Source: Neophaeotheca triangularis (Eukaryota). Taken from it: a DNA stretch of 64,000 bases. The notes below the pieces were generated by a model. It was not told the DNA's origin. It made no database searches and saw nothing but the letters and a program-made list of their open reading frames with translations. The stretch lies in contig BAAIJX010000020.1 in assembly GCA_054600435.1 (NCBI GenBank), positions 186,001 through 250,000 on the forward strand, in the 5' to 3' direction. The position numbers were made by a program, and so were the translations under genes. This document shows, in pieces, positions 1 to 64,000 of the stretch. Numbering within the stretch: position 1 is the first letter of the stretch; every line of letters begins with the position of its first letter.

Positions 1-577
1 GCGGGTCGGGTTGGTCGGGGGAGAAGAGGGCGCGGAGGTTGAGAGTGTGGCGGCGCGCGGTGCGGCGGTTTTGGCTGCCGGAGTCGGGGATCGTGGGGTC
101 GGTTTGCGGGCCGTGGGCTTGGGTTTCGAGGTGCCAGCGAAGGTGTCGGTTGGTTAGGGGTATGGAGACTGTGAGGGGGGTGGAGGGGTCGATGTTTTCG
201 GTCGAGGGCGCGCAGAGGCCGCAGGCTATGGGGGTTGTGGGGGTATCTGATGGTTGTTGTGCTGGGGAGTGGGTTTGGGCTTCTTGGATACGGGTGCTGG
301 AGCGGCCAAGGCGGGTGAAGTAACGGCCGCGGCGCATAGGGCTCGGGATCGAGGATGAGGAGGACGTTATGCTGGAACGTGGTTCCGGGGAGCTGGGCAG
401 CTCGGGGGAGGTGGGTCGGGTCAAAGGCATTGCTGTTCGGCGGCCGGACGAAGAGGAGCGCGAGGAGTCTCGGGTCTGAGGCAAGGATGGTTCGAAGACC
501 GTGGAGTCTATCGTGTCGTTGGTCCTAGCACTCTCCACGCCAGGATCCGGCTTGCGCTTGAAGATGGAAGAGAACAT
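1..577 (-). CDS. Hypothetical Pro/Ser-rich protein, 5' part only (runs off the window start)
   Basis: ATG at 577 opens a frame (MFSSIFKRKPDPGVESARTNDTIDSTVFEPSLPQ...) with no stop before position 1. No family motif recognised. Confidence 0.4.
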   Translation of the reverse strand, partial: MFSSIFKRKPDPGVESARTNDTIDSTVFEPSLPQTRDSSRSSSSGRRTAMPLTRPTSPELPSSPEPRSSITSSSSSIPSPMRRGRYFTRLGRSSTRIQEAQTHSPAQQPSDTPTTPIACGLCAPSTENIDPSTPLTVSIPLTNRHLRWHLETQAHGPQTDPTIPDSGSQNRRTARRHTLNLRALFSPDQPDP

Positions 578-817
578 CGCCAGAGCTGGGGGTATGGAAC
601 GCTGAGTCGGGTACCAATGTCCGGAGTTGAAGGGGTAAGCTCAGCTAACAAAATTTTACCTAAGATATAGATCAGTGTTGTAGAGAAAAGGTTGAACTAC
701 TTAGCAGAGTTTCTATAGTAAGATAAGGGATAACCACTGTAGTCGTCCGTCAATATACGGTGCTTTAGCACACGTTTCTATGTGCTGTCCTCGCGGACAG
801 CGCACTATTACTAACAG

Positions 818-1075
818 TACTACGTACTTTAGTAAAGTCCCGTGGTCCTAAGCAAACTTATTTTCGATAGGTAGGGGTTTTATATGTCCTTGTAGCTATT
901 GTATTGTTACTAACCCTACTAAGTGGTTTAGTAAAGTCTTGTAGTCTTAAGCAAACCATTTTCCGATAGTAAGGCGTGTTTGATGTCCTTATAGCTATCG
1001 TATAGTTACTGACCCTACTACGTGGTTTAATAAAGTCCCCTAGTCCTTAGCAAACTATCTTCTCATAGTAGGAGC
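818..1075. repeat. Degenerate 99-bp tandem repeat (about 2.6 copies) in a TpA-rich, RIP-like island (~640-1090)
   Basis: The anchor a(g/a)taaagtc recurs at 831, 930 and 1029 (period 99). The blocks agcaaac and atgtcctt(g/a)tagctat also recur. Copies differ largely by C/T and G/A transitions. Confidence 0.85.
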
Positions 1076-1183
1076 TCAACGTGACCTCGAAGAGTCTCCG
1101 CTGTGCATCTGTGGCTAGTCTGTTAGCACTTAGTCTTCATGATGCCATTGGCATCTTACTTGCATCAGAGCGAATCTCCCTGT

Positions 1184-2032
1184 CTACTTTCCCTCGGCGT
1201 CCCTTCTCTTATTCCACTCACAGCACTCAGAGAACGCAACGCCTTTTCCCCCAAAGATATCCAAAGCACTTCCAATGGTAAGATCAACCTTGCCCCCCGA
1301 CAGCCGCTCAACAAGTTCCAGATCCTGCAAATTCCTTCCACCACCAGCGTAAGTCACAGGGATACTACAAATCTCTGCCAAAAATCCAACGAGCTCCTCA
1401 TCGATACCCTTCTGCAAACCCTCGGCGTCCGCGGCGTGGATGAGGAACTCGCTACAGTAGGGCTCCAAGAGCGCGATATTGTCCTTGGTGATTTCGAAGT
1501 CCGTGATGGTCTGCCATTTGTCCATGGCCACTCGCCAGCCGTTACCCACGCGACGGCAGCTGAGGTCGATGACGAGTTGGGAAGTTTCGCCACCGAGGTT
1601 TTCGAGTACGGATTGGAGGCGTGGGAGGGAGAAGGTCCCAGAGGGGAAGAGGAAAGATGTTATTATGACCTACTGCTCAGCGTTAGAGTCATTCGTTAAG
1701 CAAAGATGGAAGAGGATGCAAAGGTAGCGTACCCTTTCAGCACCTGCATCGATCCAGTCTTTGGCATTGCTGTCTTTGATGCCGCCGCCGACTTGCAAGC
1801 CTTGGGGCCATGCTGATAGTGCTTCTTTCGCTGCCGTGTCGTTTCCGGGGCCTAACATAATGACATGACCGCCTCTTAGCTCATTGAGGCGGTAGAGATC
1901 GGCATAGTATGCGGATGGATGCTCGGATGTGTAGTTGGTCTTGAGCTCTGCCGCGACTGTAGTCAAGGAGCCTCCGACAATCTGCTTCACAGAGCCTGCG
2001 TGCAAGTCTATACACGGCCTGAAGCGCGTCAT
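1184..2032 (-). CDS. HIS6: ProFAR isomerase (HisA/His6, histidine biosynthesis); exons 2032-1733 and 1669-1184
   Basis: MTRFRPCIDLHAGSVKQIVGG, GGHVIMLG, LQVGGGI, EFLIHAADAEGLQKGIDEELV, VTYAGG and DLTIGSALDIFGG motifs. Intron 1732-1670 (GTACGC...CTAAC...TAG) joins the two ORFs in frame. Confidence 0.95.
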
Positions 2033-2197
2033 CTTGAACACTGCAGCGATCTATACTAGCCCTGAGGTCAAAGATGGCTTGTCGTGGAGAGGATCAGATC
2101 GCGTGAAGTCGAGCCCACGCGAATACTTAGTCAGCTTTCGAGATTTCCGCCAAGAATCCAACTCCAACCTCACTTCACAGCAACGTATCCGACAACA

Positions 2198-3181
2198 ATG
2201 GCCAATCATCTTGGAAAACGTAAAAGGCGCGCGGAATCACAGAAGCCCGCGAAAGAAGAATCGCCCTCGAGTTCAGGAGACGATGCAGCGATCCGAGCAG
2301 CTTTTCAACGAGCTTTCGAGGCCAAATTCAACCCGGTAGAGGTGGAGACGAAACCCGCTGCAGAGGCTGGAAGAGTGCTGGAAAATGACCGAAGCGACGA
2401 AGAAGACTCGGATGACGACTGGAGTGGCTTCTCCGGGGACGAGGAGGACGATAATGAGGACGAGGACGAGACTACCGAGGGCGTCGAGACCGTAGAATTC
2501 GGAGCGCCCCGTACCATAGACCGCGAACAAGAGAAAGCGGAAAAGAAAGCATTCATGGTAGGCAGTTTATTTTACATTATCCACCACGATCCCACTAACC
2601 TTCCCGACCACCAGTCCTCCAAACCCCCCAGCTCCGACCGCAATCCCACCACTACCAGCACAAGCAAGCGCAAACCCACGCAATCCGCCGACGGTAACGA
2701 AGACGGCAATTCCGAAGCCACGAACTTGAAACATGACCTCGACCTCCAGCGCTTACTGAAAGAAGCCCACCTTCTCGACCCCGCGACAACGTCCGCGACA
2801 GCCTCGACAGCCCCTGAAGGCAAAGCGCGGCTCAAAGCGCTCGATTCCCGCATCCTCGGGCTTGGGGCGAAGAAGTCGGCGCTCGAGCAGGAGCGCATGC
2901 CGATTGCGCATCGCAAGGGGATGGTGCAGAGGGGTGGGGAGAGGGAGGCCAAGAGAAGGAAAGAGGCGCAAGAGAATGGTGTTATTCTGGAGAGACCGCG
3001 TAAAGGAGCGGCGGTGGGGAAGAAGGCTGGTAGTGCTGGGCGCGATGGGAAGAGGGATATGGTGGATGGGCCAAGTGTAGGCAAATTTAGGAATGGGATG
3101 TTGACGCTGAGTAAGAATGATGTGAAGAGCATTGAGGGGAGGAAGGGCGGTGGAGGTGGGAAGAAGAAGGGAAAGAGGTGA
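2198..3181 (+). CDS. FAF1: Faf1-like 40S ribosome biogenesis / pre-rRNA processing protein; intron 2558-2614
   Basis: Acidic N-terminal half, then NLKHDLDLQRLLKEAHLL, ERMPIAHRKGM, RRKEAQENGVILE and GPSVGKFRNGMLTLSKNDV, which match my recollection of Faf1. The 57-nt intron is GTAGGC...ACTAAC...CAG. Confidence 0.8.
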   Translation: MANHLGKRKRRAESQKPAKEESPSSSGDDAAIRAAFQRAFEAKFNPVEVETKPAAEAGRVLENDRSDEEDSDDDWSGFSGDEEDDNEDEDETTEGVETVEFGAPRTIDREQEKAEKKAFMVGSLFYIIHHDPTNLPDHQSSKPPSSDRNPTTTSTSKRKPTQSADGNEDGNSEATNLKHDLDLQRLLKEAHLLDPATTSATASTAPEGKARLKALDSRILGLGAKKSALEQERMPIAHRKGMVQRGGEREAKRRKEAQENGVILERPRKGAAVGKKAGSAGRDGKRDMVDGPSVGKFRNGMLTLSKNDVKSIEGRKGGGGGKKKGKR

Positions 3182-3430
3182 GGGGATGTTGGGGTGTTCC
3201 AGTTTGTATAGAGTGTGGGCGTGGTACGGTTTTGATAATGCAAACGCAACCTCCCGCGAGATTGGACGATAAACCTGCCGTGACACCTGCCTGCTAGCAT
3301 CGCCGCATGCGACTGGTGTTACCTACAGTACAGCTACTTGATCGCCATTCCACATGTCCATCGAGCGAACTTAATCCTTCTCACCAAGCTCCCGACCAAG
3401 ACAAAGGCCGAGCTCTCAAGCATGAAAAAT

Positions 3431-4293
3431 AAATGTAAATGGTGACCTGTCAGGAAAGCCCCGAACCCTCCAGGACAAGCCGACACGGGGGCCAAAAACT
3501 TGCTTGAAAACGAGGTCATTGCCACTGAACCGAGCCCTCCCAGACAAACCGACCCGGAGGCCAGGCGTTTGCTCAAGGAGGACGAAGTTCAGTACCACGG
3601 CGTCTCCCGTAAAGGTTAGAGTGCTTTGAATTCATCATTCAGGTTGCGCATGCCCCAGGACCACGATGCATTTTGTTAATGAGGACTGCCGCCCCAGATA
3701 GGCCGCCAAAGAACTTCTTCCACCCGCGTGGACACTGACCCAAGCCTAGCTCGCCGACTTGGAGCGACCCCAGCTGCTGTGAGCGAGCTTTGTTTGACCT
3801 GAAGCACAGGGTTTTGCATGCTTCAGGGTAGATAGGCCGCCAGAGCTTTTCACCCTCCGGATGGTGACACTGACCCAACGCCCAGCTCGTCGACGTGGAG
3901 TGACCCTTCGTCGAAATCAATCGACACAGCCCAAGCCCAGGGTTTTGAGGGCGGGCAAATCGGGGACTTTTGCTGTTGACCTGAGCCGCGTGCCCCGAAA
4001 GCCACGGCATCTTGAGGAGCGTGGCGCAAACGCCCCTCAAGTGGTCGCAGTCCCCTCTGACGGGCTCTACCCCACCCCCCAGGCAGGATGAGGGAGCACA
4101 CTGAAAGAGGAGACCGCAGATAGTTAGTATCCAGAAGGCCGGGTCCTGTTTCGCACGTTAGCAACTTCACTGGTAATATGGTGCAGTGTGATGAAGGTGT
4201 GGTGAAGAGTGATGTCAGGGTGAGGGAAGAGGAAGGTGTAGTGGGTGAGGTGAGGTGAACGCAATGCAGATGTTAGCAGAAGGTCAGACTTAC
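3431..4293 (-). ncRNA. Candidate long structured non-coding RNA (~700 nt) downstream of a spliceosomal intron
   Basis: Many long stems whose wobble pairs are G-U only on the minus strand (e.g. 4011-4022/4030-4041, 3962-3968/4049-4055, 3798-3806/3819-3827, 3524-3530/3587-3593, 3443-3448/3513-3518). Donor GTAAGT at 4293 with acceptors at 4146 and 4101. Ends ACAUUU at 3436-3431. No convincing protein. Confidence 0.55.
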
Positions 4294-5776
4294 CAAGGAA
4301 GTCCATTGGGAGTAGGCGAAAGATCCTGGAGCTGGGCGCCTCCTTGTTGGGAGAGAGAGAAAGGGAAGAGGAAGTCGAAGAGGAGGGGAGCTCGGTTTTG
4401 TTCTTGCGAAAAGCAAGCTCGGACCACCACTTTAGGTAAGCATGCAGGAGCAGGTGACCATGGTGACGACGCTAGCGTCCTGCAAAGAGGCCTGGGCCCG
4501 TCATGGAAGGGACTAGAAGGCAGGCAGCGCAGGCAGTGAAGCGAGGAAGACGAGAAGTGAAGGCTACGGTTAGACATAGGCGATTTGGAAGCTTGTTAGG
4601 TGTAGTATCAGAAGTGATGCGGGACTCAGAACAGTACTCATACCAACTGCAGGGGCCGGCTACAAGATTACGGTTCTTTGGGGGAAAGGGATAGAGCACA
4701 TAAGGCATGTCCTTCACGAATCACAGTGGTCCAGTGAAGAGATGCACGCAGCACAGCAATCCCCAACCTTTGGCTTTCACGAGTTACCAGCGGCGAACAT
4801 ACTACATACTAGCCTTGCTTCATTCTCAATAGCTTCTCCCTCCCAAGGTGGTGAGCTTTGAAGGCCGCTGGGATCGCCGCCGGGACTGGTAGGTTGATGA
4901 GCATACTTAGCAGGTCTTTGGATGGGGACGCACGGCGCAATCGAAACATGTATACTTGAAATGTACGCAGCAGTTCTCTTACTCGCAACGACTACTCGCG
5001 AGCAACCCTCACTGACATCTCGCAGGGCATATGTTATCAACTAGATACAGCTAGTAGGCAGCCTGACTCCTTGAAGTAGCGTGGAGCCAACTTTTTGGCG
5101 TTAAAAAATAGCACTCACGGATAGAAGACTTCTACGGCAGTATTAGATTTAAGTACGTCAGCTGCATTGAAGATCGGTTCCGCAGGTGAGCGCGAGACTC
5201 GGCCCATCCGCTACTGAGTATTTCGAATTCGAGCTTCAACCCAGCTTGCTCGCCTTCATGAACCTGTACTTCTTCGACTTCGCTGCGCTTCCACTTTGGG
5301 CCGGAATTTGATTTTGAAGAATTTGCAGAAGCTCCTCTTCACGGTACCAACAGTTCGCGCTCTCCTGTCAAGGGCTCCTCCAGTCAAGGCAGGCCGAGCC
5401 CGATTTTCCTATTTCTGGAGCGTTTGAGGGTAGCAAAAGCATCGCAGAGGCTTAAGCGCAGGATAAGATACCCAATATGCAATTACTCGGCCGCTCAAGT
5501 TGATAGATTGCAACACATGGGTGATGTGAGGAGAGGGTTGGATGGGATGTCGTCGAAGTGAAGCTCCGATATCGGCGTGATCAATACGGCTTCCCAAATC
5601 TACAACGACTTTGGGCAGCTAATGAACTTTTCTACAACAAACGAGCGAGAGATAACGTCAAGGTATTTCTACTACCAGAGCAATGAAAAACGGCGCCAGC
5701 TAAAGCGTGGGAAACACACTGCGGCTCAGGTAGCATTTCTCTTAGAAACGTGACCCTCACATAGAACGATTCACTC

Positions 5777-6757
5777 TCACCCGCTCCACCACGCTCCACC
5801 CGCCTCGAATGCCCCCTGCAAACTCCCAAACCGTTGCCACACTAGAGCAGCCAGTCCAACACCCACCGGCACCGCCCCCATGACTGCCATCTTGCCCACC
5901 ATCTTCCCAAATCCCACCCACCACAATATGCCGTGAAAGTCGACAAACTGCTTCGAATCATTAACCATCGGCAGCGCCTCTCCCTCCCCTTGCGGCTTCT
6001 CAACCTTCAAAAACCCGCACAGCGGCGCCCACCCATCCTGCACTCTAAACTCCAACAGCCTCTCCTTCGGCACAACTCTCCGAACATGCTCATAATGCGC
6101 CTCAAAAGCCCTTCCCACCGCCTCACTCTCCTCAAACTCCCCCTGGGCAATCGGCATGTTAACGCCAAAAGCAGGCGGCATCATCAAACGCGCAAACCGC
6201 CACCAAGGCCCCACGACCGCGCCGTCCCAGCGCGCTATCAGGGGCCAGCCCCACCATTGCGCAACTCGCCCAATACTCGCCTGCATGCTCTTGCGCCACT
6301 TACCGACCTCCCGCGTCTGCAACACCACCAGTGCGTCGGGATAAGCCGCCACCAGCTCTTCCACGAACATACAGCACGGCACATCGGCCACGGCGTCGTA
6401 GTTGCCGAGTAGTTTGTCAAACTCCTCCCGGCCCCAGGGTTTCATGAGCGCGCTCCCGCTGTTGTCGTTGTGGTATTTGGCTCGCAGGGCTTCGCTCCAG
6501 GCTTCAAAGTTTGTCTTTGGGGAGGAGATGGCCACCGCCATGTGGTAGGGTTTGTAGCCTAGTTGTTGGAGGGCGGTGAAGAGGGTCATGGTCCCTGTGC
6601 GTGAAAGGCCGAGGCAAAGAACGCGCATCGGGACTGTACGGGTTCCGGGGTGGGAGTCGATGAGGCGGTGCGTGGTGGGGTGGGGGGTTAGGGTATACGG
6701 TTCGGTCGTCTTGCGGGGGTCGGTCGTAGAGAGGAGGGTGTGGGTGGGGTTGGCCAT
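5777..6757 (-). CDS. P-loop sulfotransferase-like protein (Sulfotransfer_4-type) with a C-terminal hydrophobic segment
   Basis: MRVLCLGLSRTGTMTLFTALQQLGYKPYHM, YDAVADVP, AAYPDALVVLQTR and VPKERLLEFRVQDGWAPLCGFL are typical of this fungal family. Intronless, 326 aa. Confidence 0.88.
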   Translation of the reverse strand: MANPTHTLLSTTDPRKTTEPYTLTPHPTTHRLIDSHPGTRTVPMRVLCLGLSRTGTMTLFTALQQLGYKPYHMAVAISSPKTNFEAWSEALRAKYHNDNSGSALMKPWGREEFDKLLGNYDAVADVPCCMFVEELVAAYPDALVVLQTREVGKWRKSMQASIGRVAQWWGWPLIARWDGAVVGPWWRFARLMMPPAFGVNMPIAQGEFEESEAVGRAFEAHYEHVRRVVPKERLLEFRVQDGWAPLCGFLKVEKPQGEGEALPMVNDSKQFVDFHGILWWVGFGKMVGKMAVMGAVPVGVGLAALVWQRFGSLQGAFEAGGAWWSG

Positions 6758-7404
6758 GTTTGGGGTTGGAGGGGTCTGGTCGGTCCTGGTTGATGTCTAG
6801 GGTACTGGGTAGGTTGAGCGAAGCTGATCGAGTTTGAATGTTCCAGGCGGAGGGTCAGAGACTGTGGGTGCTGGCGACGGCGATGTTGGAGTTGCGTAGT
6901 GCGGACTGCACAGGCTGTCTCTTATGTGGCTGCGTCTGCGTCCCTTCACGGGGTTTCCGACGATAACATGAGCTGACGTGAGCTGACATGGCCAGCTGAA
7001 CTCGCCTACGCACCTCAAGGCGCTAGGATGCGGCTGAACCATAGCCGAGCAGCGTCAGCAGCAAGCGACTACTTCTCTCCGCTCAAAGCGAGAGCAAGGA
7101 AGCGAGAAAAGCAAACGAGAACGACACAGAACTTCGAAAGGCCGAAGGTATGACAGGAAAATAGGGGGAAAAAAGGGAAAGTGAAATCGAAAATAGTCGA
7201 AAGCTTGGTTTGGCTTCCAAATAGTAGCAGCAACAGCATTGTCCACCTTGGGGTATCCCGCAAACTCCGCATTCAATATGACCGCCGACCAAGTGCCTTT
7301 TCGATTCCTCGCATGCCTTTGAACGCATTGCATGGATCCCGCACCAACGCCTCGCTTGTAGCACGCTCCTCCCCTCTTTCCCACGCCAAACATTACCTCG
7401 GATT

Positions 7405-9270
7405 CTACCGCCTATACAGCTCCCTATCTCTCTCCCGTGCCGGCGGCGGACCTTGCCTTCCCCCACCACGTCTTCCAGGACTGCGACTCCGGGTTCGTTC
7501 CCGAGGAGCTTCTTGATCCCGATAAGCGCGAGGATCGAGCTCTCGACTAGCGCCCCTCGAAGGCCCACGGTCATCGTACATGTCTCTGTCCCTATCTCTG
7601 TCGCGGAAAGCTGGTCTTCGGTCGTCACCACGCACAGGAACGTCTTCGCGGTAGCCACCAGCGCGAGGTGGAGGCGGGGCGTCGGCGTCGTAATTAGGGA
7701 TGTAACTGTCTGTGTCCGCCGCGTCACGGTTGCGGCCACCTGCGCCACCTCTGTTCCCGCGGTTTGTGGGCGGAGGTTCGTCGCGGCGAGTTAGTGGAGG
7801 GCCGCTGTCGTAGCGGTGGCCGGCTCCTGGCGGGCCGCGATCGGGGTAAGGGGGTGGAGGGTAGTCTGGGCGTGCAGGTAAGGGGTGGCCACCGTTACGG
7901 GGAGGGCCTGACGGTGGGCCACGGTCAATCTGGCGCCAGCCTGGAGGTCGGCCGTCCATGCCCGGTGGTCGCGAGCCGCGGTCGTCGTAGCCGCGGTTAT
8001 CACGACGAGGAGGAGGGTCTCGGCTGCCACGGTAGCGGTCGTTGAAATTGTTGTAGTTGTACCCGTTTGAGAAGTTAGCTTGGAGGTCTTCATTGTTACC
8101 GACCGTGCCGCCTTTGGGTGCTGGAGGGAGAGCTTGCGACTTTTCTTGCCCTCGTATTCTTGAGTCGAGCTCGTGGGAGTCCTTGAATCTTGGGAGCTGT
8201 CCTGGAGGGGTTGGTTTTGGATCGATTTTGAAGTATACGTGATCAAGGGCATCGAAAGCGTTGATCCGCTCGCGCCAGTTAAGGCATAGGAGTTTCTTGA
8301 GCAGATCAAGACCTTCGCGACCCAAAGCGCGGCCGAAGCGATTGTCGATATTGCCGCTCTTCCGTGCCCAGTCTCGGTGGCCTTCGCAACCCGGCAACTC
8401 TGACCATCCTGGCATGTTGTTCTCGTTGGGCGACCCCAGCAGCTCGAAGATTCGTACACACTGGTCAACGTCTGTCCGACCCTCTAAGATAGGCTTGCGC
8501 TCGAACATCTCCGCAAACACGCATCCTACACCCCAAATGTCAATGGCGGGAGTATACTGTCTCAAGCTGAGCAGCAACTCCGGTGGCCGATACCATCTCG
8601 TCACGACCAAGCTGGTATAGTCCCTGACCGCCTTGCCATTCCCCTGACCGGGTTGTGGTGTCGGCCCATCGTAATGTCTCGCAAGCCCAAAATCCGCAAT
8701 CTGCAGCAACCCGCTGTTCGCGATTAGAATGTTCGCCGCCTTCATGTCACGATGCAGGATATGCGAGTCGTGCAGATAGCGCACGCCTTCCAGTAACTGC
8801 AGCATGTAGCACTTGACCTGACCAGGACTGAATGCACCAATATCCGGGTTGGTAAGCATACCGCTCAGATCGTGATCCATGTACGGTGTGACCATATAAA
8901 GCGTCGCTCGCTTCTTACCCCTCTTCCCCTTCTCATCTGGCGGTTGCCTTTCCACAGCCATCTCCTCCAGCGTGAGAATGTTGGGATGGCTCAGCATCTT
9001 CAACAGCTTCACCTCGCGCAGCGCTGTGATGGGAAAGCCGTCCTTTTCGTTGTGAATGATGATCTTTTTGAGTGCCATCATTTGCCCGGTGCGTTTAGAT
9101 GTGGCCTTTGACACTAGACCAAAGGTGCCCTCTCCCAGCTTTTCCTGCACCATTTGGTAGTCGTTGATGTTTGCGCTGCCACGGAAACGGCGTTGGGTAG
9201 GATCGGTCAGGTCATGTTCGGGAGTAGGGGGATGATATGCTGGGCTTTCCGAGCCGTCCACCGTCGCCAT
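7405..9270 (-). CDS. BUR1: Cyclin-dependent CTD kinase Bur1/Sgv1 (CDK9 orthologue)
   Basis: GEGTFG loop, PITALRE cyclin-binding helix, [27 protein letters not shown], and a long Arg/Asp/Pro-rich C-terminal tail. Confidence 0.93.
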
Positions 9271-9567
9271 GATGGGTAGTAGTGGACCGGTTGCCGTAGA
9301 TGATGTGTCTGAAGAGGCCAGTTAAGAGTGTTGTCGCTAGCAGGCGTCGGGCGCGTACCGAGGGAGTGACATGTAGAAGCGAGAGTGCGCGATAGACAGT
9401 CGCAAGGTTGCCAGCACCCTCTCGTATCTTCTCTTGTCTACTAGTCGACTCTTCATCTAGACAGCACGGCCGTTTTCCTGTAGAGCTTCTCTTCATTCAA
9501 TGTACAGTCGCGACGCCGGCAGAACTGCGGCCATCGGACCCTTCTCCGTCGGCGCCGAGACCTATCC

Positions 9568-9574
9568 TGATTGG
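9568..9574 (-). promoter_or_regulatory. CCAAT box (CCAATCA) in the divergent BUR1/NDUFB2-like promoter
   Basis: TGATTGG lies about 140 bp upstream of a respiratory-chain gene and fits the HAP/CBC consensus. It is short enough to occur by chance. Confidence 0.35.
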
Positions 9575-9713
9575 CTCTGAGCATTGCGACGCTGTACACC
9601 TCTGCGAACCTCACCTCACGAGCGCTCCACTACTAGCGCAAACAACACAAGCAAACATAGCCTCAACATGCAGCCGTAAGCAAGCTGAAAACTCCTGGTC
9701 CATTGCATTACCA

Positions 9714-9995
9714 ATGCTCACTATGAACAGCACCCTACGAAGAATGGCCGGTCCTGCAGGCGCCCACCCCAAGGGAACCCACGGCCACCCCATCCACATC
9801 CACCCCGCTCGCCCGCTCTACAGATTCGCTGCCACTGGTCTCGGAGCTTCTATGTGGTTCTTTGTGCGTAGCCGACCCAATACCACGGGGAGTGACTGGG
9901 ATATATTTGGCTAACAGCCTTCGAAACAGCTCATGTACCGCATGCGACAGGACGGCGCCGTTTTGTTCGGCTTCAAGCACCCGTGGGATCACTGA
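9714..9995 (+). CDS. Mitochondrial complex I accessory subunit, NDUFB2/AGGG-like; intron 9864-9929
   Basis: Spliced product (MLTMNSTLRR)MAGPAGAHPKGTHGHPIHIHPARPLYRFAATGLGASMWFF|LMYRMRQDGAVLFGFKHPWDH*. Intron GTGCGT...GCTAAC...CAG. The start could be 9714, 9723 or 9744. Confidence 0.85.
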
Positions 9996-10427
9996 ATGCG
10001 GGGTTAAGGATCTTTGGGAATGAGGATGAGAAATTACAGGTTGATGTCGCCGTCATGTGCGGGAAGCGGCGAGGAAGTTGTACATACCGCGGAAGCAAAG
10101 GCGTATTAGGCGTTCATAACAGAAGTTGAGGAGGAGCTGCAGATACAGCTGCTAGATTATCAAGAGGGCAATATGCACATCCAGTATGATTTAAAGCAGC
10201 TTGTAAGTCAATGCCTCCCGTACCTACAATCTAGCAGGTATGCCTCAAGTTGAAAACAACAAAAAATTGGCGAGAAGGCGTCGAAGTAGACCTCGAGGAA
10301 GCTGGTAAACAAGAACAAGATGGCTATACATGTCGTGGCATTCACAACAAGAAAAACTGCAAAAAGAACCCTCCTTTCCCGTTAAGTACTGAGGGAGAAA
10401 TACCATGTAAATCTGGTTTTACTTATC

Positions 10428-10548
10428 CAGTGACGGCGTGAAGGATCGAACTCACGCCGAAACTTGAGGCAGCTAACCATGAGGAAGCGTTTGACGGCTT
10501 AACCCCGACCCCTCCCAACTACCTCGTGTTTTTTCAATCCGGTCACTG
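10428..10548 (-). ncRNA. tRNA-like structured element with a T-loop/B-box but no canonical D or anticodon arm
   Basis: Minus strand: terminal stem CAGUGAC/GUCACUG, 10-bp stem GAGGUAGUUG/UAGCUGCCUC, and T-arm GGCGUGA-GUUCGAUCCU-UCACGCC. Confidence 0.5.
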
Positions 10549-13500
10549 AAGTTTGGAGCCAAAGCTTACAAATCTCTCTGCATATGTCGTATATGTTGTT
10601 TGGGTCATTGGTGAGTTAGAACTTTGGAGTGAGGACTTGAAGATTTTCTACTGGACAGATGCCAAGAGCCAGTCTCCAGGGCAGTACAAACATAATCGAG
10701 CAACGCAGGTCCATGACATGCTATGAGGAGACCGCATGTTGGAACTCATGGCCAAATACCGCCACCAGCCCACCCCTTGACCCCGAGCCACCAAAACTAT
10801 ATATTCAACAGGCCTTTCAAGCGTTGTAAGAATGGTGCCGTGACTCATCGTTTCGGCACTGAGCTGCTCCTACACTGCTAGACTTCAATTTCCCACTGAC
10901 CTCTGGCAGCTAGGTATACAACCGGAGTAATCCGGTGTTCGCTCAGAAAGCTCTGAGATAGCTTATGGTATCATTCTTTCTTGCTTTTTAGCGCTCTTCA
11001 TCTGTTGAGCCTCGAAAACTCAAAGCGTTCTCGCTTTGGCAATGGCTGAACTGCGGTGTGGCGGACCTTCTCTTTTCCAAGTTCTTGCATGCAGGTTTGG
11101 GGGCATTGGGACAACAAATGGCGTCGAATATGCCTTCCATACATTCACCTTCAACAAAACCTGGACGAAACACAGTAGAATGGTATAGTAGTATGGATCA
11201 TGGCAAACAGCAATTCAACGCTAGACACCAAGTGCGTCGCGGCTCGCCCAGACCGTTCGAGATCGACCACTCACTCTGAAAGCCATGCCCATCCGCCCGC
11301 GACCCTTCATCGATTCCAGACTGATCCTTCCAAATGCCCGAATTCCCGAAAGATGACCTTCAAAGAGGCAAGCAACCGCCTATCCAAGCAACCCATGAGA
11401 AACCCGAACCACCTGTCCTACCGCAACCGCGAGTTCGCACTCCTCCCACAATCCCTCCAATAAACATCCCACTGCCTCCCTTAATCCCCATCCGCCATGC
11501 GCGGATACCTGGGATCAAAGTACCCGCACGGCCACAGACCACAGCTGATGTTGGTGTTGTCAGCGGCTAGCCGGGAGCGAGGGAGGGCAGAAGTCGGTCC
11601 CCTTGTTGTGGCCGTCGCGCTGGCTGCGGATGCTTTGCCATTGGAGGTAGTTGGGGCTGCGCCGGATGAGGCGATTTTTTGGCACTGGTTGGCCGTTGGG
11701 GTACTATGTGCAGGACAGTTTTGGGGCAATGGCTGAGGCGATGGTCGAGGAGTCTCGCGGTCGGACGTAGTCGAAGGGCAACAAGGGCTATGGGTTCCCG
11801 CTAGCGCTTTCATTACACCACGCGCGATTCTAGGTAAGAGGCACCCTAAGTTGTGGTCTGAACCATCGGAGCAGCCGCTCACCGGTAACATAGAAGGGAA
11901 AGTGAAGGGACAGGGTGCTATATGTCATCCCCTCCAATTGAAATGTAAAGGTGGTTAGTCGTACAAGATGAAGATATTCTGTAAATTCGCCTGTGGCTTT
12001 CGCTTCAGATTTAAGAGGAGAGTCAGCATCAACGACCGCCTTGGGGCGATGTTTACAGCTAGCTGTGACAATGAGCAACGCTTCAGTATGGGGTAAAAGC
12101 ACGAGTCGAGTCGGACAGCACCTTGAAGTGGTTCTCCCTCGTGTCGGTCGTTCCAGGAGAATGCGGTCGTCAAGCCGTCGGCATCGTATTCAGCAAGGCG
12201 CCTCGCCAATCTCCATTCGTCATGACAGTGGCTGGCTTGCTAGCCCGGTATAAGATGGAGCGGACACGCCGTGGAAGAACAAAAGACCGTCGACAGCCAC
12301 CGTCTCTTCCAGAGCACATCTTGCATCCCTCTAACCAGCAAATCCTCCTTGTGCGACCTACCTCAGCCTCAAATCCTCTCAAATCCTACCAAAGCATAGA
12401 GCTCTCCAGATCCGCCAAATTTGGAAAACGCAGCCTCCCACCCGAGCAACCCCAGACATCCCCCCCTTGTAGGGCCCTTTCCCGCGCCAACACCTTTGTA
12501 CCACCCACCAGCACAGAGCGTCACGCGCGCCACTCCAAGTCTCCAAAGACGACCACTCATCACCTTCCTACCTCCAAGACCCACGACTAACAATCCACAA
12601 AACCCCAAGCAAAAGCCCCAGACCCCAAGACCACGAACCAGACCAACCCAAACCCGGACGTCGAACAACCAGCACCAAGCTCAAAAAGCACGCCATGACA
12701 GGCTGATTACCGACCTCATCCAATAAACTCACATTGCCAAAGGAACAAGACAGGACTCGCAAGCCCAGCAGTCTGGCGGTCTTAGCTTGCTCCTCCTACA
12801 AGCCATAAGCCCTAAGGCAAGCCTCCCAATACACACGACAACCGCCCAAAAGAGCGCACCTTTGGAAGTCGCGGACGCGGAGCAAGACACCCGCGAACCC
12901 GGTCGCACAAGTCTCGTTGTACTCGCGAGCCAAGTTACCTAGTCGAACAATCACATGTCTTGTACTCACGCATGTACATACCTACCTGTCTACCTCCCTA
13001 CTGTACGTACACGCCCAGTCGCGAGCGTGAGGAGCTTGGTGGCAGGCTTTTCACCCCTCGGCGATCGCTTCAAAACAAAAGGCGGGGAAAGTCGCAGTCA
13101 TTGGCAGTGCTTGCTTCAGCCACTTGTGTGTGCGGAAGCTGCAAAAGCCGCAGGGGGCGCGCGTGACTCTCTTGAGTTTTGACTCCCGTCGTCGTGGAAG
13201 GGGTCAGTAGGTAGGTAGGTAGGCAGGCCACTGCGAGGATGGCCGTTTGCGTGGGGGCAAGGGGACATGGGGGAAACGTTGTGATTGTGGCTTAGTGTCG
13301 CGATACGCGCGCATAGCCAGCTCTAGCTCTAGTCGGTTTGTCGTGCTGTTTGTCTGTCTTACTCGTCTTGTTTGTCGTGTTTGTCGTGTATGTCTGTGAA
13401 AGCGAGTTTGTAGCGCCCATTTGTCGCGACGTCAGTCAGGATTGTGTTGCCTTGAGGACCGCGTGTGGATGGACCGTGTCCCTGATGGCGGAAGCGAGCC

Positions 13501-13847
13501 ATGTCCGACTTCAGGTTGTGTACTGCTGGCACATGGCAACAGGTAACGAGGGAGAGTTGTGGAAGGAGAGTTGTGGAATGTGAGATGCACTGATGCGGTA
13601 CGAGCATTTCGACTTCACAGTGTCACCACATCGCTCCAGGATGATTATTTGGAGTCGTCAGGGCATTGATAATCAAACTTGTTGGATGGGAGATTGAAAT
13701 TAAAACGTTCTGTGCATTTGAAAGCCCTGAATTAGCATACTACAGAGCAGCCAACTATGATAAGAATAATCCCCAAAAGCCGATGCAAGTCATGACTCGT
13801 TGATCTCAAAATCAGCGTGAGACGACAGCAGGCACTGCAACCTTGAT

Positions 13848-15564
13848 CTAAAAAGCAGAACCCTTGCGCTCGACATCGTGAACAGTCTCGACGTCAAGCT
13901 TCTCCGTCTTGCCCATGTGCTGAGAGAAGGTCTCGTGTGGGCGCCACTTGGCGGACGTCCTTGGGCTGGTCTCGGCCATCATCATGTCGACTTGTTCAAG
14001 AGAAAGACCCTTGGTCTCAGGGACCAGGAAGTAGGCGTAGACAAAGGCGCATGTGCAGAGACCGCCCCAGACGAAGAACACAAACGATCGAAGATTGCCC
14101 TCCTCTGTGTTGACCATGTAGGGGGTGATGACGGCGATGATGGTGTTCCAGAGCCAGTTGCTGGCTGTGGAGAGACCGACACCACGGGAGCGGATGGGGA
14201 GAGGGAAGATTTCACCAATGACGATCCAAGCGCCGGGTCCCCAAGTGGAGGCGAAGAAGAAGATGAAGATGGCAATGAAGGCGATCTGTGCGTTGACGGC
14301 AGAGACGTTGTCGGCGACCGGGTCACCGTTGGCGTCAGGAGTGGTCTGGTTGAAACCGACCGTGACACCGATAATGGCGACGAGGAATTGACAGATCAAC
14401 ATGCCAAGCGCACCCCAGATGAGAAGTGGGCGGCGTCCAAACTTCTCAACGGTGTAGAAAGAGATTGGTGTGGAGCAAACGTTAACCAGGGTGAAGACCA
14501 AGGACATCAAGAAGGGGTTGTCGATGGCGCCGGTAGACTGGAGGAAGGGAGTAGAGTAGTAGAAGATGAAATTGACACCGGTCCACTGTTGCATCATCTG
14601 GAGAGAGGTTCCGAGGATGGTCTTGCGCAGGTTAGAGTTTGACTTGAAGACAGAGCCGCTGAAACAGTTGGCCCAGCTGCCGAACCAGCCAGAGGTTGGG
14701 ATGAGCTCGCGCTCGTACTCCTCGTTGGCAATGATTTCAGCAAGCTCAGCCTCGACGTACTCCGACTCCGGGGGCTGGCCACGAATGCGAACGAGCGCCT
14801 GGCGAGCTTTCTCAATGCGACCACGCTTGACGAAGTAGCGAGGCGAGTCAGGCAGAAGGAAGAGACCAACGCCGAGGATGACACCCCAGGCGAATTGGAC
14901 ACCGATCGGAATTTCGTAGGAAGCTGCGTCGGTGCGGTCCTGGACAGCGTAGTTGACGCAGGCAGCAAGAAGCAGACCAATGGTGATGCAGAATTGGTAG
15001 CCTGCGACGAGCGCACCACGAATCTTGCGAGGGCAAATCTCGGACATGTACAGAATGACAATGGCGGATTCGAAACCGACGCCCACACCAGCAATGAGAC
15101 GACCGGCGACGATCATACCGAGGTTCTGAACAGCAATCTGGATGACAACACCTGAATATGTGTGTTAGCAGGTTGTCCAAGAGTGAGTTGTGCTGGATGA
15201 GAGCTTGTGGCTTACCGATAATGTAGATACCGCAACCGAGGACAATGGTAAGACGACGACCGATCATGTCAGCGAGATCACCGGCCATGATCGCACCGAA
15301 GAAAGTACCAGCGGACAGAATAGAGACAATAAGGGATTGGTTGGAGCCGGTGAGTTCAGGGCTCTGAGCGTCTGCCGGGAGGTTCTCGATCAGGCGAACG
15401 AAGACATCGGAGGCGATGACACCGTTGATGTAACCAGAGTCGTAACCGAAGAAGATACCACCGAACGAGGCGAAGGCGCAGGCCAGGTAGGCTTTCCAGG
15501 TGACAGGAGCTTCAACGCTGTCAACGTTATGGGGGACGGACATGGCCCGTTCCGAGGAGGGCAT
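13848..15564 (-). CDS. MFS sugar porter, resembling high-affinity glucose/monosaccharide transporters; intron 15215-15152
   Basis: FGGIFFGYDSG, DMIGRR, YMSEICPRKIRG, PDSPRY, QQWTGVNFIFYY, EKFGRRPLL, GEIFPLPIRSRG and PETKGLSLEQVD sugar-porter signatures. Intron GTAAGC...GCTAAC...CAG. Confidence 0.95.
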
Positions 15565-18249
15565 GATGAAGGTCCTGCTTTGACTTCAGTTGTGGGTAGT
15601 AGGGCGACTCTTGTCTGGGGTGATTGGGTTGAGGTTGAGGTTGGTGTTGGTGTTGATGATCGATCGAGTGGTTGGTAGGATCCCCTGGGTTGGTATGAGT
15701 GAGAGCGAGTGGACGAGGGTCAGGTAGGTGGGCGAGGAGAGGAGGTCGAGTGACCAGGTCAGGCCGGGAGGGATTGTTTGGAGGCGGATGGAGGAGAGAA
15801 GAAACGGGGGGAGAGGTGGGCGACGAGCGTGATACTTATTATACCTCACTTCACAAACGCACCTTCCTGCGGGGCACCCATGGTCCCGGGCGAGGCTGCG
15901 GGAGACCAGGTAAGGTTAGGTACCTACACTACCTAGTATTGATGTGAGCTGGCTGGGGTGTGAAAGCACAGACGATTCTGGACCGCATGCATACCAAGGT
16001 AGTTGCCGTTGCTATTGGATACACTGGCCGCTCCATGCCCCCCCACAACGACTAGTCCCAAAACTGCCACGGTCGTGCGAGCCCCATGTGACCCGTCCAA
16101 TTCGGACTTCTAGAAACACGGCTAGTGACTGTCACTACCTACCGACTTATTAGGTAGGTATCCATTATTGGCTACGGGGGCTGGCCTTTGGTCAAGTTTG
16201 CAGTCTAATAATTGCTTGACTCTTTGCCTAGCTAGCTGAATACGGGTACGACGGGATAATATCATCATGTGCTCGCCACGACGATAGGTACGGCAGGTAG
16301 CAGTAGCCGCCACACTCCTACCGCGAGCAGCCGTATCCGAAAGAGACCTCACCCTGCTAGCTACTAACTACCTTGCCTAGTAGTAAAATACCCTTTGTTA
16401 ATTGCGCACTCGCAGGGAGGCCACGCGACAGCAATGCCAAGATGCAGGCCTGCGAGAGCGACGGAAGAGAGTGAGATGACTGACTAGCTTTTGCCCAGCC
16501 GCGTCCCGACAGAAACGCAAAACCGTGTACCTAGGTAGTCAGCCTACCACGCCTCGAAGCTCGTCGCTAATACGTACCAAGCTCTGACGAGCGAAGATCC
16601 TGCGCGCCACCGATAATCGGGCATGGGAGGTATCGCGCTGTTTCGAATCGCGAAAACTTCATATAGTCGTCGACCCGTCCCAGAGGCCCTGTCACGGCTT
16701 GCTGGTGGTACAACAGACGTCGCGCTGTTTGTCAGCCGTCTCACGTGGGCGTTGACCACGAATAGCAGAGTGGGTATACTACGGAATGGAGAGCAGTGGA
16801 TGTATGAAAAGTCAAGCAGCTCAAGCAAGCAAGCTGGGGTTAAGCTCGCGTCTCAGCCGAGGTTCAGCGTGAGTTTATCTGCGACAGAACGCGCTAGACC
16901 CGGCCATGTGCGGCTATCGACCCTATTCCAGCCTTGGCCCGATTCTTTACCACAACCAGTCAAGACTCACCCCCCCTCCACACCTCCACACCTCACCCCT
17001 TCACCTTTACCACTCCTACCCAGTCGGCGTCTTTTGTCGGGCTTGTTTTCGCTCATATTAGACAACGCCACTGGTCACGTCGTCGATCAATCGCACCACA
17101 ACAAGACCATCGCTTTGCAGTATTGCTCCAGCGTGATCTTTCGTCTGGAAACTCGTGCCGAAATTCTCAGGCCCCCTGCTTCAGTCTACCGAAGTCCGGC
17201 CCATAGCGTTCCGATGGCCAACGTGCCAACTGCCAATCACACTACTCGCCATTAACCATCACTAGCCGGCGGTACCGCCAAAGTGGTCAGAAAACCACTG
17301 ATCTTCCCGGCAATGTGCCGCAACGCCTCTGGGGCCCCTTGGGCCTTGAGTCTTGACACTTCATCGTCCGGATCAGGATGCAGCTATCCAGAGAGGCAGT
17401 AGTGTGGGAGCCTGCCGCTTTCCATGCTTACATAGAATTCGCTGTTTTCGCTGTTTGCCTCCAAATTCAACAAATCTGAACTGTCACTTCAAGTGCGCCG
17501 TCCATTCTCCATACCGTTGTGTGTTCGAGCGGCTGAATTCTAACTCCTGGCGTGTCACGGTTGCTTCAAGACAAGCAACCCGCCTTGTGTACGCCTTTGT
17601 GCAGGCACATCCATCTAACGTTAGTGGCGCCCTACGAGAGCATTGCTAGGGCTAACCTTGGCAATCCTCCGAAGAAAACAAGCAGCGCCATGTTGCTTCG
17701 CTTGCCCTTAGGGAACAAGGATAGGCTTCCACCGGGCACCGCAAAAGCAATCTCGACATCCACACCTGCAGTAGTTTGCTCCCGGTAGAATCTTTCGGGT
17801 TGTTTACCGTCTGTGCGCTCCCATTGTAAGCAGCAATTGTTCTGCATGTCAGTCCACCACGTCCACCTCCTGCGAGATGCGCCTTGACTCGTGAGTCGCT
17901 AAAACTCCCAAATTCTTCGGATCTTGGAGATAGCGCAGCGATTCCACCTTTTCCCACAGCCCTAACGCCCTTGGTCTCACGTATTCCGAGCAAGATAATC
18001 TCCGGCAGATGCTATCGGCATAAGAAGCTAATCTCGCTCGTAGATCTCTTAATAGACTGCCTAGACGCTATCTGCCTTGCCGCTTCTTGGTCGGCAGTCG
18101 GTCGGCAATCGGTCATGCTTCTCATTCGCTAAAGCCTTACCTATACCTTTTACGAAAAGATACGAAAAACAGTCAGCAGCAGCTAGAACACTGTAGCCTG
18201 AGTTCTAGAAGGCGGCTTGAAGAGTCATCATCCACCCAAGCAGTGACAT

Positions 18250-19400
18250 GTTCTCTCCAAATAATGGTCATCACGAGAAACCGCGCCTCCCTTTACAAAC
18301 ACAAACGCAGCCCAGGCCATCAAAACACCTCGCTTGGTCTGGCCAACCCCATCACCCGAAACTCTCAACTCCGACCGCTCGACAAGAGACAGCAGCAGTG
18401 GAGCACATTCGCTTAACCACAGCTATTCGGCCCTTTCTCCACGACTCACTCCATGCGGCATTTGCAAATTTGGAAGCAGCTCTGCAACCCCCCCATTAAT
18501 CTCCGTGTCTACTCCGTTTTTTCCTCACCTCTCCACCGTATCGCTCCACGGGGCGAATGCACTCAGCACCACAAAGTCTGGGCACTCCACCATCCGGAGT
18601 CCACCGTCCCCTTGCTCCTCGTCTCGGGTAGCCATCACGCAGACCGCAAACCTGCCCGAGCGCGACCTTTTCGGTCCGAATAGCTATTCGCCCTCTCCTC
18701 GCTATCCACTGCTCCGCTGCTGCTTCTTTGTGAAGATGTGGCACTCGCTGTCCCACGAGTTCGCTATCCGTGCTTCTCCATCCTTCGTCCCGCGGCGGAG
18801 CCCCAGGTCTCCATCCGTAATCGTATCATGAACTCTGGTTTCGCTTCTTTGTTGGAGACTCCATTCTTTTTCCTTGCGTCTCGCGGAAGTTGCCAGGCGC
18901 GAGGGCGTGGCGAGCCGTCGATGAGATTATTGTCGGTGTGGTCGGCTGGTGGGTCCTTCAGAGGTATGACTTTGGGTCCAACTGTCACTGTGGGTGGCCA
19001 TGTGGCTCTCCACTCTTCATGGTTTGGACTCTGCTCCTGTCATTCCAGACCGTCGCGGTGCCGTGTTGCTGATGTCTGCACTATGACACTGGGCTTCATG
19101 ACACTGGGCCTTGGCTTCGCCTTCGGGATCAAGCTGACGAGCTCGAGCGTAAGCGTTTTGGGGTACTGGTGTCACAAACCGCTTGTTCTGCATTGCCACG
19201 ATTTTCCTTTGCTCTCCCGGACCTGCAGCACCCTTTCATCTGCTCCGGAACCTCGATACCCACAGCAAGAAAGAGACATGGCCTCTATGAGCCACAGCGA
19301 GTTTTTGTTGACTACGTTCGAGAGCGACCCCAAGATCGCGAGCGCAAGAAGCCGTACAGAACTATCTCATCCTAGCGCATTGGATCAACATCGTTATCTC
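18250..19400 (-). pseudogene. Possible degraded coding relic
   Basis: Minus-strand frames give protein-like stretches broken by stops (e.g. LELVSLIPKAKPRPSVMKPSVIVQ..., MVECPDFVVLSAFAPWSDTVER*GKNGVDTEINGGVAELLPNLQ). The long plus-strand ORF 18738-19703 may be an antisense shadow. No family recognised. Confidence 0.25.
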
Positions 19401-20010
19401 ATAAAGCATTCCAATTTCCCTCCTCTCGGAATTTCCCTCCTCTCGGCATCTCAACAAAACGTCCCCTCACCCAAGTGCAAGCTGAAGGACCGGCAAAGCG
19501 CTAAAAGCAAGCGCAGCAAAGAAATGTTATCATCAGATGAAAAGCCCACGTCGAATGTGGAAAGAAAGAAGATATCTCTGTGCTTCAGCGAATCGAGCCC
19601 GCAATCTTTGGTAAGGAAACAAAAACCTATTAATATTACCCCCGAGACATGCAGTAGCGTAAAAGTCGTGTTTGCTCATCATCAGCTTCTTCTTTTGCTC
19701 TGACGGCCGGCGATCCAGGCCGCGAGAGGAGGTGCATCCTTAAGGCTCTTGCTCTTGCCAGCCTTAGGCTGCTTCTCCTCGTCGAACGCCCGGAACATCC
19801 GGCGGGGAGATGCCTTATTGAGGATAAGGCATGTCCTCTTTTGATTTCTTACATCTTGCCGACAGCAGCAGCAACAGCAGCAGCAGCCTCGATTTCCAGC
19901 TCTCTTGTGATCCACGTCTATCCCCTTCCCAACTCTTCCTCTGCTTGTGCCTGCAACATATTCTTTCAAGGGCTTCAGTTCCCCCCTTGCTCTTTTCATC
20001 CGCATCTTGC

Positions 20011-22737
20011 TCACTGAACATTGCTCACAAAAGAATAAAAATCGCGACGTATTGGAGGGTCCTGGGATGGCAAGACTGCATCCATGACAAACCTGCCGTC
20101 TCCATCCTGAGCATCGTCCCCTTGCACTTCCAGCGACTGGTCCGACCCTGGCTCGTGTGGGCCTTGCGAGACTCCAGTTTCTCCCGATAGGCCCTCGTCA
20201 TCCAAGCCGGTCTCTACCGTAGGTCGCAACGACGCATCCTCTTCAATTTCGGCTGAAGGAGGTGAAGCTGAGTTGTCGTACACATCGCGCGGCTGCTCTA
20301 GGATGGAGTCTCTAAATTGACTGCTCGCGCTTCCCGACCTGCCGGCTTGACTGCGCTGCAGACTCGCACTTGGGCTTCTGGCACTACTCCATGGTGCCAG
20401 TTCGGAGATTGGCCATTTGACCTCTGGCGCGTCTTTTTCTGGAATTATCAATCTTGTCCCTTCCGCGTAGTTTTCGACCTTCAAAAGACCGAAGATGTAG
20501 TCCAGAAATTCGGGATATTTCAGAAAGCTCCGATGCCAATCATCGTCAATAGCTTCCTGCAGCGTGAGGTCCGCCTGCGTGAGCTGCTGCTTTAGAAGCT
20601 GAATCTCGTGCGGAGGTAAGGGTGGCTCTCCGTCATGTTGAATATACAAGAAGTAGTACGGTAGGCTCTGGAGGTGCGTTTGCCATTGCGCGAGTCGGGT
20701 GTCGCGCAGTGAGTTGAAAGAGTTGAGAACATGGTTTTTAGCTTGATTGAGAACCCAGGCTCTACAGTGTGTTAGCTCACTGTTGCTTAATTGTCTTGAG
20801 CAGAGTTCCGTACTTAGCGTGATCGATTTCCGTTGGGGGCAAAGTCGAGCCCCTTAACCCGACACGGTCCTTGAAACGGATAGTGGCTTGGTCCCAGTCC
20901 GATTCCAGGGATCGACCCTCGTGCGGACACTCTGGATAGGCAGGCGCGCCGCAAAAAGCGCAACATGGCTGTATTTCGGGCCGTGCACCCGCCGGGGTCT
21001 CTTGAAGTGGGTCGTTGTTTGCTAAAGTGTTTGAGTGCACGTTGGCGTCCAATGGGCTGAACTTGTCAGAGACAGTTTTATCTTGCTCGACCGAGAACCC
21101 TTCGTCTTCTTCGTTGTCTCTGCGGCTAGTTCCACCAGAGGCAATAGAAGCGTTGTCGCCGAATTCATCCATGACAGAGCGGCTGCTTCCATCATGCTGC
21201 AAAGAGACGCTTCCGGCTTTTTCGTCGGAGCAATCAGCTACCGGTGGTATAGCGAACAGCGCGAGCTGCTCCAGGTGTTTCGCAAGGTGGCGTTCCAACA
21301 CAGAAACGCTGATGTATGGACCGGCCGACTGACCCGGACGCTCTACCAAAACCCCTTTCGATCTTTTTGACAGGCTTGGCCCTTCGCAGAAAGGACATGC
21401 TGAAGGAAGGACGTGGGAGATGGCTTGAGAGGCGTTCTGGTCCCTCATATCACCGGTCGACGGATCTAGACTGCCGGGATGTAAAGTAGAAGTGTGTTCC
21501 CTCAACGCTTGAGGGCTTTCCAACGCTTGCTCGGGGCATGCCGTACACTTCCAGGTCCGTCGATGCGATGCCCTTTCGTGGGCGGACCAAGCGGACTTGG
21601 TAGGGAAGAGCGCACTCGTGCATCCTTCGAATGTACACGTATAGGCCCTGAGATCGCTGAGCACGTGTGCTCTGCATGGAAAGCGTCAATGGATAACCGT
21701 CAATGGACTCACAGAGCTTGAAGGGCTCCGTATTCATTGTGAATATTAAGCACATACCTCCATGTCTTTTGCTTCTTGAACATCACCATACCTGAGCAGT
21801 ACGGGCAAGCAAAAGGTTCGCCTTCCGGAGATAAGGATTCCAGAGGTACAACTTGAATCTCCCGTGATCGATCCTCGGCACCGGGACCGGTTTCTATGGA
21901 GGATACTGACGACACGCCGTCGTCGAAGTGATCTAGTTGCTGGAGTCTCGAAACCTCGATATCCTGTGGAAGTAGCGTCGTTGCCTTCGTCGAAGCCAGC
22001 GTCGGCCTATACATGACAGTGCTTGCTCCTTCCTGTATCGGCACAGGCTCGTCGCCCATTGCCGGCTTGTTGTATGCGAGGCGCGCACCGTGATCCCTTG
22101 CATACGCCAGATACTGGCGACGTTGCGTAATGGCCTCACCGAGTTTTCGAAGAAGTTTCGGGCTACCCTCCAGCTTGGGGAACTTCATGCGCACGTGTTC
22201 TATGTCGTAGAAACTCAGCAACGGTGAGTGTCGTGCGGCGGCTCGTTTGGCGAGTTCGAACCGGTCGTGACCTGCGCTACTTTGACGGACTATGACGGAG
22301 ATTTTCATCAGGCTCGTAATGTTGTCGTCAGCTAAGAGCCACAGCTCTGATAACTCCGATTCTGGCTCCGGTCCGGCATCGTCACCCATGTACTTAGCCA
22401 TGAGATCGTCACGGCCCTCATCTTCATCCTGCATCAAGCCTTCGCGCTCGCCGGATAAGATGCCACCAATGTCTTCCAATGTCTCGAGCAGTTCCTGGAG
22501 TAGCTGAACGAATCTCTGTCCGACCTCAGGAACACGGCGCACTCGGAAATCTGCCGACTTGGGATCGCTCGCTGCATGGTATGCACCTATATTGCCCGCC
22601 CAAAGATTGAACCTTGCCTCTTGGTCCAGGATCTTTTGCCTATCAGTGTAATTATCCGCCCGCAAATCCCTTATGTCTTCAAATTTTGCGAGGACTTGGC
22701 GAGTGTAGCGGTCGATTCCAGACGTCTGTGCTTCCAT
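20011..22737 (-). CDS. Multi-domain protein: N-terminal helical domain, AcuF-like C2H2 zinc-finger cluster, and a distinct C-terminal Cys/His-plus-helical domain; introns 21757-21672 and 20813-20762
   Basis: RFNLWAGNIGA...SADFRVR; DIEHVRMKFPKL...KLGEAITQRRQYLAY; PFACPYC...WR|AHVLSDLRAYTCTFEGC...HERASH...CTAC...H...ACPFC...HLAKHLEQLALFAIP. Both GT-AG introns restore the frame. A further donor (GTGAGC, ~20028) might extend the 3' end. Confidence 0.82.
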
Positions 22738-23145
22738 ATTGACTTGCCCTCGTTCCCTTCTTGCTGATTGAAGTCTCTTTATTTTGCAATGCTGACTAGA
22801 TAGTCTGCAGAGTTGCTACCCTGGAAAGTGGGAAGCCTTGCGCATGCCCGTCTCGGCCAGTAAAGGAGGATTGAAGAACAAGGGAGCTCTGCCGGTAAGT
22901 GATCTTGATCTCTTTGATTGACTAGACAGGCATTTGATGGCAGAATGAACTGTTGTCCGGGGGGATTCTATCGAGAAATTCCATCTTGAGATACATGGCC
23001 AGGGTAGGCAAGGCTGGGCACGATGCACCTCAGCTCTAGATGTAGTTAAAAGCGGGGCATGTTGTATATATCTTCAGCCTCGCCGAGCACCCCACCTCTT
23101 TCTAAAGTTTTCTGCACCCGGTGACAAGAAATAAAAAAAGAAGGC

Positions 23146-24978
23146 ATGAGCGGCATCGAAGTGGCAGGCGTTCTCCTCGGCGCCTTCCCTCTCATCATCT
23201 CGGCTTTGGAGCATTTCGAGACGACGAAGAAGGGGGTTCGTGGCTGGTGGAAAATCCGCACGCAATACAAGAAAGACTTGGGAAGACTACGCACCTGCGA
23301 GCTCAAGTTTCAACTCAACCTCAAAGCACTACTGGGCCCTCTCGAGTTTGAGGGTACCATTGCAAAAACAGATGTCGATCGCATGCTCAGGAACGTCGAC
23401 GACGTGGGCTGGCAGAACTCGGACGTCCAAGAAGCCCTCATTGAGAGGCTCGGGCCGACGAAGACTAGATTTCTCGATATCATCCAAGAAATGAATGAGG
23501 CAATAGTACAGCTCGCAAGAAAGTCCTTAGTCAACGATCCGAGCTTCCAGACGGCTTTGCAGGCAGGTGTGAAGGTACGGCCAATTCACTAGCTGTTTAC
23601 AACCAGCCCAATTTCAGTCAGCTAAAGTCTTTGCCAGGCCAAGGATGCCCGACTCAAACTCACAGCAAACGAACACATTGCCTTTGAGTGCAAAAGGATC
23701 ATGTATACCGTGTCCGGAACAACACGCGAGGCCCTTCTCGGCGAGATCGACCGCTTGAATGACGACCTTTCAAAGTTCCTCAGAGCGTGTGATGGCTTAG
23801 CACAATTCCAGGACACACCAGAGAAAACGTCGTCCAGGAGGATGAAGCGGAAATATCGGCACTTACTCGGATTCTGGAAGCACGCCGAGAGCGTATATTT
23901 CCTCATACAGCAAGCGTGGCAGTGCAAATGCGCTCCGTGGCACTGCGCCTATCTCTGGCTTGATCGAAGAACCTCGAGTCCAGACGATTGTTTCGAGATT
24001 TTGCTCAGGTTCAGCGACGGCGCTTCGAGGCAGCAGCTGTGCGCGCCAGCGACGTGGCAAGAGCAAGGACTCCGGCTGCAGAAGAGCCTCGACGCCCAGT
24101 CCAAATATGACGCGCCAGACCCGCAGCCGGAAGAGGGAATCATGAAAACGGTCGTTTTTAGCCTTCCTACCAGGAGCCACCCGGTTGTCATGGGAGTAGA
24201 ACCCGCAACGTCAGTTTCGCCTGGAGGAAAGGCTAGCGCAAGCCAGATCACGACAGCCGCGACCCCAACGAGCCAGCCGCGGGCAATAGAGATTGCAAAA
24301 GTTGGACTCTGTGAAAGTGCAGAGAGAAGCCAGAAGCTTATAGGAGATACGAGTCTCGGACTATTGAGTGATAGCCAAACCGGCTGCTGCTTTTCGGTGT
24401 TCAGCACTTGTAGCTCGGTGACAGCATCAGTCAGTCTCGCGAGTATCTTAGAAGACGCGAACTCCCGATATGGCCTCTTCCGCACCCAGCGACTCACCTT
24501 GGCCTACACCATAGCGAGCTCCTTCCTCCAGCTATACGAGACTCCCTGGCTACGCGACCAGGCAATGGCGCGCGCAATCAGCCTACCTCTGACAGCAGAC
24601 TCCAAGAATGTGTGTTTCGACAAGCCATTCGTTCATGTAGCGTTCAAGCAGAACATGTGCGAATGGGTCGAGAACGAAGCTCTGATCGAGCTGGGCATTT
24701 TGCTGCTAGAACTCTGCTTCAACCGGCCGCTAGAGTCGCACCATGAGTGGCAGGATCGGAAGCTCACGAACCTGAGCTCGGATAGGCTGGTGCGCCAGTC
24801 CATTGCTATGAAGTGGTCCAAGAAGGTAGTGCACGAGCTCGACAACGACTATTTCATAGCCGTTGACTGGTGCTTACACAAGGCGACGCTGACAAGCGCT
24901 GACTGGCGTCTGGATTTTGCGAAGATGGTAGTACAGCCGCTGCGACTCTGCTACGAGGCTGTGCCCGTCATCCAGTGA
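23146..24978 (+). CDS. Protein with a HeLo-like N-terminus and a degenerate kinase-like C-terminal domain (DUF7580-like); intron 23575-23637
   Basis: N-terminal MSGIEVAGVLLGAFPLIISALEHF helix; central WQCKCAPWHCAYL; C-terminal RLTLAYTIASSFLQLYETPWL...LGILLLELCFNRPLE...YFIAVDWCL...FAKMVVQPL. A phase-0 intron (GTACGG...GCTAA...CAG) removes the in-frame stops. Confidence 0.8.
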
Positions 24979-26490
24979 TCATCACTGTGTATCTCTCCGG
25001 AAGCCGTTACGTCGGCGGTGGCCCAAATCGACTATCTCTGTGGCAAAGAGCGCTTTCTGGGAAAAGGGAGTGCTGAGAATCGGGATGGGCAGGCTGCTAT
25101 CAGTTAATGGCGATTCGCCGTTTAGTTGAATGACAGCTCCTGGGACACAGTTAGTACGCTGAGTAATTTCTGCCAATCTTCCAAGAGTGAGCGACTCTGC
25201 GCATGTCTTTGTCTCTTGCGGTTTGAGATAGCAAGAGCTAGGGCATTCTCTGCAAACGTACTTTGCAGACCTTCGAATCGGTTCCTGCACGAAGCTCAAG
25301 CGTTGAAACAGCTCCCTAAGCATTCCGGGTTGCGACTACTAATAATTTCCAGAGCACAGCGCTGTGGGGGTTGCATCCAACGTCCCGTGTCGCCGTCCGG
25401 GCATCATTGTTATGGACTTGGAGTGATTGAAGATGACGGGTGTGAGAACAAGGACGTGCGGTTGTATTCACGCCCAACCCCTAGCCCCTAGTGACTGGCC
25501 AGCTTGAGTAGTAGTAATGATCGGGAGACACAAACGCATTCACGCTCGTGGCCGCGATCGGTAGAAGCCGGCGCGTTTTCTTATTCATCTTGCTGCCTCA
25601 GGACCATTCATTGCTAGGAGGTCGATGGTCCGCGAGTGGAGCGGAGGGGGGAGGACTCGGAGGAGGTCGATTACCACAACACTTGAGTAAAGATGGAGCT
25701 GTACCAAAAAGCGTAAGGTACCTGATGCCGTGCGATCGACATTCTAGAACGTTGTCGAGAGCGGGCCCAAACCTCAACGTCGGGATTGCGTTCGGAACCG
25801 GTCAAAGTCTCTCTAGCCACGTGTAGAGTCAATTTCGACCTTATTACCTAGGTAGGTAGGTAGAGTTCCGATGTTAGGAGGTAAGATACCTAGGTGGCCG
25901 ATTTATCGTATACCTAGTAACATGAATGGACCAGCAATATCGTTGCTGCCTGGGTAGGCTACGCTACCCCTCTAGGCAACAACAACAACAACATGCATTA
26001 TGGAGTACATCATCCGTGTAACGTGACGCTGCTCGGGGTTTTTCGTACTCTGCCGTGATCCTGCCGCGTCGTGGAGGCGTGTGGCTGATGTCAGCGTAGC
26101 TCCCGCGTCCACCTGCACCTGCACCCGGACTTTTCGGAGATTTTCATGAGATGCTGTTCCTTCCGTTCAAACAAAGGTAGTTGCCATTTCAGGGTTTGAA
26201 GGGGAAATCCCATCTTTCTTCGACAGCGAGATTGAGTAGTGTCAGTTGATGATGGACGGGATGCATCGACTAAGTACCTCGGAGGTAATTGGTACCGTGT
26301 TGTACCGTAGGTCCGTACCTTTCTAGCTTTGGTTGGGCTAGCGGCGTGGCAGTTGAAGACGATCGGCGTTAAATTACGCATCGTTGCCTGTTGCGTACCC
26401 AGGTAGGTGGACTAGACACGCACTACACATGCGCGGTTCGTTGTGAACCTGTGATGAGGCGCGTAGAAGGAAATTGACAGCTACTTTGCA

Positions 26491-26528
26491 TAATAACAAT
26501 AACAATAATAATAATAATAATAATAATT
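26491..26528. repeat. (AAT)n/(AAC) microsatellite
   Basis: taataacaataacaataataataataataataataat read directly. Confidence 0.9.
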
Positions 26529-27162
26529 GGAGCATGTTTAAATGTTTATGCGGAAGAAAGCGAAAGGCTTCCATCTCTGTTATTAATTGTTTAAAGTGAG
26601 ATTGACCTGGTAGCGCACAATCTCCCGTCGTGGCACGTCTTGGACCCCCTCATTATTTTAATTATCACGAGGTACAAGTAGTTATCTCAAGGCTTACTCA
26701 ACATGCCCGAGTCAGTTCCAACGCTCTCTTCCATTCTCCTGGTGTGTCTGTTCTTGCACTGCCACCAAACCCACCTCATCACTCATCGTTCGTCACTCGT
26801 CACTCGTCACCCTTTAGCCGACGACTACCTTACCTACCTAGACCTACCTTACTGTACCTTAACCCCCCCAATAATTTCCACCTCCACACTCACCATGTCA
26901 CTACCACTACTGTCGCTGCTCGTCTAATTACTTTGTTTACTGCTGCCTACTCACCACCATCACCACCACTACTACCACTACCACATCATGCCCGCCTCTA
27001 CACTTCGACGACACAGCAACACCACCTAGACCACCTCAACTTCACTCTGCAATTCAGGAACCCCGCAAGGGACCTCTAGACCCTGAACAAGCTCCACAAA
27101 CCTAAGGACTCTGAAACGCAGACAAATAACTCTACAATACAACCTCCAACACCTTCACAACG

Positions 27163-28398
27163 ATGCGCCGCAGCCTCCTCCTCTCGCTCCTCCTAATCCT
27201 CGCCCTAATCATCTTCTTAACCCACCAAGTCTGGACCCTAATAACCCTCCTCTTCGTCGATGGCCACGACTCAGCAATCCACCGCTCCGAACTCCCCACC
27301 TACCCGCCCTCCAACGATGCCCAAAACCAAACCGACCCGCGACCTCAATTAATTCCCAAGATCCTCCACCAAACCTACATCAACACCTCGATCCCACAAG
27401 TTTGGGCAGAAGCGCAACAATCCTGCCTAAACCTCCACCCGCAACACCCATCCTCCCTCAACCCATCCACCAACGCCAACACAACCTCTCCCGACGGCGA
27501 ATGGGAATACAAACTATGGACCGACGCAGCCAGCGCCGCCTTCATACGCAAAGAATACCCGTGGTTCGCGCACACGTTCGAAAACTACCCCTACCCCATC
27601 CAACGCGCCGACGCTATCCGATATTTTGTTCTGGCCCATTATGGCGGCGTCTACATTGATCTCGACGACGGATGTAACCGCCCGTTGGAACCCTTACTCA
27701 CCTACTCAGCCTGGTTACGGCGAACAGACCCCACAGGCATCTCCAACGATGCAATGGGCAGCGTACCAGGCCATCCTTTTTTCTTGCGCGTCATCAAGAC
27801 TCTCCAGTTCGCCGACCGCAACTGGCTAGTCCCCTACCTGACCGTCATGGCGAGCACGGGCCCGCTTTTCTTGAGCGTCATCTGGCGCCGCTGGAGCATG
27901 GAGGGTTTCAACCATGGCGAGGGGCTTGACGGCAGCCGCCTGCGAGTTCTTATGCCTGCTGAATACAACGACTTTCCCTGGAGCTTCTTCACTCATCACC
28001 GCGGCAACTCCTGGCACGGCGGGGACGTGCAGTTTTTCATCTGGGTAAGCCCCCTCAAACCCAGACCCACCCACCCACCAATTACCCCAACTAACCTCCC
28101 CCCTCTCTAACAGGTGGCCCACCACTGGCTCCCCCTAACCCTTCTCCTCCTCCTGCTCCTCGCCCTCACCAGCCTCACCATCTACTCCCTCTGGACCCGG
28201 CACCTCTCGCCTCACACCTCGCATCAACGCTCCGTCTCTCTCACCCCCTCCTCCTCGCCACCCCCAATGAAATGGAAAACACCCCCTTCTTCCCCCTTCT
28301 GGCGTCGACTATCAGCGAGCAAGATTCTAGGTCTAGCCGGTCTGAGCAAGGGCGGCAGATATCGGGAGTACGAGCTAGTGGAGAGGCATGAAGTCTAG
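27163..28398 (+). CDS. SUR1: Mannosyl-inositol-phosphorylceramide synthase (GT32, Sur1/Csh1/MitA family); intron 28045-28113
   Basis: N-terminal TM segment, IPKILHQTY, YPYPIQRADAIRYFVLAHYGGVYIDLDDG (DxD), PTGISNDAM, STGPLFLS and GNSWH. A second TM segment lies in exon 2. Confidence 0.9.
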
Positions 28399-30075
28399 GC
28401 TCATCGCGCATGGGAGTTTGAAGCGAATGGCGTTTTGTGGCGTCTTTCTTTTGCCCCTCCCCAGCTATGCATGCGGTCGTGCTGGTTTTTGTCGATACGG
28501 AACGACTTGTCTGTGCTAACGATGCATATGACAGTCTCAGCAGCGTGCTGTGATGATGGGCAATGGCATGAGCATGAGCATGGCTCTTTCAAGTTTGGGT
28601 CAGCCTCTGAGGCTTTTTTTTTTCTTTCCTCTCACACGCCTTGCTTGCTGGTTCGCATTTGAACATTGAACTGGGTCTCGACTTGGCAGGCAAGGGGGGG
28701 GAAGGCTGGGATTTCGAAGTGCTCGACCGGCCATACCTACTTCTTCTTACTATTTTATCAGAGTCTCTTTCCCCTTTTTCCTTCACTTTTTCATTTTCTG
28801 ATGAGATGCTCAGTCAGATGTCTTTTCGGACTTTCTCTCATCGTGGATTCCTTTTCTTTCCGATTCGTTCGTCGGACTAGCGTACCGTGAGGATTACCGT
28901 ATCGTGAGGTCAACTACAACACATCACCTATATTACCTGACAACCTGACAACTTTAATCTTCCTGCAACAGGCCGGTCGTTGTTTACAAGTAAAGTCCCG
29001 AATCTCGGCTGTTTGTTTGTTTGTTTGTCGGCTCAGGAATGGAATCTACTTGCTCGTTGCTTTCTTTCATTTCGTGCTACTACAGACCTCGACAAAATGT
29101 CTTCACTCCAACTCTACCTGGAACGCCCATCGACAATGCCCGTCTAGCCAGCTAACTGACTAGCTCGTAGTCATCCGCATATTTCCATCCCGCAGTGTCC
29201 CTAATTGAGCCAGGGGCGGGTTGAGTGCGTTCGACGCTCTTTTCAACCGCCGTGGCGAGATGCAGAGCTGGTAAGTCCCCGTGCCGTACCGCCTGCTGCG
29301 GATACCAGAGACTAGCCCGCGCAACCTTGGATACTGGCGAGCTGCGTCGTGGGAGTTTCCGGGGGTTGGTATAAACGGGTTTTTGAGATTGAGTCTTCGG
29401 GCGCTTGCCGTTATCGTCTTATCTATCGTGCCGCCGGAGGGTTGTGAGGCTCTGCTCTAGTTGTTGCACCATTTCCACACGTCGCTCGGATGGCTGAGCC
29501 GGATGGACGGGAGTGTGAGTAGGGCGTGGGGCTGATCCGCTTCGGGCAATCGGATGCCCGAAGCGTGCAAGGGGCGTGCGCGTAAGCTGTCGTGGCTTCG
29601 CTGGGGGGTGGCTGCGTACACGGCCGCGTCCTCGCTGCTCTTGAGAGAGATGTCTGAACATCTGCATCATGATCTAGTCCGAGTTCCAGGGCATGGGTGA
29701 CGATGTTGCGCTGGGGAAGGTGATTGGGGCCCCATTTTGGTCTGGTCTGCGGTTCGACTGTTTGCAGATTTGCTTTGAGGAACAACCTAGCCCTCACGCG
29801 GAGTGGCGTGACTTAAGTTGGTGTAACGCCGTGGTCATCCTTTCGTCGGTGGTCATAACTAGCTCGGTCTCGAGATATGCCTGGGGTCGCTAAGGTCGTG
29901 GTGGGCGACCAGTCTTTTGAAGCGTGCTGGCGTGGCACTCTTTGGTCGTTGAATTACCGCGGATCACCTCTACGAGACGTGGACAGACCAGTCTTATTCG
30001 TCGCTCGCATGACGATTGTCCGCATGTGCGGCCATGTTCGAGGGCGGCAATCAGGAGTAGAGACCATCCGCCGCC

Positions 30076-31464
30076 TCAGAACCTGCACAAAGTCAGCACT
30101 TGCCCTTCATACATCGTTCCCTACAAAGGGCTGAGTTGGGTAACTCACCTAATCTCATAACTTCCCGCTCTCGTCATATATCGCACCCACTTGACACTAC
30201 TATAATTACTCTTCTCAAAAACCTTCAAATACCTTACCAATAACCCACTCGACGTAAACATCAACAGCGAGAAATTTAAACTCAGTGGCGGCCGGCTCCA
30301 AGCCTTTTGGTTCGTCATGCTCGTCAGTGCAGCCTCGGCTGATAGCACAAACTCCGACTGTCCGGTGAAACGCGCAATCTTCCAGACAATGTTGTTCTCG
30401 GATGGTTCGTACTTTGCTTTGCCCTGGCTGGTGCGAAGGGTGGTCGAGGCGGTGTTTAAGGGTGTGGGAATCTTGACTACAACATTTGTGGCGAAGAGTT
30501 TGGAGCCATAGTTGGCACGGATGGCGATGCTGTACTCGACTTTTGTTTTGCCGACTTCGTTGACGATGGCTTGGACTTTGAAGGGGAGGTTGACGTTTTC
30601 CGTCGCGCGGTAAGTCATTAATTGGAAAGAGCCGTCGGGCGGGATGAAGGAGATTGTGCGATCGTTGGTGAAGTTGGAGAGCTTGACGCATTGGTGGAGA
30701 GAGACGTCCTCGAGGGAGACGGAGCCGGCTGCGGCTTTGGTGGCTTTGTTGCCGACCATGTTCCCTGTGGGTCCTCCAAGAGAGGTGTCGAGTCCAGCGT
30801 CGCCAAGAGTAAGGCGGTCGTTGAGGCCGAATTTGCATTCCGGAGTGCCAGACAGGTAGGCACGCATTTCGATTGCACCATTGACGTCGGCGCGGAGGAC
30901 CGTACCCGATGCCGAGACGAGGAGGTTGACATCTTCGATTACGTCGACAAAGGCTTCGTTTTTTCGGTATTTGATGTTATCCCTGCGCCAGCTGAGAGCA
31001 CCCGTGGCCTGCATGGTGATCTTGCTGCTGTCTTCGAGGGCCTGCTCAGATTTGACACCTTCGGTTGTAATGTACATTTTGAGAGTTTCCGTCTCGGTGT
31101 TTTGTGGGTAGCCAAAGTCGAGAATTTCGTCGAGGAGTTCGTAGACCATTACGAAGTTGCTCTTGACGGCTTCTTCATCAAAACGGCCAAAGTAGGATTT
31201 ACCCAGTGCTACGAGTTTGTAGAGAAACTCGAAGACAAGGGCGCTGTTGACGTTGCCCTTGCTTACACCAACAATGTAGATATTCTCGCTCTTGATGTGG
31301 GAGAAGGTCGTGCTGCCCAGGGTGAGGATGGGAGACCTGATTTGCGAGTTGGATATGACCTGAATGCGGAAGACATCGGCGAGACGAGGACGCATGTCTT
31401 GTCGAAAGGAGCGTAGAATAAGCAGCTCGCCCTTCTGGTTGAAGAGCAGGACACCCGAGAGCAT
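30076..31464 (-). CDS. APM4: AP-2 adaptor complex mu subunit; exons 31464-30149 and 30082-30076
   Basis: MLSGVLLFNQKGE start, YELLDEILDFGYPQ, IKYRKNEAFVDVIE, AYLSGTPECKFGLND and VKWVRYMTRAGSYEIR|F*. Terminal intron GTGAGT...GCTGAC...CAG. Confidence 0.95.
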
Positions 31465-31927
31465 CTTGACGCTGTTGCACCCGAGGGTGACTTGTAGTAT
31501 GGAAGAGCTGTGTTGCCGACTGTCTATCGAGTGGGTGAGGCCAAGCCATGCAGTTGGAAGTCGACGTTCAGGAGCTCGATTCATTTCTGCCTTACCAGAC
31601 ATCAGGCAGGAATAATCTGAGCCGAGCTCCAACCCTAACTCAAAGCGGACGATCATCGTCGACGCCTCATCTGACTGCTGCACCACCTCACGCTCGACCT
31701 GTGCTATCATCACTTCCCACAGGGCTATTGCTACGATTTACCCACCACACGCCCTCGGACCTCCATCGATCTCGAATTGACAGCTTTCTCCACTGGCCGG
31801 TGGACCACGCAACAGACTACCCTCCGACGTCCAGACCTATCCACCTATCCAACCCTACCGCCGATAAGGCGCGAGCTTGCCGACTCCTACCTTTCAAACC
31901 AACAACCCGCCTAGGTCTTTCACCAAG

Positions 31928-32351
31928 ATGAAGCCCCTAGTCAGCGCTTTCAATGCATACACATGGTATGGACGACTCCCGGGTGTCTGGCCCTGGCGCG
32001 GCACAGGCTAACGGAAACAACTCAGCATCGTCATTTCAGTCTTTGCGATAGTAATTCTAAGCGCAATAGGCTCCATGTTTGCCACGGGGAATCACACAAT
32101 GATGGGCAGTACAGAGGATCCGGAGAATGGACCCGCAGTTGCTGCGGCCGTCTTTGGTGCCGTGGGTGTCTATGGTGTAGGTAGTTCCCTTCCCCACGGA
32201 TGAGCTGCCCCATTAGCGAAGGTGGACTGGTCAAGATATGGGGGAATAGTGCTGATCATACTTGTGTCTACAGGTCTTTCTCCTCTTCTGCGCTTCCCAG
32301 GCTTTCCTCAACCACCGACAGAGCCGGCAGGGCGAAATAGCGTTGCGTTAG
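31928..32351 (+). CDS. V-ATPase V0 subunit f (RNase-kappa / yeast YPR170W-B family); exons 31928-31965, 32026-32176 and 32274-32351
   Basis: Spliced product MKPLVSAFNAYTCIVISVFAIVILSAIGSMFATGNHTMMGSTEDPENGPAVAAAVFGAVGVYGVFLLFCASQAFLNHRQSRQGEIALR*, with two TM helices and a GSTEDP loop. Both introns are GT...CTRAY...AG. Confidence 0.88.
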
Positions 32352-32626
32352 CTGCTGCCGCGCAGTGTTGCCTTGAGTGAGTCGAGTGACGAGTAGTGCG
32401 GAATCTGGGACACAATACCGGTGAGATCACTGCATGGAAGAAGATGTCGATGTGAGGCTACATTATACCTGAGCGACCTTGTGGTGATGGCCGGCGTAAT
32501 GATGGCGTTTGGGCGTCTCGAAGGAGGCTGTTATGGGATTTGTAGATATGTCTTTGGTACGAGAGGAGCTATGTGATACCTGTTCGCCAAACATCCGATT
32601 CAAGATTCTTTCTTACGAGGTGCTTG

Positions 32627-33007
32627 ATGCAAGCACTTAGTGATCTCCCACCGAAATTGATACTAAAAGATATAGTCTCAAGGCTGACACTACGACGCGA
32701 AGCTAGATCATACATTGAAAGTTTGACCAACGGCGAACATCTACTAGAAGGGCGTATGAACTTTTCACTCTTGTCAATTGATCAACGATCTATGACCATA
32801 GAGAGTAGCATACATTCGGTCTTACAGGTATTGGGTCAGGAAACAATACTCCAGCACTTCCTACCTGAAGCTCTCTTTCGTCTCCACATACTGCACCGCC
32901 TTGGGTCGATCTCAGTTCCGTCTTTTGACGTAGCGCTGACCGCAAAATATGTGTTCATCCAAAGCGTTGCGATCATCCAAGCCTGTACGCCAGATGATGT
33001 GCAGTGA
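32627..33007 (+). pseudogene. Short ORF or relic starting with an F-box-like motif
   Basis: MQALSDLPPKLILKDIVSRL resembles the LxxLPxExxxxIxxxL F-box consensus. The rest is unrecognised and AT-richer than neighbouring genes. Confidence 0.3.
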
Positions 33008-33311
33008 GTGAAGATTCAGGAGACCGTACCCGGGGGAGAACAGACCTAGCTAGGTGAAGTCTCTCCTTCACAGTCACCTCCCGGCGAGCAACGCAGTCTG
33101 CGTGCGCATCACGGCGTCTCGGCGACACATACAAAAACTACATCCCGCTGCAGCATCCTCCACTTCCTTTAAACTCCCAGCAACAACCCCTAGCATCCGC
33201 CACACATCTACACCAAACCACCCCTAACCAAACTCTCTCGTACCATCTCCATCACCGCCCACCAAAACCACAACCACACCCAACACACCCCACCCACCCA
33301 CCAATACCAAA

Positions 33312-33865
33312 ATGTCCGACACCTCCGCCACCGGCACCTTCACCGCAGGCGATATGAAGCTCATCTCAGCCGTCTTCCAGCACCTCGTAGGTGACATCCA
33401 AGTAAGCCCTCCGTCCCCCTGAAGCCCGACCACCCCTTCACTCCTTGAAAACTACACTGCAACCGAGCCTGACCCCTCGCAGACCGACTGGGACGCGGTC
33501 GCCACTCTCTGCGGCTACAAAGACAAGAACGTCGCCAAAACCCGCTGGGGCCAGATCAAGCGCAAGAAGATTTTGGGCTCGGGCGATGCGGCTGCGGCTG
33601 GAAGAAAAGCCACGCCCCGCAAGTGTGGTAAAAAGGCTGCTGTTGAGGTTGAGGAGGGTGGGAATGAGGAGGGTGAGGGTGATGGTAAAGGCAAGAAGGG
33701 TGGGAGGAAGACGAAGAAGGTGAAGACTGAGGCTGTCGAGGAGGAGGTTGCTGATGGCAAGGGTCAGAAGGGTGAGCTTTTATTTTTCTTCTCTTTTGTT
33801 TTTCTGGAGGATTGGCGTGGATCGATGCTAACGTGTAGTTTGCAGAGACTCGAGCTTACATCTAA
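33312..33865 (+). CDS. Small basic Myb-like DNA-binding protein with a Lys/Glu-rich tail; introns 33402-33482 and 33772-33845 (or 33838)
   Basis: MSDTSATGTFTAGDMKLISAVFQHLVGDIQ|TDWDAVATLCGYKDKNVAKTRWGQIKRKK, followed by ATPRK and KKGGRKTKKVKTE. Canonical donors and acceptors. Confidence 0.75.
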
Positions 33866-34956
33866 GTTCGTAATGGTCAGGCCGGGAAAAATTTGCTCGG
33901 GGCTTTGGCCGCTTGATGATGAGGGGCGTTGGCTACTGGAAGGAAATGGCGTTGCGGCTGCTGAGCGCGTGGTCTCGGTCGTAAAGGGGAAGGTCTTACT
34001 GGGGCTTAAGCATGGGTTCATCACCTGCGCAGATAGCTTTCAAGCATGTTGAGCTCCTGTGGCTATGAATTTTCTTCAAAGGTGACCCGGTACGCTACCT
34101 TCTAGTTGTGGGCATTGTCCCCAATTGTTGGAAGGAAAAAATACCTTTAATGTCGGTACCCCTAGATTGAACGGCTCGTTGGCCGCACTTTTCTATCCAA
34201 ACAATCCAAGTGATGCTACTCACTCTCAACCGCACACTTCTCGTGCGATCGGCGTGCTTTATTCAAATCACCCAGGATGTTACATTGTCACGGATCCTTG
34301 GGTCGCACGGCTATGCTCGCGGCGCAATGCCGCTATAAAGCTATGAGACCATTTACTGGTATAGTCCATGTCCTTTCTGCATTACTTGAACCTTTGATCG
34401 GTGTGAAGGCTTCTCCAGCGTTATGTACGGCGAGAGGAGTGCGTAGCGGGTCATCTGGATTGATGTCTCAGCCAACCTTTTAAGGTGGTATAGTTCAGCA
34501 ACTGTAGAGTCGCATGGGTGAATTAGAAGCTAGGCACGTAAAAGGTTCGGGGCGAATTCAGATGTAGTTTTGACGGACAGCTGTATCAGGGTATTAAATT
34601 TGCTTGTTGGCGCATTCACGCTGTAAGTCGTATCAAAAGACAATAGCAGGACTCTCAGCCGACATCCTCTGTAGGCCGCTATAGACATATTGGAAAGACT
34701 CGGCACCCACAACAGGCCTTTATTCGAGCTTTGCTGGATTGTTGTACTCTTTTTGGCAAGTAAGATCGCTGGGGGAGAAGTGAAGTCGGAGCAAAAGTCA
34801 ACCAAACTCTGACCCTAAGAGAGGCTACTGCAATCGATAGCCGCATTCGAGCCCCAGGCAGAAGACTCTCTCAATCAAACACTTCCCAACGCAAAACACA
34901 ATGTGTTGACGCAGCCACCCGAAGAGACCCCCAGTCTCCCAACAATCAATTCCACC

Positions 34957-37900
34957 ATGGCCTACAGCGACAGTCGCCGGTCCTCAATGGCCGCGTCGGA
35001 GTCTGACCACCCACGCGGCCGCCACCGCAGCAGCGCCGGCCTCTACCGCCGCTCCTCAAACATGAGCAGCACATCCTTCGCCACCGACGTCGAAATGGCA
35101 ACGGATGAAATGTTTTCGGGCCCCATGTCCGAGAGTGTGCCCACGGCCGTTTCTTCCTTTGCGCACCGCCGATCAAGAGCGGACTCCAATGCCAGTTTCA
35201 CCTACTTCGAAGAGGGGAGGGATGAGAGTTCGGGCGAGGAAGACTCGGAAGAAGCGATTTTGCTGGATGAGGAGGATAGGATGGAGAGAGGGCAGGACGG
35301 GGAGTTGGAGTGGGAGGATGGGTTCGAGGATCGGGAGCGCGATGGGAGTTTGGAAGAGGATGAGGAGGGCGAGAGTCGTAGGGGTAGTGGCATCAGGAAG
35401 GGCTCGCACGGCTCGCACGGCTCCAGGTCCAGTCGCGGGTATTCGAGATCTAGTCGGCATTCAGGGGCGCAGAGTCCGTTGCTTAAGAGGGCGCAGTCGG
35501 GGGACAGTCAGGGTAGTGGGTTCAGGCTTGGGGGCAGGGTTAGCCAGAAGATTTATATTCTGACGGAGGATATGACTATTGTGGTTGCCGGGTTCAAGAC
35601 GAGCTTGTTTGGGTATGCGCTGTACATCTGCATATGCGTGCTCACGGCTGGGATAGGCTGGTTGCTGATGCGGTGGTTGCCGAACTGGCGGGTGAAGCTG
35701 ATAGGGAAGACTTCGCCGCTTGGAGACTGCGACTGGGTGGTCATAGAAAACCAATGGGGCGAAATGATTGTTCAGGATTTGAGTAGCCAGGAGTTCGGGC
35801 ATTCCTTGTCTGCAGTCTTTGGGCAGAGCAACGAGAAGAGCAAGTTCCGCGACTACGACGAGTATGATGACCCTGTTCTGGACGAATTGAAGATTCTGGA
35901 CTATCGATACATCCGCTTTTGCTACCATCCAGTGAAGGACAAGTTTCTTCCGGTCAACACTTGGCAGGATCCAGCGTGGACCGACATTCTTGCTGTAAGG
36001 GCCGGGATTGACAGCGATGAACAAGAGAACCGGGAGCGAATATTCGGAAAGAATGAGATTGACATCGAGCAGAAGACCACCAGCCAGCTTCTAATCGACG
36101 AGGCTTTCCACCCATTCTACGTCTTCCAAATTGCAAGTCTGATTCTATGGAGCATGGACCAATACTACTACTACGCCGGCTGCATCTTGATAATATCGCT
36201 TGTCAGCATTACGACGACCCTGATCGAGACAAAAGCAACCATGAAACGTTTACGAGAGATCTCCCGTTTCGAATGCAATGTTCGAGTACTCCGCAGTGGC
36301 TTCTGGCGCTACGTTGAATCGAGCGAGCTGGTCCCAGGCGATATTTACGAAATCACTGACCCCAACCTCGGGCAATTTCCCTGCGACAGCTTGCTGCTTT
36401 CCGGAGACTGCATTGTCAACGAGAGCATGCTTACTGGTGAATCTGTACCCGTCTCCAAGACACCAGCGACCGACGAAACGCTTGAGCTGCTCGATCTGAG
36501 TGCTTCGACCATGCATCAGGACGTAGCCAAACACATGCTCTTCAGTGGTACCAAGATCATCAGAGCAAGAAGACCGCAAGAGGACAAGAGCGATGAGGCT
36601 GCTGCTGTCGCGCTTGTCGTACGAACTGGGTTCAATACTACCAAGGGTGCCTTGGTGCGTTCAATGCTCTTCCCTAAACCATCCGGCTTCAAGTTTTACC
36701 GCGACTCCTTCCGGTACATCTCGGTCATGGCTTGCATCGCTGGTATTGGGTTTATCGCTTCCTTCATCAACTTCATTCGTTTGGGCCTGGCCCCGCATTT
36801 GATTGTTGTTAGAGCTCTGGACCTGATCACAATCGTGGTACCGCCTGCGTTGCCCGCCACACTCACCATCGGCACCAATTTTGCCTTGTCGCGGCTAAAG
36901 CAGAAGCTCATTTTCTGCATCAGCCCGCAGCGCGTCAACGTTGGTGGCAAAATTGACGTGATGTGCTTTGATAAGACAGGAACACTTACCGAAGAGGGTC
37001 TGGACGTGCTGGGAGTACGTGTCGTATCGAGACCAGCCAACCGCTTCTCTGACATCCTGAACGACTCCAACGCTTTGCTACCTGGTGGCCAGTACGACCG
37101 GGACCCGACTGTCGACTACAATGCCAACAAAGCCATCATGTACACCATGGCTACCTGCCACTCTTTGCGCGTTGTAGATGACGAGTTCATTGGGGATCCG
37201 CTAGACCTGAAGATGTTCGAGTTCACGCGATGGCAGTTCGAGGAAGGTGCTGAAAGGCCAGCAGGAGACGATGAAGACGACAATTCGCTCTCGCCTTCCG
37301 TTGCGAGACCTCCGCCGGGGATGGAGCTCGACATCGATGAGGTGCCAGACACCCCAAACAGCAAACGGCCCATCGAACTCGGGGTGATCAAACAGTACGA
37401 ATTTGCGTCCCAACTTCGTCGTGCCAGTGTCATCGTACGGCAGTTCGGCGACAAGAGTGGCGATGTCTATGTCAAGGGTGCGCCAGAGGCAATGAAGGAC
37501 ATTTGCCGGCCGGAAAGCTTCCCTCCTGACTACGACGAGTTGCTGGCATACTACACTCACCGTGGTTTCCGTGTCATTGCATGCGCGACAAAGCACATCT
37601 TCAAGCTCAACTGGCTCAAAGTGCAGAAGATGAAGCGTGAAGAAGCAGAGTCCAATCTAGACTTTGTCGGCTTCATCATCTTTGAAAACAAGTTAAAGGA
37701 GATTACAACCGATATCATCGAGGAGCTCCGTGATGCCAACATCCGCAACGTCATGTGCACCGGCGACAATATTCTCACGGCCATCAGTGTGGCACGAGAA
37801 TGTAACCTCATTGATCGAAATGCCCACTGCTTTGTACCACACTTTGTTGAAGGTGACGCTCAAACGCCACTGTCGAAGCTGTCATGGGAAAGCGTAGACA

Positions 37901-39057
37901 ACCCGGTCTACCAGCTCGACGAGAACACCCTCAAACCCCTGCCGCCGCCTGCTGAACACGACTCCAGTTTACCCTACGACGTCTCCAACCTCCGCAACTA
38001 CTCCGTAGCAGTATCGGGCGATGTTTTCCGCTGGATGGTCGACTTCGCAAGCCCCAAAGTACTTAAGGAAATGCTCGTCGTTGGCCAAGTCTACGCCCGC
38101 ATGTCACCGGACGAAAAGCACGAAATGATAGAAAAGCTACAAAGCATCGACTACTGCGCGGGCTTCTGCGGTGACGGCGCGAACGACTGCGGCGCGCTCA
38201 AAGCCGCCGACGTCGGCATTTCCCTCTCGGAAGCCGAAGCCAGCGTCGCAGCCCCCTTCACCTCGCGCGTCTTCGACATCTCCTGCGTGCCCAGCGTCAT
38301 CCGCGAAGGCCGCGCCGCTCTCGTCACTTCCTTCAGCTGTTTCAAGTACATGTCGCTCTACTCGGCCATCCAATTCACCAGCGTCTCCTTCCTCTACGCA
38401 AGCGCCTCCAATCTCGCCGACTTTCAATTTCTCTACATCGACCTGCTACTCATCCTCCCCATAGCCATCTTCATGGGCTGGACCGGCCCCGCGCCAACCC
38501 TCTCCCGCAAACGGCCCACGGCCTCCCTCGTCTCCCGCAAAGTCTTAACCCCGCTAATAGGCCAGATCCTCCTCGTCATTCTAACCCAGCTCCTGACCTG
38601 GCTCGCCGTGAAACGCCAGCCCTTCTACCAACCCCCGGTGCTGGACAAGAATCACTCCAACGCCCGCAACTCGGAAAACACAACCCTATTCCTCACGTCC
38701 TGCTACCAATACATCCTCTCCGCCATCGTGCTCTCAGTCGGCGCCCCTTTCCGCCAAAGCATGGCCCACAACCTCCCCTTCGTCACCACCATGCTCGCCG
38801 CCCTGGCCGTCAGCAGTTACATGCTCTTCGACCCCGCGCCCTGGCTGTACGACCTGATGGAGCTGACGGACATGAACAACTGGTTCAAAGTTTTCATCCT
38901 CGTCACGGCACTGGCGGGTTTTGCCGTCAGTTATCTGGCTGAAGGCTGGGTACTGCCGAGGCTGGCGAGGTGGCTTGGCTTGGCGAATGTCAAGTTCAGG
39001 GGCACGGTCAAGAAGCGCAAGGAGTACAAAGTTGTGAGTGAGGGCATGGGGATTTGA
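34957..39057 (+). CDS. YPK9: P5B-type ATPase (Ypk9 / ATP13A2 family), intronless
   Basis: LTGES, PPALP (P5B signature), DKTGTLT, KGAPE, TGDN and GDGAND motifs, with a long acidic N-terminus. Confidence 0.95.
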   Translation: MAYSDSRRSSMAASESDHPRGRHRSSAGLYRRSSNMSSTSFATDVEMATDEMFSGPMSESVPTAVSSFAHRRSRADSNASFTYFEEGRDESSGEEDSEEAILLDEEDRMERGQDGELEWEDGFEDRERDGSLEEDEEGESRRGSGIRKGSHGSHGSRSSRGYSRSSRHSGAQSPLLKRAQSGDSQGSGFRLGGRVSQKIYILTEDMTIVVAGFKTSLFGYALYICICVLTAGIGWLLMRWLPNWRVKLIGKTSPLGDCDWVVIENQWGEMIVQDLSSQEFGHSLSAVFGQSNEKSKFRDYDEYDDPVLDELKILDYRYIRFCYHPVKDKFLPVNTWQDPAWTDILAVRAGIDSDEQENRERIFGKNEIDIEQKTTSQLLIDEAFHPFYVFQIASLILWSMDQYYYYAGCILIISLVSITTTLIETKATMKRLREISRFECNVRVLRSGFWRYVESSELVPGDIYEITDPNLGQFPCDSLLLSGDCIVNESMLTGESVPVSKTPATDETLELLDLSASTMHQDVAKHMLFSGTKIIRARRPQEDKSDEAAAVALVVRTGFNTTKGALVRSMLFPKPSGFKFYRDSFRYISVMACIAGIGFIASFINFIRLGLAPHLIVVRALDLITIVVPPALPATLTIGTNFALSRLKQKLIFCISPQRVNVGGKIDVMCFDKTGTLTEEGLDVLGVRVVSRPANRFSDILNDSNALLPGGQYDRDPTVDYNANKAIMYTMATCHSLRVVDDEFIGDPLDLKMFEFTRWQFEEGAERPAGDDEDDNSLSPSVARPPPGMELDIDEVPDTPNSKRPIELGVIKQYEFASQLRRASVIVRQFGDKSGDVYVKGAPEAMKDICRPESFPPDYDELLAYYTHRGFRVIACATKHIFKLNWLKVQKMKREEAESNLDFVGFIIFENKLKEITTDIIEELRDANIRNVMCTGDNILTAISVARECNLIDRNAHCFVPHFVEGDAQTPLSKLSWESVDNPVYQLDENTLKPLPPPAEHDSSLPYDVSNLRNYSVAVSGDVFRWMVDFASPKVLKEMLVVGQVYARMSPDEKHEMIEKLQSIDYCAGFCGDGANDCGALKAADVGISLSEAEASVAAPFTSRVFDISCVPSVIREGRAALVTSFSCFKYMSLYSAIQFTSVSFLYASASNLADFQFLYIDLLLILPIAIFMGWTGPAPTLSRKRPTASLVSRKVLTPLIGQILLVILTQLLTWLAVKRQPFYQPPVLDKNHSNARNSENTTLFLTSCYQYILSAIVLSVGAPFRQSMAHNLPFVTTMLAALAVSSYMLFDPAPWLYDLMELTDMNNWFKVFILVTALAGFAVSYLAEGWVLPRLARWLGLANVKFRGTVKKRKEYKVVSEGMGI

Positions 39058-39241
39058 TATGGGGGTTGGGTTCCGAGGTACACCGTTTTCTTCATTTACT
39101 GGCGTAGGTGGGCGTTCTTCTCGGCGCGGTTCGTGTGGGGCGGTTTGTACTGTTTTGTCTTGAATTGTAAATTGTTTCATATAGATTTGGCTGGAAAATT
39201 GTAACACTTTTGAGTTTCTTGACATCTTCCCAATTTATTTT

Positions 39242-39767
39242 TAATGTTTTGCCCCGACTTGAGTGGTGACTTTTCTCGTCCCGAAGGAGCGGAGTAGTCC
39301 CACGCACAGTAATATACATGCGCTCCTTCTGCCCAAGACAACAGAGCTCTTGCGACTTTGTTGTAGATTACGAAGGGGGTGTTTTTTTTTTGGAGCCCTA
39401 CCTAGATATGTCTTATGGAATCCGCAAAGAGCAAGGTCGCGGAGACTCGGTAGGTGTATAGTAACTCTGGCAAATGGCGTGAATCTTTTCTTGAGGTTTC
39501 GATTCGTCTTTGGTCGGTTCAGTCCGTAACGCATAGAGTGAGAGTGTGTTTGGAAGTAGACCGGAGGGCATGGTGAGTCAGTGGGAGGAGGGTTAGTGGG
39601 CGGGCGTTGTTTGGAGCTGTATTTTTCTTCTTCTTCTTTTTTTTTTGTTTTTTTTGTTTGTTTTTGGGTTTTGGCTGTAGTTGGGTGGGAGATTGCTGGA
39701 GGGAGTCGAGGGAAGTTGGCCAGCATAAGGGTTTCCGTTTCATGGTCGCAGGGTGTGTACTACATAC
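39242..39767 (-). ncRNA. Candidate structured non-coding RNA downstream of an intron-like leader
   Basis: Minus-strand stems GAAGGAGCG/CGCUCCUUC (39329-39321/39291-39283), GCUCUG/CGGGGC, CCUACC/GGUAGG and CCGCGA/UUGCGG. Ends ACAUUA at 39247-39242. Donor GTATGT at 39767 and branch ACTAAC at 39597-39592. Confidence 0.35.
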
Positions 39768-39943
39768 TCGGTGCCATGTAAGGAGTGAGAGACGAAGGGG
39801 CGGATGGTACTACGCAGGAGCACATGTGTGTAAGCTCAGGAAGCCCCTCTTCCCTTATCCACGGCTGCCTTGCCAACTCGTGCTCTCGTGCTCTCGTTAG
39901 ATACGAGCACTCACAGACTTTTGGCTTGGGCTTGCACATTGTT

Positions 39944-39981
39944 TCGTATCGTATCGTATCGTATTGTATCGTATTGTATCG
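39944..39981. repeat. Pentanucleotide microsatellite (TYGTA)n
   Basis: tcgtatcgtatcgtatcgtattgtatcgtattgtatcg read directly. Confidence 0.85.
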
Positions 39982-42172
39982 TCCGTCATGTATCTGAAGG
40001 GTACGTAATTGGCATGGCCTCTTAACAAGACAAAACTCCGTCGAACAGGTTAGTGGTAATCTGTCACCCACTCGCAGAAGCCGGCGGCGCTTGTACTAGT
40101 ACCACCACGGATCGATGAAACCGGCGAGCTAGATTTTCATGCTCGCGGCTGGCCGCCGTGTGTTTACATGAGGTCCTAGCAGCTGACTAGGTATCTACTC
40201 TTGGCTGTGGGAAATTGGTGCGTCTCGATGGGCGGGAGAAAGAGCGGAAGAGCGCTGAGCTAAGCTAAGCGTGTAGACAGCGCTGCGGTATAAGCTGCGA
40301 ATATACCTGGGATAGGTGACTCAATAACTCGATGGAAAACTCACCGGGCTCCTCACGGTACCCACGGCGCTTGACGGCTATTCTCCGCCGCCCACACTCG
40401 TTGAATCTTCACCTACTGACTAGATCGCCATCTGTCGTGGTGCTGCAGCCTGCATGCTGGGCCCCTGGGAGCGACGAACGTGCCGAACGCCACCGACGCC
40501 CGACGCAGAGCGAGCGAGGAAGAATGATAGCGAGGGCAACGTGCACAAGTATGTACCCGACAAGCTAGTCGGTCGTTCCCGATGGATGTTGGGCGCGGGC
40601 GACTCGTGCTTTTGTGTGAAAAAGTCTAGGTCTCTTGGGATTCGGGTGGTTGGAGGGAGGAGGGAAGGAAGCAAGGGGGAAAAGGGTCCGTGTGGTCTTT
40701 GCTTCTGGGGGTGTTTGGGAATTGGAGGATGGGTTGTTTCGGGTTCGGTGTGGCTGGGCGGAGGGCTCGAGCCTCAGGGGTTGGTGGGATAATTTTCAAT
40801 GTATTGGGTCTTGCGTTCGCGATTTTTTTTGCGCTGACTGAGGGTTGAGAGCGGTGTGATATTGGTTCGTATAGAGTGAGGGATTGGAGTGCTCATTGTC
40901 TGTCTCGATGTCGGTCGGGAAGGAGGGTGTGTTGGTGTTGGTGCCTAAACCCTGGCCCAACGGCTGTAGTGTAGAACGGAGACAAACGGCCGCGAAACGG
41001 GTGTCGGCCTCTCGCTCATGCGTCGCACACGTTGATGTCTGCCGGCTTTTGGTTTTCAAAATTCGAAAGGGTTGAGCGCACCATTGGAAGTCTGGCCGCC
41101 GCCCACGATGAGAAGGACACGACATGAGTAGTACCGTAGTCTGTTAGTAGCTCGCAGTCTCACCAAATCACGCTGATCGGGAGCGAGATGGCGGGCTTGG
41201 TATTGGCAACAATTCGGCCGAAAGCAATAGCGTTCATGGTGGAAATGATTCCTCGCGCGGTCGAGACTACCGTGGAGACTCCAAGAGGTCGGGGTATCGA
41301 TACCCGCGGATGAGAGATGAGCGTGCGGTGTAGTACCTGCGTGTGCGGTGAGTTTAAACTTTCTGCCCGTCGGCGCATGGACGCAACACGACGGCTCTGC
41401 GACAAGGTCAGGGGCACGGCAAGTTTTCCCCGAAACGCGAGTATGGGATCCAACTTCTGCGTCTTATGGTGATGAGACACTATTGCTTTCTTTCGGCCGG
41501 GTTTCGAACGTCGGGCGCCGAACGAACGCAACGTGGCGAATAATGCATAGAACTTTGTTCGCCACGAGTTGTTACGGAGGGTTCTGTTGGCAGCTTGACA
41601 GCTGTGGCGGCAAGGGTGGTGATGTTCTTTTTCCGGGAAGTTACGCGTGAAGAGTAGCAGTAGAAGAGAAGGTCATGGCTATGGTCCATGACAAGAGTTC
41701 AAGTGTTTTGCCCAGTGTGTGTGAAAAGCGTATTATTTCGCATCGGCTTTGGCGAGTGCCAGGAAAAGCGCAGACATGGGTGCTCGCTTCGATTTGCCCA
41801 AACTTCAGTATGGTTGTTGGTTGGAGGCAATACATTAATATTGTAATGATAGTCTAGCACTACCGGGGTGTGTGGTGTTGAAGTTTGTCCACGTTGGGCT
41901 GGATGAAGCGGACCGTGAACTCTCCTGCCTTACAACCTCAAGGTTGCGGGAATTGCGGCTGATGAAGATGGTGATGAAAAAGCCGTTACATGTCGTTGGA
42001 ATAGAGTTTGCACCAGGAAATGTGCGCGTGAAAGTCCCGTCGTTGTTTCGAGTGGGTTGGTAGGGTAGGGAGGTACTGTACCTTAGGAGGTACTAGGTAG
42101 GGTTGGGTTGGGTTGGCGAGTCGCGGGAAATTGAAACGCGGCGCTGTTGCCGCACTGAGCAATGATACTAAT

Positions 42173-42213
42173 AGACTGATACTAGTAGACTGATAGACTG
42201 ATAGACTGATACT
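42173..42213. repeat. 8-bp tandem repeat (AGACTGAT)x4, one spacer
   Basis: agactgat-actagt-agactgat-agactgat-agactgat read directly. Confidence 0.8.
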
Positions 42214-43517
42214 TACGGTAACTTACCTGAAGTAGTCGTTGTCCATGAATCGAAGGAAGGAGGTAGGTATGGAAGAAGCTAGTAGTACTCCTATGTAGGT
42301 ACCACTGACACATAAAGCTGGCTGGTGATGTGAGGTGATGTGCATCATGTGACGGTGATCACTACTGATCAGGTGGAGAGACGATCAACTCAAAATGTCG
42401 TGATAAATGGGTACTGCTATGTAGACGTTTGAGAGACATCCATGCATGACTTCCATGACTTCTTCCATGACAACCTTGCACGATTATTGCTCGCTCGGAC
42501 GGGCGGATGTCGATCATCAAAATTATTATTACCAGACAGGAACACGACTTTTCAATCGATGTCTGTCTGCAAGTCCCAGGGATATATACCTAGCCAACAA
42601 CGGCTTCGATGCCTTGTGAAGTTGTTAGGGCCACAAGACATGGCCATGAAATTACTAGTACTTATTACAGTATGCAAGAGGAGCTGGAAGGGGACAGGCT
42701 GACAGCGCCAAAGCCACGTTGTAGTCTGCACTCCAAGGCTCCTCTTTCAGCAGGCCTAGCATGCTACTGCATTCGGAGAGGGGGGACCATATTAATCTCC
42801 CTCTCCCTCTCCCTCTCCCACTCCCTTGTTCAATCTTGACTCGCTCGCATGGGCGAGTCCCGTATTCGAAAAATGGTTCACGTGAGCGAGCCGCTGGACC
42901 TTGTAAAGTTGTAGGTTCCTGACGAGAAAGAGTGGAGTGGCGCTTCAGTTTGGCGGATAACATCGAGGCCAAGGCTAGTAGTGGAGAGACTCGAGAGGTG
43001 GTAGAGGTAGTAGTAGTACTAACTACTGCGAGAGAGCGAGTCGTGTCCAGTAGTGGTATCAAACTACCTTACCTATCAACCATCGAGAGTCAGGTTTGGG
43101 CGCTACCGTGACTTTATTTTTGGTAGCGCGCTTGAGAAGGGTGAAGGGGAAGGGAAGGGAAGGGGAGAAAAAAAGAGGCGGGTCCGTCAAGTTAGCCGGC
43201 TGCTGCCGCCGGCGAAAAAAGGATCAAGGCAAGGCGCAAGGTACAGCTGATACTACATTAGTATTAGTATTATTATTATTACAGGTGCAGGTACAGTACT
43301 AAGTAGGTACCAAGTACCAAACCAAGTACCACCTTAGCCTACTAGCCAGAGTCCTGAAACACGGCCGCACCTTTCTGCGACACGCACTTACACTCTACTA
43401 CTTCACTGCCTTGCCCTCCCACTTCGACCCCCCGACCTGCTGCCCGGCCTTCTTACTCTGTTCCTGACTAGAACAGCAGATCATACAACACTAGCTATCC
43501 TACCACTGGCCATCCGA

Positions 43518-43562
43518 CCACCACCACCACCACCACCACCACCACCACATCATCATCATCAT
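43518..43562. repeat. (CAC)n(CAT)n microsatellite in the STE12 5' leader
   Basis: About 10 CAC units followed by CAT units. Confidence 0.85.
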
Positions 43563-43888
43563 ACTGCCACCCCTCATCCTCCTCATCCTCGTCCTTCTCC
43601 TCCGACGACTCTCTTCCTCTATCTCTTACACACACGACACCGACACCGACACCCACTCTCCTCTCCCTCGAGCCCGGCCGGCACGGGATCTCGCATTATT
43701 GCTTTCGCCATACTATACCACACACATACACTCGCTACACTCGCTTCTAATCCTCCATAGCTGGGTCTACCCACCTGGCTATCAATCTGATCGTCCTCTC
43801 CTCGCGCGCGACGAAGAAGCTGTGACCGTCGGTCTGCTGGGCAGCCCGTCCCTTCTTCCCTCGCCTCGACGCCTCGAAACACTCGACA

Positions 43889-43972
43889 ATGTATTCCAAA
43901 CAGAACCATTCCGCCATGCCCCCCCCGCAACAGCAGCGCTCAGTCGGTACGCGACCTCACTATCGCTCTACC

Positions 43973-44008
<36 letters not shown>

Positions 44009-46397
44009 ACACACCTCGAGCACCCACTGACACAGCTTGCCCAGCTCCAGAGACCTTTCTTCTCGACCAAGATGCGCAGGCGCAATTGCCCGCAGACTCT
44101 GTCGTCGCGCTACAGCAGGTCGATAATCGTGGGTTGTTCTACTGCGCGCTGTCGCGATCACACCCGCCAGTACTAACTCCTCTCAGTCAAATACTTTCTC
44201 ATCTCTGCGCCCGTAGACTGGAGTCAAGACCAGTACATCAGACGATTCCTTCTACCCACTGGCGAATATGTTTCTTGCGTACTATGGTATGACTCCACCC
44301 TCGACGGCTGCTCGGGCGCTCGCTCGCTTTCCGTACTGACATCAAACAAGGAACAATCTTTTCCACATCTCCGGCACAGATATCGTGCGATGCCTTTCAT
44401 TCCGCTTTCAAGCCTTTGGCCGACCCGTCAAGAACAGCAAAAAGTTCGAGGAGGGCATCTTCTCCGACCTGCGCAACCTCAAATCCGGCACCGACGCTTC
44501 GCTCGAAGAGCCCAAGAGCCCTTTTCTCGACTTTCTCTACAAGAACAACTGCATAAGAACACAAAAGAAGCAAAAGGTTTTCTACTGGTATAGCGTCCCA
44601 CATGACCGCCTTTTCCTCGATGCCCTTGAGCGCGACCTGAAGCGCGAGAAGATGGGCCAGGAAGCGACAACTGTGGCTGTCAACGAGCCGGCCCTCTCCT
44701 TTGAGTTCGATTCCTCGCAGTCGCTCTTCGAGCAGCTCACCAAGGCTCAACAACACAACTCGTCCACTTTCAACAACTCGCAACAGCCGCCTTCAATACC
44801 GCCGTCCCAGTCTACCTCACCCATGCTACGCGCGCAGGACTCGATGCCTCCTCCACCGATGATCCCTCAACATCAAATGCAGCCGCCGCCACCGATGCAT
44901 CACCAACAGATGCCCGTATCCACAATGCCACAGCACAGTATGCCACCTGCAATGCATGACGAGCAGATGACTCAGATGCCAACCTACCACCAACAGATGG
45001 GCATGCCGCCTATGCCGTCGCAAATCCAGAAAACGCGCGAGCAGAGCATGGGTCCCGTGTTTGATCGCAATGGCATGCCGGTATCCCAAGCCGGTCAGCG
45101 CCATAGCTCAATGCCCGCCTACATGGAGTACTCACCGGCACCGTCTTTCGCCTCTTCCCACTACGAGGACTACAGCACCCGTGGCTTCTCATTCGAACCA
45201 ATGACACCACCTCAGAACCTCCACGGCATGAGCGCAGAACCTGCCTACATTGCAAACGAAGATACTGGTCTCTACACCGCACTGCCTGATGGTGGCATGC
45301 AGCAAGGCTTCAACCCGCTCATGTCTGTCCCACCGAACCTCGCTGGCGCGCAGTACCCTTCGATGGCGCGCAACTACCCAAACCAACACATGTACTCAGT
45401 CTTGGAAGGCTCGCCAACCTACAAGCAACGGCGACGACGTTCTTCTCTCACAAACGGCGGAATGGCGTCTGCCGTGACTAGCAGCGGCGGTGTCCAGGCT
45501 TATGCTGCTCACCGACCGAGCGATCTCCGTCGTTCCGTCTCGAGCTCAGTCGTCCCCCAGCCCATTCCCGAAGGACAAGAAGTGCAATACCACGATTCGC
45601 CAGCCAGCCTCCACACGAACCAGCAAAGTCAACCGATGATGGGCGAGCAACACAAGGACCTGCTCGACCTCTCCAGACACAGCACCCCTCTCGGAGGATT
45701 CGAGGACATGCAAGTCCCCCAACCACAGCGTCAGCCCCAACACATGGGCATCGCGGTCCACACCGAAGACTACACCAACAACTCCAGCCCCTCAAACCCC
45801 GATTACCGAAATCACCAGAACCCCCACAACACTCCGCTCCAACATCCTTCCGTCCACCGCACAGCCAACGGCGTCTTTCGTCGCGCGCGCTCCGCCACGG
45901 CCTCGGAAATGGCGCCTTACCCACAAAAGTCGCACTCTTGCCCGATTCCAATGTGCGGCCGACTGTTCAAAAGATTAGAACACCTCAAACGCCACGTGCG
46001 CACCCACACCCAAGAGCGCCCCTACATCTGCACGCTATGCAACAAGGCCTTCAGTCGCTCCGACAATCTAGCCCAACACCGCCGCACTCACGAGACTAGT
46101 ACAGACGGTACGGCGCCGAGCGAAGAGGAGATGGAAGAAGAAGCCGAGGCGCTGGCGGAGGAAAACGGCGCTTACGACCACGAAGACGCCAGCGCAGGCG
46201 CACCACTGCCTCAGTCCGGAAACATGTACCAGCCCCAGCCGCCCATGAACCTGCACATGGCCACGGGCGTGGAGAACGTGTCTTCCAATGGTGGCCTTCC
46301 CACGCACGTGGACATGCGCGCTCTAAGCCACGAAGCCATGGGCCCGCCGCCGCCGATGCCGCAGGGGTATATGGTGAGCGCCGGGAATTACCATTAA
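43889..46397 (+). CDS. STE12: Ste12/SteA transcription factor (STE homeodomain plus two C2H2 fingers); introns 43947-44044, 44129-44186 and 44287-44350
   Basis: Spliced N-terminus ...APETFLLDQDAQAQLPADSVVALQQVDNLKYFLISAPVDW...RRFLLPTGEYVSCVLWNNLFHISGTDIVRCL...FEEGIFSDLRNLK. C-terminal CPIPMCGRLFKRLEHLKRHVRTH and CTLCNKAFSRSDNLAQHRRTH. A (CT)n(CA)n repeat sits in intron 1. Confidence 0.96.
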
Positions 46398-47548
46398 TCG
46401 CTCAAATTTACAGTGAGCGGCTTCCATTCATGCCAGTTTAACTTTCTGCCTCTCTTCTTCGACCAAGCAAGCGACTACTGCGCCCTATTTTAATACCCCC
46501 TTTTTCTTCAACGCGTGCGATTTCAATCACGACAGACGGTGCGAAAGCACAGTCGCTAAAAAGTCTCCCTTCCACGCCGGCGATCCCTCCCCCTATGCCA
46601 AGACCGTCTGGGCCTTCTTTCGATGACTGGTACTTGGCGCACGCCTGTGTGTCGCGATCAGCAAGGCCCCAGCATCGCACGGCCATCACTGGTCCCGTAA
46701 GCCGTGTGTGGTCTTGGACCTGACCTCGCTGGCCTCTTGTCCTTTCTTCTGTGTGTGTCCTTTTTTATCTTTTTTTTTCATTGTTGGTTTCATTTGGGTT
46801 TCCAGCTGGCCCAAAATGGTGCTGAGGCACAAGAAGGGGAAGGGGCGTGTTTACGAATGTGTATGATTTTATCTGAGGCTTGGGGTGTGCGAGGGTCGTG
46901 GGATGGCAAGGGGGACGAGGGCCAGCTCCAGACTGGCCGCTGACCGCCGAGTTTGAAGCGGAGAGGGGGGTTTCTGTTTGTTCTTGGGGGCTTAAGGGGG
47001 AGGGGGTGGTTTTGTTTGTTGGGTCGGATTGGGTTGGTGGGTACGAGTGAAGAGGGGGGGTTTTGTTATACCACTTTTGCGTTTTTGGGACTAGAGGGGA
47101 GAGGGGAGGGGGTTGTGTAGAATAGTGACTCCAGTGCGCGATGGAGGGAGGGAGTGAGGGACGCTGTGTAGTTTTACATTTTTTGAAGTTTCGAGACTTT
47201 CTTTTACTGTTGAGATAGGTGTGATTTTTTTGTTTTTTCGTTTGCTACTCTCCCCTCGCTGTCGATGACCCTGATCAATCTTACGGGTGGCGTGAAGTTG
47301 ATATCTCGCCCATGAAGATGTCTTTCATCGTTGGGAGCTTTTGAGGTCTTCTTAGTAGCGTGGTACACTGTACGCAAAAGGGATGCACCGTACCTAGGTA
47401 CCCGACATCTCGAGACGTCCACTGGTGTGTGGCATCTTCGGCAGTTGACGGAACGAAGCGAAGCGTCAGTCAGGGCAGCCGAGTTTTTGGCCCCCACCAA
47501 CAATTGAATTGCACCACCGGACTGGTGGACTCATAATAATAAAGTAAA

Positions 47549-47555
47549 GAGTCAT
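47549..47555 (-). promoter_or_regulatory. Gcn4/CpcA-type element (ATGACTC) upstream of aspartate kinase
   Basis: GAGTCAT about 185 bp upstream of the HOM3 ATG, with another TGACTC at ~47126. Consistent with cross-pathway control of amino-acid genes. Confidence 0.4.
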
Positions 47556-47734
47556 CTTTTGACTGTACGCTATATCCACCTTATAAACTACTACACGGCT
47601 ACGGATACATAAACGAGCACACACACTCACAACAGCACTGCGCATACACACACACAGACACCTCATCGGCCTCTTGCGATTTTGGCGGACGAATATCCCA
47701 ATCTCGACACACCAAGTTCCTCGACGAAGTAAAA

Positions 47735-49503
47735 ATGACTTCCACACAACTCCCCAACGGCTACCAAATACCGCACCAACCCGAACGCAACCTCCCCGGC
47801 GGCGGCAACTGGGTGGTGCAAAAATTCGGCGGAACGAGCGTGGGCAAAGTCGCCGAGAAGATTGTTAGGGATATTGTTGCGTGAGTGCTCCCGAGACGAT
47901 AGCGTAGAGGATGAACGGGATGTTCGGGTCTAGAGGCGGTAGTATATGTATATATGAGGAGCGAGGCAGTTCATTGCTGACTTCTAGCTTCTGCAGCGCA
48001 GGTCTTCGCGAGCGCAACGGCCCCAACGGCGAACAGCAACGCATCGCCGTCGTCTGCTCGGCTCGCAGCACCCACACTAAATCCGAGGGCACGACCAACC
48101 GGCTTCTGCGCGCGGCCCGCCACGTGCTGGAGGATGAACCCGGCAGTCGCACTTACGTCGACCTTGTGGAAGCGATCCGCGTCGACCATGTCCGCGCCGG
48201 CGAGGAGGCCGTTCGCGGTGAGCACGGCAAGGCCATCCTCGAGCAGTATGTGCGCGACGTCAATGAGGAGAGTTATCGCCTGCTGAGGGTGCTGGAGAGC
48301 GCGCAGTACCTGAAGGCTGTGACGCCGCAGACCAAGGATATGGTTATGGCGGTGGGCGAGAAGTTGAGCTGCTTGTATGTCACGGCTTTGCTCAAGGATG
48401 CCGGCGTCGAGGCCGCGTATGTGGATTTGAGCGAGGTTGTCACTTTTACCGACGACAAAAAGGGGGTTTCGGACGATTTTTACCGCAACTTGTCCGTCGC
48501 GCTCGCCGAGCGTATTGCTGCTCTCGCGCCTACTGCCGTGCCCGTCGTTACTGGGTACTTTGGACCCGTCCCGGGCGGGCTGCTCGAGCAGATAGGCCGG
48601 GGCTACACGGACCTGTGCGCCGCTCTTTGCGCCGTCGGCCTGAAAGCCAGGGAATTGCAAATCTGGAAGGAAGTCGACGGCATCTTCACGGCGGACCCGC
48701 GCAAAGTACCCACGGCGCGTCTCCTGGACTCAGTCACGCCCTCGGAAGCCGCCGAACTGACTTTTTACGGTTCGGAAGTCATCCACCCCTTCACTATGGA
48801 CCAAGTGATCCGCGCGGCAATCCCAATCCGCATCAAGAACGTCCTCAACCCGCGCAACGCCGGCACCGTCATCCTCCCAGACCCAACCGACACGCTGCTA
48901 TCCCAAAAATCCGCCAAAACAAACGGCGCCCTGATCCGCAATCGCAGCACGAGCAATCTACCCTCCCACCCTTCCTCACCCGCCCACAACGCCCCTAAAC
49001 ACCCCAAACGCCCCACAGCCGTAACCATCAAACGCGGTATCACGGTGCTAAACGTGCACAGCAAAAAACGCACCCGCGCGCACGGCTTCCTCATGTCCAT
49101 CTTCCTAATTCTCGACCGCCACCACCTCTCCGTCGACCTCATCTCGTCGTCCGAAGTCCACGTCTCCATGGCGCTGCACTCCGAATCCTCGCTCCTGTCC
49201 GGCAGCGAAGAAGACGTGCGCATCGCTTCCAGCTCGCTCGCCGGCGCTGTCGAGGACCTCAGCCAATGGGGCGACGTCGACCTCGTGCCCGGCATGGCCA
49301 TCATCAGTCTCGTGGGCAGGCAGTTGCGGTCCATGGTCGGCATCAGCGGGAGGTTCTTCAGCACGCTTGGCGAGCAGGGTATCAATATCGAGATGATTAG
49401 TCAGGGCGCTAGTGAGATCAATATCAGTTGCGTTATCGAGGAGCGTGAGGCTGGGAGGGCGTTGAATGTCGTTCATACTAATTTGTTTACGTTTTTGGAG
49501 TAG
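47735..49503 (+). CDS. HOM3: Aspartate kinase; intron 47881-47996 (an alternative in-frame acceptor lies at 47987)
   Basis: WVVQKFGGTSVGK, AVVCSARS...GTTNRLL, GRGYTDLCAAL, IWKEVDGIFTADPRKV, EAAELTFYGSEVIHP, and C-terminal ACT domains (ISQGASEINISCVI). Confidence 0.96.
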
Positions 49504-50163
49504 AGATAGATGGCTTGTTGTGCGGGTCCTTTTGGTGGGGAGGGGGAGAGGAGTGCGTTTGGAGCCGGGGGGTTTTCTTCCTTTCTCTTTTGCCCTTTGG
49601 CGTGGAGTGGGTGTTTTTGGTTACTAGATTCGGGGGGATTTCTGATGCGGTGCGGGTTTGAGCGGCATGGGAGGGGGGAAAAAGGGTGGATTTGAGGGTA
49701 GGACGATTTGACGGGTAGACATGTACTCACTCAGGGTATGTAGAGGCGGGGTGTCGGAAGAGAGGTCGAGGGAAGCAGACAAGGCGAAGGAAAAAAAAAG
49801 GGCATAGAATAAGGGAGGGTGCGAAGGCATTTCTATTGAGAGAATAGGAGAGCAACACTCGACGACTGTGATGAGGAGAGTGGTGCAGGTGCAGGTGCAG
49901 GTAGCAATCAATGCAAAACCAGTACGGATTCTCGGAGACTTTCTCTCCGTAAGCGTAACCGTAGCGGGACTTGCTTCGCCTTGTGGACAGACAGACCGGT
50001 ATGGCGTTACTACGATTACTGCGTTCACTGCTGCGGCTGCTGCTCTCAGCCATCCACGCGCATTCCCTTCCCTGTCGCCAACAACAATCTACACCTCTTT
50101 TGCCCTCCAAAGGCCGAAAATCAGAAACACCCCAAAAAGAGGAAAAAAAAAAAAAGAAAATCA

Positions 50164-53100
50164 TCACATGACCGAACACCTCTCCTCCGCATCCCTTACT
50201 CCCGCAGCCCCGGTCCCACCACCCCCTTGACCCTGTCCCCCGTACCCGCCGTTACCGAGGCCCTGTCCACTCCTCCTCCTCCCCATTCCCTGCCCACTCC
50301 CATTCCCATTCCCATTCCCAAGCCCCTGCTGCTGCGCCCGCAAAGCCTCATAAGCCCCCAACGCATCCCCCTGCCCCACACTCCCATTCCCATTGCCAGG
50401 TACAGATGGCGCCTGCGCTTGCGAGCCCGGGCGATAAGGCCGATCTTGCCAAGCTTGGTCGTAGCTAGGGGGTGGGAGATCTGTGCCTTCTTCGCCGGCT
50501 GGGGCGCCCGTGGGAGCTCCCGTGGTGACTGTGGAAGCGGCCGGGGGAGGGGAAGTGGGCGGGCGTGCGGAAGTGCGGCGGGGAGGGATGATGGGTGGGC
50601 GCTCAGGGGTGCCGGCGGCGGTGTTGCTGGAGGTGGATGGGCGAGGGGGTTGGGCTGGGGGGTTGGTGGGGGAAGTGCTGCTGGTGTTGTTTGGGTTGGG
50701 ATTTGTGGATTCGCGCTCGAGGTATTGTTCGCTTAGTTCGGCTTCGCGGCGGCGTTGGGCCGAGGCTTGGCGGTTGCGGTCTTCTTCCTCTTCTTGCAGT
50801 TGCAGGGCTAAGGCTAGGTCGTGATCTTCTTGTTCGGCGGCGCTGGTGGGAGGTGGAGGTGTGGTTGTGGCGTTGGAGGCGGGTTGTCGTTGGTCGGGTC
50901 GGGGACCCGGGAGGGCTGGTGCGGTCTCGGTGTTGGAAGAGTGAGAGGGAGGAGGACCGGGTGGAGGCGCGAATTGTTGTTGCTCGCTGGAGTGTTGGTT
51001 TTGGCGGTTGCGGTTTGGGGATGAGGGGACGGTTTGCCAGCCTTCGTCGCCTCCGGCGGAGCTGTTTTGGTTGAGTCGAGCATCGTCGTTGTGGCTTACT
51101 GTGCGGAAGTCGCCGCTGAAGAGTTCGGACGCTGCGCCGTTGACGTCTACCAGGCTTTCCCACACGATTTCGGCATGGCTCGAGTAGCCTGCGTCTGTCA
51201 CTAAAGTCATTAGTGCGCCATGTCGAGGTTCTTTGTAGATTGTGCTGAAATGATCGTTGCGGAAGAGGATGGCGATTTGGCCGGGACGGAGAGAAGTGTT
51301 AATACTGTTCAGGCCGTGATCGGTAAGTTGAGTAGGCCAATTTGTTAGGAATTGCTTGATGGTTTGAATGTCCTGCAACTGCTGGGTTTCCTGCTCAGAA
51401 AGTCCGACAGTCTCCAGCTTTTGTTCGAGATCGGGCAAGGCAAATTGTATGTTCTGCGCGTCTTCAAAGGTGGGTGCACTTCGTTCAAAGGCGGTGTAAG
51501 CCGGTGTGCCCTTTGGTGTGGTCCAACCGTGCAATAAAGGGATGCTGAAAGTGCTATACAACTCCATCTCCTTCGTCTCTTCGAAGCATCCGGGCTTGTT
51601 CTGCGCTCGGTGAATTGGGTGGATTCCGTCGCTTCCAGCCGGATGTCCGTCAAAAGACCCTCGAGGGGCATTCACCGGCGTCACAAAGCGAGGATTGACA
51701 TTCATCCCAGTGTGTAACGTGACTAAGAATGAGTACAGTTCCGATACATCCGGCAACTCGGTGGCAGTGTCCCCTCGCCTGCCCGACATCAGTTCGTCAA
51801 AGACTGCGTCGAGTAGCAAGCCGAGACTAACCTGCTCACGAGTACGCAGTGTCTCGACCAATGCTGTATCGAGCGACTTGGGAGTGCTCAAGACTAATGC
51901 ATTCACCAGAGCAAGTAAAGGACATGGTCCATTTTCATTCTGAGTAAGTATTGGAGACTGGCGCATTTCTGACGATCCGCTGATTGATTGGTCGAGCCAA
52001 TTGATGTGTTTGATTTGGTAGTGTTCATTTTTCTGTCTCTGGAGATGTGTATTAGGCGTCTCGGGGGCAGTGTTTGCTGAGCGCGGGTCAGAAGGTTGCG
52101 CAATAGAAACGTCTGCAGGTCTGTGGGTTTGTGGAGGTTCTGACTCTTGCACTGGTGCGAACGGCGGAGGTTGCTCGGGAGTCGGCTCGTCATCCATAAG
52201 ATTGTGTGGGGGCTGCGATGGAGTTTGGGTTTGAGGTGATGGAGGGGCTCGAGGAGGCGCATGATGCTGGTCTCCCGGGTAAAGTGGTGTCTGGGGGAGT
52301 GTTGTTGATGAACCCCAAGCATCGTCCGTAGGGTATGGTAGCTGATTCGAAGACTGGCGAGGCGCATGATTATCGCCCCATTTATCCTGAGCTGTCGGTT
52401 GCTGTTGCTGCCAGGGGTTGGGGTTGTTCGCGTTCTCCTCTGGATATGGCGGCTGACCCTGTTGCGGTACAGGCAGTACTTCCGCCGTATAGTACGATCC
52501 CCTTGGATAGGACTGTTCGTTGTTATTCAATGACATGGCTGACATTTCCTCATTAGGTGTATGAGCAGTTGGCAGCTCAGCTGGCTCTGCTTGCGATGGT
52601 GGTTGCGGTGGTCGAACATCCGGCTGCGGAGGCGGCGCAATGGGCACATCTCCCCAGATTGACTGGCCGCTATCAGTCTCTTGTAGCTGAGGACGCTGTT
52701 GCTTGTAGGGAAGATAGGGGTTGTTCGACTCCATACGGCCACCTTGCTGCTGTTGCGATTGCGGCGCATTCTGACTACTCGCCCATGGGTTACTCTTCAT
52801 TTGATCCTCGTACGAACCAGCATCTTGCGGCCTCCCTTCAGATGGCTCAGCTGGGCCAGGCCTCAGTATCGCCGGTAGTTCGCTGTTCTCCTGCTTCTTT
52901 GCACCTTCATCTGCCCCTTGTTGTCCAGGAGCAGGTCTCAGCGACTTTGGGATCTCGCTCTCGTCAGGCTTATCCCACTCGTCGGAGTCGTCGGAATCCC
53001 AAGTGCCATTCGTCGAGACGCTTTCTCTTCTTTCCTTTGACCGCGCCTCATCCATTCCAATCAGATCGAATGCCGGGGAGCGTGCCAGGTCTGGGGAGTA

Positions 53101-53235
53101 GACATTGTTGGTGTTGTCGGCGGGCTTGGTGGAGGAATCGATTGGAGTGACGGGGTAGGGTAGGGAGGGTTTGTTGCCGGAGTCGGTGTTTGTGTCGACC
53201 TTTTGGCCACTGCCTACGGGTTTGCGTGAGACCAT
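50164..53235 (-). CDS. MINDY-family (FAM63 / Miy1-2-like) deubiquitinase with a MIU motif and C-terminal CaaX
   Basis: QNENGPCPLLALVNAL (catalytic Cys), FRNDHFST (catalytic His), LVTDAGY...IVWESL, EQEDHDLALALQLQEEE (MIU) and a terminal CSVM. First ATG at 53235 (MVSRKPV). Confidence 0.92.
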   Translation of the reverse strand: MVSRKPVGSGQKVDTNTDSGNKPSLPYPVTPIDSSTKPADNTNNVYSPDLARSPAFDLIGMDEARSKERRESVSTNGTWDSDDSDEWDKPDESEIPKSLRPAPGQQGADEGAKKQENSELPAILRPGPAEPSEGRPQDAGSYEDQMKSNPWASSQNAPQSQQQQGGRMESNNPYLPYKQQRPQLQETDSGQSIWGDVPIAPPPQPDVRPPQPPSQAEPAELPTAHTPNEEMSAMSLNNNEQSYPRGSYYTAEVLPVPQQGQPPYPEENANNPNPWQQQQPTAQDKWGDNHAPRQSSNQLPYPTDDAWGSSTTLPQTPLYPGDQHHAPPRAPPSPQTQTPSQPPHNLMDDEPTPEQPPPFAPVQESEPPQTHRPADVSIAQPSDPRSANTAPETPNTHLQRQKNEHYQIKHINWLDQSISGSSEMRQSPILTQNENGPCPLLALVNALVLSTPKSLDTALVETLRTREQVSLGLLLDAVFDELMSGRRGDTATELPDVSELYSFLVTLHTGMNVNPRFVTPVNAPRGSFDGHPAGSDGIHPIHRAQNKPGCFEETKEMELYSTFSIPLLHGWTTPKGTPAYTAFERSAPTFEDAQNIQFALPDLEQKLETVGLSEQETQQLQDIQTIKQFLTNWPTQLTDHGLNSINTSLRPGQIAILFRNDHFSTIYKEPRHGALMTLVTDAGYSSHAEIVWESLVDVNGAASELFSGDFRTVSHNDDARLNQNSSAGGDEGWQTVPSSPNRNRQNQHSSEQQQFAPPPGPPPSHSSNTETAPALPGPRPDQRQPASNATTTPPPPTSAAEQEDHDLALALQLQEEEEDRNRQASAQRRREAELSEQYLERESTNPNPNNTSSTSPTNPPAQPPRPSTSSNTAAGTPERPPIIPPRRTSARPPTSPPPAASTVTTGAPTGAPAGEEGTDLPPPSYDQAWQDRPYRPGSQAQAPSVPGNGNGSVGQGDALGAYEALRAQQQGLGNGNGNGSGQGMGRRRSGQGLGNGGYGGQGQGGGGTGAAGVRDAEERCSVM

Positions 53236-54068
53236 GGCTGGCAGTGGTCGTTCGTGTCTTGTTCTTGTTAAATTTGTCGCGCGCTTGGTAGCTCTGTCTC
53301 GGATGGGGTGTGATTGCCAAGCTCCTGAGGTTTCCAAGCTGGCAGTGGTAGTGGTAGTTGGTGTACCGAGTTGCGACGCTCCAAGCACTACTGTACGTAC
53401 GTACGTGAACGAGGAAACGCCGCGTTATCCAAATCGATGGCGAGCGCTAGAGACGAGTCTCAGGTCGGGTATGAGGATGCTAAAGAGGAAGGAGCGAGGT
53501 AACACGATCAGGCCGGTTCTTACCTTCTTTACTACATAGCAGTATTACCTGCCCTGCTAATAAGTAATGGAAGTATCTACCTTATCTTACCTTACCCACG
53601 CTTACCCAGGGCACGCAGTTGATCATTCGCACTGCGCCACACCTCGTCACTGCAGTGGCTGTGCGGCGGAAGAACATGTCAGCCACCTCCGCATCTCGGG
53701 ATTCTCGTGCTTGGATCCGACAATCGATAAGCCGCACGAGGGGTAATCGAGGGGCTGCCCACGGGCGCCTCTGTGCCGCAATGTAAACAGCAAACCTCCT
53801 TTCCCATCACTCCACCTTGTCGGCATCGAAATGAGCTAGCCTATTGAGGAAGGCATGTCGATTGCAAGGCGAGGTTGAGATATTGAGAATGTGTTGCAGC
53901 AACGTAGCCAAGACAGGTCAAATACGGTAGCAACCTCATCCTGCAGCAGCTTCGCGGCTCTCGATAAAAAAGTTTCCTTCAACTTCATACTATCATTCCT
54001 GCAACTTCATACATTCCCTCTTCGGTATAACCCCCCCACCAACCTGAACACATACGACACAGTCCATC

Positions 54069-55423
54069 ATGTCACAACTCCGCATCCTCCTCGTCGGCAA
54101 CGGCGGCCGCGAACACACTCTCGCCTGGAAACTAGCCCAATCCGAGCGCGTCGAGAGTATCCACGTCGTCCCGGGCAATGGAGGAACTGCGCGGTAAGCA
54201 AACCCACCCCCACCCCGTAAACCACCACAACCCTCATCTAATCAACCATCTCTCCCTCCAGCGTCCCCAAAACAACCAACCACCCCACCGTCTCCGCCTC
54301 GGATTTCCCCGCCCTAGTAACCCACGCCCGCACCCACAACCTCAACCTCCTAATCCCCGGCCCCGAAGCCCCCCTAGTCGCAGGCATAACCGACACCTTC
54401 ACCTCTCAGCTGCCCTCCTGCGCCGTCTTCGGGCCTTCAGCCGCCGCCGCGCGCCTCGAGGGCTCCAAGACTTATGCGAAAAACTTCATGGCGCGGCACT
54501 CGATCCCGACGGCGAGGTACGAGAATTTCACGGATTTCGAGAGCGCGGCTGCCCACGTTGAGGCCGTGGATTATCCCGTTGTTATCAAAGCTGATGGACT
54601 GGCGGGGGGAAAGGGCGTCATCATCCCCCAGGATAAAGGAGAGGCGAAGCAGGCTCTGAAGGATATCTTGCTCAGTCGGGAGTTCGGGGAAGCGGGCGAT
54701 GCGGTCGTCGTGGAGGAATTGCTGGTTGGTGAGGAAGTGAGTATCCTCTCGCTTAGCGACGGCCGGTCTTTGCGCTCTCTGCCTGCTGCGCAAGACCACA
54801 AGCGTATTGGTGACGGCGACACGGGTCCCAATACCGGCGGGATGGGGACGTACGCGCCCACGCCGCTGGTTTCGGCCGAGCAGTTGCGGGAGATTGAGAG
54901 GTTTGTGTTGCAGCCGACGATTGACGGGTTGAGAGCCGAGGGGATGGGGTTTGTCGGGTGTCTTTTTACCGGGTTCATGATGACGAAGGATGGGCCGAGG
55001 GTTTTGGAGTATAATGTGCGTTTCGGGGATCCGGAGACGCAGAGTTGTTTGCCGCTTTTGGAGAGTGATTTGGCCGAGTTGATGGTGGCGTGTTGTGAGG
55101 GCAGTTTGGGGGGGAGGGAGATGAAGGTTAGTGGGCGTAGTGCTTGTACCGTTGTTGTCGCCGCCGAGGGGTATCCTGGGAGTTATAAGAAGGGGACTGA
55201 GATGGTAGTGCAGGAGCCGAGCGAGGAGGGGGTGCATGTTTTTCATGCTGGGACTGATGAGAAGGGGGGTAAGCTTGTCACCACGGGTGGGAGAGTTGCC
55301 GCTGTTACTGCTACCGGAGCTGGGCTGAAAGAGGCGGTCGATAGGTGTTATGCGAACATGGGGTTGGTGGGATTCGAGGGGATGCAGTACAGGCGGGACA
55401 TCGCTGCTAGGGCTTTAAAGTAG
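54069..55423 (+). CDS. Phosphoribosylamine-glycine ligase (GAR synthetase, PurD/Ade5 domain only); intron 54194-54261
   Basis: LVGNGGREHTLAWKL, PGNGGT, GPEAPLVAG, ARLEGSK, KADGLAGGKGV, QDHKRIGDGDTGPNTGGMG, LEYNVRFGDPETQ, VFHAGT and YRRDIA, with a stop directly after the GARS C-domain. Confidence 0.95.
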
Positions 55424-56435
55424 GAACAGTCGGGGGGCGGCGGAAACTTCAAACTTTGCAAATTGACATTGTCAAGCGCTGATAGACCTTCAAGCTGATC
55501 AGGGTTACACCCATCCATCATCTCGCCTTAAAGGCGTCCCACATTCGGCCTCGATCGAGGCCCCGACCAGGCTTACCATTCCCGGCCCTAGTAGATGCAA
55601 GCATATAACACCAGCAAAGCGTTAAAAAGACACAAGCCCATAAAGACGTGAGCACACAAAAGAGAGCGACAACGATTAAGCTGAGAACAACCTGTAGCAG
55701 CGCTTCGCCAACGTAACGCGCACAAACGTGGCCCAGTACCTCGTTCAAAGTTGCCCCGAGCTCGGAGTTAAGCGCATCGACTTAGAAAAGGTGAGCGTCG
55801 TCGATTGCCATGGGAGAAGCTTTCTAGCTTAATGCTAAGAAGCCCGTGATGCCGTAACTGAAGTCGAAGACGAGTTCGACTGCGGAAGTGCAGGCTGGGA
55901 CAGTTGTGGTGGAATGATCGTGCACTAGGCAGCCCTTGTGCCAGTCGCAATGGAGAGATGGGTGGGAATGGGGGCGGCGGTATTCCATGGTCTGTTTTGC
56001 TACAGTATTGGGTCGGAACTGTTATTGTTACAAGCCGAGTCGTTGGTGATCGGACCCGAGAGGAGGTATTTGCATGCGCAGGGGAATGGGTCCTGATATT
56101 GCAGCGAGGAGGCAAAGGCGACAAGCTTTCAGTCGTTCGTGAGAAATGTCTTCAACGCTTAGCTGGTGGGAAGAAGGAACAAGGCCGCCTGTTTAGGTGG
56201 GTTGAGCAAAGGATCCACTTGTTCGTCAACCCAAGTCTTTCCCGGAGCTAGGCAGAACAATGGCCAATTTGACGGCCGGGGAGAACTTGTGGATTTGACT
56301 TTCTCCTGTCGAGCACTCTCCGTGATTAGCAGAGGCACAAGAAAACATTTTGAAGAAAACCACGCTTAGTACCATCGAACACCACCAAGCTGCACAGCCT
56401 CCCTAGACACGTACCCAGGTCTCAAACCCTCAGTC

Positions 56436-56840
56436 TCAATCCGCCAGAGCTTCAACAAAGAACATCCACACCGCAAACATAAAACGCCCCGAAACGATGT
56501 GCAGCGGCGCCAAAAGCAGCACATCCGCCTCAGGGATAGTCTCCCACACCTCATCCGCGACCTGCAGTACCCAAGCCCCCAACAAGCAGGCCCCACCCTT
56601 TTCGAAGCAGAAGCGACTTGCTGTGTCGATTGTGGCGAAGATGGCGAGATCGCCGAGGAAGTGCTTCAAGGGGCGCATCAAGCGGATGCCTCCGGTGTAG
56701 AGATCTATGAGGCCGAGGAAGAGGATCCAGGGGTTTTAGATCGCGAGTTCGCGGGAAGGGTCGTGGAGTTGGAGGATGCAGTCGAGTGGGCGGCCGCAAC
56801 TTGTGGGTGGTGCGGGTGGTTCGGGGCTTGAGGGGTCCAT
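56436..56840 (-). pseudogene. Interrupted small ORF (in-frame TAA at 56738-56736)
   Basis: The ATG at 56840 reads MDPSSPEPP...SRELAI*NPWILFLGLIDLYTGGIRLMRPLKHFLGDLAIFATIDTASRFCFE...VADEVWETIPEADVLLLAPL in one frame, with gene-like codon composition on both sides of the stop. Confidence 0.5.
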
Positions 56841-57493
56841 GTTGAGCTGCTTCTCAGTGTTTGTAGAGATGTTTGTAGAGTTGTCGGGATGGTGGTTGTT
56901 GTCTAGGAAAGAGGGAGTGGTGAACAGTCAGCGGGGTTGACTTCGGTGGAGGCACGGTGAACTTGAAGATAGTAGCGGCAGTATTGCCAGGCGGCTGTTG
57001 TTAGTTCATCCATGCTGACCCCTGACTTCACTTCCCTTCACTTCACCCCGCCCTTTGCGCGCACCGTTCACTCAGTGCACCGTGCCACCATCATCGGACC
57101 TTAGTGACACCGCAACACCCGCGCTAGCTGAGGGTTGCACTCTGCCAAGCCAAACGCCCCCTTGTTTTTTCGAGCACTACTCAGAAACTACATCTCGATC
57201 AATACTAAGCCAAAACAAACGACATTCGAACCCAGGATCTTGGTGAGTATTTCCAAAGTCCTAGAAATGTCAGAATCGGATATGCGAGCACTATCGCATG
57301 ATCGTAGCCACAAGGGAGAAACAAAATGAAGAGAAAAGGGCCGTGAAAGCAATGGCACAAAGAACCTGCAAATCCGCCAACATGTCTGTCGTAGGCTCAC
57401 GACCGCGGAGTTCGCGAATTCGCATAACAAGACCAAGTCCAACGACTAAGCCCGAACCCCCTCCTCCCCCGTCTCTGCCGCAGACTTCTCCCA

Positions 57494-59032
57494 TCATTCC
57501 CCCAACCCCTCAGACCACTCCACCCATCGCCTAACACACTCATCCACGCCCCTGACCCCCTTCCGACTCGCCTCAACCTGAAACCACTCCCGATGCTCCT
57601 TACCACAAGCCCCGCAAACCCTCTTGACCTGCCGTTCGGCCAGCTCAAGATGAATCAATCGCTCCACGCGCTTGACATTCTGTACTTTCCTCACAAAACC
57701 GCTGCTAGTCTCGCTAGCTCTGCGAGGTGACGAGGGAGATAACGGGGAAAGGTCGGGGTAGAGGGAGGGTTGGGCGCTCTGGCGGTTCGGGGTGCGGCGA
57801 GGTGAGGGCAATGGGGAGGTGACAGGAGTGGTACCCGAGGGGACGTGTGGGTACCAGCGGATGAGGTTGAGGGCGTAGCCGCATTGGCGCTGCCATTCGT
57901 TCATGCGGCGGGTTATGTTGTTTGCGCGGCCGATTTTGAGCATAATGGTTTTGGGCTCGGGGTTCTTGGGGCCGGCGGTTTCGCGCGGCGAGGTGTGGAA
58001 AGAGTACTCAGTCATCACGTCGGAGATGCGGCGGTCATGGTCAGGTCGGGTTGGTGGAGAGAGTAAGGAGCGTGCTGTGCTTTCGGGTGGCGCTTGTTTT
58101 GTCTGTGGGGTTAGCCAGAAGATGTAGATGTAGCCTTCTTCGTCTGTGGGCGAGATTGGTTTGACTAGTTCGGCGAGGAGGGCGGACGTCGTTTGAGGGG
58201 ATAGGTGGGAGGGGATTAGTGATAGCAGCTGAGTTGACTGTGATTGACTTGAACCGAGACGTGGTGGGGTGGAGTGATCTCTTATCGGAAGGAAGATATT
58301 CGCTGGCGCCGAAGCCCTTTTGCTTTGTCTTCTGTCGTCAGTTGGCTGCTGCGGCTCGTTGGGGCCTCGTTTCCAAGGAGGAGTCGCATTCGGTGTTGGA
58401 GCCATCTCGGGCCTCTGCTGATCATTGACTTTTCTTCGATGACGAACAACCTCGACGTAGTCATCGTCCTGGGAGCTAGTCATACAACATAGACTGGACA
58501 AGAAGCCGTTCCTCTTCTTTGACGGTGGTTTTGAAGCACGATCATACTGTGTGGGTTCGTGTCTGCGATTCGGCCGGGGCACGTTATCATCAGTGCGCTC
58601 TTTCGGAGGCAGTCTGGCATCTGGCCCTGGACGCCGCTCCCTTCGCGGTGCTCTCTTCGAAGACACATCGCTTGATGCGATGCCTAAACGTTGTACCAGA
58701 GTATCGATGCTGCTCCTCTCTTGAAGCGGATACAATTGAGGGTCTCTTTGTTCCTTGCCTTTTGCCCCTCCCCGCTGTTCAACTGTGATATCTTGCGCCT
58801 GGCTCTTGTGTTGCCAGCAATAGAGATCTGCTTCAGTTCCTCCTCCGTCCTGATCTGTCAGACCGGCCCCGCCTAGATGTCGCTTGCTAGTCGTTGGTGA
58901 AGCTTTTGGGCTCGCCAGCGCTCTTCTGCACGGTCGACCGGCGGATGTGATGCCTCTGCATGTCGTAGATGGGTTCCTGCTATCGTTACGTCCTAGTAAT
59001 GCTTCTGGCGTGTTCGCAAATTGAGGAGGCAT
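57494..59032 (-). CDS. MUG113 / T5orf172 (GIY-YIG-like, DUF1766-type) domain protein
   Basis: N-terminal TCRGITSAGRPCRR...YCWQH; C-terminal GYIYIFW, LKIGRANNITRRMNEWQRQC, RVERLIHLEL and CGACGKEHREWF. Confidence 0.88.
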   Translation of the reverse strand: MPPQFANTPEALLGRNDSRNPSTTCRGITSAGRPCRRALASPKASPTTSKRHLGGAGLTDQDGGGTEADLYCWQHKSQAQDITVEQRGGAKGKEQRDPQLYPLQERSSIDTLVQRLGIASSDVSSKRAPRRERRPGPDARLPPKERTDDNVPRPNRRHEPTQYDRASKPPSKKRNGFLSSLCCMTSSQDDDYVEVVRHRRKVNDQQRPEMAPTPNATPPWKRGPNEPQQPTDDRRQSKRASAPANIFLPIRDHSTPPRLGSSQSQSTQLLSLIPSHLSPQTTSALLAELVKPISPTDEEGYIYIFWLTPQTKQAPPESTARSLLSPPTRPDHDRRISDVMTEYSFHTSPRETAGPKNPEPKTIMLKIGRANNITRRMNEWQRQCGYALNLIRWYPHVPSGTTPVTSPLPSPRRTPNRQSAQPSLYPDLSPLSPSSPRRASETSSGFVRKVQNVKRVERLIHLELAERQVKRVCGACGKEHREWFQVEASRKGVRGVDECVRRWVEWSEGLGE

Positions 59033-59982
59033 AGGGAAATACTCTCTTCAGACCTTGGCCTTTGTTGGCTGATGATGATGATAATGATGGTGGGGAGAAT
59101 GAAAGGTGTTGTGAGGGTGAGGATGCAAATGTGTTAGTTTCTACATTACCTACAATATCTGGCAATTGAAGAGATCGAAGACAGTCAATCTTGTCGCGTC
59201 GTTGAGAGCGCGCAAGGCATCCAATAACAGTCACCCGGATTCGACTCGACATTAGCGTGACGAAGGAGGAAAAGCAGCGGAACTCGCGAGGCTGCAGGTG
59301 GTTTGGTTGGTCAAGTGGCTGAGCTGGGTTTCTGGCCAAAAGCGGCCTAGTCTCGGCGCGTAAACATGTGACTGCCAAGCCTTTCTACAATAACACCACG
59401 TCGTCTTCGCTGCAGTCAGTACCTTAATGATACCTACCTACTGTTACTTATGCCCATGGTGCAGACACTGTCAACGATCCCCTTCTTCTTCGATGGCGAC
59501 GACGAGACATTAGGCTACTGGTAGACATCCAGACTACCGTGATAAGCCTTACCACACTAAGATGGACAGCAATCAATCATGACCTTGTGCTACACAGCTC
59601 TAGCATTCAGTTAGTATCCGCAAAAACAACCTCCTATCCTAGTCAAAGGCGCCACAGCGATGGCACCTACACAATCAAAGCGGAAAGGCATTCATCTATC
59701 AAACGTGTTATGCATGTGCTCTGCCCTTTAGTAACGTCACATCCCACCCAACCCACTAGCCATGACCCCTAGCAACGTGGAATGCAGTTGAACGAACAAA
59801 GATATGTCCGCTTTCAGCCAGTACACGTCCGTTTCGCGTAAGCATTGTTGTCTAGCAGACAATCTCTATCATTTGATAGACCTTGCAAGCCGCAGCGCCT
59901 TCCCCAAGATGCAAACTCAAACCTCAAGGCCTACACCTTGAGTTCCCAACCACTGCCATCCCAATTCAAAACCCCAGCAAAA

Positions 59983-60819
59983 ATGGACAAAGTCTCCAAA
60001 ACCCTCGTCGACCTCAGCATCGACTTCTTCGACAACCTCTCCGACCTCTACCGCCACCTGACCTACACCCTGCACCACCTGCTGCTCTCCCTCGAAAACA
60101 CAACCCCCATCTCCGCCCTCTTCGACCCCTGCGTCGACTTCTTCGTGAGCCTCCTCAACACCGCCTTCCACTACATCGGCGGCGGCGGCTACGTGCTCGC
60201 AGACGCGATAATCTGGCTCCTCAGCCTGATCCTCATCTACAGCAGCTTCACCCTCCTGGCCCGCCTCTGCGCCCTCGGCGGCCGCGACCCCATCTTCTAC
60301 TACTACGAAGCCAGCATCTCGACCCGCAGGCTCGTCGCCTGGCTGCTCGCGAAGCCCATCAAATGGCTCGCCCTCGCTTACCACAGCGGTCTCGTCTTCT
60401 ACCCCCCCGAGCACGCCGTCAGCACCGAGAGCGTCTGGTGGTGGCTCACTAGCTCCAAATACCACGTCTACAACAGCCTCGCGCGGCTTTTGGCCTGGGA
60501 GGTGGTGGTGCTGGTGACGGTCTTTGCTGCCAAGTTTGTGGCTTTCTATGCCCGGGGTGGGGGTTTGAATGTGAGGCCTGCGGATGTGCCGCCGCCGCCG
60601 CCCCCGGAGGCGGAGACCAAGGGGAATGCGGTGGGGTTTGAGGCTTTTGATCAGGGGTTTGATCTCGGGGCCGAGGCGGATGAGGGGCCTGAGGTGCAGC
60701 TTGAGAGGGAGTTGGCGATGGGGGGTGAGGCTGCTGGGAAGAAGACGAGGGGGAGGAAGGCGAGGTCGACGAGTACTAGGGCTTTTGAGAGGCGTGGGGC
60801 TAGTGAGGCGGAGGAGTAG
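59983..60819 (+). CDS. Hypothetical multi-pass membrane protein
   Basis: Intronless ORF from ATG 59983 with a strong third-position C/G bias, 2-4 hydrophobic segments and a charged tail. Confidence 0.7.
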   Translation: MDKVSKTLVDLSIDFFDNLSDLYRHLTYTLHHLLLSLENTTPISALFDPCVDFFVSLLNTAFHYIGGGGYVLADAIIWLLSLILIYSSFTLLARLCALGGRDPIFYYYEASISTRRLVAWLLAKPIKWLALAYHSGLVFYPPEHAVSTESVWWWLTSSKYHVYNSLARLLAWEVVVLVTVFAAKFVAFYARGGGLNVRPADVPPPPPPEAETKGNAVGFEAFDQGFDLGAEADEGPEVQLERELAMGGEAAGKKTRGRKARSTSTRAFERRGASEAEE

Positions 60820-61349
60820 GGTGTTCTCTCTTTGTGGAGGTGTGGGTCTGAGCGGCGGCTTGTTGTAACAGTTGATCCGCAAGCCGCTGTTGTCTCGAGT
60901 TTGCCACATATAGATGGTAGTATGGTGTTTGTGTCCCAGCATTAATGTTAGCAAACGTATGTTGTTGACGTGATTTTGTGTCAAGGTAGCTTCCGTGCGA
61001 CTACCGTGTGTCACCAAGACCGCCTCATTTGCCTGATCTGTCGTCAGGTCTGATAGCCAAAAACGCCAGCGACTCTCTAACTGGTCAAAGCCAGCAGCAC
61101 TTGAGGCAAGTCGTTCACCAGCAAGAGAACTAGTATTTCCTCCTCATGTCACCGCGATCGGCCACACGCAATTCGTACCCACAAAGAAACCAGATTCGGC
61201 GAAATCAGATGTTGTCTCGAGCATAAAATACCTCAGTTCATCACAAGCATTATCATAACCATACTATGTATGTATCACATGTACGCTCGACCCTCCCCGA
61301 CCACGCACCACATCTTCCCATGGTCCTCACACGCTCTCACAAAGCCCGC

Positions 61350-63078
61350 TCACTCCGGACCAGAGCCCCACTCCAAATCCTCACTAGTGGGCTGCACACA
61401 ACAGCCCGCACCAACATTGGCCTCGGCGTCCAACATGGGCTCTGGCGGGTACACGACGACGCGATCGATATCGGCGCTCCAAGTGCCGTTGCCATTGCTC
61501 AAACCACCGATAGTGATGGTGTTGTCGCCCTCCTGCAGCGGCAGCAACAGCGGCGTGGAGAGGATGATGCCCTTGTGAGTGTCGCGGGCGTACAGGGAGT
61601 GCACGTTGTCCCAGTCGTCGTTGACGACGACGCTGCTGATGCGGCGCAGGATCCACTCGCCGCCGACGCGGTCCGGTTGGCCGAAGGGCTGGTCGCCGAA
61701 ACCCATGTCGTCGATGTTTTGGTAGTAGAAGGAGACCCATTGCTCGGAGCCTTGGCCTTGGATGCCGGAGAGGGTGAGGGTGCTGTCGTTGCCGCAAATG
61801 TTGGTGGCGATGAGGCCGCCGGATGCGAAGTTGGCTTCTTGGAGGCGAGCGGCACCGGTCACTTCGCCGTCGTAGGCGTAGTAGGGCTCGCCTTCGATGG
61901 GTGTGTACTCGCCCGTTTCGAGATTCAGGTCGTAGACGTCGTACCAGAGGACCTCGAGTGTGCCGGTTGTATCGTTGATGGCCATGGGTAGCCAGATGTA
62001 GCGGGATTCCCACAACGAGACGTCGTCCCATTGGTCGCCCATGTAGAGGTAGGTGGTCGATTTGGTACCTTCGAAGCGCATGGCCATGCCGGATTGGGAG
62101 TTGAAGGTGCGCGTGTTGAGAGGGGCGACGATGAAGGGTTGGGACCAGGGGCCTTCGAGGTTGTCGGCTCGGAAGGCGACAACGTCTGTGGAGGTTGTTG
62201 TTAGGAGGGGAGCGTTGGGTGGTCGGTCGGTTGGCTGTGGAGGGTACTTACTGTTGGGCCTGTAGCCGGTCTTGTGGCTCATCATGATGTAGTAGCTCTC
62301 CTCAGTCTGAATGATGGCCGGAGCTTCCAAGTCGAACTTGTGGAAGCGGTGGACCAACTCTTCGGCTTCAGTGATGGCATCATTGTACCTGGTGATGTAG
62401 TTGTCACGGCCCCAGACAGCATCGCCGTTGCTGAAGAGGTTGTACACCTCGCCGGTCTTGTAGTCGGTGAACATGCCAAAGTCCTGCGAGTAGTTGCCGA
62501 GAGGCTGAGTAGCGTTTACGAATTCGTACGGGCCAGTGATGTCGTCCGATACGGCGAGACCTTGAAGTAACAATCCATAGGTCGAGTTGTCCGCGTGCCA
62601 CCACATGTGGTATTGGCCGGTGACCTCGCTGTATGCGACTTTGGGGCGCTGGATGATATCGTCGGACGACATGATCCAGTTGTCTTCATCGGGCTCTATA
62701 GATTACAGTAAGCTTCACATTCTCTTCTATCCATGTACTGTTATGGACCAACGTACCTAGGGCCAAATCCTCCCATGTCCAGTTCACCATGTCTTCCGAG
62801 CTGTAGCATGAGACACCGGCGCCCTCTTCCTGCCCGGGAATCTTGTACTCGCCGAACCAGTAGAACCTTCCATCTTCATGTCTCGTGATGCCTCCAGCGT
62901 GTCTGAGATTGAGATTAGTCTTACAAAATCCAAGTCCAACACATCCATGCAAAGCTGCTTACGCATTGACGAGCTCTCCACGGTTATCCCTCCATCGACC
63001 ACCGGGAACAATCCAAGCAGCATTGGCGACACTGCTAGCGGACAGCGCCGCGAGGGCATAAGAAGCGAGCCCTAACAT
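61350..63078 (-). CDS. Secreted GH43 glycoside hydrolase (beta-1,3-galactanase-like subfamily) with a C-terminal CBM35-like module; introns 62962-62903, 62756-62696 and 62251-62186
   Basis: Signal peptide MLGLASYALAALSASSVANA, then IVPGGRWRD...VNAHAGG, FYWFGEYK, VSCYSSEDMVNW, IIQRPKV, YHMWWHAD, DLEAPA, RTFNSQ, YMGDQWD and LQEGDNTITI...ADIDRVVVY. Confidence 0.9.
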
Positions 63079-63639
63079 TTTCAGACTCGAGAAGAAAAAC
63101 TTGGGAGCAAACAGCCAGAAAAGAGTTTCGAATCTGAGATGATCGACAGGAAAAATCCCACGGCTCTCTCCTTACCTATTGTTATATACCCATTGACGTC
63201 GCACAGCCAAGGCTCGAACCAAGCAGGTCCCGGTTCATTTTTCCACCGAGCAACAAGAGGAGACGACGTCGGTCAGGTTGTCGTTTGCATGAAAAGCTCT
63301 TGGAAGTTGGACATTCGACGTGAGTGTTGTGATGCTGCCAAGTACATCCCCGCATCCCTCAGGTCGGCTCCACTGAGGAGAGAATGCGGGCAGTAAAAGA
63401 GGTGGCGGGTCAAGGGGGCTACTCACCCGAATACGCGATCGCTAAGGGAACATGGGGAAACGGAAGGGATGTGTAGCTGGGGCAAGGTGGAGGTGATGAG
63501 AAGCGTTGCGCAGTAGCTTCTCGGCCATGTCAACTTTTCTTGAAGCGAGCTTCCCAAACAACGTTGATCAATTCGCGAATCAGAGGTATCGAACGCCGTT
63601 CCTGAAAATCGTACCGAAAATAGCTAGTAGAAGCTCCCA

Positions 63640-64000
63640 TCACTTCCGTCTGCCAGCGCGCGGCTTGGGGAAATCCAGAGGCAGCTTCAGCTTTGCTATC
63701 CTCGTTGCATTCGCAGCGGATTTGCTCAACTTCAACTTTTCCCGCTCGCTCTCCGTAGGCGCCGAAACCTTACATCCCAACTCATTAAAATACTGAGCTA
63801 TTTGTCTGTTCTCAAAGCGTAGATCCTCCTTCAAGTTCGTCGTGTTTGTAGTCCAGCCGTCGATGAACAAACTAAGAGCGCAGATATGAGTGTACAGGTT
63901 GTCCATGTGCCATTTGCTCAGCTCGTTGTTTTCGTTGCTGAAACGTTTGCGTACCGAGTCGACAACCTCTGGAGGGAATTGGTCCGCGGGTAGCTTTTCA
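63640..64000 (-). CDS. RPA49: RNA polymerase I subunit A49, 3' end (gene continues past the window end)
   Basis: Open frame ...VVDSVRKRF...DNLYTHICALSLFID...LKEDLR...QYFNELGCKV...RIAKLKLPLDFPK matches my recollection of the Rpa49 C-terminal tandem winged-helix region. Confidence 0.85.
   Translation of the reverse strand, partial: EKLPADQFPPEVVDSVRKRFSNENNELSKWHMDNLYTHICALSLFIDGWTTNTTNLKEDLRFENRQIAQYFNELGCKVSAPTESEREKLKLSKSAANATRIAKLKLPLDFPKPRAGRRK

Follow-up and report, generated by a model that had tools for sequence, protein, structure and literature searches.

A possible U3-type non-coding gene candidate adjoining FAF1 in a Dothideomycete fungus

What kind of gene, if any, lies in the unannotated region that adjoins FAF1 in a Dothideomycete fungus is the question raised by this locus. 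Herein, we analyzed a stretch of 64 kb (the window), in which the end of FAF1, at 3181, and that of the next Pfam-bearing ORF, a sulfotransferase, at 5777, delimit a gap of 2.6 kb. Within this gap, the first-pass annotation had proposed a long and highly structured minus-strand RNA behind an intron with two acceptors, perhaps of a large H/ACA or an RNase MRP kind. At the Rfam gathering thresholds, no family was found in the gap and the whole window gave no match. The window contained no rDNA, and a self-similarity search revealed no copy of the locus elsewhere in it.

One answer would be a small orphan protein, starting with the ATG at 4306, interrupted by an intron after codon 4 and ending at the stop codon at 3850–3852, with a length of ~90–105 aa and a structured 3′ UTR. 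Small orphan proteins are common in such fungi. The frame is the same for both intron acceptors, which are 45 nt apart, and the predicted N-terminus, MDFLVCSLIL, is hydrophobic. However, the peptide was as unrecognisable as had been supposed: no Pfam family was found for the four scanned ORFs of 3431–4293 or for the upstream ORF at 4290–4577, the 106-aa ORF had no relatives among 1.84 billion representatives, and the 133-aa ORF had none at E ≤ 1. The frames of the locus scored −0.02 to +0.01 per codon, where true and wrong frames gave 0.29 ± 0.17 and −0.40 ± 0.19, respectively, and the score of the putative protein (~0.01 per codon) was 1.7 sd under that of true frames. Its GC3 and GC2 were both 0.60, against 0.66 and 0.46 in the real ORFs of the window, and a product rich in Arg, Gly, and Pro with two cysteines is what is expected of translated G+C-rich non-coding DNA. 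We consider an orphan protein very unlikely. A coding function is unsupported, and a non-coding, intron-containing gene on the minus strand remains the best reading. To this extent the original proposal of a non-coding RNA stands, whereas the H/ACA and MRP kinds suggested for it are unsupported.

The putative spliceosomal intron is 193 nt long (4293–4101, minus strand) and contains GUAAGU at 4293–4288, the branch site UACUAAC at 4129–4123, a pyrimidine tract, and a CAG ending at 4101. The donor ATGGACTTCCTTG|GTAAGT, with G|GT at 4294|4293, and the two branch and acceptor sets ending at 4146 and 4101 were confirmed. The alternative acceptor at 4146 consists of GCUAAC followed by ACAG. A G-free run of 43 nt (4259–4217) is included in the putative intron. 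This intron was the only perfect match to GTAAGT...TACTAAC...YAG in the window. Over the window and 80 FAF1 loci of other fungi, four perfect matches were observed, compared with ~2.25 per 682 kb in block shuffles, and perfect intron signals are not rare by chance. A longer intron, from 4293 to a CAG at ~3690, would yield an RNA of the size of U3; it was rejected, as by reading there was no branch-site motif upstream of this CAG and the spliced 5′ end would not fold into the U3 hairpin M1.

The interval behind the intron had been described as folding into nested stems over nearly its whole length. All the stems listed were present on the minus strand. The pair GGGGACU (4055–4049) and AGUCCCC (3968–3962) closes a three-way junction, in which the 12-bp hairpin at 4041–4011 has 11 Watson–Crick pairs, one G–U pair, and a loop of 7 nt. 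The hairpin at 3827–3798, counted as 9 bp, has two G–U pairs in addition to its nine Watson–Crick pairs (11 bp). The hairpin of ~70 nt was located at 3593–3524, and UGACCU (3518–3513) can pair with AGGUCA (3450–3445), before ACAUUU and a U-rich tract. Taken over nearly the whole interval, the nested stems were no more than chance would give for a sequence of 57% G+C. The minus strand of 3431–4100 folded no better than shuffled controls (−271.4 kcal/mol; the shuffles averaged −266.4 kcal/mol, which gives z −0.74, and 7 of the 20 were equal or better), an outcome that the first-pass annotation had named among those that would refute its proposal. The plus strand had a z of 0.01. In sliding windows of 150 nt, z on the minus strand ranged from −3.18 to +2.13.

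Single elements were more stable than shuffles when cut out, with z values that are flattered because the boundaries were chosen after the fact. The 70-nt hairpin (3521–3598) reached −41.2 kcal/mol (z −5.26), and the hairpins at 4041–4011 (z −5.16) and 3827–3798 (z −5.49) likewise beat 200 of 200 shuffles. The three-way junction (3958–4057) reached −50.4 kcal/mol (z −4.12), which none of 200 shuffles equalled. The minus-strand assignment made by the first-pass annotation is reasonable, because the 31 pairs of the 70-nt hairpin include six G–U pairs and no A–C mismatch, and the domain at 3440–3650 had a z of −1.38 on the minus strand (22 of 200 shuffles equal or better) compared with +0.44 on the plus strand.

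The RNA classes named at the outset, together with telomerase RNA as a variant, were considered against Rfam and by reading. Between 3200 and 4600, nine Rfam matches were obtained at E ≤ 10, among which there was no RNase MRP or P, H/ACA, snR30/U17, telomerase, or Afu family. In favor of RNase MRP, AAAAGUCCCCG at 3971–3961 resembles CR-I and can pair on paper with CGGGGCU at 3463–3457 as in helix P4, and a GAAAA loop can be read at ~3855. However, a P5 of 3 bp and the GARAR pentaloop of P8 come directly after CR-I (PMC13184271), whereas the nearest GAAAA loop here is ~105 nt from the CR-I-like motif, inside a tandem repeat unit (unit A, below). The P4-like pairing is possible, but the MRP-specific GARAR loop that should accompany it is not beside the motif. 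The 3′ partner of this pairing, the supposed CR-V, also overlaps a helix of the box C/D domain described below. An H/ACA RNA could be read from an ACA 10 nt past the terminal stem, but no H box (ANANNA) was read in 3523–3511, the hinge that separates the two 3′ hairpins. As for telomerase RNA, no exact 8-mer of a CCCTAA template was found on either strand of 3181–5800, and no template 9-mer with up to one mismatch was found near the locus, a TTAGGG repeat being assumed for the host. It is extremely unlikely that the locus encodes an RNase MRP RNA, a large H/ACA RNA, or a telomerase RNA.

A different family was suggested by the weak matches. Fungi_U3 (RF01846) aligned to 3693–3445 on the minus strand over model positions 1–274, the full length of the model, scoring 25.8 bits where the gathering score is 95. 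Since this match is sub-threshold, no membership of a known family follows from it, and judged by the curated Rfam standard the locus is not a U3. The E-value was 1.2e-4 in a search of 401 nt, 4.2e-4 in 1401 nt, and 0.019 in the whole window, where it was the better of only two Rfam matches at E ≤ 1 (the other had an E of 0.57). The 5′ third of the model was aligned with long deletions and low posterior probability. The landmarks aligned with high posterior probability were CAACCUGAAUGAUGA, UGGCAAUGA, CCUGACAGGU, and the helix of AGC/CUCUAACCU with GGGUUCGGG/GCU.

The 3′ part of the match has the organization of a box C/D domain. The 5′ strand of a terminal stem, ACCUG (3644–3640), is separated by a single A from box C′, AUGAUGA (3638–3632), which shows no departure from RUGAUGA, and AAUGAUGA at 3639–3632 agrees with the U3 form WYGATGA. 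At the other end, box D, CUGA (3453–3450), is followed by CAGGU (3449–3445). RUGAUGA and CUGA are thus joined by a terminal stem, as in box C/D snoRNAs generally. The five pairs of ACCUG/CAGGU are all Watson–Crick, with −5.8 kcal/mol as a duplex and −8.1 kcal/mol with 20-nt flanks, and the minimum-free-energy fold of 3440–3650 includes the stem, although the stability of this domain as a whole (z −1.38) is unremarkable. By reading, boxes C′ and D form a kink-turn with a 3-nt bulge AAU made up of the spacer A and the AU of box C′, tandem G–A/A–G pairs, a U–U pair, and then G–C. A stable terminal stem and unmutated boxes are among the features that reportedly distinguish expressed C/D snoRNAs from pseudogenes (PMC12309372).

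Directly inside the terminal stem lies a helix like M4 of U3. Its 5′ strand (3625–3613) is AGC, an inserted A, and CUCUAACCU, and its partner is GGGUUCGGG-GCU (3468–3457). In the cmscan alignment of this single sequence, 11 of the 12 model pairs were formed, three of them G–U. When the domain was folded in isolation, with no use of the model, its minimum-free-energy and centroid structures both gave the same closure. The box B-like motif ACGGGAGA (3610–3603) has lost the conserved core AGYGA (PMC5832005), and the box C-like motif AAUGACC (3520–3514) keeps four of the seven positions of RUGAUGA. A proper U3 B/C motif was not found; a kink-turn-like B/C pairing could be drawn by hand only. The 70-nt hairpin (hp1, 3593–3524) lies between these two boxes, at the position of the U3 stems M6 and M8. 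It is followed by hp2 (3520–3452), a decayed tandem copy of hp1 by alignment, the 3′ half of which provides the 3′ strand of the M4-like helix. The 31 pairs of hp1 are represented in hp2 by 10 unchanged pairs, five changed on one side, one compensatory change, nine broken pairs, and six gapped ones. The energy of hp2, −15.7 kcal/mol (z +1.49), is ordinary, and the loss of its hairpin, with 9 of 25 comparable pairs broken, looks like drift.

The 5′ half of U3 was not recognised. Boxes A′ (TACTY) and A and the hairpins M1 and M2 were missing, a 15-mer of box A with up to three mismatches had no match in the whole 64 kb, and the U3 model gave no match in 4090–4420 at E ≤ 10. In the 618 kb of other loci, the box A scan gave one site, which looks fortuitous. 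The putative first exon ends with AUGGACUUCCUUG (4306–4294), directly 5′ of the splice site; this motif has a 76%-identical direct repeat 73 nt upstream (4369–4385), in a CU-rich tract. By eye, there is a likeness between AUGGACUUCCUUG and the Rfam U3 consensus at its 5′ end. Because the model found nothing there, the likeness is a lead only. Other likenesses to U3 5′ motifs seen by eye, UUCGACUUCCUC (4384–4373), AGGAUCUUUC (4330–4321), and CUGGAUACUAACUAUCUG (4133–4116), were left unconfirmed by the U3 model and were set aside.

In place of the U3 5′ domain, there are ~450 nt that tandem duplications have shaped and in which three local structures are strong. Exon 2 begins with a C-rich/G-rich hairpin (4097–4064), which was not significant (z −0.71, 43 of 200 shuffles equal or better). 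In the same place, AUCCUGCC (4089–4082) is identical over 8 nt to what we take to be a motif of the 18S 5′ end, a likeness noticed after the fact. The three-way junction (4055–3962) holds, besides its 12-bp hairpin, a second hairpin at ~4008–3985. Two tandem direct-repeat units of ~135 nt follow (3965–3696), unit A at 3965–3830 and unit B at 3829–3696, with a mean column identity of 80%. Both units terminate in UGGCGGCCUAUCU, and unit B starts with the hairpin at 3827–3798. The units folded like shuffles (z −0.28 and −0.48), and only this hairpin stands out within them.

All these features could be a chance resemblance, in which intergenic or weakly transcribed G+C-rich DNA with inverted repeats happens to carry a C/D-like motif. 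Folding of the whole interval is on a par with that of shuffles, the Rfam match falls far short of its threshold and has an E of 0.019 in the window, and the intron pattern shows no enrichment relative to shuffles. We scanned for RUGAUGA with a CUGA 50–350 nt downstream and at least five consecutive flanking Watson–Crick pairs, and obtained two sites in the window, one of them here, and two in other fungal loci totalling 618,489 bases. The other site in the window (13985–13658) looks fortuitous. The recurrence of the pattern in the window speaks for chance, but from these counts, a chance hit in a given stretch of 0.9 kb has a probability of ~0.005. Moreover, U3 had played no part in the flagging of the region, in which the match has an E of ~4e-4. 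The C/D pattern, the helix with 11 of 12 pairs, and a canonical intron share a strand and follow each other in the correct order over 0.9 kb, a coincidence for which we estimate odds of roughly 0.005 × 0.02 × 0.003, with simple pairing odds included, and four elements beat all 200 shuffles. Pure chance is therefore doubtful, though it deserves to be taken seriously.

Conservation was examined in 80 FAF1 loci of other fungi taken from metagenome contigs, which are distant relatives (FAF1 identity of 44–68%). The HIS6–FAF1 pair was kept in 48 of the 80 loci and the downstream sulfotransferase in none. The syntenic search downstream of FAF1 in these 80 loci, proposed earlier as a check, revealed no counterpart of the candidate: blastn of 3400–4400 against them gave only matches of 14–26 nt with E ≥ 0.51. 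In 14 of the 80 loci, taken from the 23 top-ranked, no U3-like Rfam match was obtained at E ≤ 1, and two weak matches were unrelated. This result speaks against the U3-type reading favored below and is compatible with chance and with a dead relic, also discussed below.

We also compared the locus with sequencing runs X3–X6, four of eight runs from six studies, among which there was a single RNA library; they yielded eight short pieces of 95–100% identity with no joints and no read ends. Positions 3581–3841 were without cover in X3–X6 and positions 3453–3995 in X3, gaps that prove nothing. The sole contig from an RNA library (4009–4274, depth 2) was unspliced over both acceptors and lay outside the C/D domain, and it could be DNA. 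In a contig of run X6 (depth 2.5), adjacent differences at 4074 and 4075 break pairs of the hairpin at 4097–4064 with no compensation, and a contig difference at 4052 (depth 2) would turn a G–C pair of the closing helix of the three-way junction into A–C. Thus, three of the five sequence differences in other runs hit predicted helices of the 5′ part, and all three break a pair uncompensated. These variants may be errors because the contig depth is low.

The same observations can be read as the remains of a dead U3 gene, a copy broken by insertions and tandem duplications in which the U3 features were inherited and are not selected. Boxes A′ and A are missing and boxes B and C degenerate, several tandem duplications have decaying copies, no counterpart was detected in the 80 loci, and the few variants seen break predicted pairs. 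U3 is also multi-copy in fungal genomes, with 310 genes in 147 genomes (PMC5832005). However, the intron signals are all intact, as are boxes C′ and D, the 5-bp stem, and, in the helix next to it, 11 of 12 pairs. The core for snoRNP binding has thus survived, whereas box A, which is normally more conserved, can no longer be recognised. Uniform neutral decay is improbable here, because it would not spare exactly this core. A relic of this kind is, in our view, unlikely; it would show how a U3 gene decays.

The reading that we favor, tentatively and with somewhat less than even confidence, is that the locus is a candidate for a non-coding gene of U3 type, probably derived from U3 and not a working U3. 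Its origin from a U3 gene is suggested by the layout, with an intron near the 5′ end and a C′/D domain at the 3′ end, which is that of Pezizomycotina U3 genes. It could not act as a canonical U3, because it lacks the 18S-pairing boxes A′ and A as well as both 5′ hairpins, and its boxes B and C are degenerate. Such a snoRNA-type gene would be transcribed by Pol II on the minus strand from ~4310, or slightly further upstream, to 3445, and would comprise a short exon 1, the intron at 4293–4101 with its alternative acceptor at 4146, and an exon 2 of ~655 nt. The last 200 nt of exon 2 (3644–3445) would form a box C/D domain built like the U3 3′ domain, in which box C′ AUGAUGA and box D CUGA, joined by the 5-bp terminal stem, are predicted to form a kink-turn, with the second long-range helix directly inside the stem and a long internal hairpin. 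The kink-turn would bind Snu13 and then the Nop56, Nop58, and fibrillarin core. This snoRNP core would cap the 3′ end against exonucleases and send the RNA to the nucleolus. The stable product might be the whole RNA of ~0.7 kb or just the 3′ part of ~200–250 nt. With one sequence to go on, the case as it stands is weak.

A more specific and improbable version is that the locus is a diverged U3 paralogue from a sparsely sampled Dothideomycete lineage, producing a spliced RNA of ~0.7 kb with the C′/D module as its 3′ cap. A new, locally structured 5′ domain made by duplication would have taken the place of the one that pairs with 18S and would have another target or role. U3 is essential for ribosome assembly. 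If true, such a paralogue would represent the first diverged U3 paralogue family in fungi and would show how a new RNA can arise from an essential snoRNA. In a survey of 147 fungal genomes, U3 evolved only via recent near-identical duplications, with no diverged paralogue families (PMC5832005), and none of the papers listed when we looked for earlier descriptions of such a fungal RNA contained the term "U3-like".

Compared with known systems, the candidate gene resembles RNase MRP RNA in the CR-I-like AAAAGUCCCCG and a possible P4 partner near the 3′ end, but it has no model match, P8/GARAR is not adjacent, and the supposed CR-V falls within the M4-like helix. Like generic box C/D snoRNAs, it combines C and D boxes of canonical form with a terminal stem; however, the distance from box C′ to box D is 189 nt, about twice the usual, and the sequences flanking the boxes pair together instead of being free guides. 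Some box C/D snoRNAs of filamentous fungi are encoded in exons of non-coding host genes. Neurospora has such snoRNA host genes in which alternative 3′ splice sites occur, and its snoRNA clusters share with the locus a host-like transcript, an intron, alternative acceptors, and short ORFs only (PMC2780460).

The closest comparison is with fungal U3. In both, a terminal stem connects box C′ with box D and has a second helix directly inside it, a long hairpin lies between the B and C boxes (B-like and C-like here), and a second hairpin precedes the closing helix. The candidate is also an independent gene with a putative spliceosomal intron near its 5′ end, and its U3-matching part is ~250 nt. In Pezizomycotina, the U3 genes of the great majority of the organisms examined have an intron, almost exclusively in the 5′-most stem-loop (PMC5832005). 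The locus differs in its score (25.8 bits against a threshold of 95), in its degenerate boxes B and C, and in the absence of box A′/A and the M1/M2 hairpins, because of which it has no recognisable domain for pairing with 18S rRNA or the 5′ ETS. The spacing differs as well: from the acceptor at 4101 to box C′ there are ~455 nt, compared with ~65 nt in the Rfam consensus. In Pezizomycotina, the U3 intron usually, though not universally, lies in the 5′ half of M1; the putative intron here is on the same strand as the C/D domain, 455 nt upstream of box C′, with no recognisable M1 around it. A second U3 intron just upstream of box C′ occurs within the Teratosphaeriaceae (PMC5832005), which may bear on the locus.

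Long RNAs that end in a snoRNP module offer a further parallel. Vertebrate telomerase RNA ends in an H/ACA module and trypanosome telomerase RNA in a C/D module, and sno-lncRNAs are built on the same principle. The locus differs from the snoRNP-ended telomerase RNAs in having no template sequence. It would resemble this class in that the whole of exon 2, if it accumulates, would be an RNA of ~0.7 kb stabilised by a snoRNP at its 3′ end.

The closest Rfam family to the minus-strand candidate (3431–4293) was that of fungal U3. At curated thresholds Rfam gave no match in the 64 kb. A permissive search of 3200–4600 returned nine matches with E ≤ 10, and none of the kinds proposed in the first-pass annotation (RNase MRP/P, H/ACA, snR30/U17, telomerase, Afu) was among them; H/ACA RNA, RNase MRP RNA, and telomerase RNA were rejected on the tests available. 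The best match was to Fungi_U3 (RF01846) at 3693–3445 on the minus strand, spanning the entire model (1–274) with 25.8 bits against a gathering threshold of 95 (E 4.2e-4). When the whole window was searched, this match had an E-value of 0.019, and the only other match with E ≤ 1 had 0.57.

On the minus strand, the high-confidence columns of the Fungi_U3 alignment contain box C' together with the terminal stem's 5' strand (CAACCUGAAUGAUGA) and a helix of AGC/CUCUAACCU with GGGUUCGGG/GCU (11/12 pairs). In the same alignment, UGGCAAUGA stands where box C would be, and CCUGACAGGU supplies box D (3453–3450) along with the terminal stem's 3' strand. By reading, the C'/D pair consists of a 5-bp Watson–Crick stem, a 3-nt bulge AAU, G–A and A–G, U–U, and G–C, a predicted textbook kink-turn, and the terminal stem has −5.8 kcal/mol. 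Folding of 3440–3650 alone by free energy gave the same closure as the alignment, with an unremarkable energy (z −1.38). We then scanned both strands for RUGAUGA followed by CUGA 50–350 nt on, flanked by at least five consecutive Watson–Crick pairs. The window has two such sites, and the 618,489 bases of other fungal loci scanned likewise have two. A hit within any one 0.9-kb stretch would therefore be expected with a probability of roughly 0.005, which agrees with the Infernal E-value. The second site in the window (13658–13985, minus strand, 328 nt, 5-bp flanking stem) starts in coding-like sequence and looks fortuitous. In L008, a FAF1-bearing metagenome locus of a related fungus, a C/D-box-like motif of 125 nt, whose terminal stem has 5 bp (4838–4962, plus strand), lies antisense to the gap between two HIS6 exon matches, and it could be either chance or a real snoRNA.

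Every stem and element described in the first-pass annotation was found in its place on the minus strand. Cut out exactly, the 70-nt hairpin (3593–3524, z −5.26), the 12-bp hairpin (z −5.16), the three-way junction (4055–3962, z −4.12), and the hairpin at 3827–3798 (z −5.49) were each matched by 0/200 dinucleotide shuffles, although these z values are flattered because the boundaries were set after the stems had been seen. The expectation that folding would exceed shuffled controls was thus borne out for four local elements but not for the whole 670-nt interval, which was ordinary on the minus strand (−271.4 vs −266.4 ± 6.7 kcal/mol, z −0.74, equalled or bettered by 7/20 shuffles); on the plus strand z was 0.01, and minus-strand z in 150-nt sliding windows ranged from −3.18 to +2.13. 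Because the four elements beat the shuffles but the interval and sliding windows are unremarkable, the region comprises a few strong hairpins within sequence that folds like any 57% G+C sequence. The argument for the minus strand from wobbles holds for the 70-nt hairpin, with six G–U among 31 pairs and no A–C mismatches.

Tandem duplications, absent from the earlier description, make up much of the interval. Two units of ~135 nt (3965–3830 and 3829–3696) share the ending UGGCGGCCUAUCU, the 3' hairpins 3598–3521 and 3520–3452 are mutual copies, and the motif directly before the 5' splice site is repeated 73 nt upstream (repeat family D4). Relative to the 31 pairs of the first 3' hairpin, the second is decayed, with 10 pairs unchanged, 5 one-side changes, 1 compensatory, 9 broken, and 6 gapped, and it folds more poorly than shuffles (z +1.49).

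Upstream, GUAAGU (4293–4288), UACUAAC (4129–4123), a pyrimidine tract, and a CAG ending at 4101 form a perfect putative intron of 193 nt. There is also another branch/acceptor set, ending at 4146, so that both sets behind the one 5' splice site were recovered as previously described. The perfect pattern has its sole window match here and three matches in 80 loci of other fungi; since block-shuffled copies of the window and these loci together (682 kb) give 2.25 per replicate, the match is significant for the small candidate region only, not at genome scale. The putative intron contains a 43-nt G-free C/A/U-rich run (4217–4259, minus strand; G-rich on the plus strand), which contigs from two public sequencing runs, X5 and X6, cover. 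After the fact, we saw that exon 2 AUCCUGCC (4082–4089, minus strand) is identical to what we take to be the 18S 5'-end motif, and, likewise after the fact, that CAGGAUC upstream of exon 1 (4325–4331, minus strand) is complementary to it.

ATG 4306 opens a frame of about 90–105 codons with either acceptor. The peptide of ~90–100 aa had been called unrecognizable, and the ORFs searched agreed: Pfam gave no family for four scanned ORFs of 3431–4293 or for the upstream ORF 4290–4577, a 106-aa ORF had no relatives among 1.84 billion representatives, and a 133-aa ORF had none at E ≤ 1. Under a codon model trained on the window's 20 ORFs of at least 300 codons, candidate ORFs scored between −0.02 and +0.01 per codon (compared with 0.29 ± 0.17 in true and −0.40 ± 0.19 in wrong frames), and no frame had a positive score over 3445–4100. 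Nor was any Pfam-family ORF found in the 2.6 kb from the end of FAF1 (3181) to that of the sulfotransferase gene (5777).

The case as a whole is one sequence and a sub-threshold match, and chance resemblance therefore keeps a substantial, though lesser, probability. An unmutated C'/D kink-turn, an adjoining long-range helix, a strand-specific hairpin, a canonical same-strand intron upstream, and the lack of coding signal occur together, so that a real C/D-type RNA element is more likely than chance. According to one report, expressed C/D snoRNAs differ from pseudogenes in their unmutated boxes and stable terminal stem (PMC12309372).

U3 identity depends on the 5' domain as much as on the 3' domain. 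The former includes two hairpins, M1 (which carries boxes A' and A) and M2, and its pairing partners are the 5' ETS and the 5' end of 18S (PMC5832005). A box A 15-mer had no match in the entire window at up to three mismatches, the first third of the Fungi_U3 model aligned at the candidate with long deletions only, and a separate U3 search of 4090–4420 gave nothing at E ≤ 10. The box B core AGYGA is not retained, and box C retains 4/7 positions. With box A and the 5' domain absent and boxes B and C degenerate, we judge that the candidate is not a canonical U3 and do not assign it to RF01846 as a member.

The surrounding genes are fungal. HIS6 (about 1139–2041, minus strand) precedes FAF1/FSAF1 (plus strand, stop 3181; PF15375, E 1.5e-10), whose true start is probably ATG 2198; within FAF1, an in-frame 57 nt (2558–2614, plus strand) has the intron signals GTAGGC...CTAAC...CAG, and the long ORF 2084–3181 reads through. 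The sulfotransferase gene (5777–6757, PF17784) and a Bur1-type kinase gene (7405–9270) follow on the minus strand. Among named organisms, the kinase finds its closest relatives in Dothideomycetes (Acrodontium, Dothistroma, Fulvia, Teratosphaeriaceae, Cladosporium; 56–61% identity), and one further protein has 76%. The fungus therefore belongs to a sparsely sampled part of this class and is no Aspergillus, to which the mention of Afu sRNAs in the first-pass annotation had pointed. Using an alignment of FAF1 C-termini, we retrieved the 80 fungal loci from metagenome contigs (44–68% identity). The divergent HIS6–FAF1 pair was present in 48 of them and the sulfotransferase beyond FAF1 in none; genes beyond FAF1 differ, and therefore the candidate sits at a synteny break. 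Conservation downstream of FAF1 in relatives, suggested as a check, did not appear: blastn of the candidate matched none of the 80 loci, and Rfam at E ≤ 1 on 14 loci drawn from the 23 top-ranked gave no U3-like match. These results indicate no more than that the candidate is not a syntenic feature of long standing in the class; the fungi of these loci are too distant for a decision.

Among eight public runs, one an RNA library, X3–X6 were compared with the candidate, giving eight short contigs of 95–100% identity. The RNA-library contig (4009–4274, depth 2) is unspliced through both acceptors; it may be DNA and shows neither transcription nor intron retention. Of five differences in the run contigs, three fall within helices predicted for the 5' part, one in the closing helix of the junction (4052) and two in the first hairpin (4074, 4075). 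Each of these three disrupts a pair and none is compensatory, but with so little depth they may be errors.

The layout of the candidate suggests that it derives from a U3 gene. Since box A is gone while the intron signals and snoRNP core are intact, a diverged, possibly still functional U3 paralogue is our tentative preference, and a dead relic of such a gene is the less likely reading. In Pezizomycotina, U3 genes carry a spliceosomal intron in the vast majority of organisms analysed, averaging 92 nt and with few exceptions placed in M1's 5' half, and in one Teratosphaeriaceae species U3 has a second intron, immediately before box C' (PMC5832005). For Neurospora, another report describes snoRNA host genes that are non-coding and have alternative acceptors, as well as one snoRNA encoded in an exon (PMC2780460). 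In Dothideomycetes U3, M6 is a single hairpin (PMC5832005), and the candidate's long hairpin (3593–3524) occupies the position of U3 stems M6/M8. Like a U3 gene, the candidate has a short exon, a putative intron, and then the C'/D domain downstream on the same strand, whereas its acceptor-to-box C' distance is 455 nt instead of about 65 nt.

Follow-up and report, generated by a model that had tools for sequence, protein, structure and literature searches.

What holds two genes together that are transcribed away from each other out of one short spacer in the black yeast-like fungus Neophaeotheca triangularis? To our knowledge, what is understood of immunity and regulated cell death in fungi comes from a handful of systems (HET-S/NWD2, HELLP, gasdermin/protease, and HET/TIR NLRs). 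An earlier note, made from the sequence of a 64-kb window (the whole stretch of DNA analysed, 64,000 nucleotides), had described two intact spliced genes diverging from a 408-bp spacer and had read them as an NLR-free sensor and its executor. Both genes of the divergent pair are indeed intact, and the spacer is as described there (Table 1). The spliced translation of the plus-strand gene is identical over 589 aa to the public protein g2739t1, and the 862-aa homology-supported model of the minus-strand gene, hereafter the partner, corrects the public gene model g2738t1. The two partner introns measure 86 nt (21757-21672, GTATGT..CAG) and 52 nt (20813-20762, GTACGG..TAG, with GCTAAC present); the splice sites of both genes are based on homology and consensus signals. 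The spacer contains a TATATA run and the word CTTCAGCCTCG 74 nt upstream of the plus-strand ATG. The flanks (15200-20010 and 24979-27100) hold 35 open frames of at least 75 aa, of which one is the 5' exon of a sugar transporter and the other 34 match no Pfam family, a result that speaks neither for nor against the gene relics that the earlier note placed there; ordinary housekeeping genes surround the pair in the window.

Table 1. Features of the divergent gene pair (positions within the window; domain descriptions follow predictions and alignments)
Feature	Position	Strand	Remarks
Plus gene (public g2739t1), MLKL-like	23146..24978	+	589 aa; ATG at 23146
g2739t1 exons	23146-23574, 23638-24978	+	spliced translation; intron 23575-23637 (63 nt, GT..AG)
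All-helical N-terminal region, aa 1-236	23146..23916	+	predicted bundle and "brace" helices; intron inside
DUF7580 domain (aa ~237-589), kinase-like and lacking catalytic residues	23917..24975	+	PF24476 match and predicted fold
Divergent spacer common to both genes	22738..23145		408 bp; presumed bidirectional promoter
Zinc-finger partner gene (public g2738t1)	20011..22737	-	862 aa, no internal stop
g2738t1 exons	22737-21758, 21671-20814, 20761-20011	-	homology-supported model
Conserved ~470-aa module	21242..22737	-	helical N-domain and four AcuF-type C2H2 fingers; includes intron 21672-21757
Lineage-specific C-terminal part, aa ~471-862	20011..21241	-	CCAFCG..C.H motif and ~190-aa region without known family

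The two genes recur as neighbours in other genomes. Eighty metagenomic loci (contigs from few studies, 878,350 bases in all) were fetched by the DUF7580 profile alone, and a locus was regarded as informative if it extended at least 2.5 kb upstream of the plus-gene homologue. All 37 loci with at least 2500 bp upstream carry a divergent homologue of the partner on the minus strand (39 of 40 at a limit of at least 2000 bp, 40 of 43 at 1500 bp), separated from the plus-gene homologue by 323-1222 bp as judged by HSP ends, and the rest of the 878,350 bases yielded no further partner homologue. The 40 partner-positive loci group into 26 clusters when cut at ≥80% nucleotide identity, and an outer-flank ORF homologue is common to 10 of 325 pairs of representative loci. 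The adjacency of the two genes is conserved beyond general synteny, and the expectation that homologues would be adjacent and divergent was borne out, whereas the genes around them differ from locus to locus. The pairwise identities of one gene correlate with those of the other (r 0.80, Mantel 0/2000, medians 35% and 34%), as is expected of a mirror-tree comparison for any two genes inherited together. We know of few cases in fungi where a head-to-head pair is kept at ~35% identity while all neighbours change. Such a pair might also duplicate or move as one segment, e.g. as mobile-element cargo, with the two proteins acting independently, and the unconserved neighbours (the same 10 of 325 pairs), the occurrence of several distinct pairs in single metagenome samples, and an AT-rich flank at one locus all fit this. 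We regard it as very improbable because pairing at ~35% identity exceeds passive linkage in fungi when the outer flanks are already scrambled; adjacency and orientation persist at a median protein identity of ~35% over 26 clusters, no transposase-like domain occurs among the flank frames scanned, and the window pair sits among ordinary housekeeping genes.

The plus-strand protein belongs to a large family. Exon 2 of g2739t1 matches DUF7580 (PF24476) with an E value of 1.5e-10 and 41.7 bits against a gathering cut-off of 27 (40.9 bits for the whole protein), which is the family the earlier note had suggested searching, and 58 of the 84 aligned family members scanned match it as well. The family comprises 1573 representatives at E<=1e-3 (103 at <=1e-30), with named members from Dothideomycetes, Lecanoromycetes, and Sordariomycetes. 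An AF2 model of g2739t1 (pLDDT 84.2, pTM 0.78) predicts a bilobal protein-kinase-like fold for aa ~225-587, interrupted by a disordered insert (aa 302-351); residues ~225-587 align with the kinase domains of BRAF, TNNI3K, RAF1, ILK, and FAK at Z 9-10.5 over 150-196 residues, and 240 of 1000 chains reach Z>=8. The N-lobe-like part of the model is shrunk to about three strands and bears a conserved Cys/His cluster; C239, C241, H245, and C368 are conserved in the family. No conserved K, D or N column exists in aa 222-589 of the 66-sequence family alignment, and the weak family consensus K454/D456 reads A/A in g2739t1. The Pkinase profile matched a single one of 84 members (E 0.048), hhalign of the family against a true kinase from the same window gave a probability of 0.15, and a 66-member profile searched against all PDB sequences returned a designed protein at E 0.46 only, i.e. 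no detectable sequence homology to MLKL or kinases. An active protein kinase can thus be rejected, given the lack of conserved catalytic K/D/N and of a Pkinase profile match. As far as the predicted model goes, the kinase likeness is structural only, in line with the proposed kinase-like C-terminal domain lacking HRD/DFG, and the domain is most likely a regulatory or receiver domain. A resemblance to MLKL had also been put forward. In Foldseek, the full model ranks AtMLKL3 (6ka4_A, E 7.5e-3, probability 0.95) first and the human MLKL pseudokinase (6bwk, E 1.1e-2) second, followed by other pseudokinases; both are weak matches, and at probabilities of 0.95-1.00 every E value exceeds 1e-3.

The N-terminal region may point in a similar direction, more faintly. 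The hydrophobic first helix noticed earlier, MSGIEVAGVLLGAFPL, is present at the N-terminus of g2739t1 and follows a family pattern (MSGxExAGxVLGAFPL) in which M1, G3, E5, G8, L11, and P15 are conserved at >=90%. Helices are predicted at residues 3-26, 34-68, 92-126, 153-201, and 204-236, with pLDDT mostly 80-97. As an isolated N-terminal model we used that of the homologue P0153 (pLDDT 86.1), which is 35% identical to g2739t1. Its best 50 matches among 48,161 chains include Rx-CC (Z 8.8, rmsd 2.4, 105 residues aligned of a 107-residue chain), AtMLKL3 (7.3), mouse MLKL (7.1), MLA13 (7.0), the human MLKL NTD (6.8), and HET-S (2wvo, 6.2), and the Rx-CC, MLKL, MLA13, and HET-S matches each start at their own N-terminus. 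With Z values of 6-9, these VIA matches stay under the ~13 that helical bundles attain just by being arranged alike, and designed repeat proteins occupy the top rows. Foldseek with the isolated model retrieved no HeLo or MLKL chain (best match SPECT1, E 0.04). Among the named Atlas clusters, those of PF14479 HeLo come nearest, at 0.93 (172 shared features) and 0.90, a lead only. The earlier HeLo/HELL assignment found no counterpart in Pfam: HeLo, HeLo-like, SesA, and PigL_N (PF14479, PF17111, PF17107) as well as MLKL_NTD gave no match at E<=1 in eight members scanned singly, nor do they appear among the best 25 of 71 Pfam families over 84 members, where a family outside those 25 would match at most one member. 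The predicted likeness to MLKL 4HB, CC-NLR, and HET-S bundles is suggestive only.

The partner consists of a conserved front and an exchangeable rear. Its module carries the motifs RFxLWAGNIGA (RFNLWAGNIGA in the window), FDIxHV..KFPKL, and RLGRAITxRRQYL, and ends with HLEQLALFAIP after the fingers, and tblastn HSPs of relatives cover query residues ~30-470. Both the RFxLWAGNIG domain and the "four or more" C2H2-type fingers proposed before were recovered, the latter as four (C311/C314; C339/C344-H358/H363; C369/C372-H386/H391; C419/C422-H455/H459), and the alignment marks them as the atypical AcuF type with long irregular spacing. The spliced model aligns across the fingers with the database relatives P0027 and P0028 (E 1.2e-47), whose precomputed annotation, like that of four further relatives, includes PF26082 (zf-C2H2_AcuF). 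The distinct C-terminal domain noted before is real in that the last ~390 aa have no Pfam match and no relative in the 80 loci; in the Atlas, this part meets only unnamed Ascomycota clusters, all below 0.9. Elsewhere the tail is different: of the 26 representative loci, 11 have a Pfam domain in the open frame that also holds the end of the module, namely NPHP3_N plus ANK, TPR_10/12, ANK plus Pkinase, DUF7104 plus ANK, ANK, UBX plus C2, Y_phosphatase, DUF6590, or annexin, and long database relatives carry Macro and ANK domains. The Pfam scan detected no NACHT/NB-ARC NTPase in the window partner, and a NOD is also absent in most relatives; one locus (L017), however, combines NPHP3_N (NACHT-type) and ankyrin repeats with the finger module in a single 916-aa open frame. 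Because of this locus, "NLR-free" does not apply to every member, although it fits the pair in the window. It is plausible that the variable TPR, ankyrin, and NACHT-type tails fit a sensor role for the partner.

Four C2H2-type fingers could simply bind DNA, and the partner might be a transcription factor acting on the shared promoter, with the plus-strand protein a scaffold or pseudokinase that has no membrane or death role and with the pairing kept for co-regulation, as for pathway-specific regulators in fungal gene clusters. A short shared spacer in all loci and a Myb DNA-binding domain in an open frame near the partner at locus L069 agree with this. A word from the spacer in the window, with up to two mismatches, recurs in 13 of 26 spacers against 190 of 961 control pieces, but this enrichment is weak and the word keeps no fixed position or orientation. 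The fingers themselves, of atypical AcuF type and irregular spacing, speak against such a regulator, as do the TPR, ankyrin, NACHT-type NTPase, kinase, and phosphatase tails; domains of this kind usually belong to receptors and signalling proteins rather than to promoter-specific regulators. A further point against it comes from a fold-based binding test of the two proteins, run without alignments, which reached its mark weakly at 0.42 (best of three controls 0.17), a score in a band in which a pass is wrong more often than right, unless binding was already likely on other grounds. At least 53% of the contacts are common to the runs, and the pLDDT of the partner is at least 57. Of 78 solved complexes, 51 reach the mark, as do 2 of 108 mismatched pairs (on eukaryotes, 39 of 65 solved and 2 of 126 unrelated pairs), and passes at 0.60 or under comprise only 5 of the 78 solved complexes but all 4 passing mismatches of 180. 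The suggested check by complex prediction thus returned a pass in that doubtful band, which weakly suggests that the two proteins may bind each other. On balance, a promoter-specific regulator with its target seems unlikely.

At about even odds (roughly 0.5), the two genes work together as a single conserved unit in which the partner is a sensor or regulator and the plus-strand protein a membrane-acting executor. Both genes diverge from the common 408-bp spacer. The plus-strand protein is predicted to be built like MLKL, with an N-terminal bundle that is likely membrane-acting, connecting helices, and a kinase-fold domain that probably has a regulatory or receiver role, and the partner joins its ~470-aa putative adaptor module (helical domain and fingers) to a lineage-variable C-terminal domain. 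Most likely, this tail would sense a cue, e.g. non-self, an effector or a perturbed target, upon which the conserved module would engage the pseudokinase domain and release or restrain the plus-strand protein. A freed bundle could then act on membranes and so bring about regulated cell death or some similar defence response. The earlier sensor/executor interpretation thus remains plausible and is partly supported. The same players might also work with the sign of regulation reversed, i.e. a constitutively dangerous plus-strand protein held by a stoichiometric inhibitor whose loss or modification triggers it. Strict co-inheritance and the shared promoter, which implies matched dosage of the two genes, would suit such a guard, and so would a single partnerless sequence (L073 = L074), where an AT-rich stretch without open frames takes the place of the partner and the first exon of the plus-gene homologue is out of frame with the rest, as expected if the plus gene cannot persist alone. 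However, this is one locus only, and the two records differ by 67 bases, so that an intron or a variant of assembly might account for the broken frame; we consider an inhibitor of this kind rather improbable.

How does a sensor/executor pair of this build compare with known systems? With animal MLKL and AtMLKL1-3 it shares the predicted order of a helical bundle, connecting helices, and a kinase fold devoid of catalytic residues; the Foldseek rows begin with AtMLKL3 and the human MLKL pseudokinase, and MLKL bundles are found in the top 50 of 48,161 chains, at weak scores. In contrast to MLKL, g2739t1 has no detectable sequence similarity to it in profile, PDB, and Pfam searches, its predicted N-lobe-like part is reduced (~three strands) with the conserved Cys/His cluster, a protein with a zinc-finger module takes the upstream place of a RIPK3-type kinase or TNL pathway, and phosphorylation logic is not evident in the gene pair. 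The two-gene layout parallels RIPK3/MLKL and the fungal protease/gasdermin clusters. As far as the available text of a 2025 review describes them, HET-S/NWD2 and HELLP/PNT1 are fungal two-gene clusters that combine a HeLo or HELL executor with an NLR (PMC12881547). Our pair resembles them as an adjacent pair in a filamentous ascomycete, with a hydrophobic N-terminal helix and helical bundle in one gene, a receptor-like other gene that has TPR, ANK or NACHT parts in some lineages, and HET-S (2wvo) among the top 50 fold matches, at a Z of 6.2 that is below the bundle-specific range. It differs in the absence of a HeLo/HELL Pfam match and of an amyloid or prion motif on either protein, in a pseudokinase-like receiver, in a zinc-finger module as the conserved part of the partner, and in the lack of a NOD in the window partner and most relatives. 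Likewise, fungal gasdermin/protease clusters are described, in the parts available, as fusing the activating module to variable ANK, TPR, WD40 or NLR parts (PMC10197012; PMC12881547). The partner swaps tails similarly beside a putative membrane-attacking executor, but this executor is not a gasdermin, the partner lacks a protease domain, and nothing indicates activation by cleavage. In plants, head-to-head sensor/helper NLR pairs divide labour between two divergent genes with a shared promoter according to the accessible sections of PMC12258605; our pair has the same orientation, presumably a shared promoter as well, and a putative division of labour, but neither of its genes encodes an NLR. 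The same sections describe head-to-head NLR pairs as rare in Sordariales, with 13 among 225 two-NLR clusters, and class C2H2 fingers of NLRs among the non-canonical integrated domains (PMC12258605), while zf-C2H2_AcuF is listed, in the portion at hand of another study, with HET and ankyrin among the families most over-dispersed in copy number across N. crassa strains (PMC13412767).

The conserved pairing of a DUF7580 gene with a divergent zinc-finger gene is new here, and our literature search found no published account of it; even if the cell-death reading fails, this conservation needs explanation. With 1573 representatives in the plus-gene family, the pair is a concrete and very widespread candidate system at a time when a 2025 review, in the text available, calls for a wider exploration of fungal HeLo/4HB proteins (PMC12881547). 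Tentatively, Pezizomycotina may possess a widespread, undescribed necroptosis-like module in which finger-module receptors directly gate a divergently encoded MLKL-like pseudokinase through swapped sensor domains (TPR, ankyrin, NACHT-ankyrin, kinase, phosphatase, macro), possibly with no amyloid signalling and mostly without a NOD. If true, this would explain the C2H2 fingers at the N-terminus of some fungal NLRs, as reported in the available part of PMC12258605, and give functions to DUF7580 and zf-C2H2_AcuF, two Pfam families without one. It would also mean that fungi have, in addition to NLR/HeLo amyloid signalling and protease/gasdermin, a third way to membrane-attack cell death, and place the MLKL design of bundle plus pseudokinase in ascomycetes, under the control of something other than a RIP kinase.

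The DUF7580 (PF24476) gene on the plus strand, whose product is MLKL-like, and the C2H2 zinc-finger gene that diverges from it, its partner, very probably form a conserved functional unit, for which we estimate a probability of about 0.9. The evidence comes from metagenomic loci sampled with the DUF7580 profile alone, in which relatives turned up in 133 of 447 candidate stretches, the best 80 of these 133 being used. Using the minus protein and two relatives as queries against all 878,350 bases of the 80 loci, every partner match was found on the opposite strand immediately upstream of the DUF7580-family gene, with a gap of 323-1222 bp, and there were none downstream or on the same strand. The partner was present in 40 of 43 loci when 1500 bp or more lay upstream, in 39 of 40 for 2000 bp or more and in 37 of 37 for 2500 bp or more. 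A divergent neighbour in all 37 informative loci leads us to reject chance adjacency, and the co-location of homologues, a point on which the reading of the earlier note could have failed, is striking. Ordinary synteny, i.e. a general retention of neighbours, is likewise rejected: clustering the 40 positive loci at 80% nucleotide identity leaves 26 groups, and no more than 10 of the 325 pairs among their representatives share a homologous frame in the outer flanks. Pairwise identities of the two genes (medians 35% and 34%) are correlated with r 0.80, a value reached by 0 of 2000 permutations, which shows inheritance as a unit and by itself is no evidence of co-evolution.

Three loci with at least 1500 bp upstream were negative (L073, L074 and L027). 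In L027, the family match is limited to the last 176 residues. L073 and L074 are one sequence in two records differing by 67 bases and represent the sole clear partnerless locus; its upstream part has 34% GC and is RIP-like, no open frame of 70 aa was present upstream of the family gene in the stretch read (L074 1-1900), and exon 1 of the family gene is out of frame with the remainder.

Coordinates of the gene pair, of other features in the window, and of partner tails and flanks in metagenomic loci.
Sequence	Feature	Position	Strand	Description
Window	DUF7580 gene (plus gene)	exons 23146-23574, 23638-24978	+	63-nt GT..AG intron; spliced translation 589 aa
Window	Zinc-finger gene (minus gene, partner)	exons 22737-21758, 21671-20814, 20761-20011	-	862 aa, stop-free
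Window	Spacer word CTTCAGCCTCG	23072-23082		right behind TATATA run, 74 nt ahead of plus ATG
Window	Cys-x-Cys-x3-His and distant Cys	23860-23880, 24247-24249		N-lobe-like part of DUF7580 family
Window	Stop-free frame beside the pair	18684-19703		339 aa
Window	T5orf172/MUG113 frame	57497-59047	-	E 1.6e-20
L017	Partner	5434-8181	-	916-aa open frame: finger-module end, NPHP3_N (NACHT-type), ankyrin
L018	Partner tail	module-end frame	-	TPR_10/12
L022	Partner tail	module-end frame	-	ankyrin, Pkinase
L043	Partner tail	module-end frame	-	DUF7104, ankyrin
L031	Partner tail	module-end frame	-	DUF7104
L065, L059	Partner tails	module-end frames	-	ankyrin
L044	Partner tail	module-end frame	-	UBX, C2
L056	Partner tail	module-end frame	-	Y_phosphatase
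L009	Partner tail	module-end frame	-	DUF6590
L014	Partner tail	module-end frame	-	annexin
L014	Rsc7 frame	5336-6298		~2 kb past module, behind annexin and GATA frames
L073 / L074	Partnerless upstream part	1-2148 / 1-1864		

The window is fungal, from the Dothideomycete N. triangularis, and the translation of the plus gene is identical to the public ‘hypothetical protein MBLNU230_g2739t1 [Neophaeotheca triangularis]’. The two introns of the minus gene (86 and 52 nt) both have consensus ends, and its start at 22737 gives a spacer of 408 bp, the size stated in the earlier note, whose two intact, spliced, divergent genes and four or more C2H2-type fingers in the minus protein are borne out by the present models (four fingers). 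The public model of the partner (g2738t1, 836 aa) runs into the first intron (21672-21757, minus strand), switches frame and loses fingers 1b to 3. Our 862-aa model recovers the motif W-R-x-H-x-x-x-D-L-x-x-Y-x-C-T of the relatives and aligns unbroken to two of them in the databases, P0027 (residues 34-469) and P0028 (residues 93-511), each with E 1.2e-47; it is this model that is supported by homology. Words like the one in the spacer of the window (at most 2 mismatches) are present in 13 of the 26 spacers examined versus 190 of 961 control pieces, varying in place and strand. The motif search of these spacers yielded nothing beyond this kind of weak, unpositioned word, which we reject as evidence for a shared operator.

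The plus protein matches DUF7580 above the curated Pfam cut-off, a profile match that the earlier note had suggested looking for. An exhaustive HMMER search recovered 1573 family representatives with E<=1e-3, of which 103 reach E<=1e-30; most of these align along their entire length, showing that the N-terminal region travels with DUF7580. Named members belong to Dothideomycetes, Lecanoromycetes and Sordariomycetes. The AlphaFold2 model (66 relatives, pLDDT 84.2, pTM 0.78) predicts an all-helical part with long helices (1-236), three strands (245-292), a disordered stretch (302-351) and a mixed alpha/beta part (362-588). No Foldseek row against the PDB reached E<=1e-3; the list was headed by the AtMLKL3 tetramer (E 7.5e-3, prob 0.95), with the pseudokinase domain of human MLKL second (E 1.1e-2) and TYK2 JH2, NFR5, Pan3 and IRAK4 after it. 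VIA-align placed residues ~225-587 onto the kinase domains of BRAF, TNNI3K, RAF1, ILK and FAK (Z 9-10.5, 150-196 residues aligned). The kinase relationship is invisible to sequence methods, including a Pfam run over 84 members: hhalign scored the family profile against a protein kinase from the window itself at a probability of 0.15, and the profile found one designed protein among all PDB sequences (E 0.46). No Lys, Asp or Asn is conserved in the kinase-like part of the family alignment, and where the family has a weak ‘K-x-D’ consensus (454/456), the plus protein has Ala/Ala. We therefore call the C-terminal part, as modelled, a kinase-fold domain without catalytic residues, and, as far as predicted structure goes, the pseudokinase proposed in the earlier note is upheld. 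C239, C241, H245 and C368 are nearly invariant in the family, and this Cys/His cluster may bind a structural zinc within the pseudokinase.

The N-terminal helices, the first of which is conserved as MSGxExAGxVLGAFPL, gave no match to HeLo, SesA or PigL_N profiles in Pfam, neither in singly scanned members nor in the 84. Fold comparisons relied on a homologue, P0153 (253-aa N-terminal fragment, 35% identical, 84 relatives, pLDDT 86.1). Foldseek with this isolated model returned no HeLo or MLKL row, with SPECT1 as best (E 0.04) besides IncA, BAR domains and designed bundles. A Foldseek-independent search of 48,161 chains had designed repeats and dynactin in its first rows (10.1), and the top 50 included Sw-5b SD (Z 9.5), Rx-CC (8.8, with 105 residues of its 107-residue chain aligned at rmsd 2.4), AtMLKL3 1-138 (7.3), mouse MLKL 2-116 (7.1), MLA13 2-120 (7.0), human MLKL NTD (6.8) and HET-S 11-179 (6.2), Z values of a size that, as the tool warns, helical bundles can reach via a common arrangement. 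In the language-model Atlas, HeLo clusters were nearest to residues 1-240 (0.93, 0.90), which serves as a lead only. A HeLo/4HB-like N-terminal bundle is plausible from these models.

Relatives of the partner share only the first ~470 residues, a module consisting of a helical domain (RFxLWAGNIGA, ITxLFRxSxLIR, FDIxHVxEKFPKL, RLGRAITxRRQYL) and four fingers that end in HLEQLALFAIP. PF26082 is precomputed on its database relatives, and this annotation of the relatives is the basis for the assignment. Beyond the module the tails appear to be swapped. The 26 representative loci have 105 minus-strand frames of at least 90 aa directly behind the module; we scanned 43 of them, with preference for long frames, and in 11 of the 26 loci the frame overlapping the module end carried a Pfam domain. 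Judged from its open frame, the L017 partner is an NLR with the finger module as N-terminal domain and a DUF7580 gene alongside. In two loci the domains sit in the next frame instead of the module-end frame (ten TPR_10 stretches in L013, ankyrin in L007). Long database relatives carry ankyrin and Macro domains, and four very long ones (1951-5000 aa), recovered when the alignment was used for a homology search, are possibly fused gene models. The window partner's own tail had no Pfam match, and an Atlas search with its C-terminal domain gave unnamed Ascomycota clusters only, at 0.89 or below. In the Lophium protein P0027, the module is joined to an Rsc7/Swp82 domain; the Rsc7 frame of the related locus L014 lies well off the module, so P0027 is perhaps a fused gene model.

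A fold-based binding test of the whole plus protein against partner exon 1 (326 aa), run without alignments, has a mark that 51 of 78 solved complexes passed, against 2 of 108 mismatched pairs; in a eukaryote benchmark it was passed by 39 of 65 solved pairs, against 2 of 126 unrelated ones. The score was 0.42 (runs 0.42, 0.42, 0.45) versus 0.17 for the best of three controls. At scores up to 0.60, only 5 of those solved complexes passed, and all 4 mismatches that passed (of 180) lay in this range. Contacts agreed by at least 53% between runs and partner pLDDT was at least 57. This lends weak support to the predicted contact, and together with the strong prior from the pairing it raises the odds of direct contact a little.

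Neighbouring genes are ordinary (sugar transporter, DXD glycosyltransferase, AP mu subunit, P5 ATPase, Ste12, aspartokinase, MINDY deubiquitinase, GARS). The ~6.4 kb around the pair (15700-20010 and 24979-27100) has no frame that Pfam recognises: of 35 frames of at least 75 aa scanned in 15200-20010 and 24979-27100, 34 had no match, and the remaining one is the 5' exon of the sugar transporter. A long stop-free frame lies inside this blank stretch. Farther away, an open frame carries T5orf172/MUG113 domains; this family is related to GIY-YIG and often mobile. Two further public runs that bear the organism label of the likely source contained shares of 0.28 and 0.00 of the words sampled from 20011-24978, which could reflect divergence or absence of the pair in other isolates, and a marine metatranscriptome run contained 0.13, judged by word share alone.

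A full-text literature search found no paper on DUF7580 or PF24476. For the partner, PF26082 turned up in a single paper, on the N. crassa pangenome, whose available parts name the family zf-C2H2_AcuF and place it, with HET and ankyrin, among the families most over-dispersed in copy number between strains (PMC13412767). Passages of a 2025 study of Sordariales NLRs report C2H2 fingers in 34 NLRs, five NLRs with a zinc finger as sole N-terminal domain and head-to-head NLR pairs as rare, and make no mention of a DUF7580 partner (PMC12258605). ‘Pseudokinase’, ‘zinc finger’ and ‘C2H2’ are all absent from the accessible text of a catalogue of effector domains in fungal NLRs (2022). As far as their available sections go, reviews of 2025 and 2023 describe MLKL homologues in plants and urge wider study of fungal HeLo/4HB proteins (PMC12881547, PMC10197012), and a Basidiobolus ‘MLKL’ is cited in a portion of one paper. 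Like the partner family, fungal NLRs combine a conserved module with swappable repeat or enzyme domains, and, in the sections available, the same pattern is described for proteases beside fungal gasdermins (PMC10197012, PMC12881547). The sensor/executor reading of the earlier note is partly supported, by the conserved pairing and by the pseudokinase on predicted structure. We see about an even chance for the proposed mechanism, a sensor/executor pair in which the partner tail would sense a cue, the module would engage the pseudokinase domain and the N-terminal bundle of the plus protein would attack the membrane.
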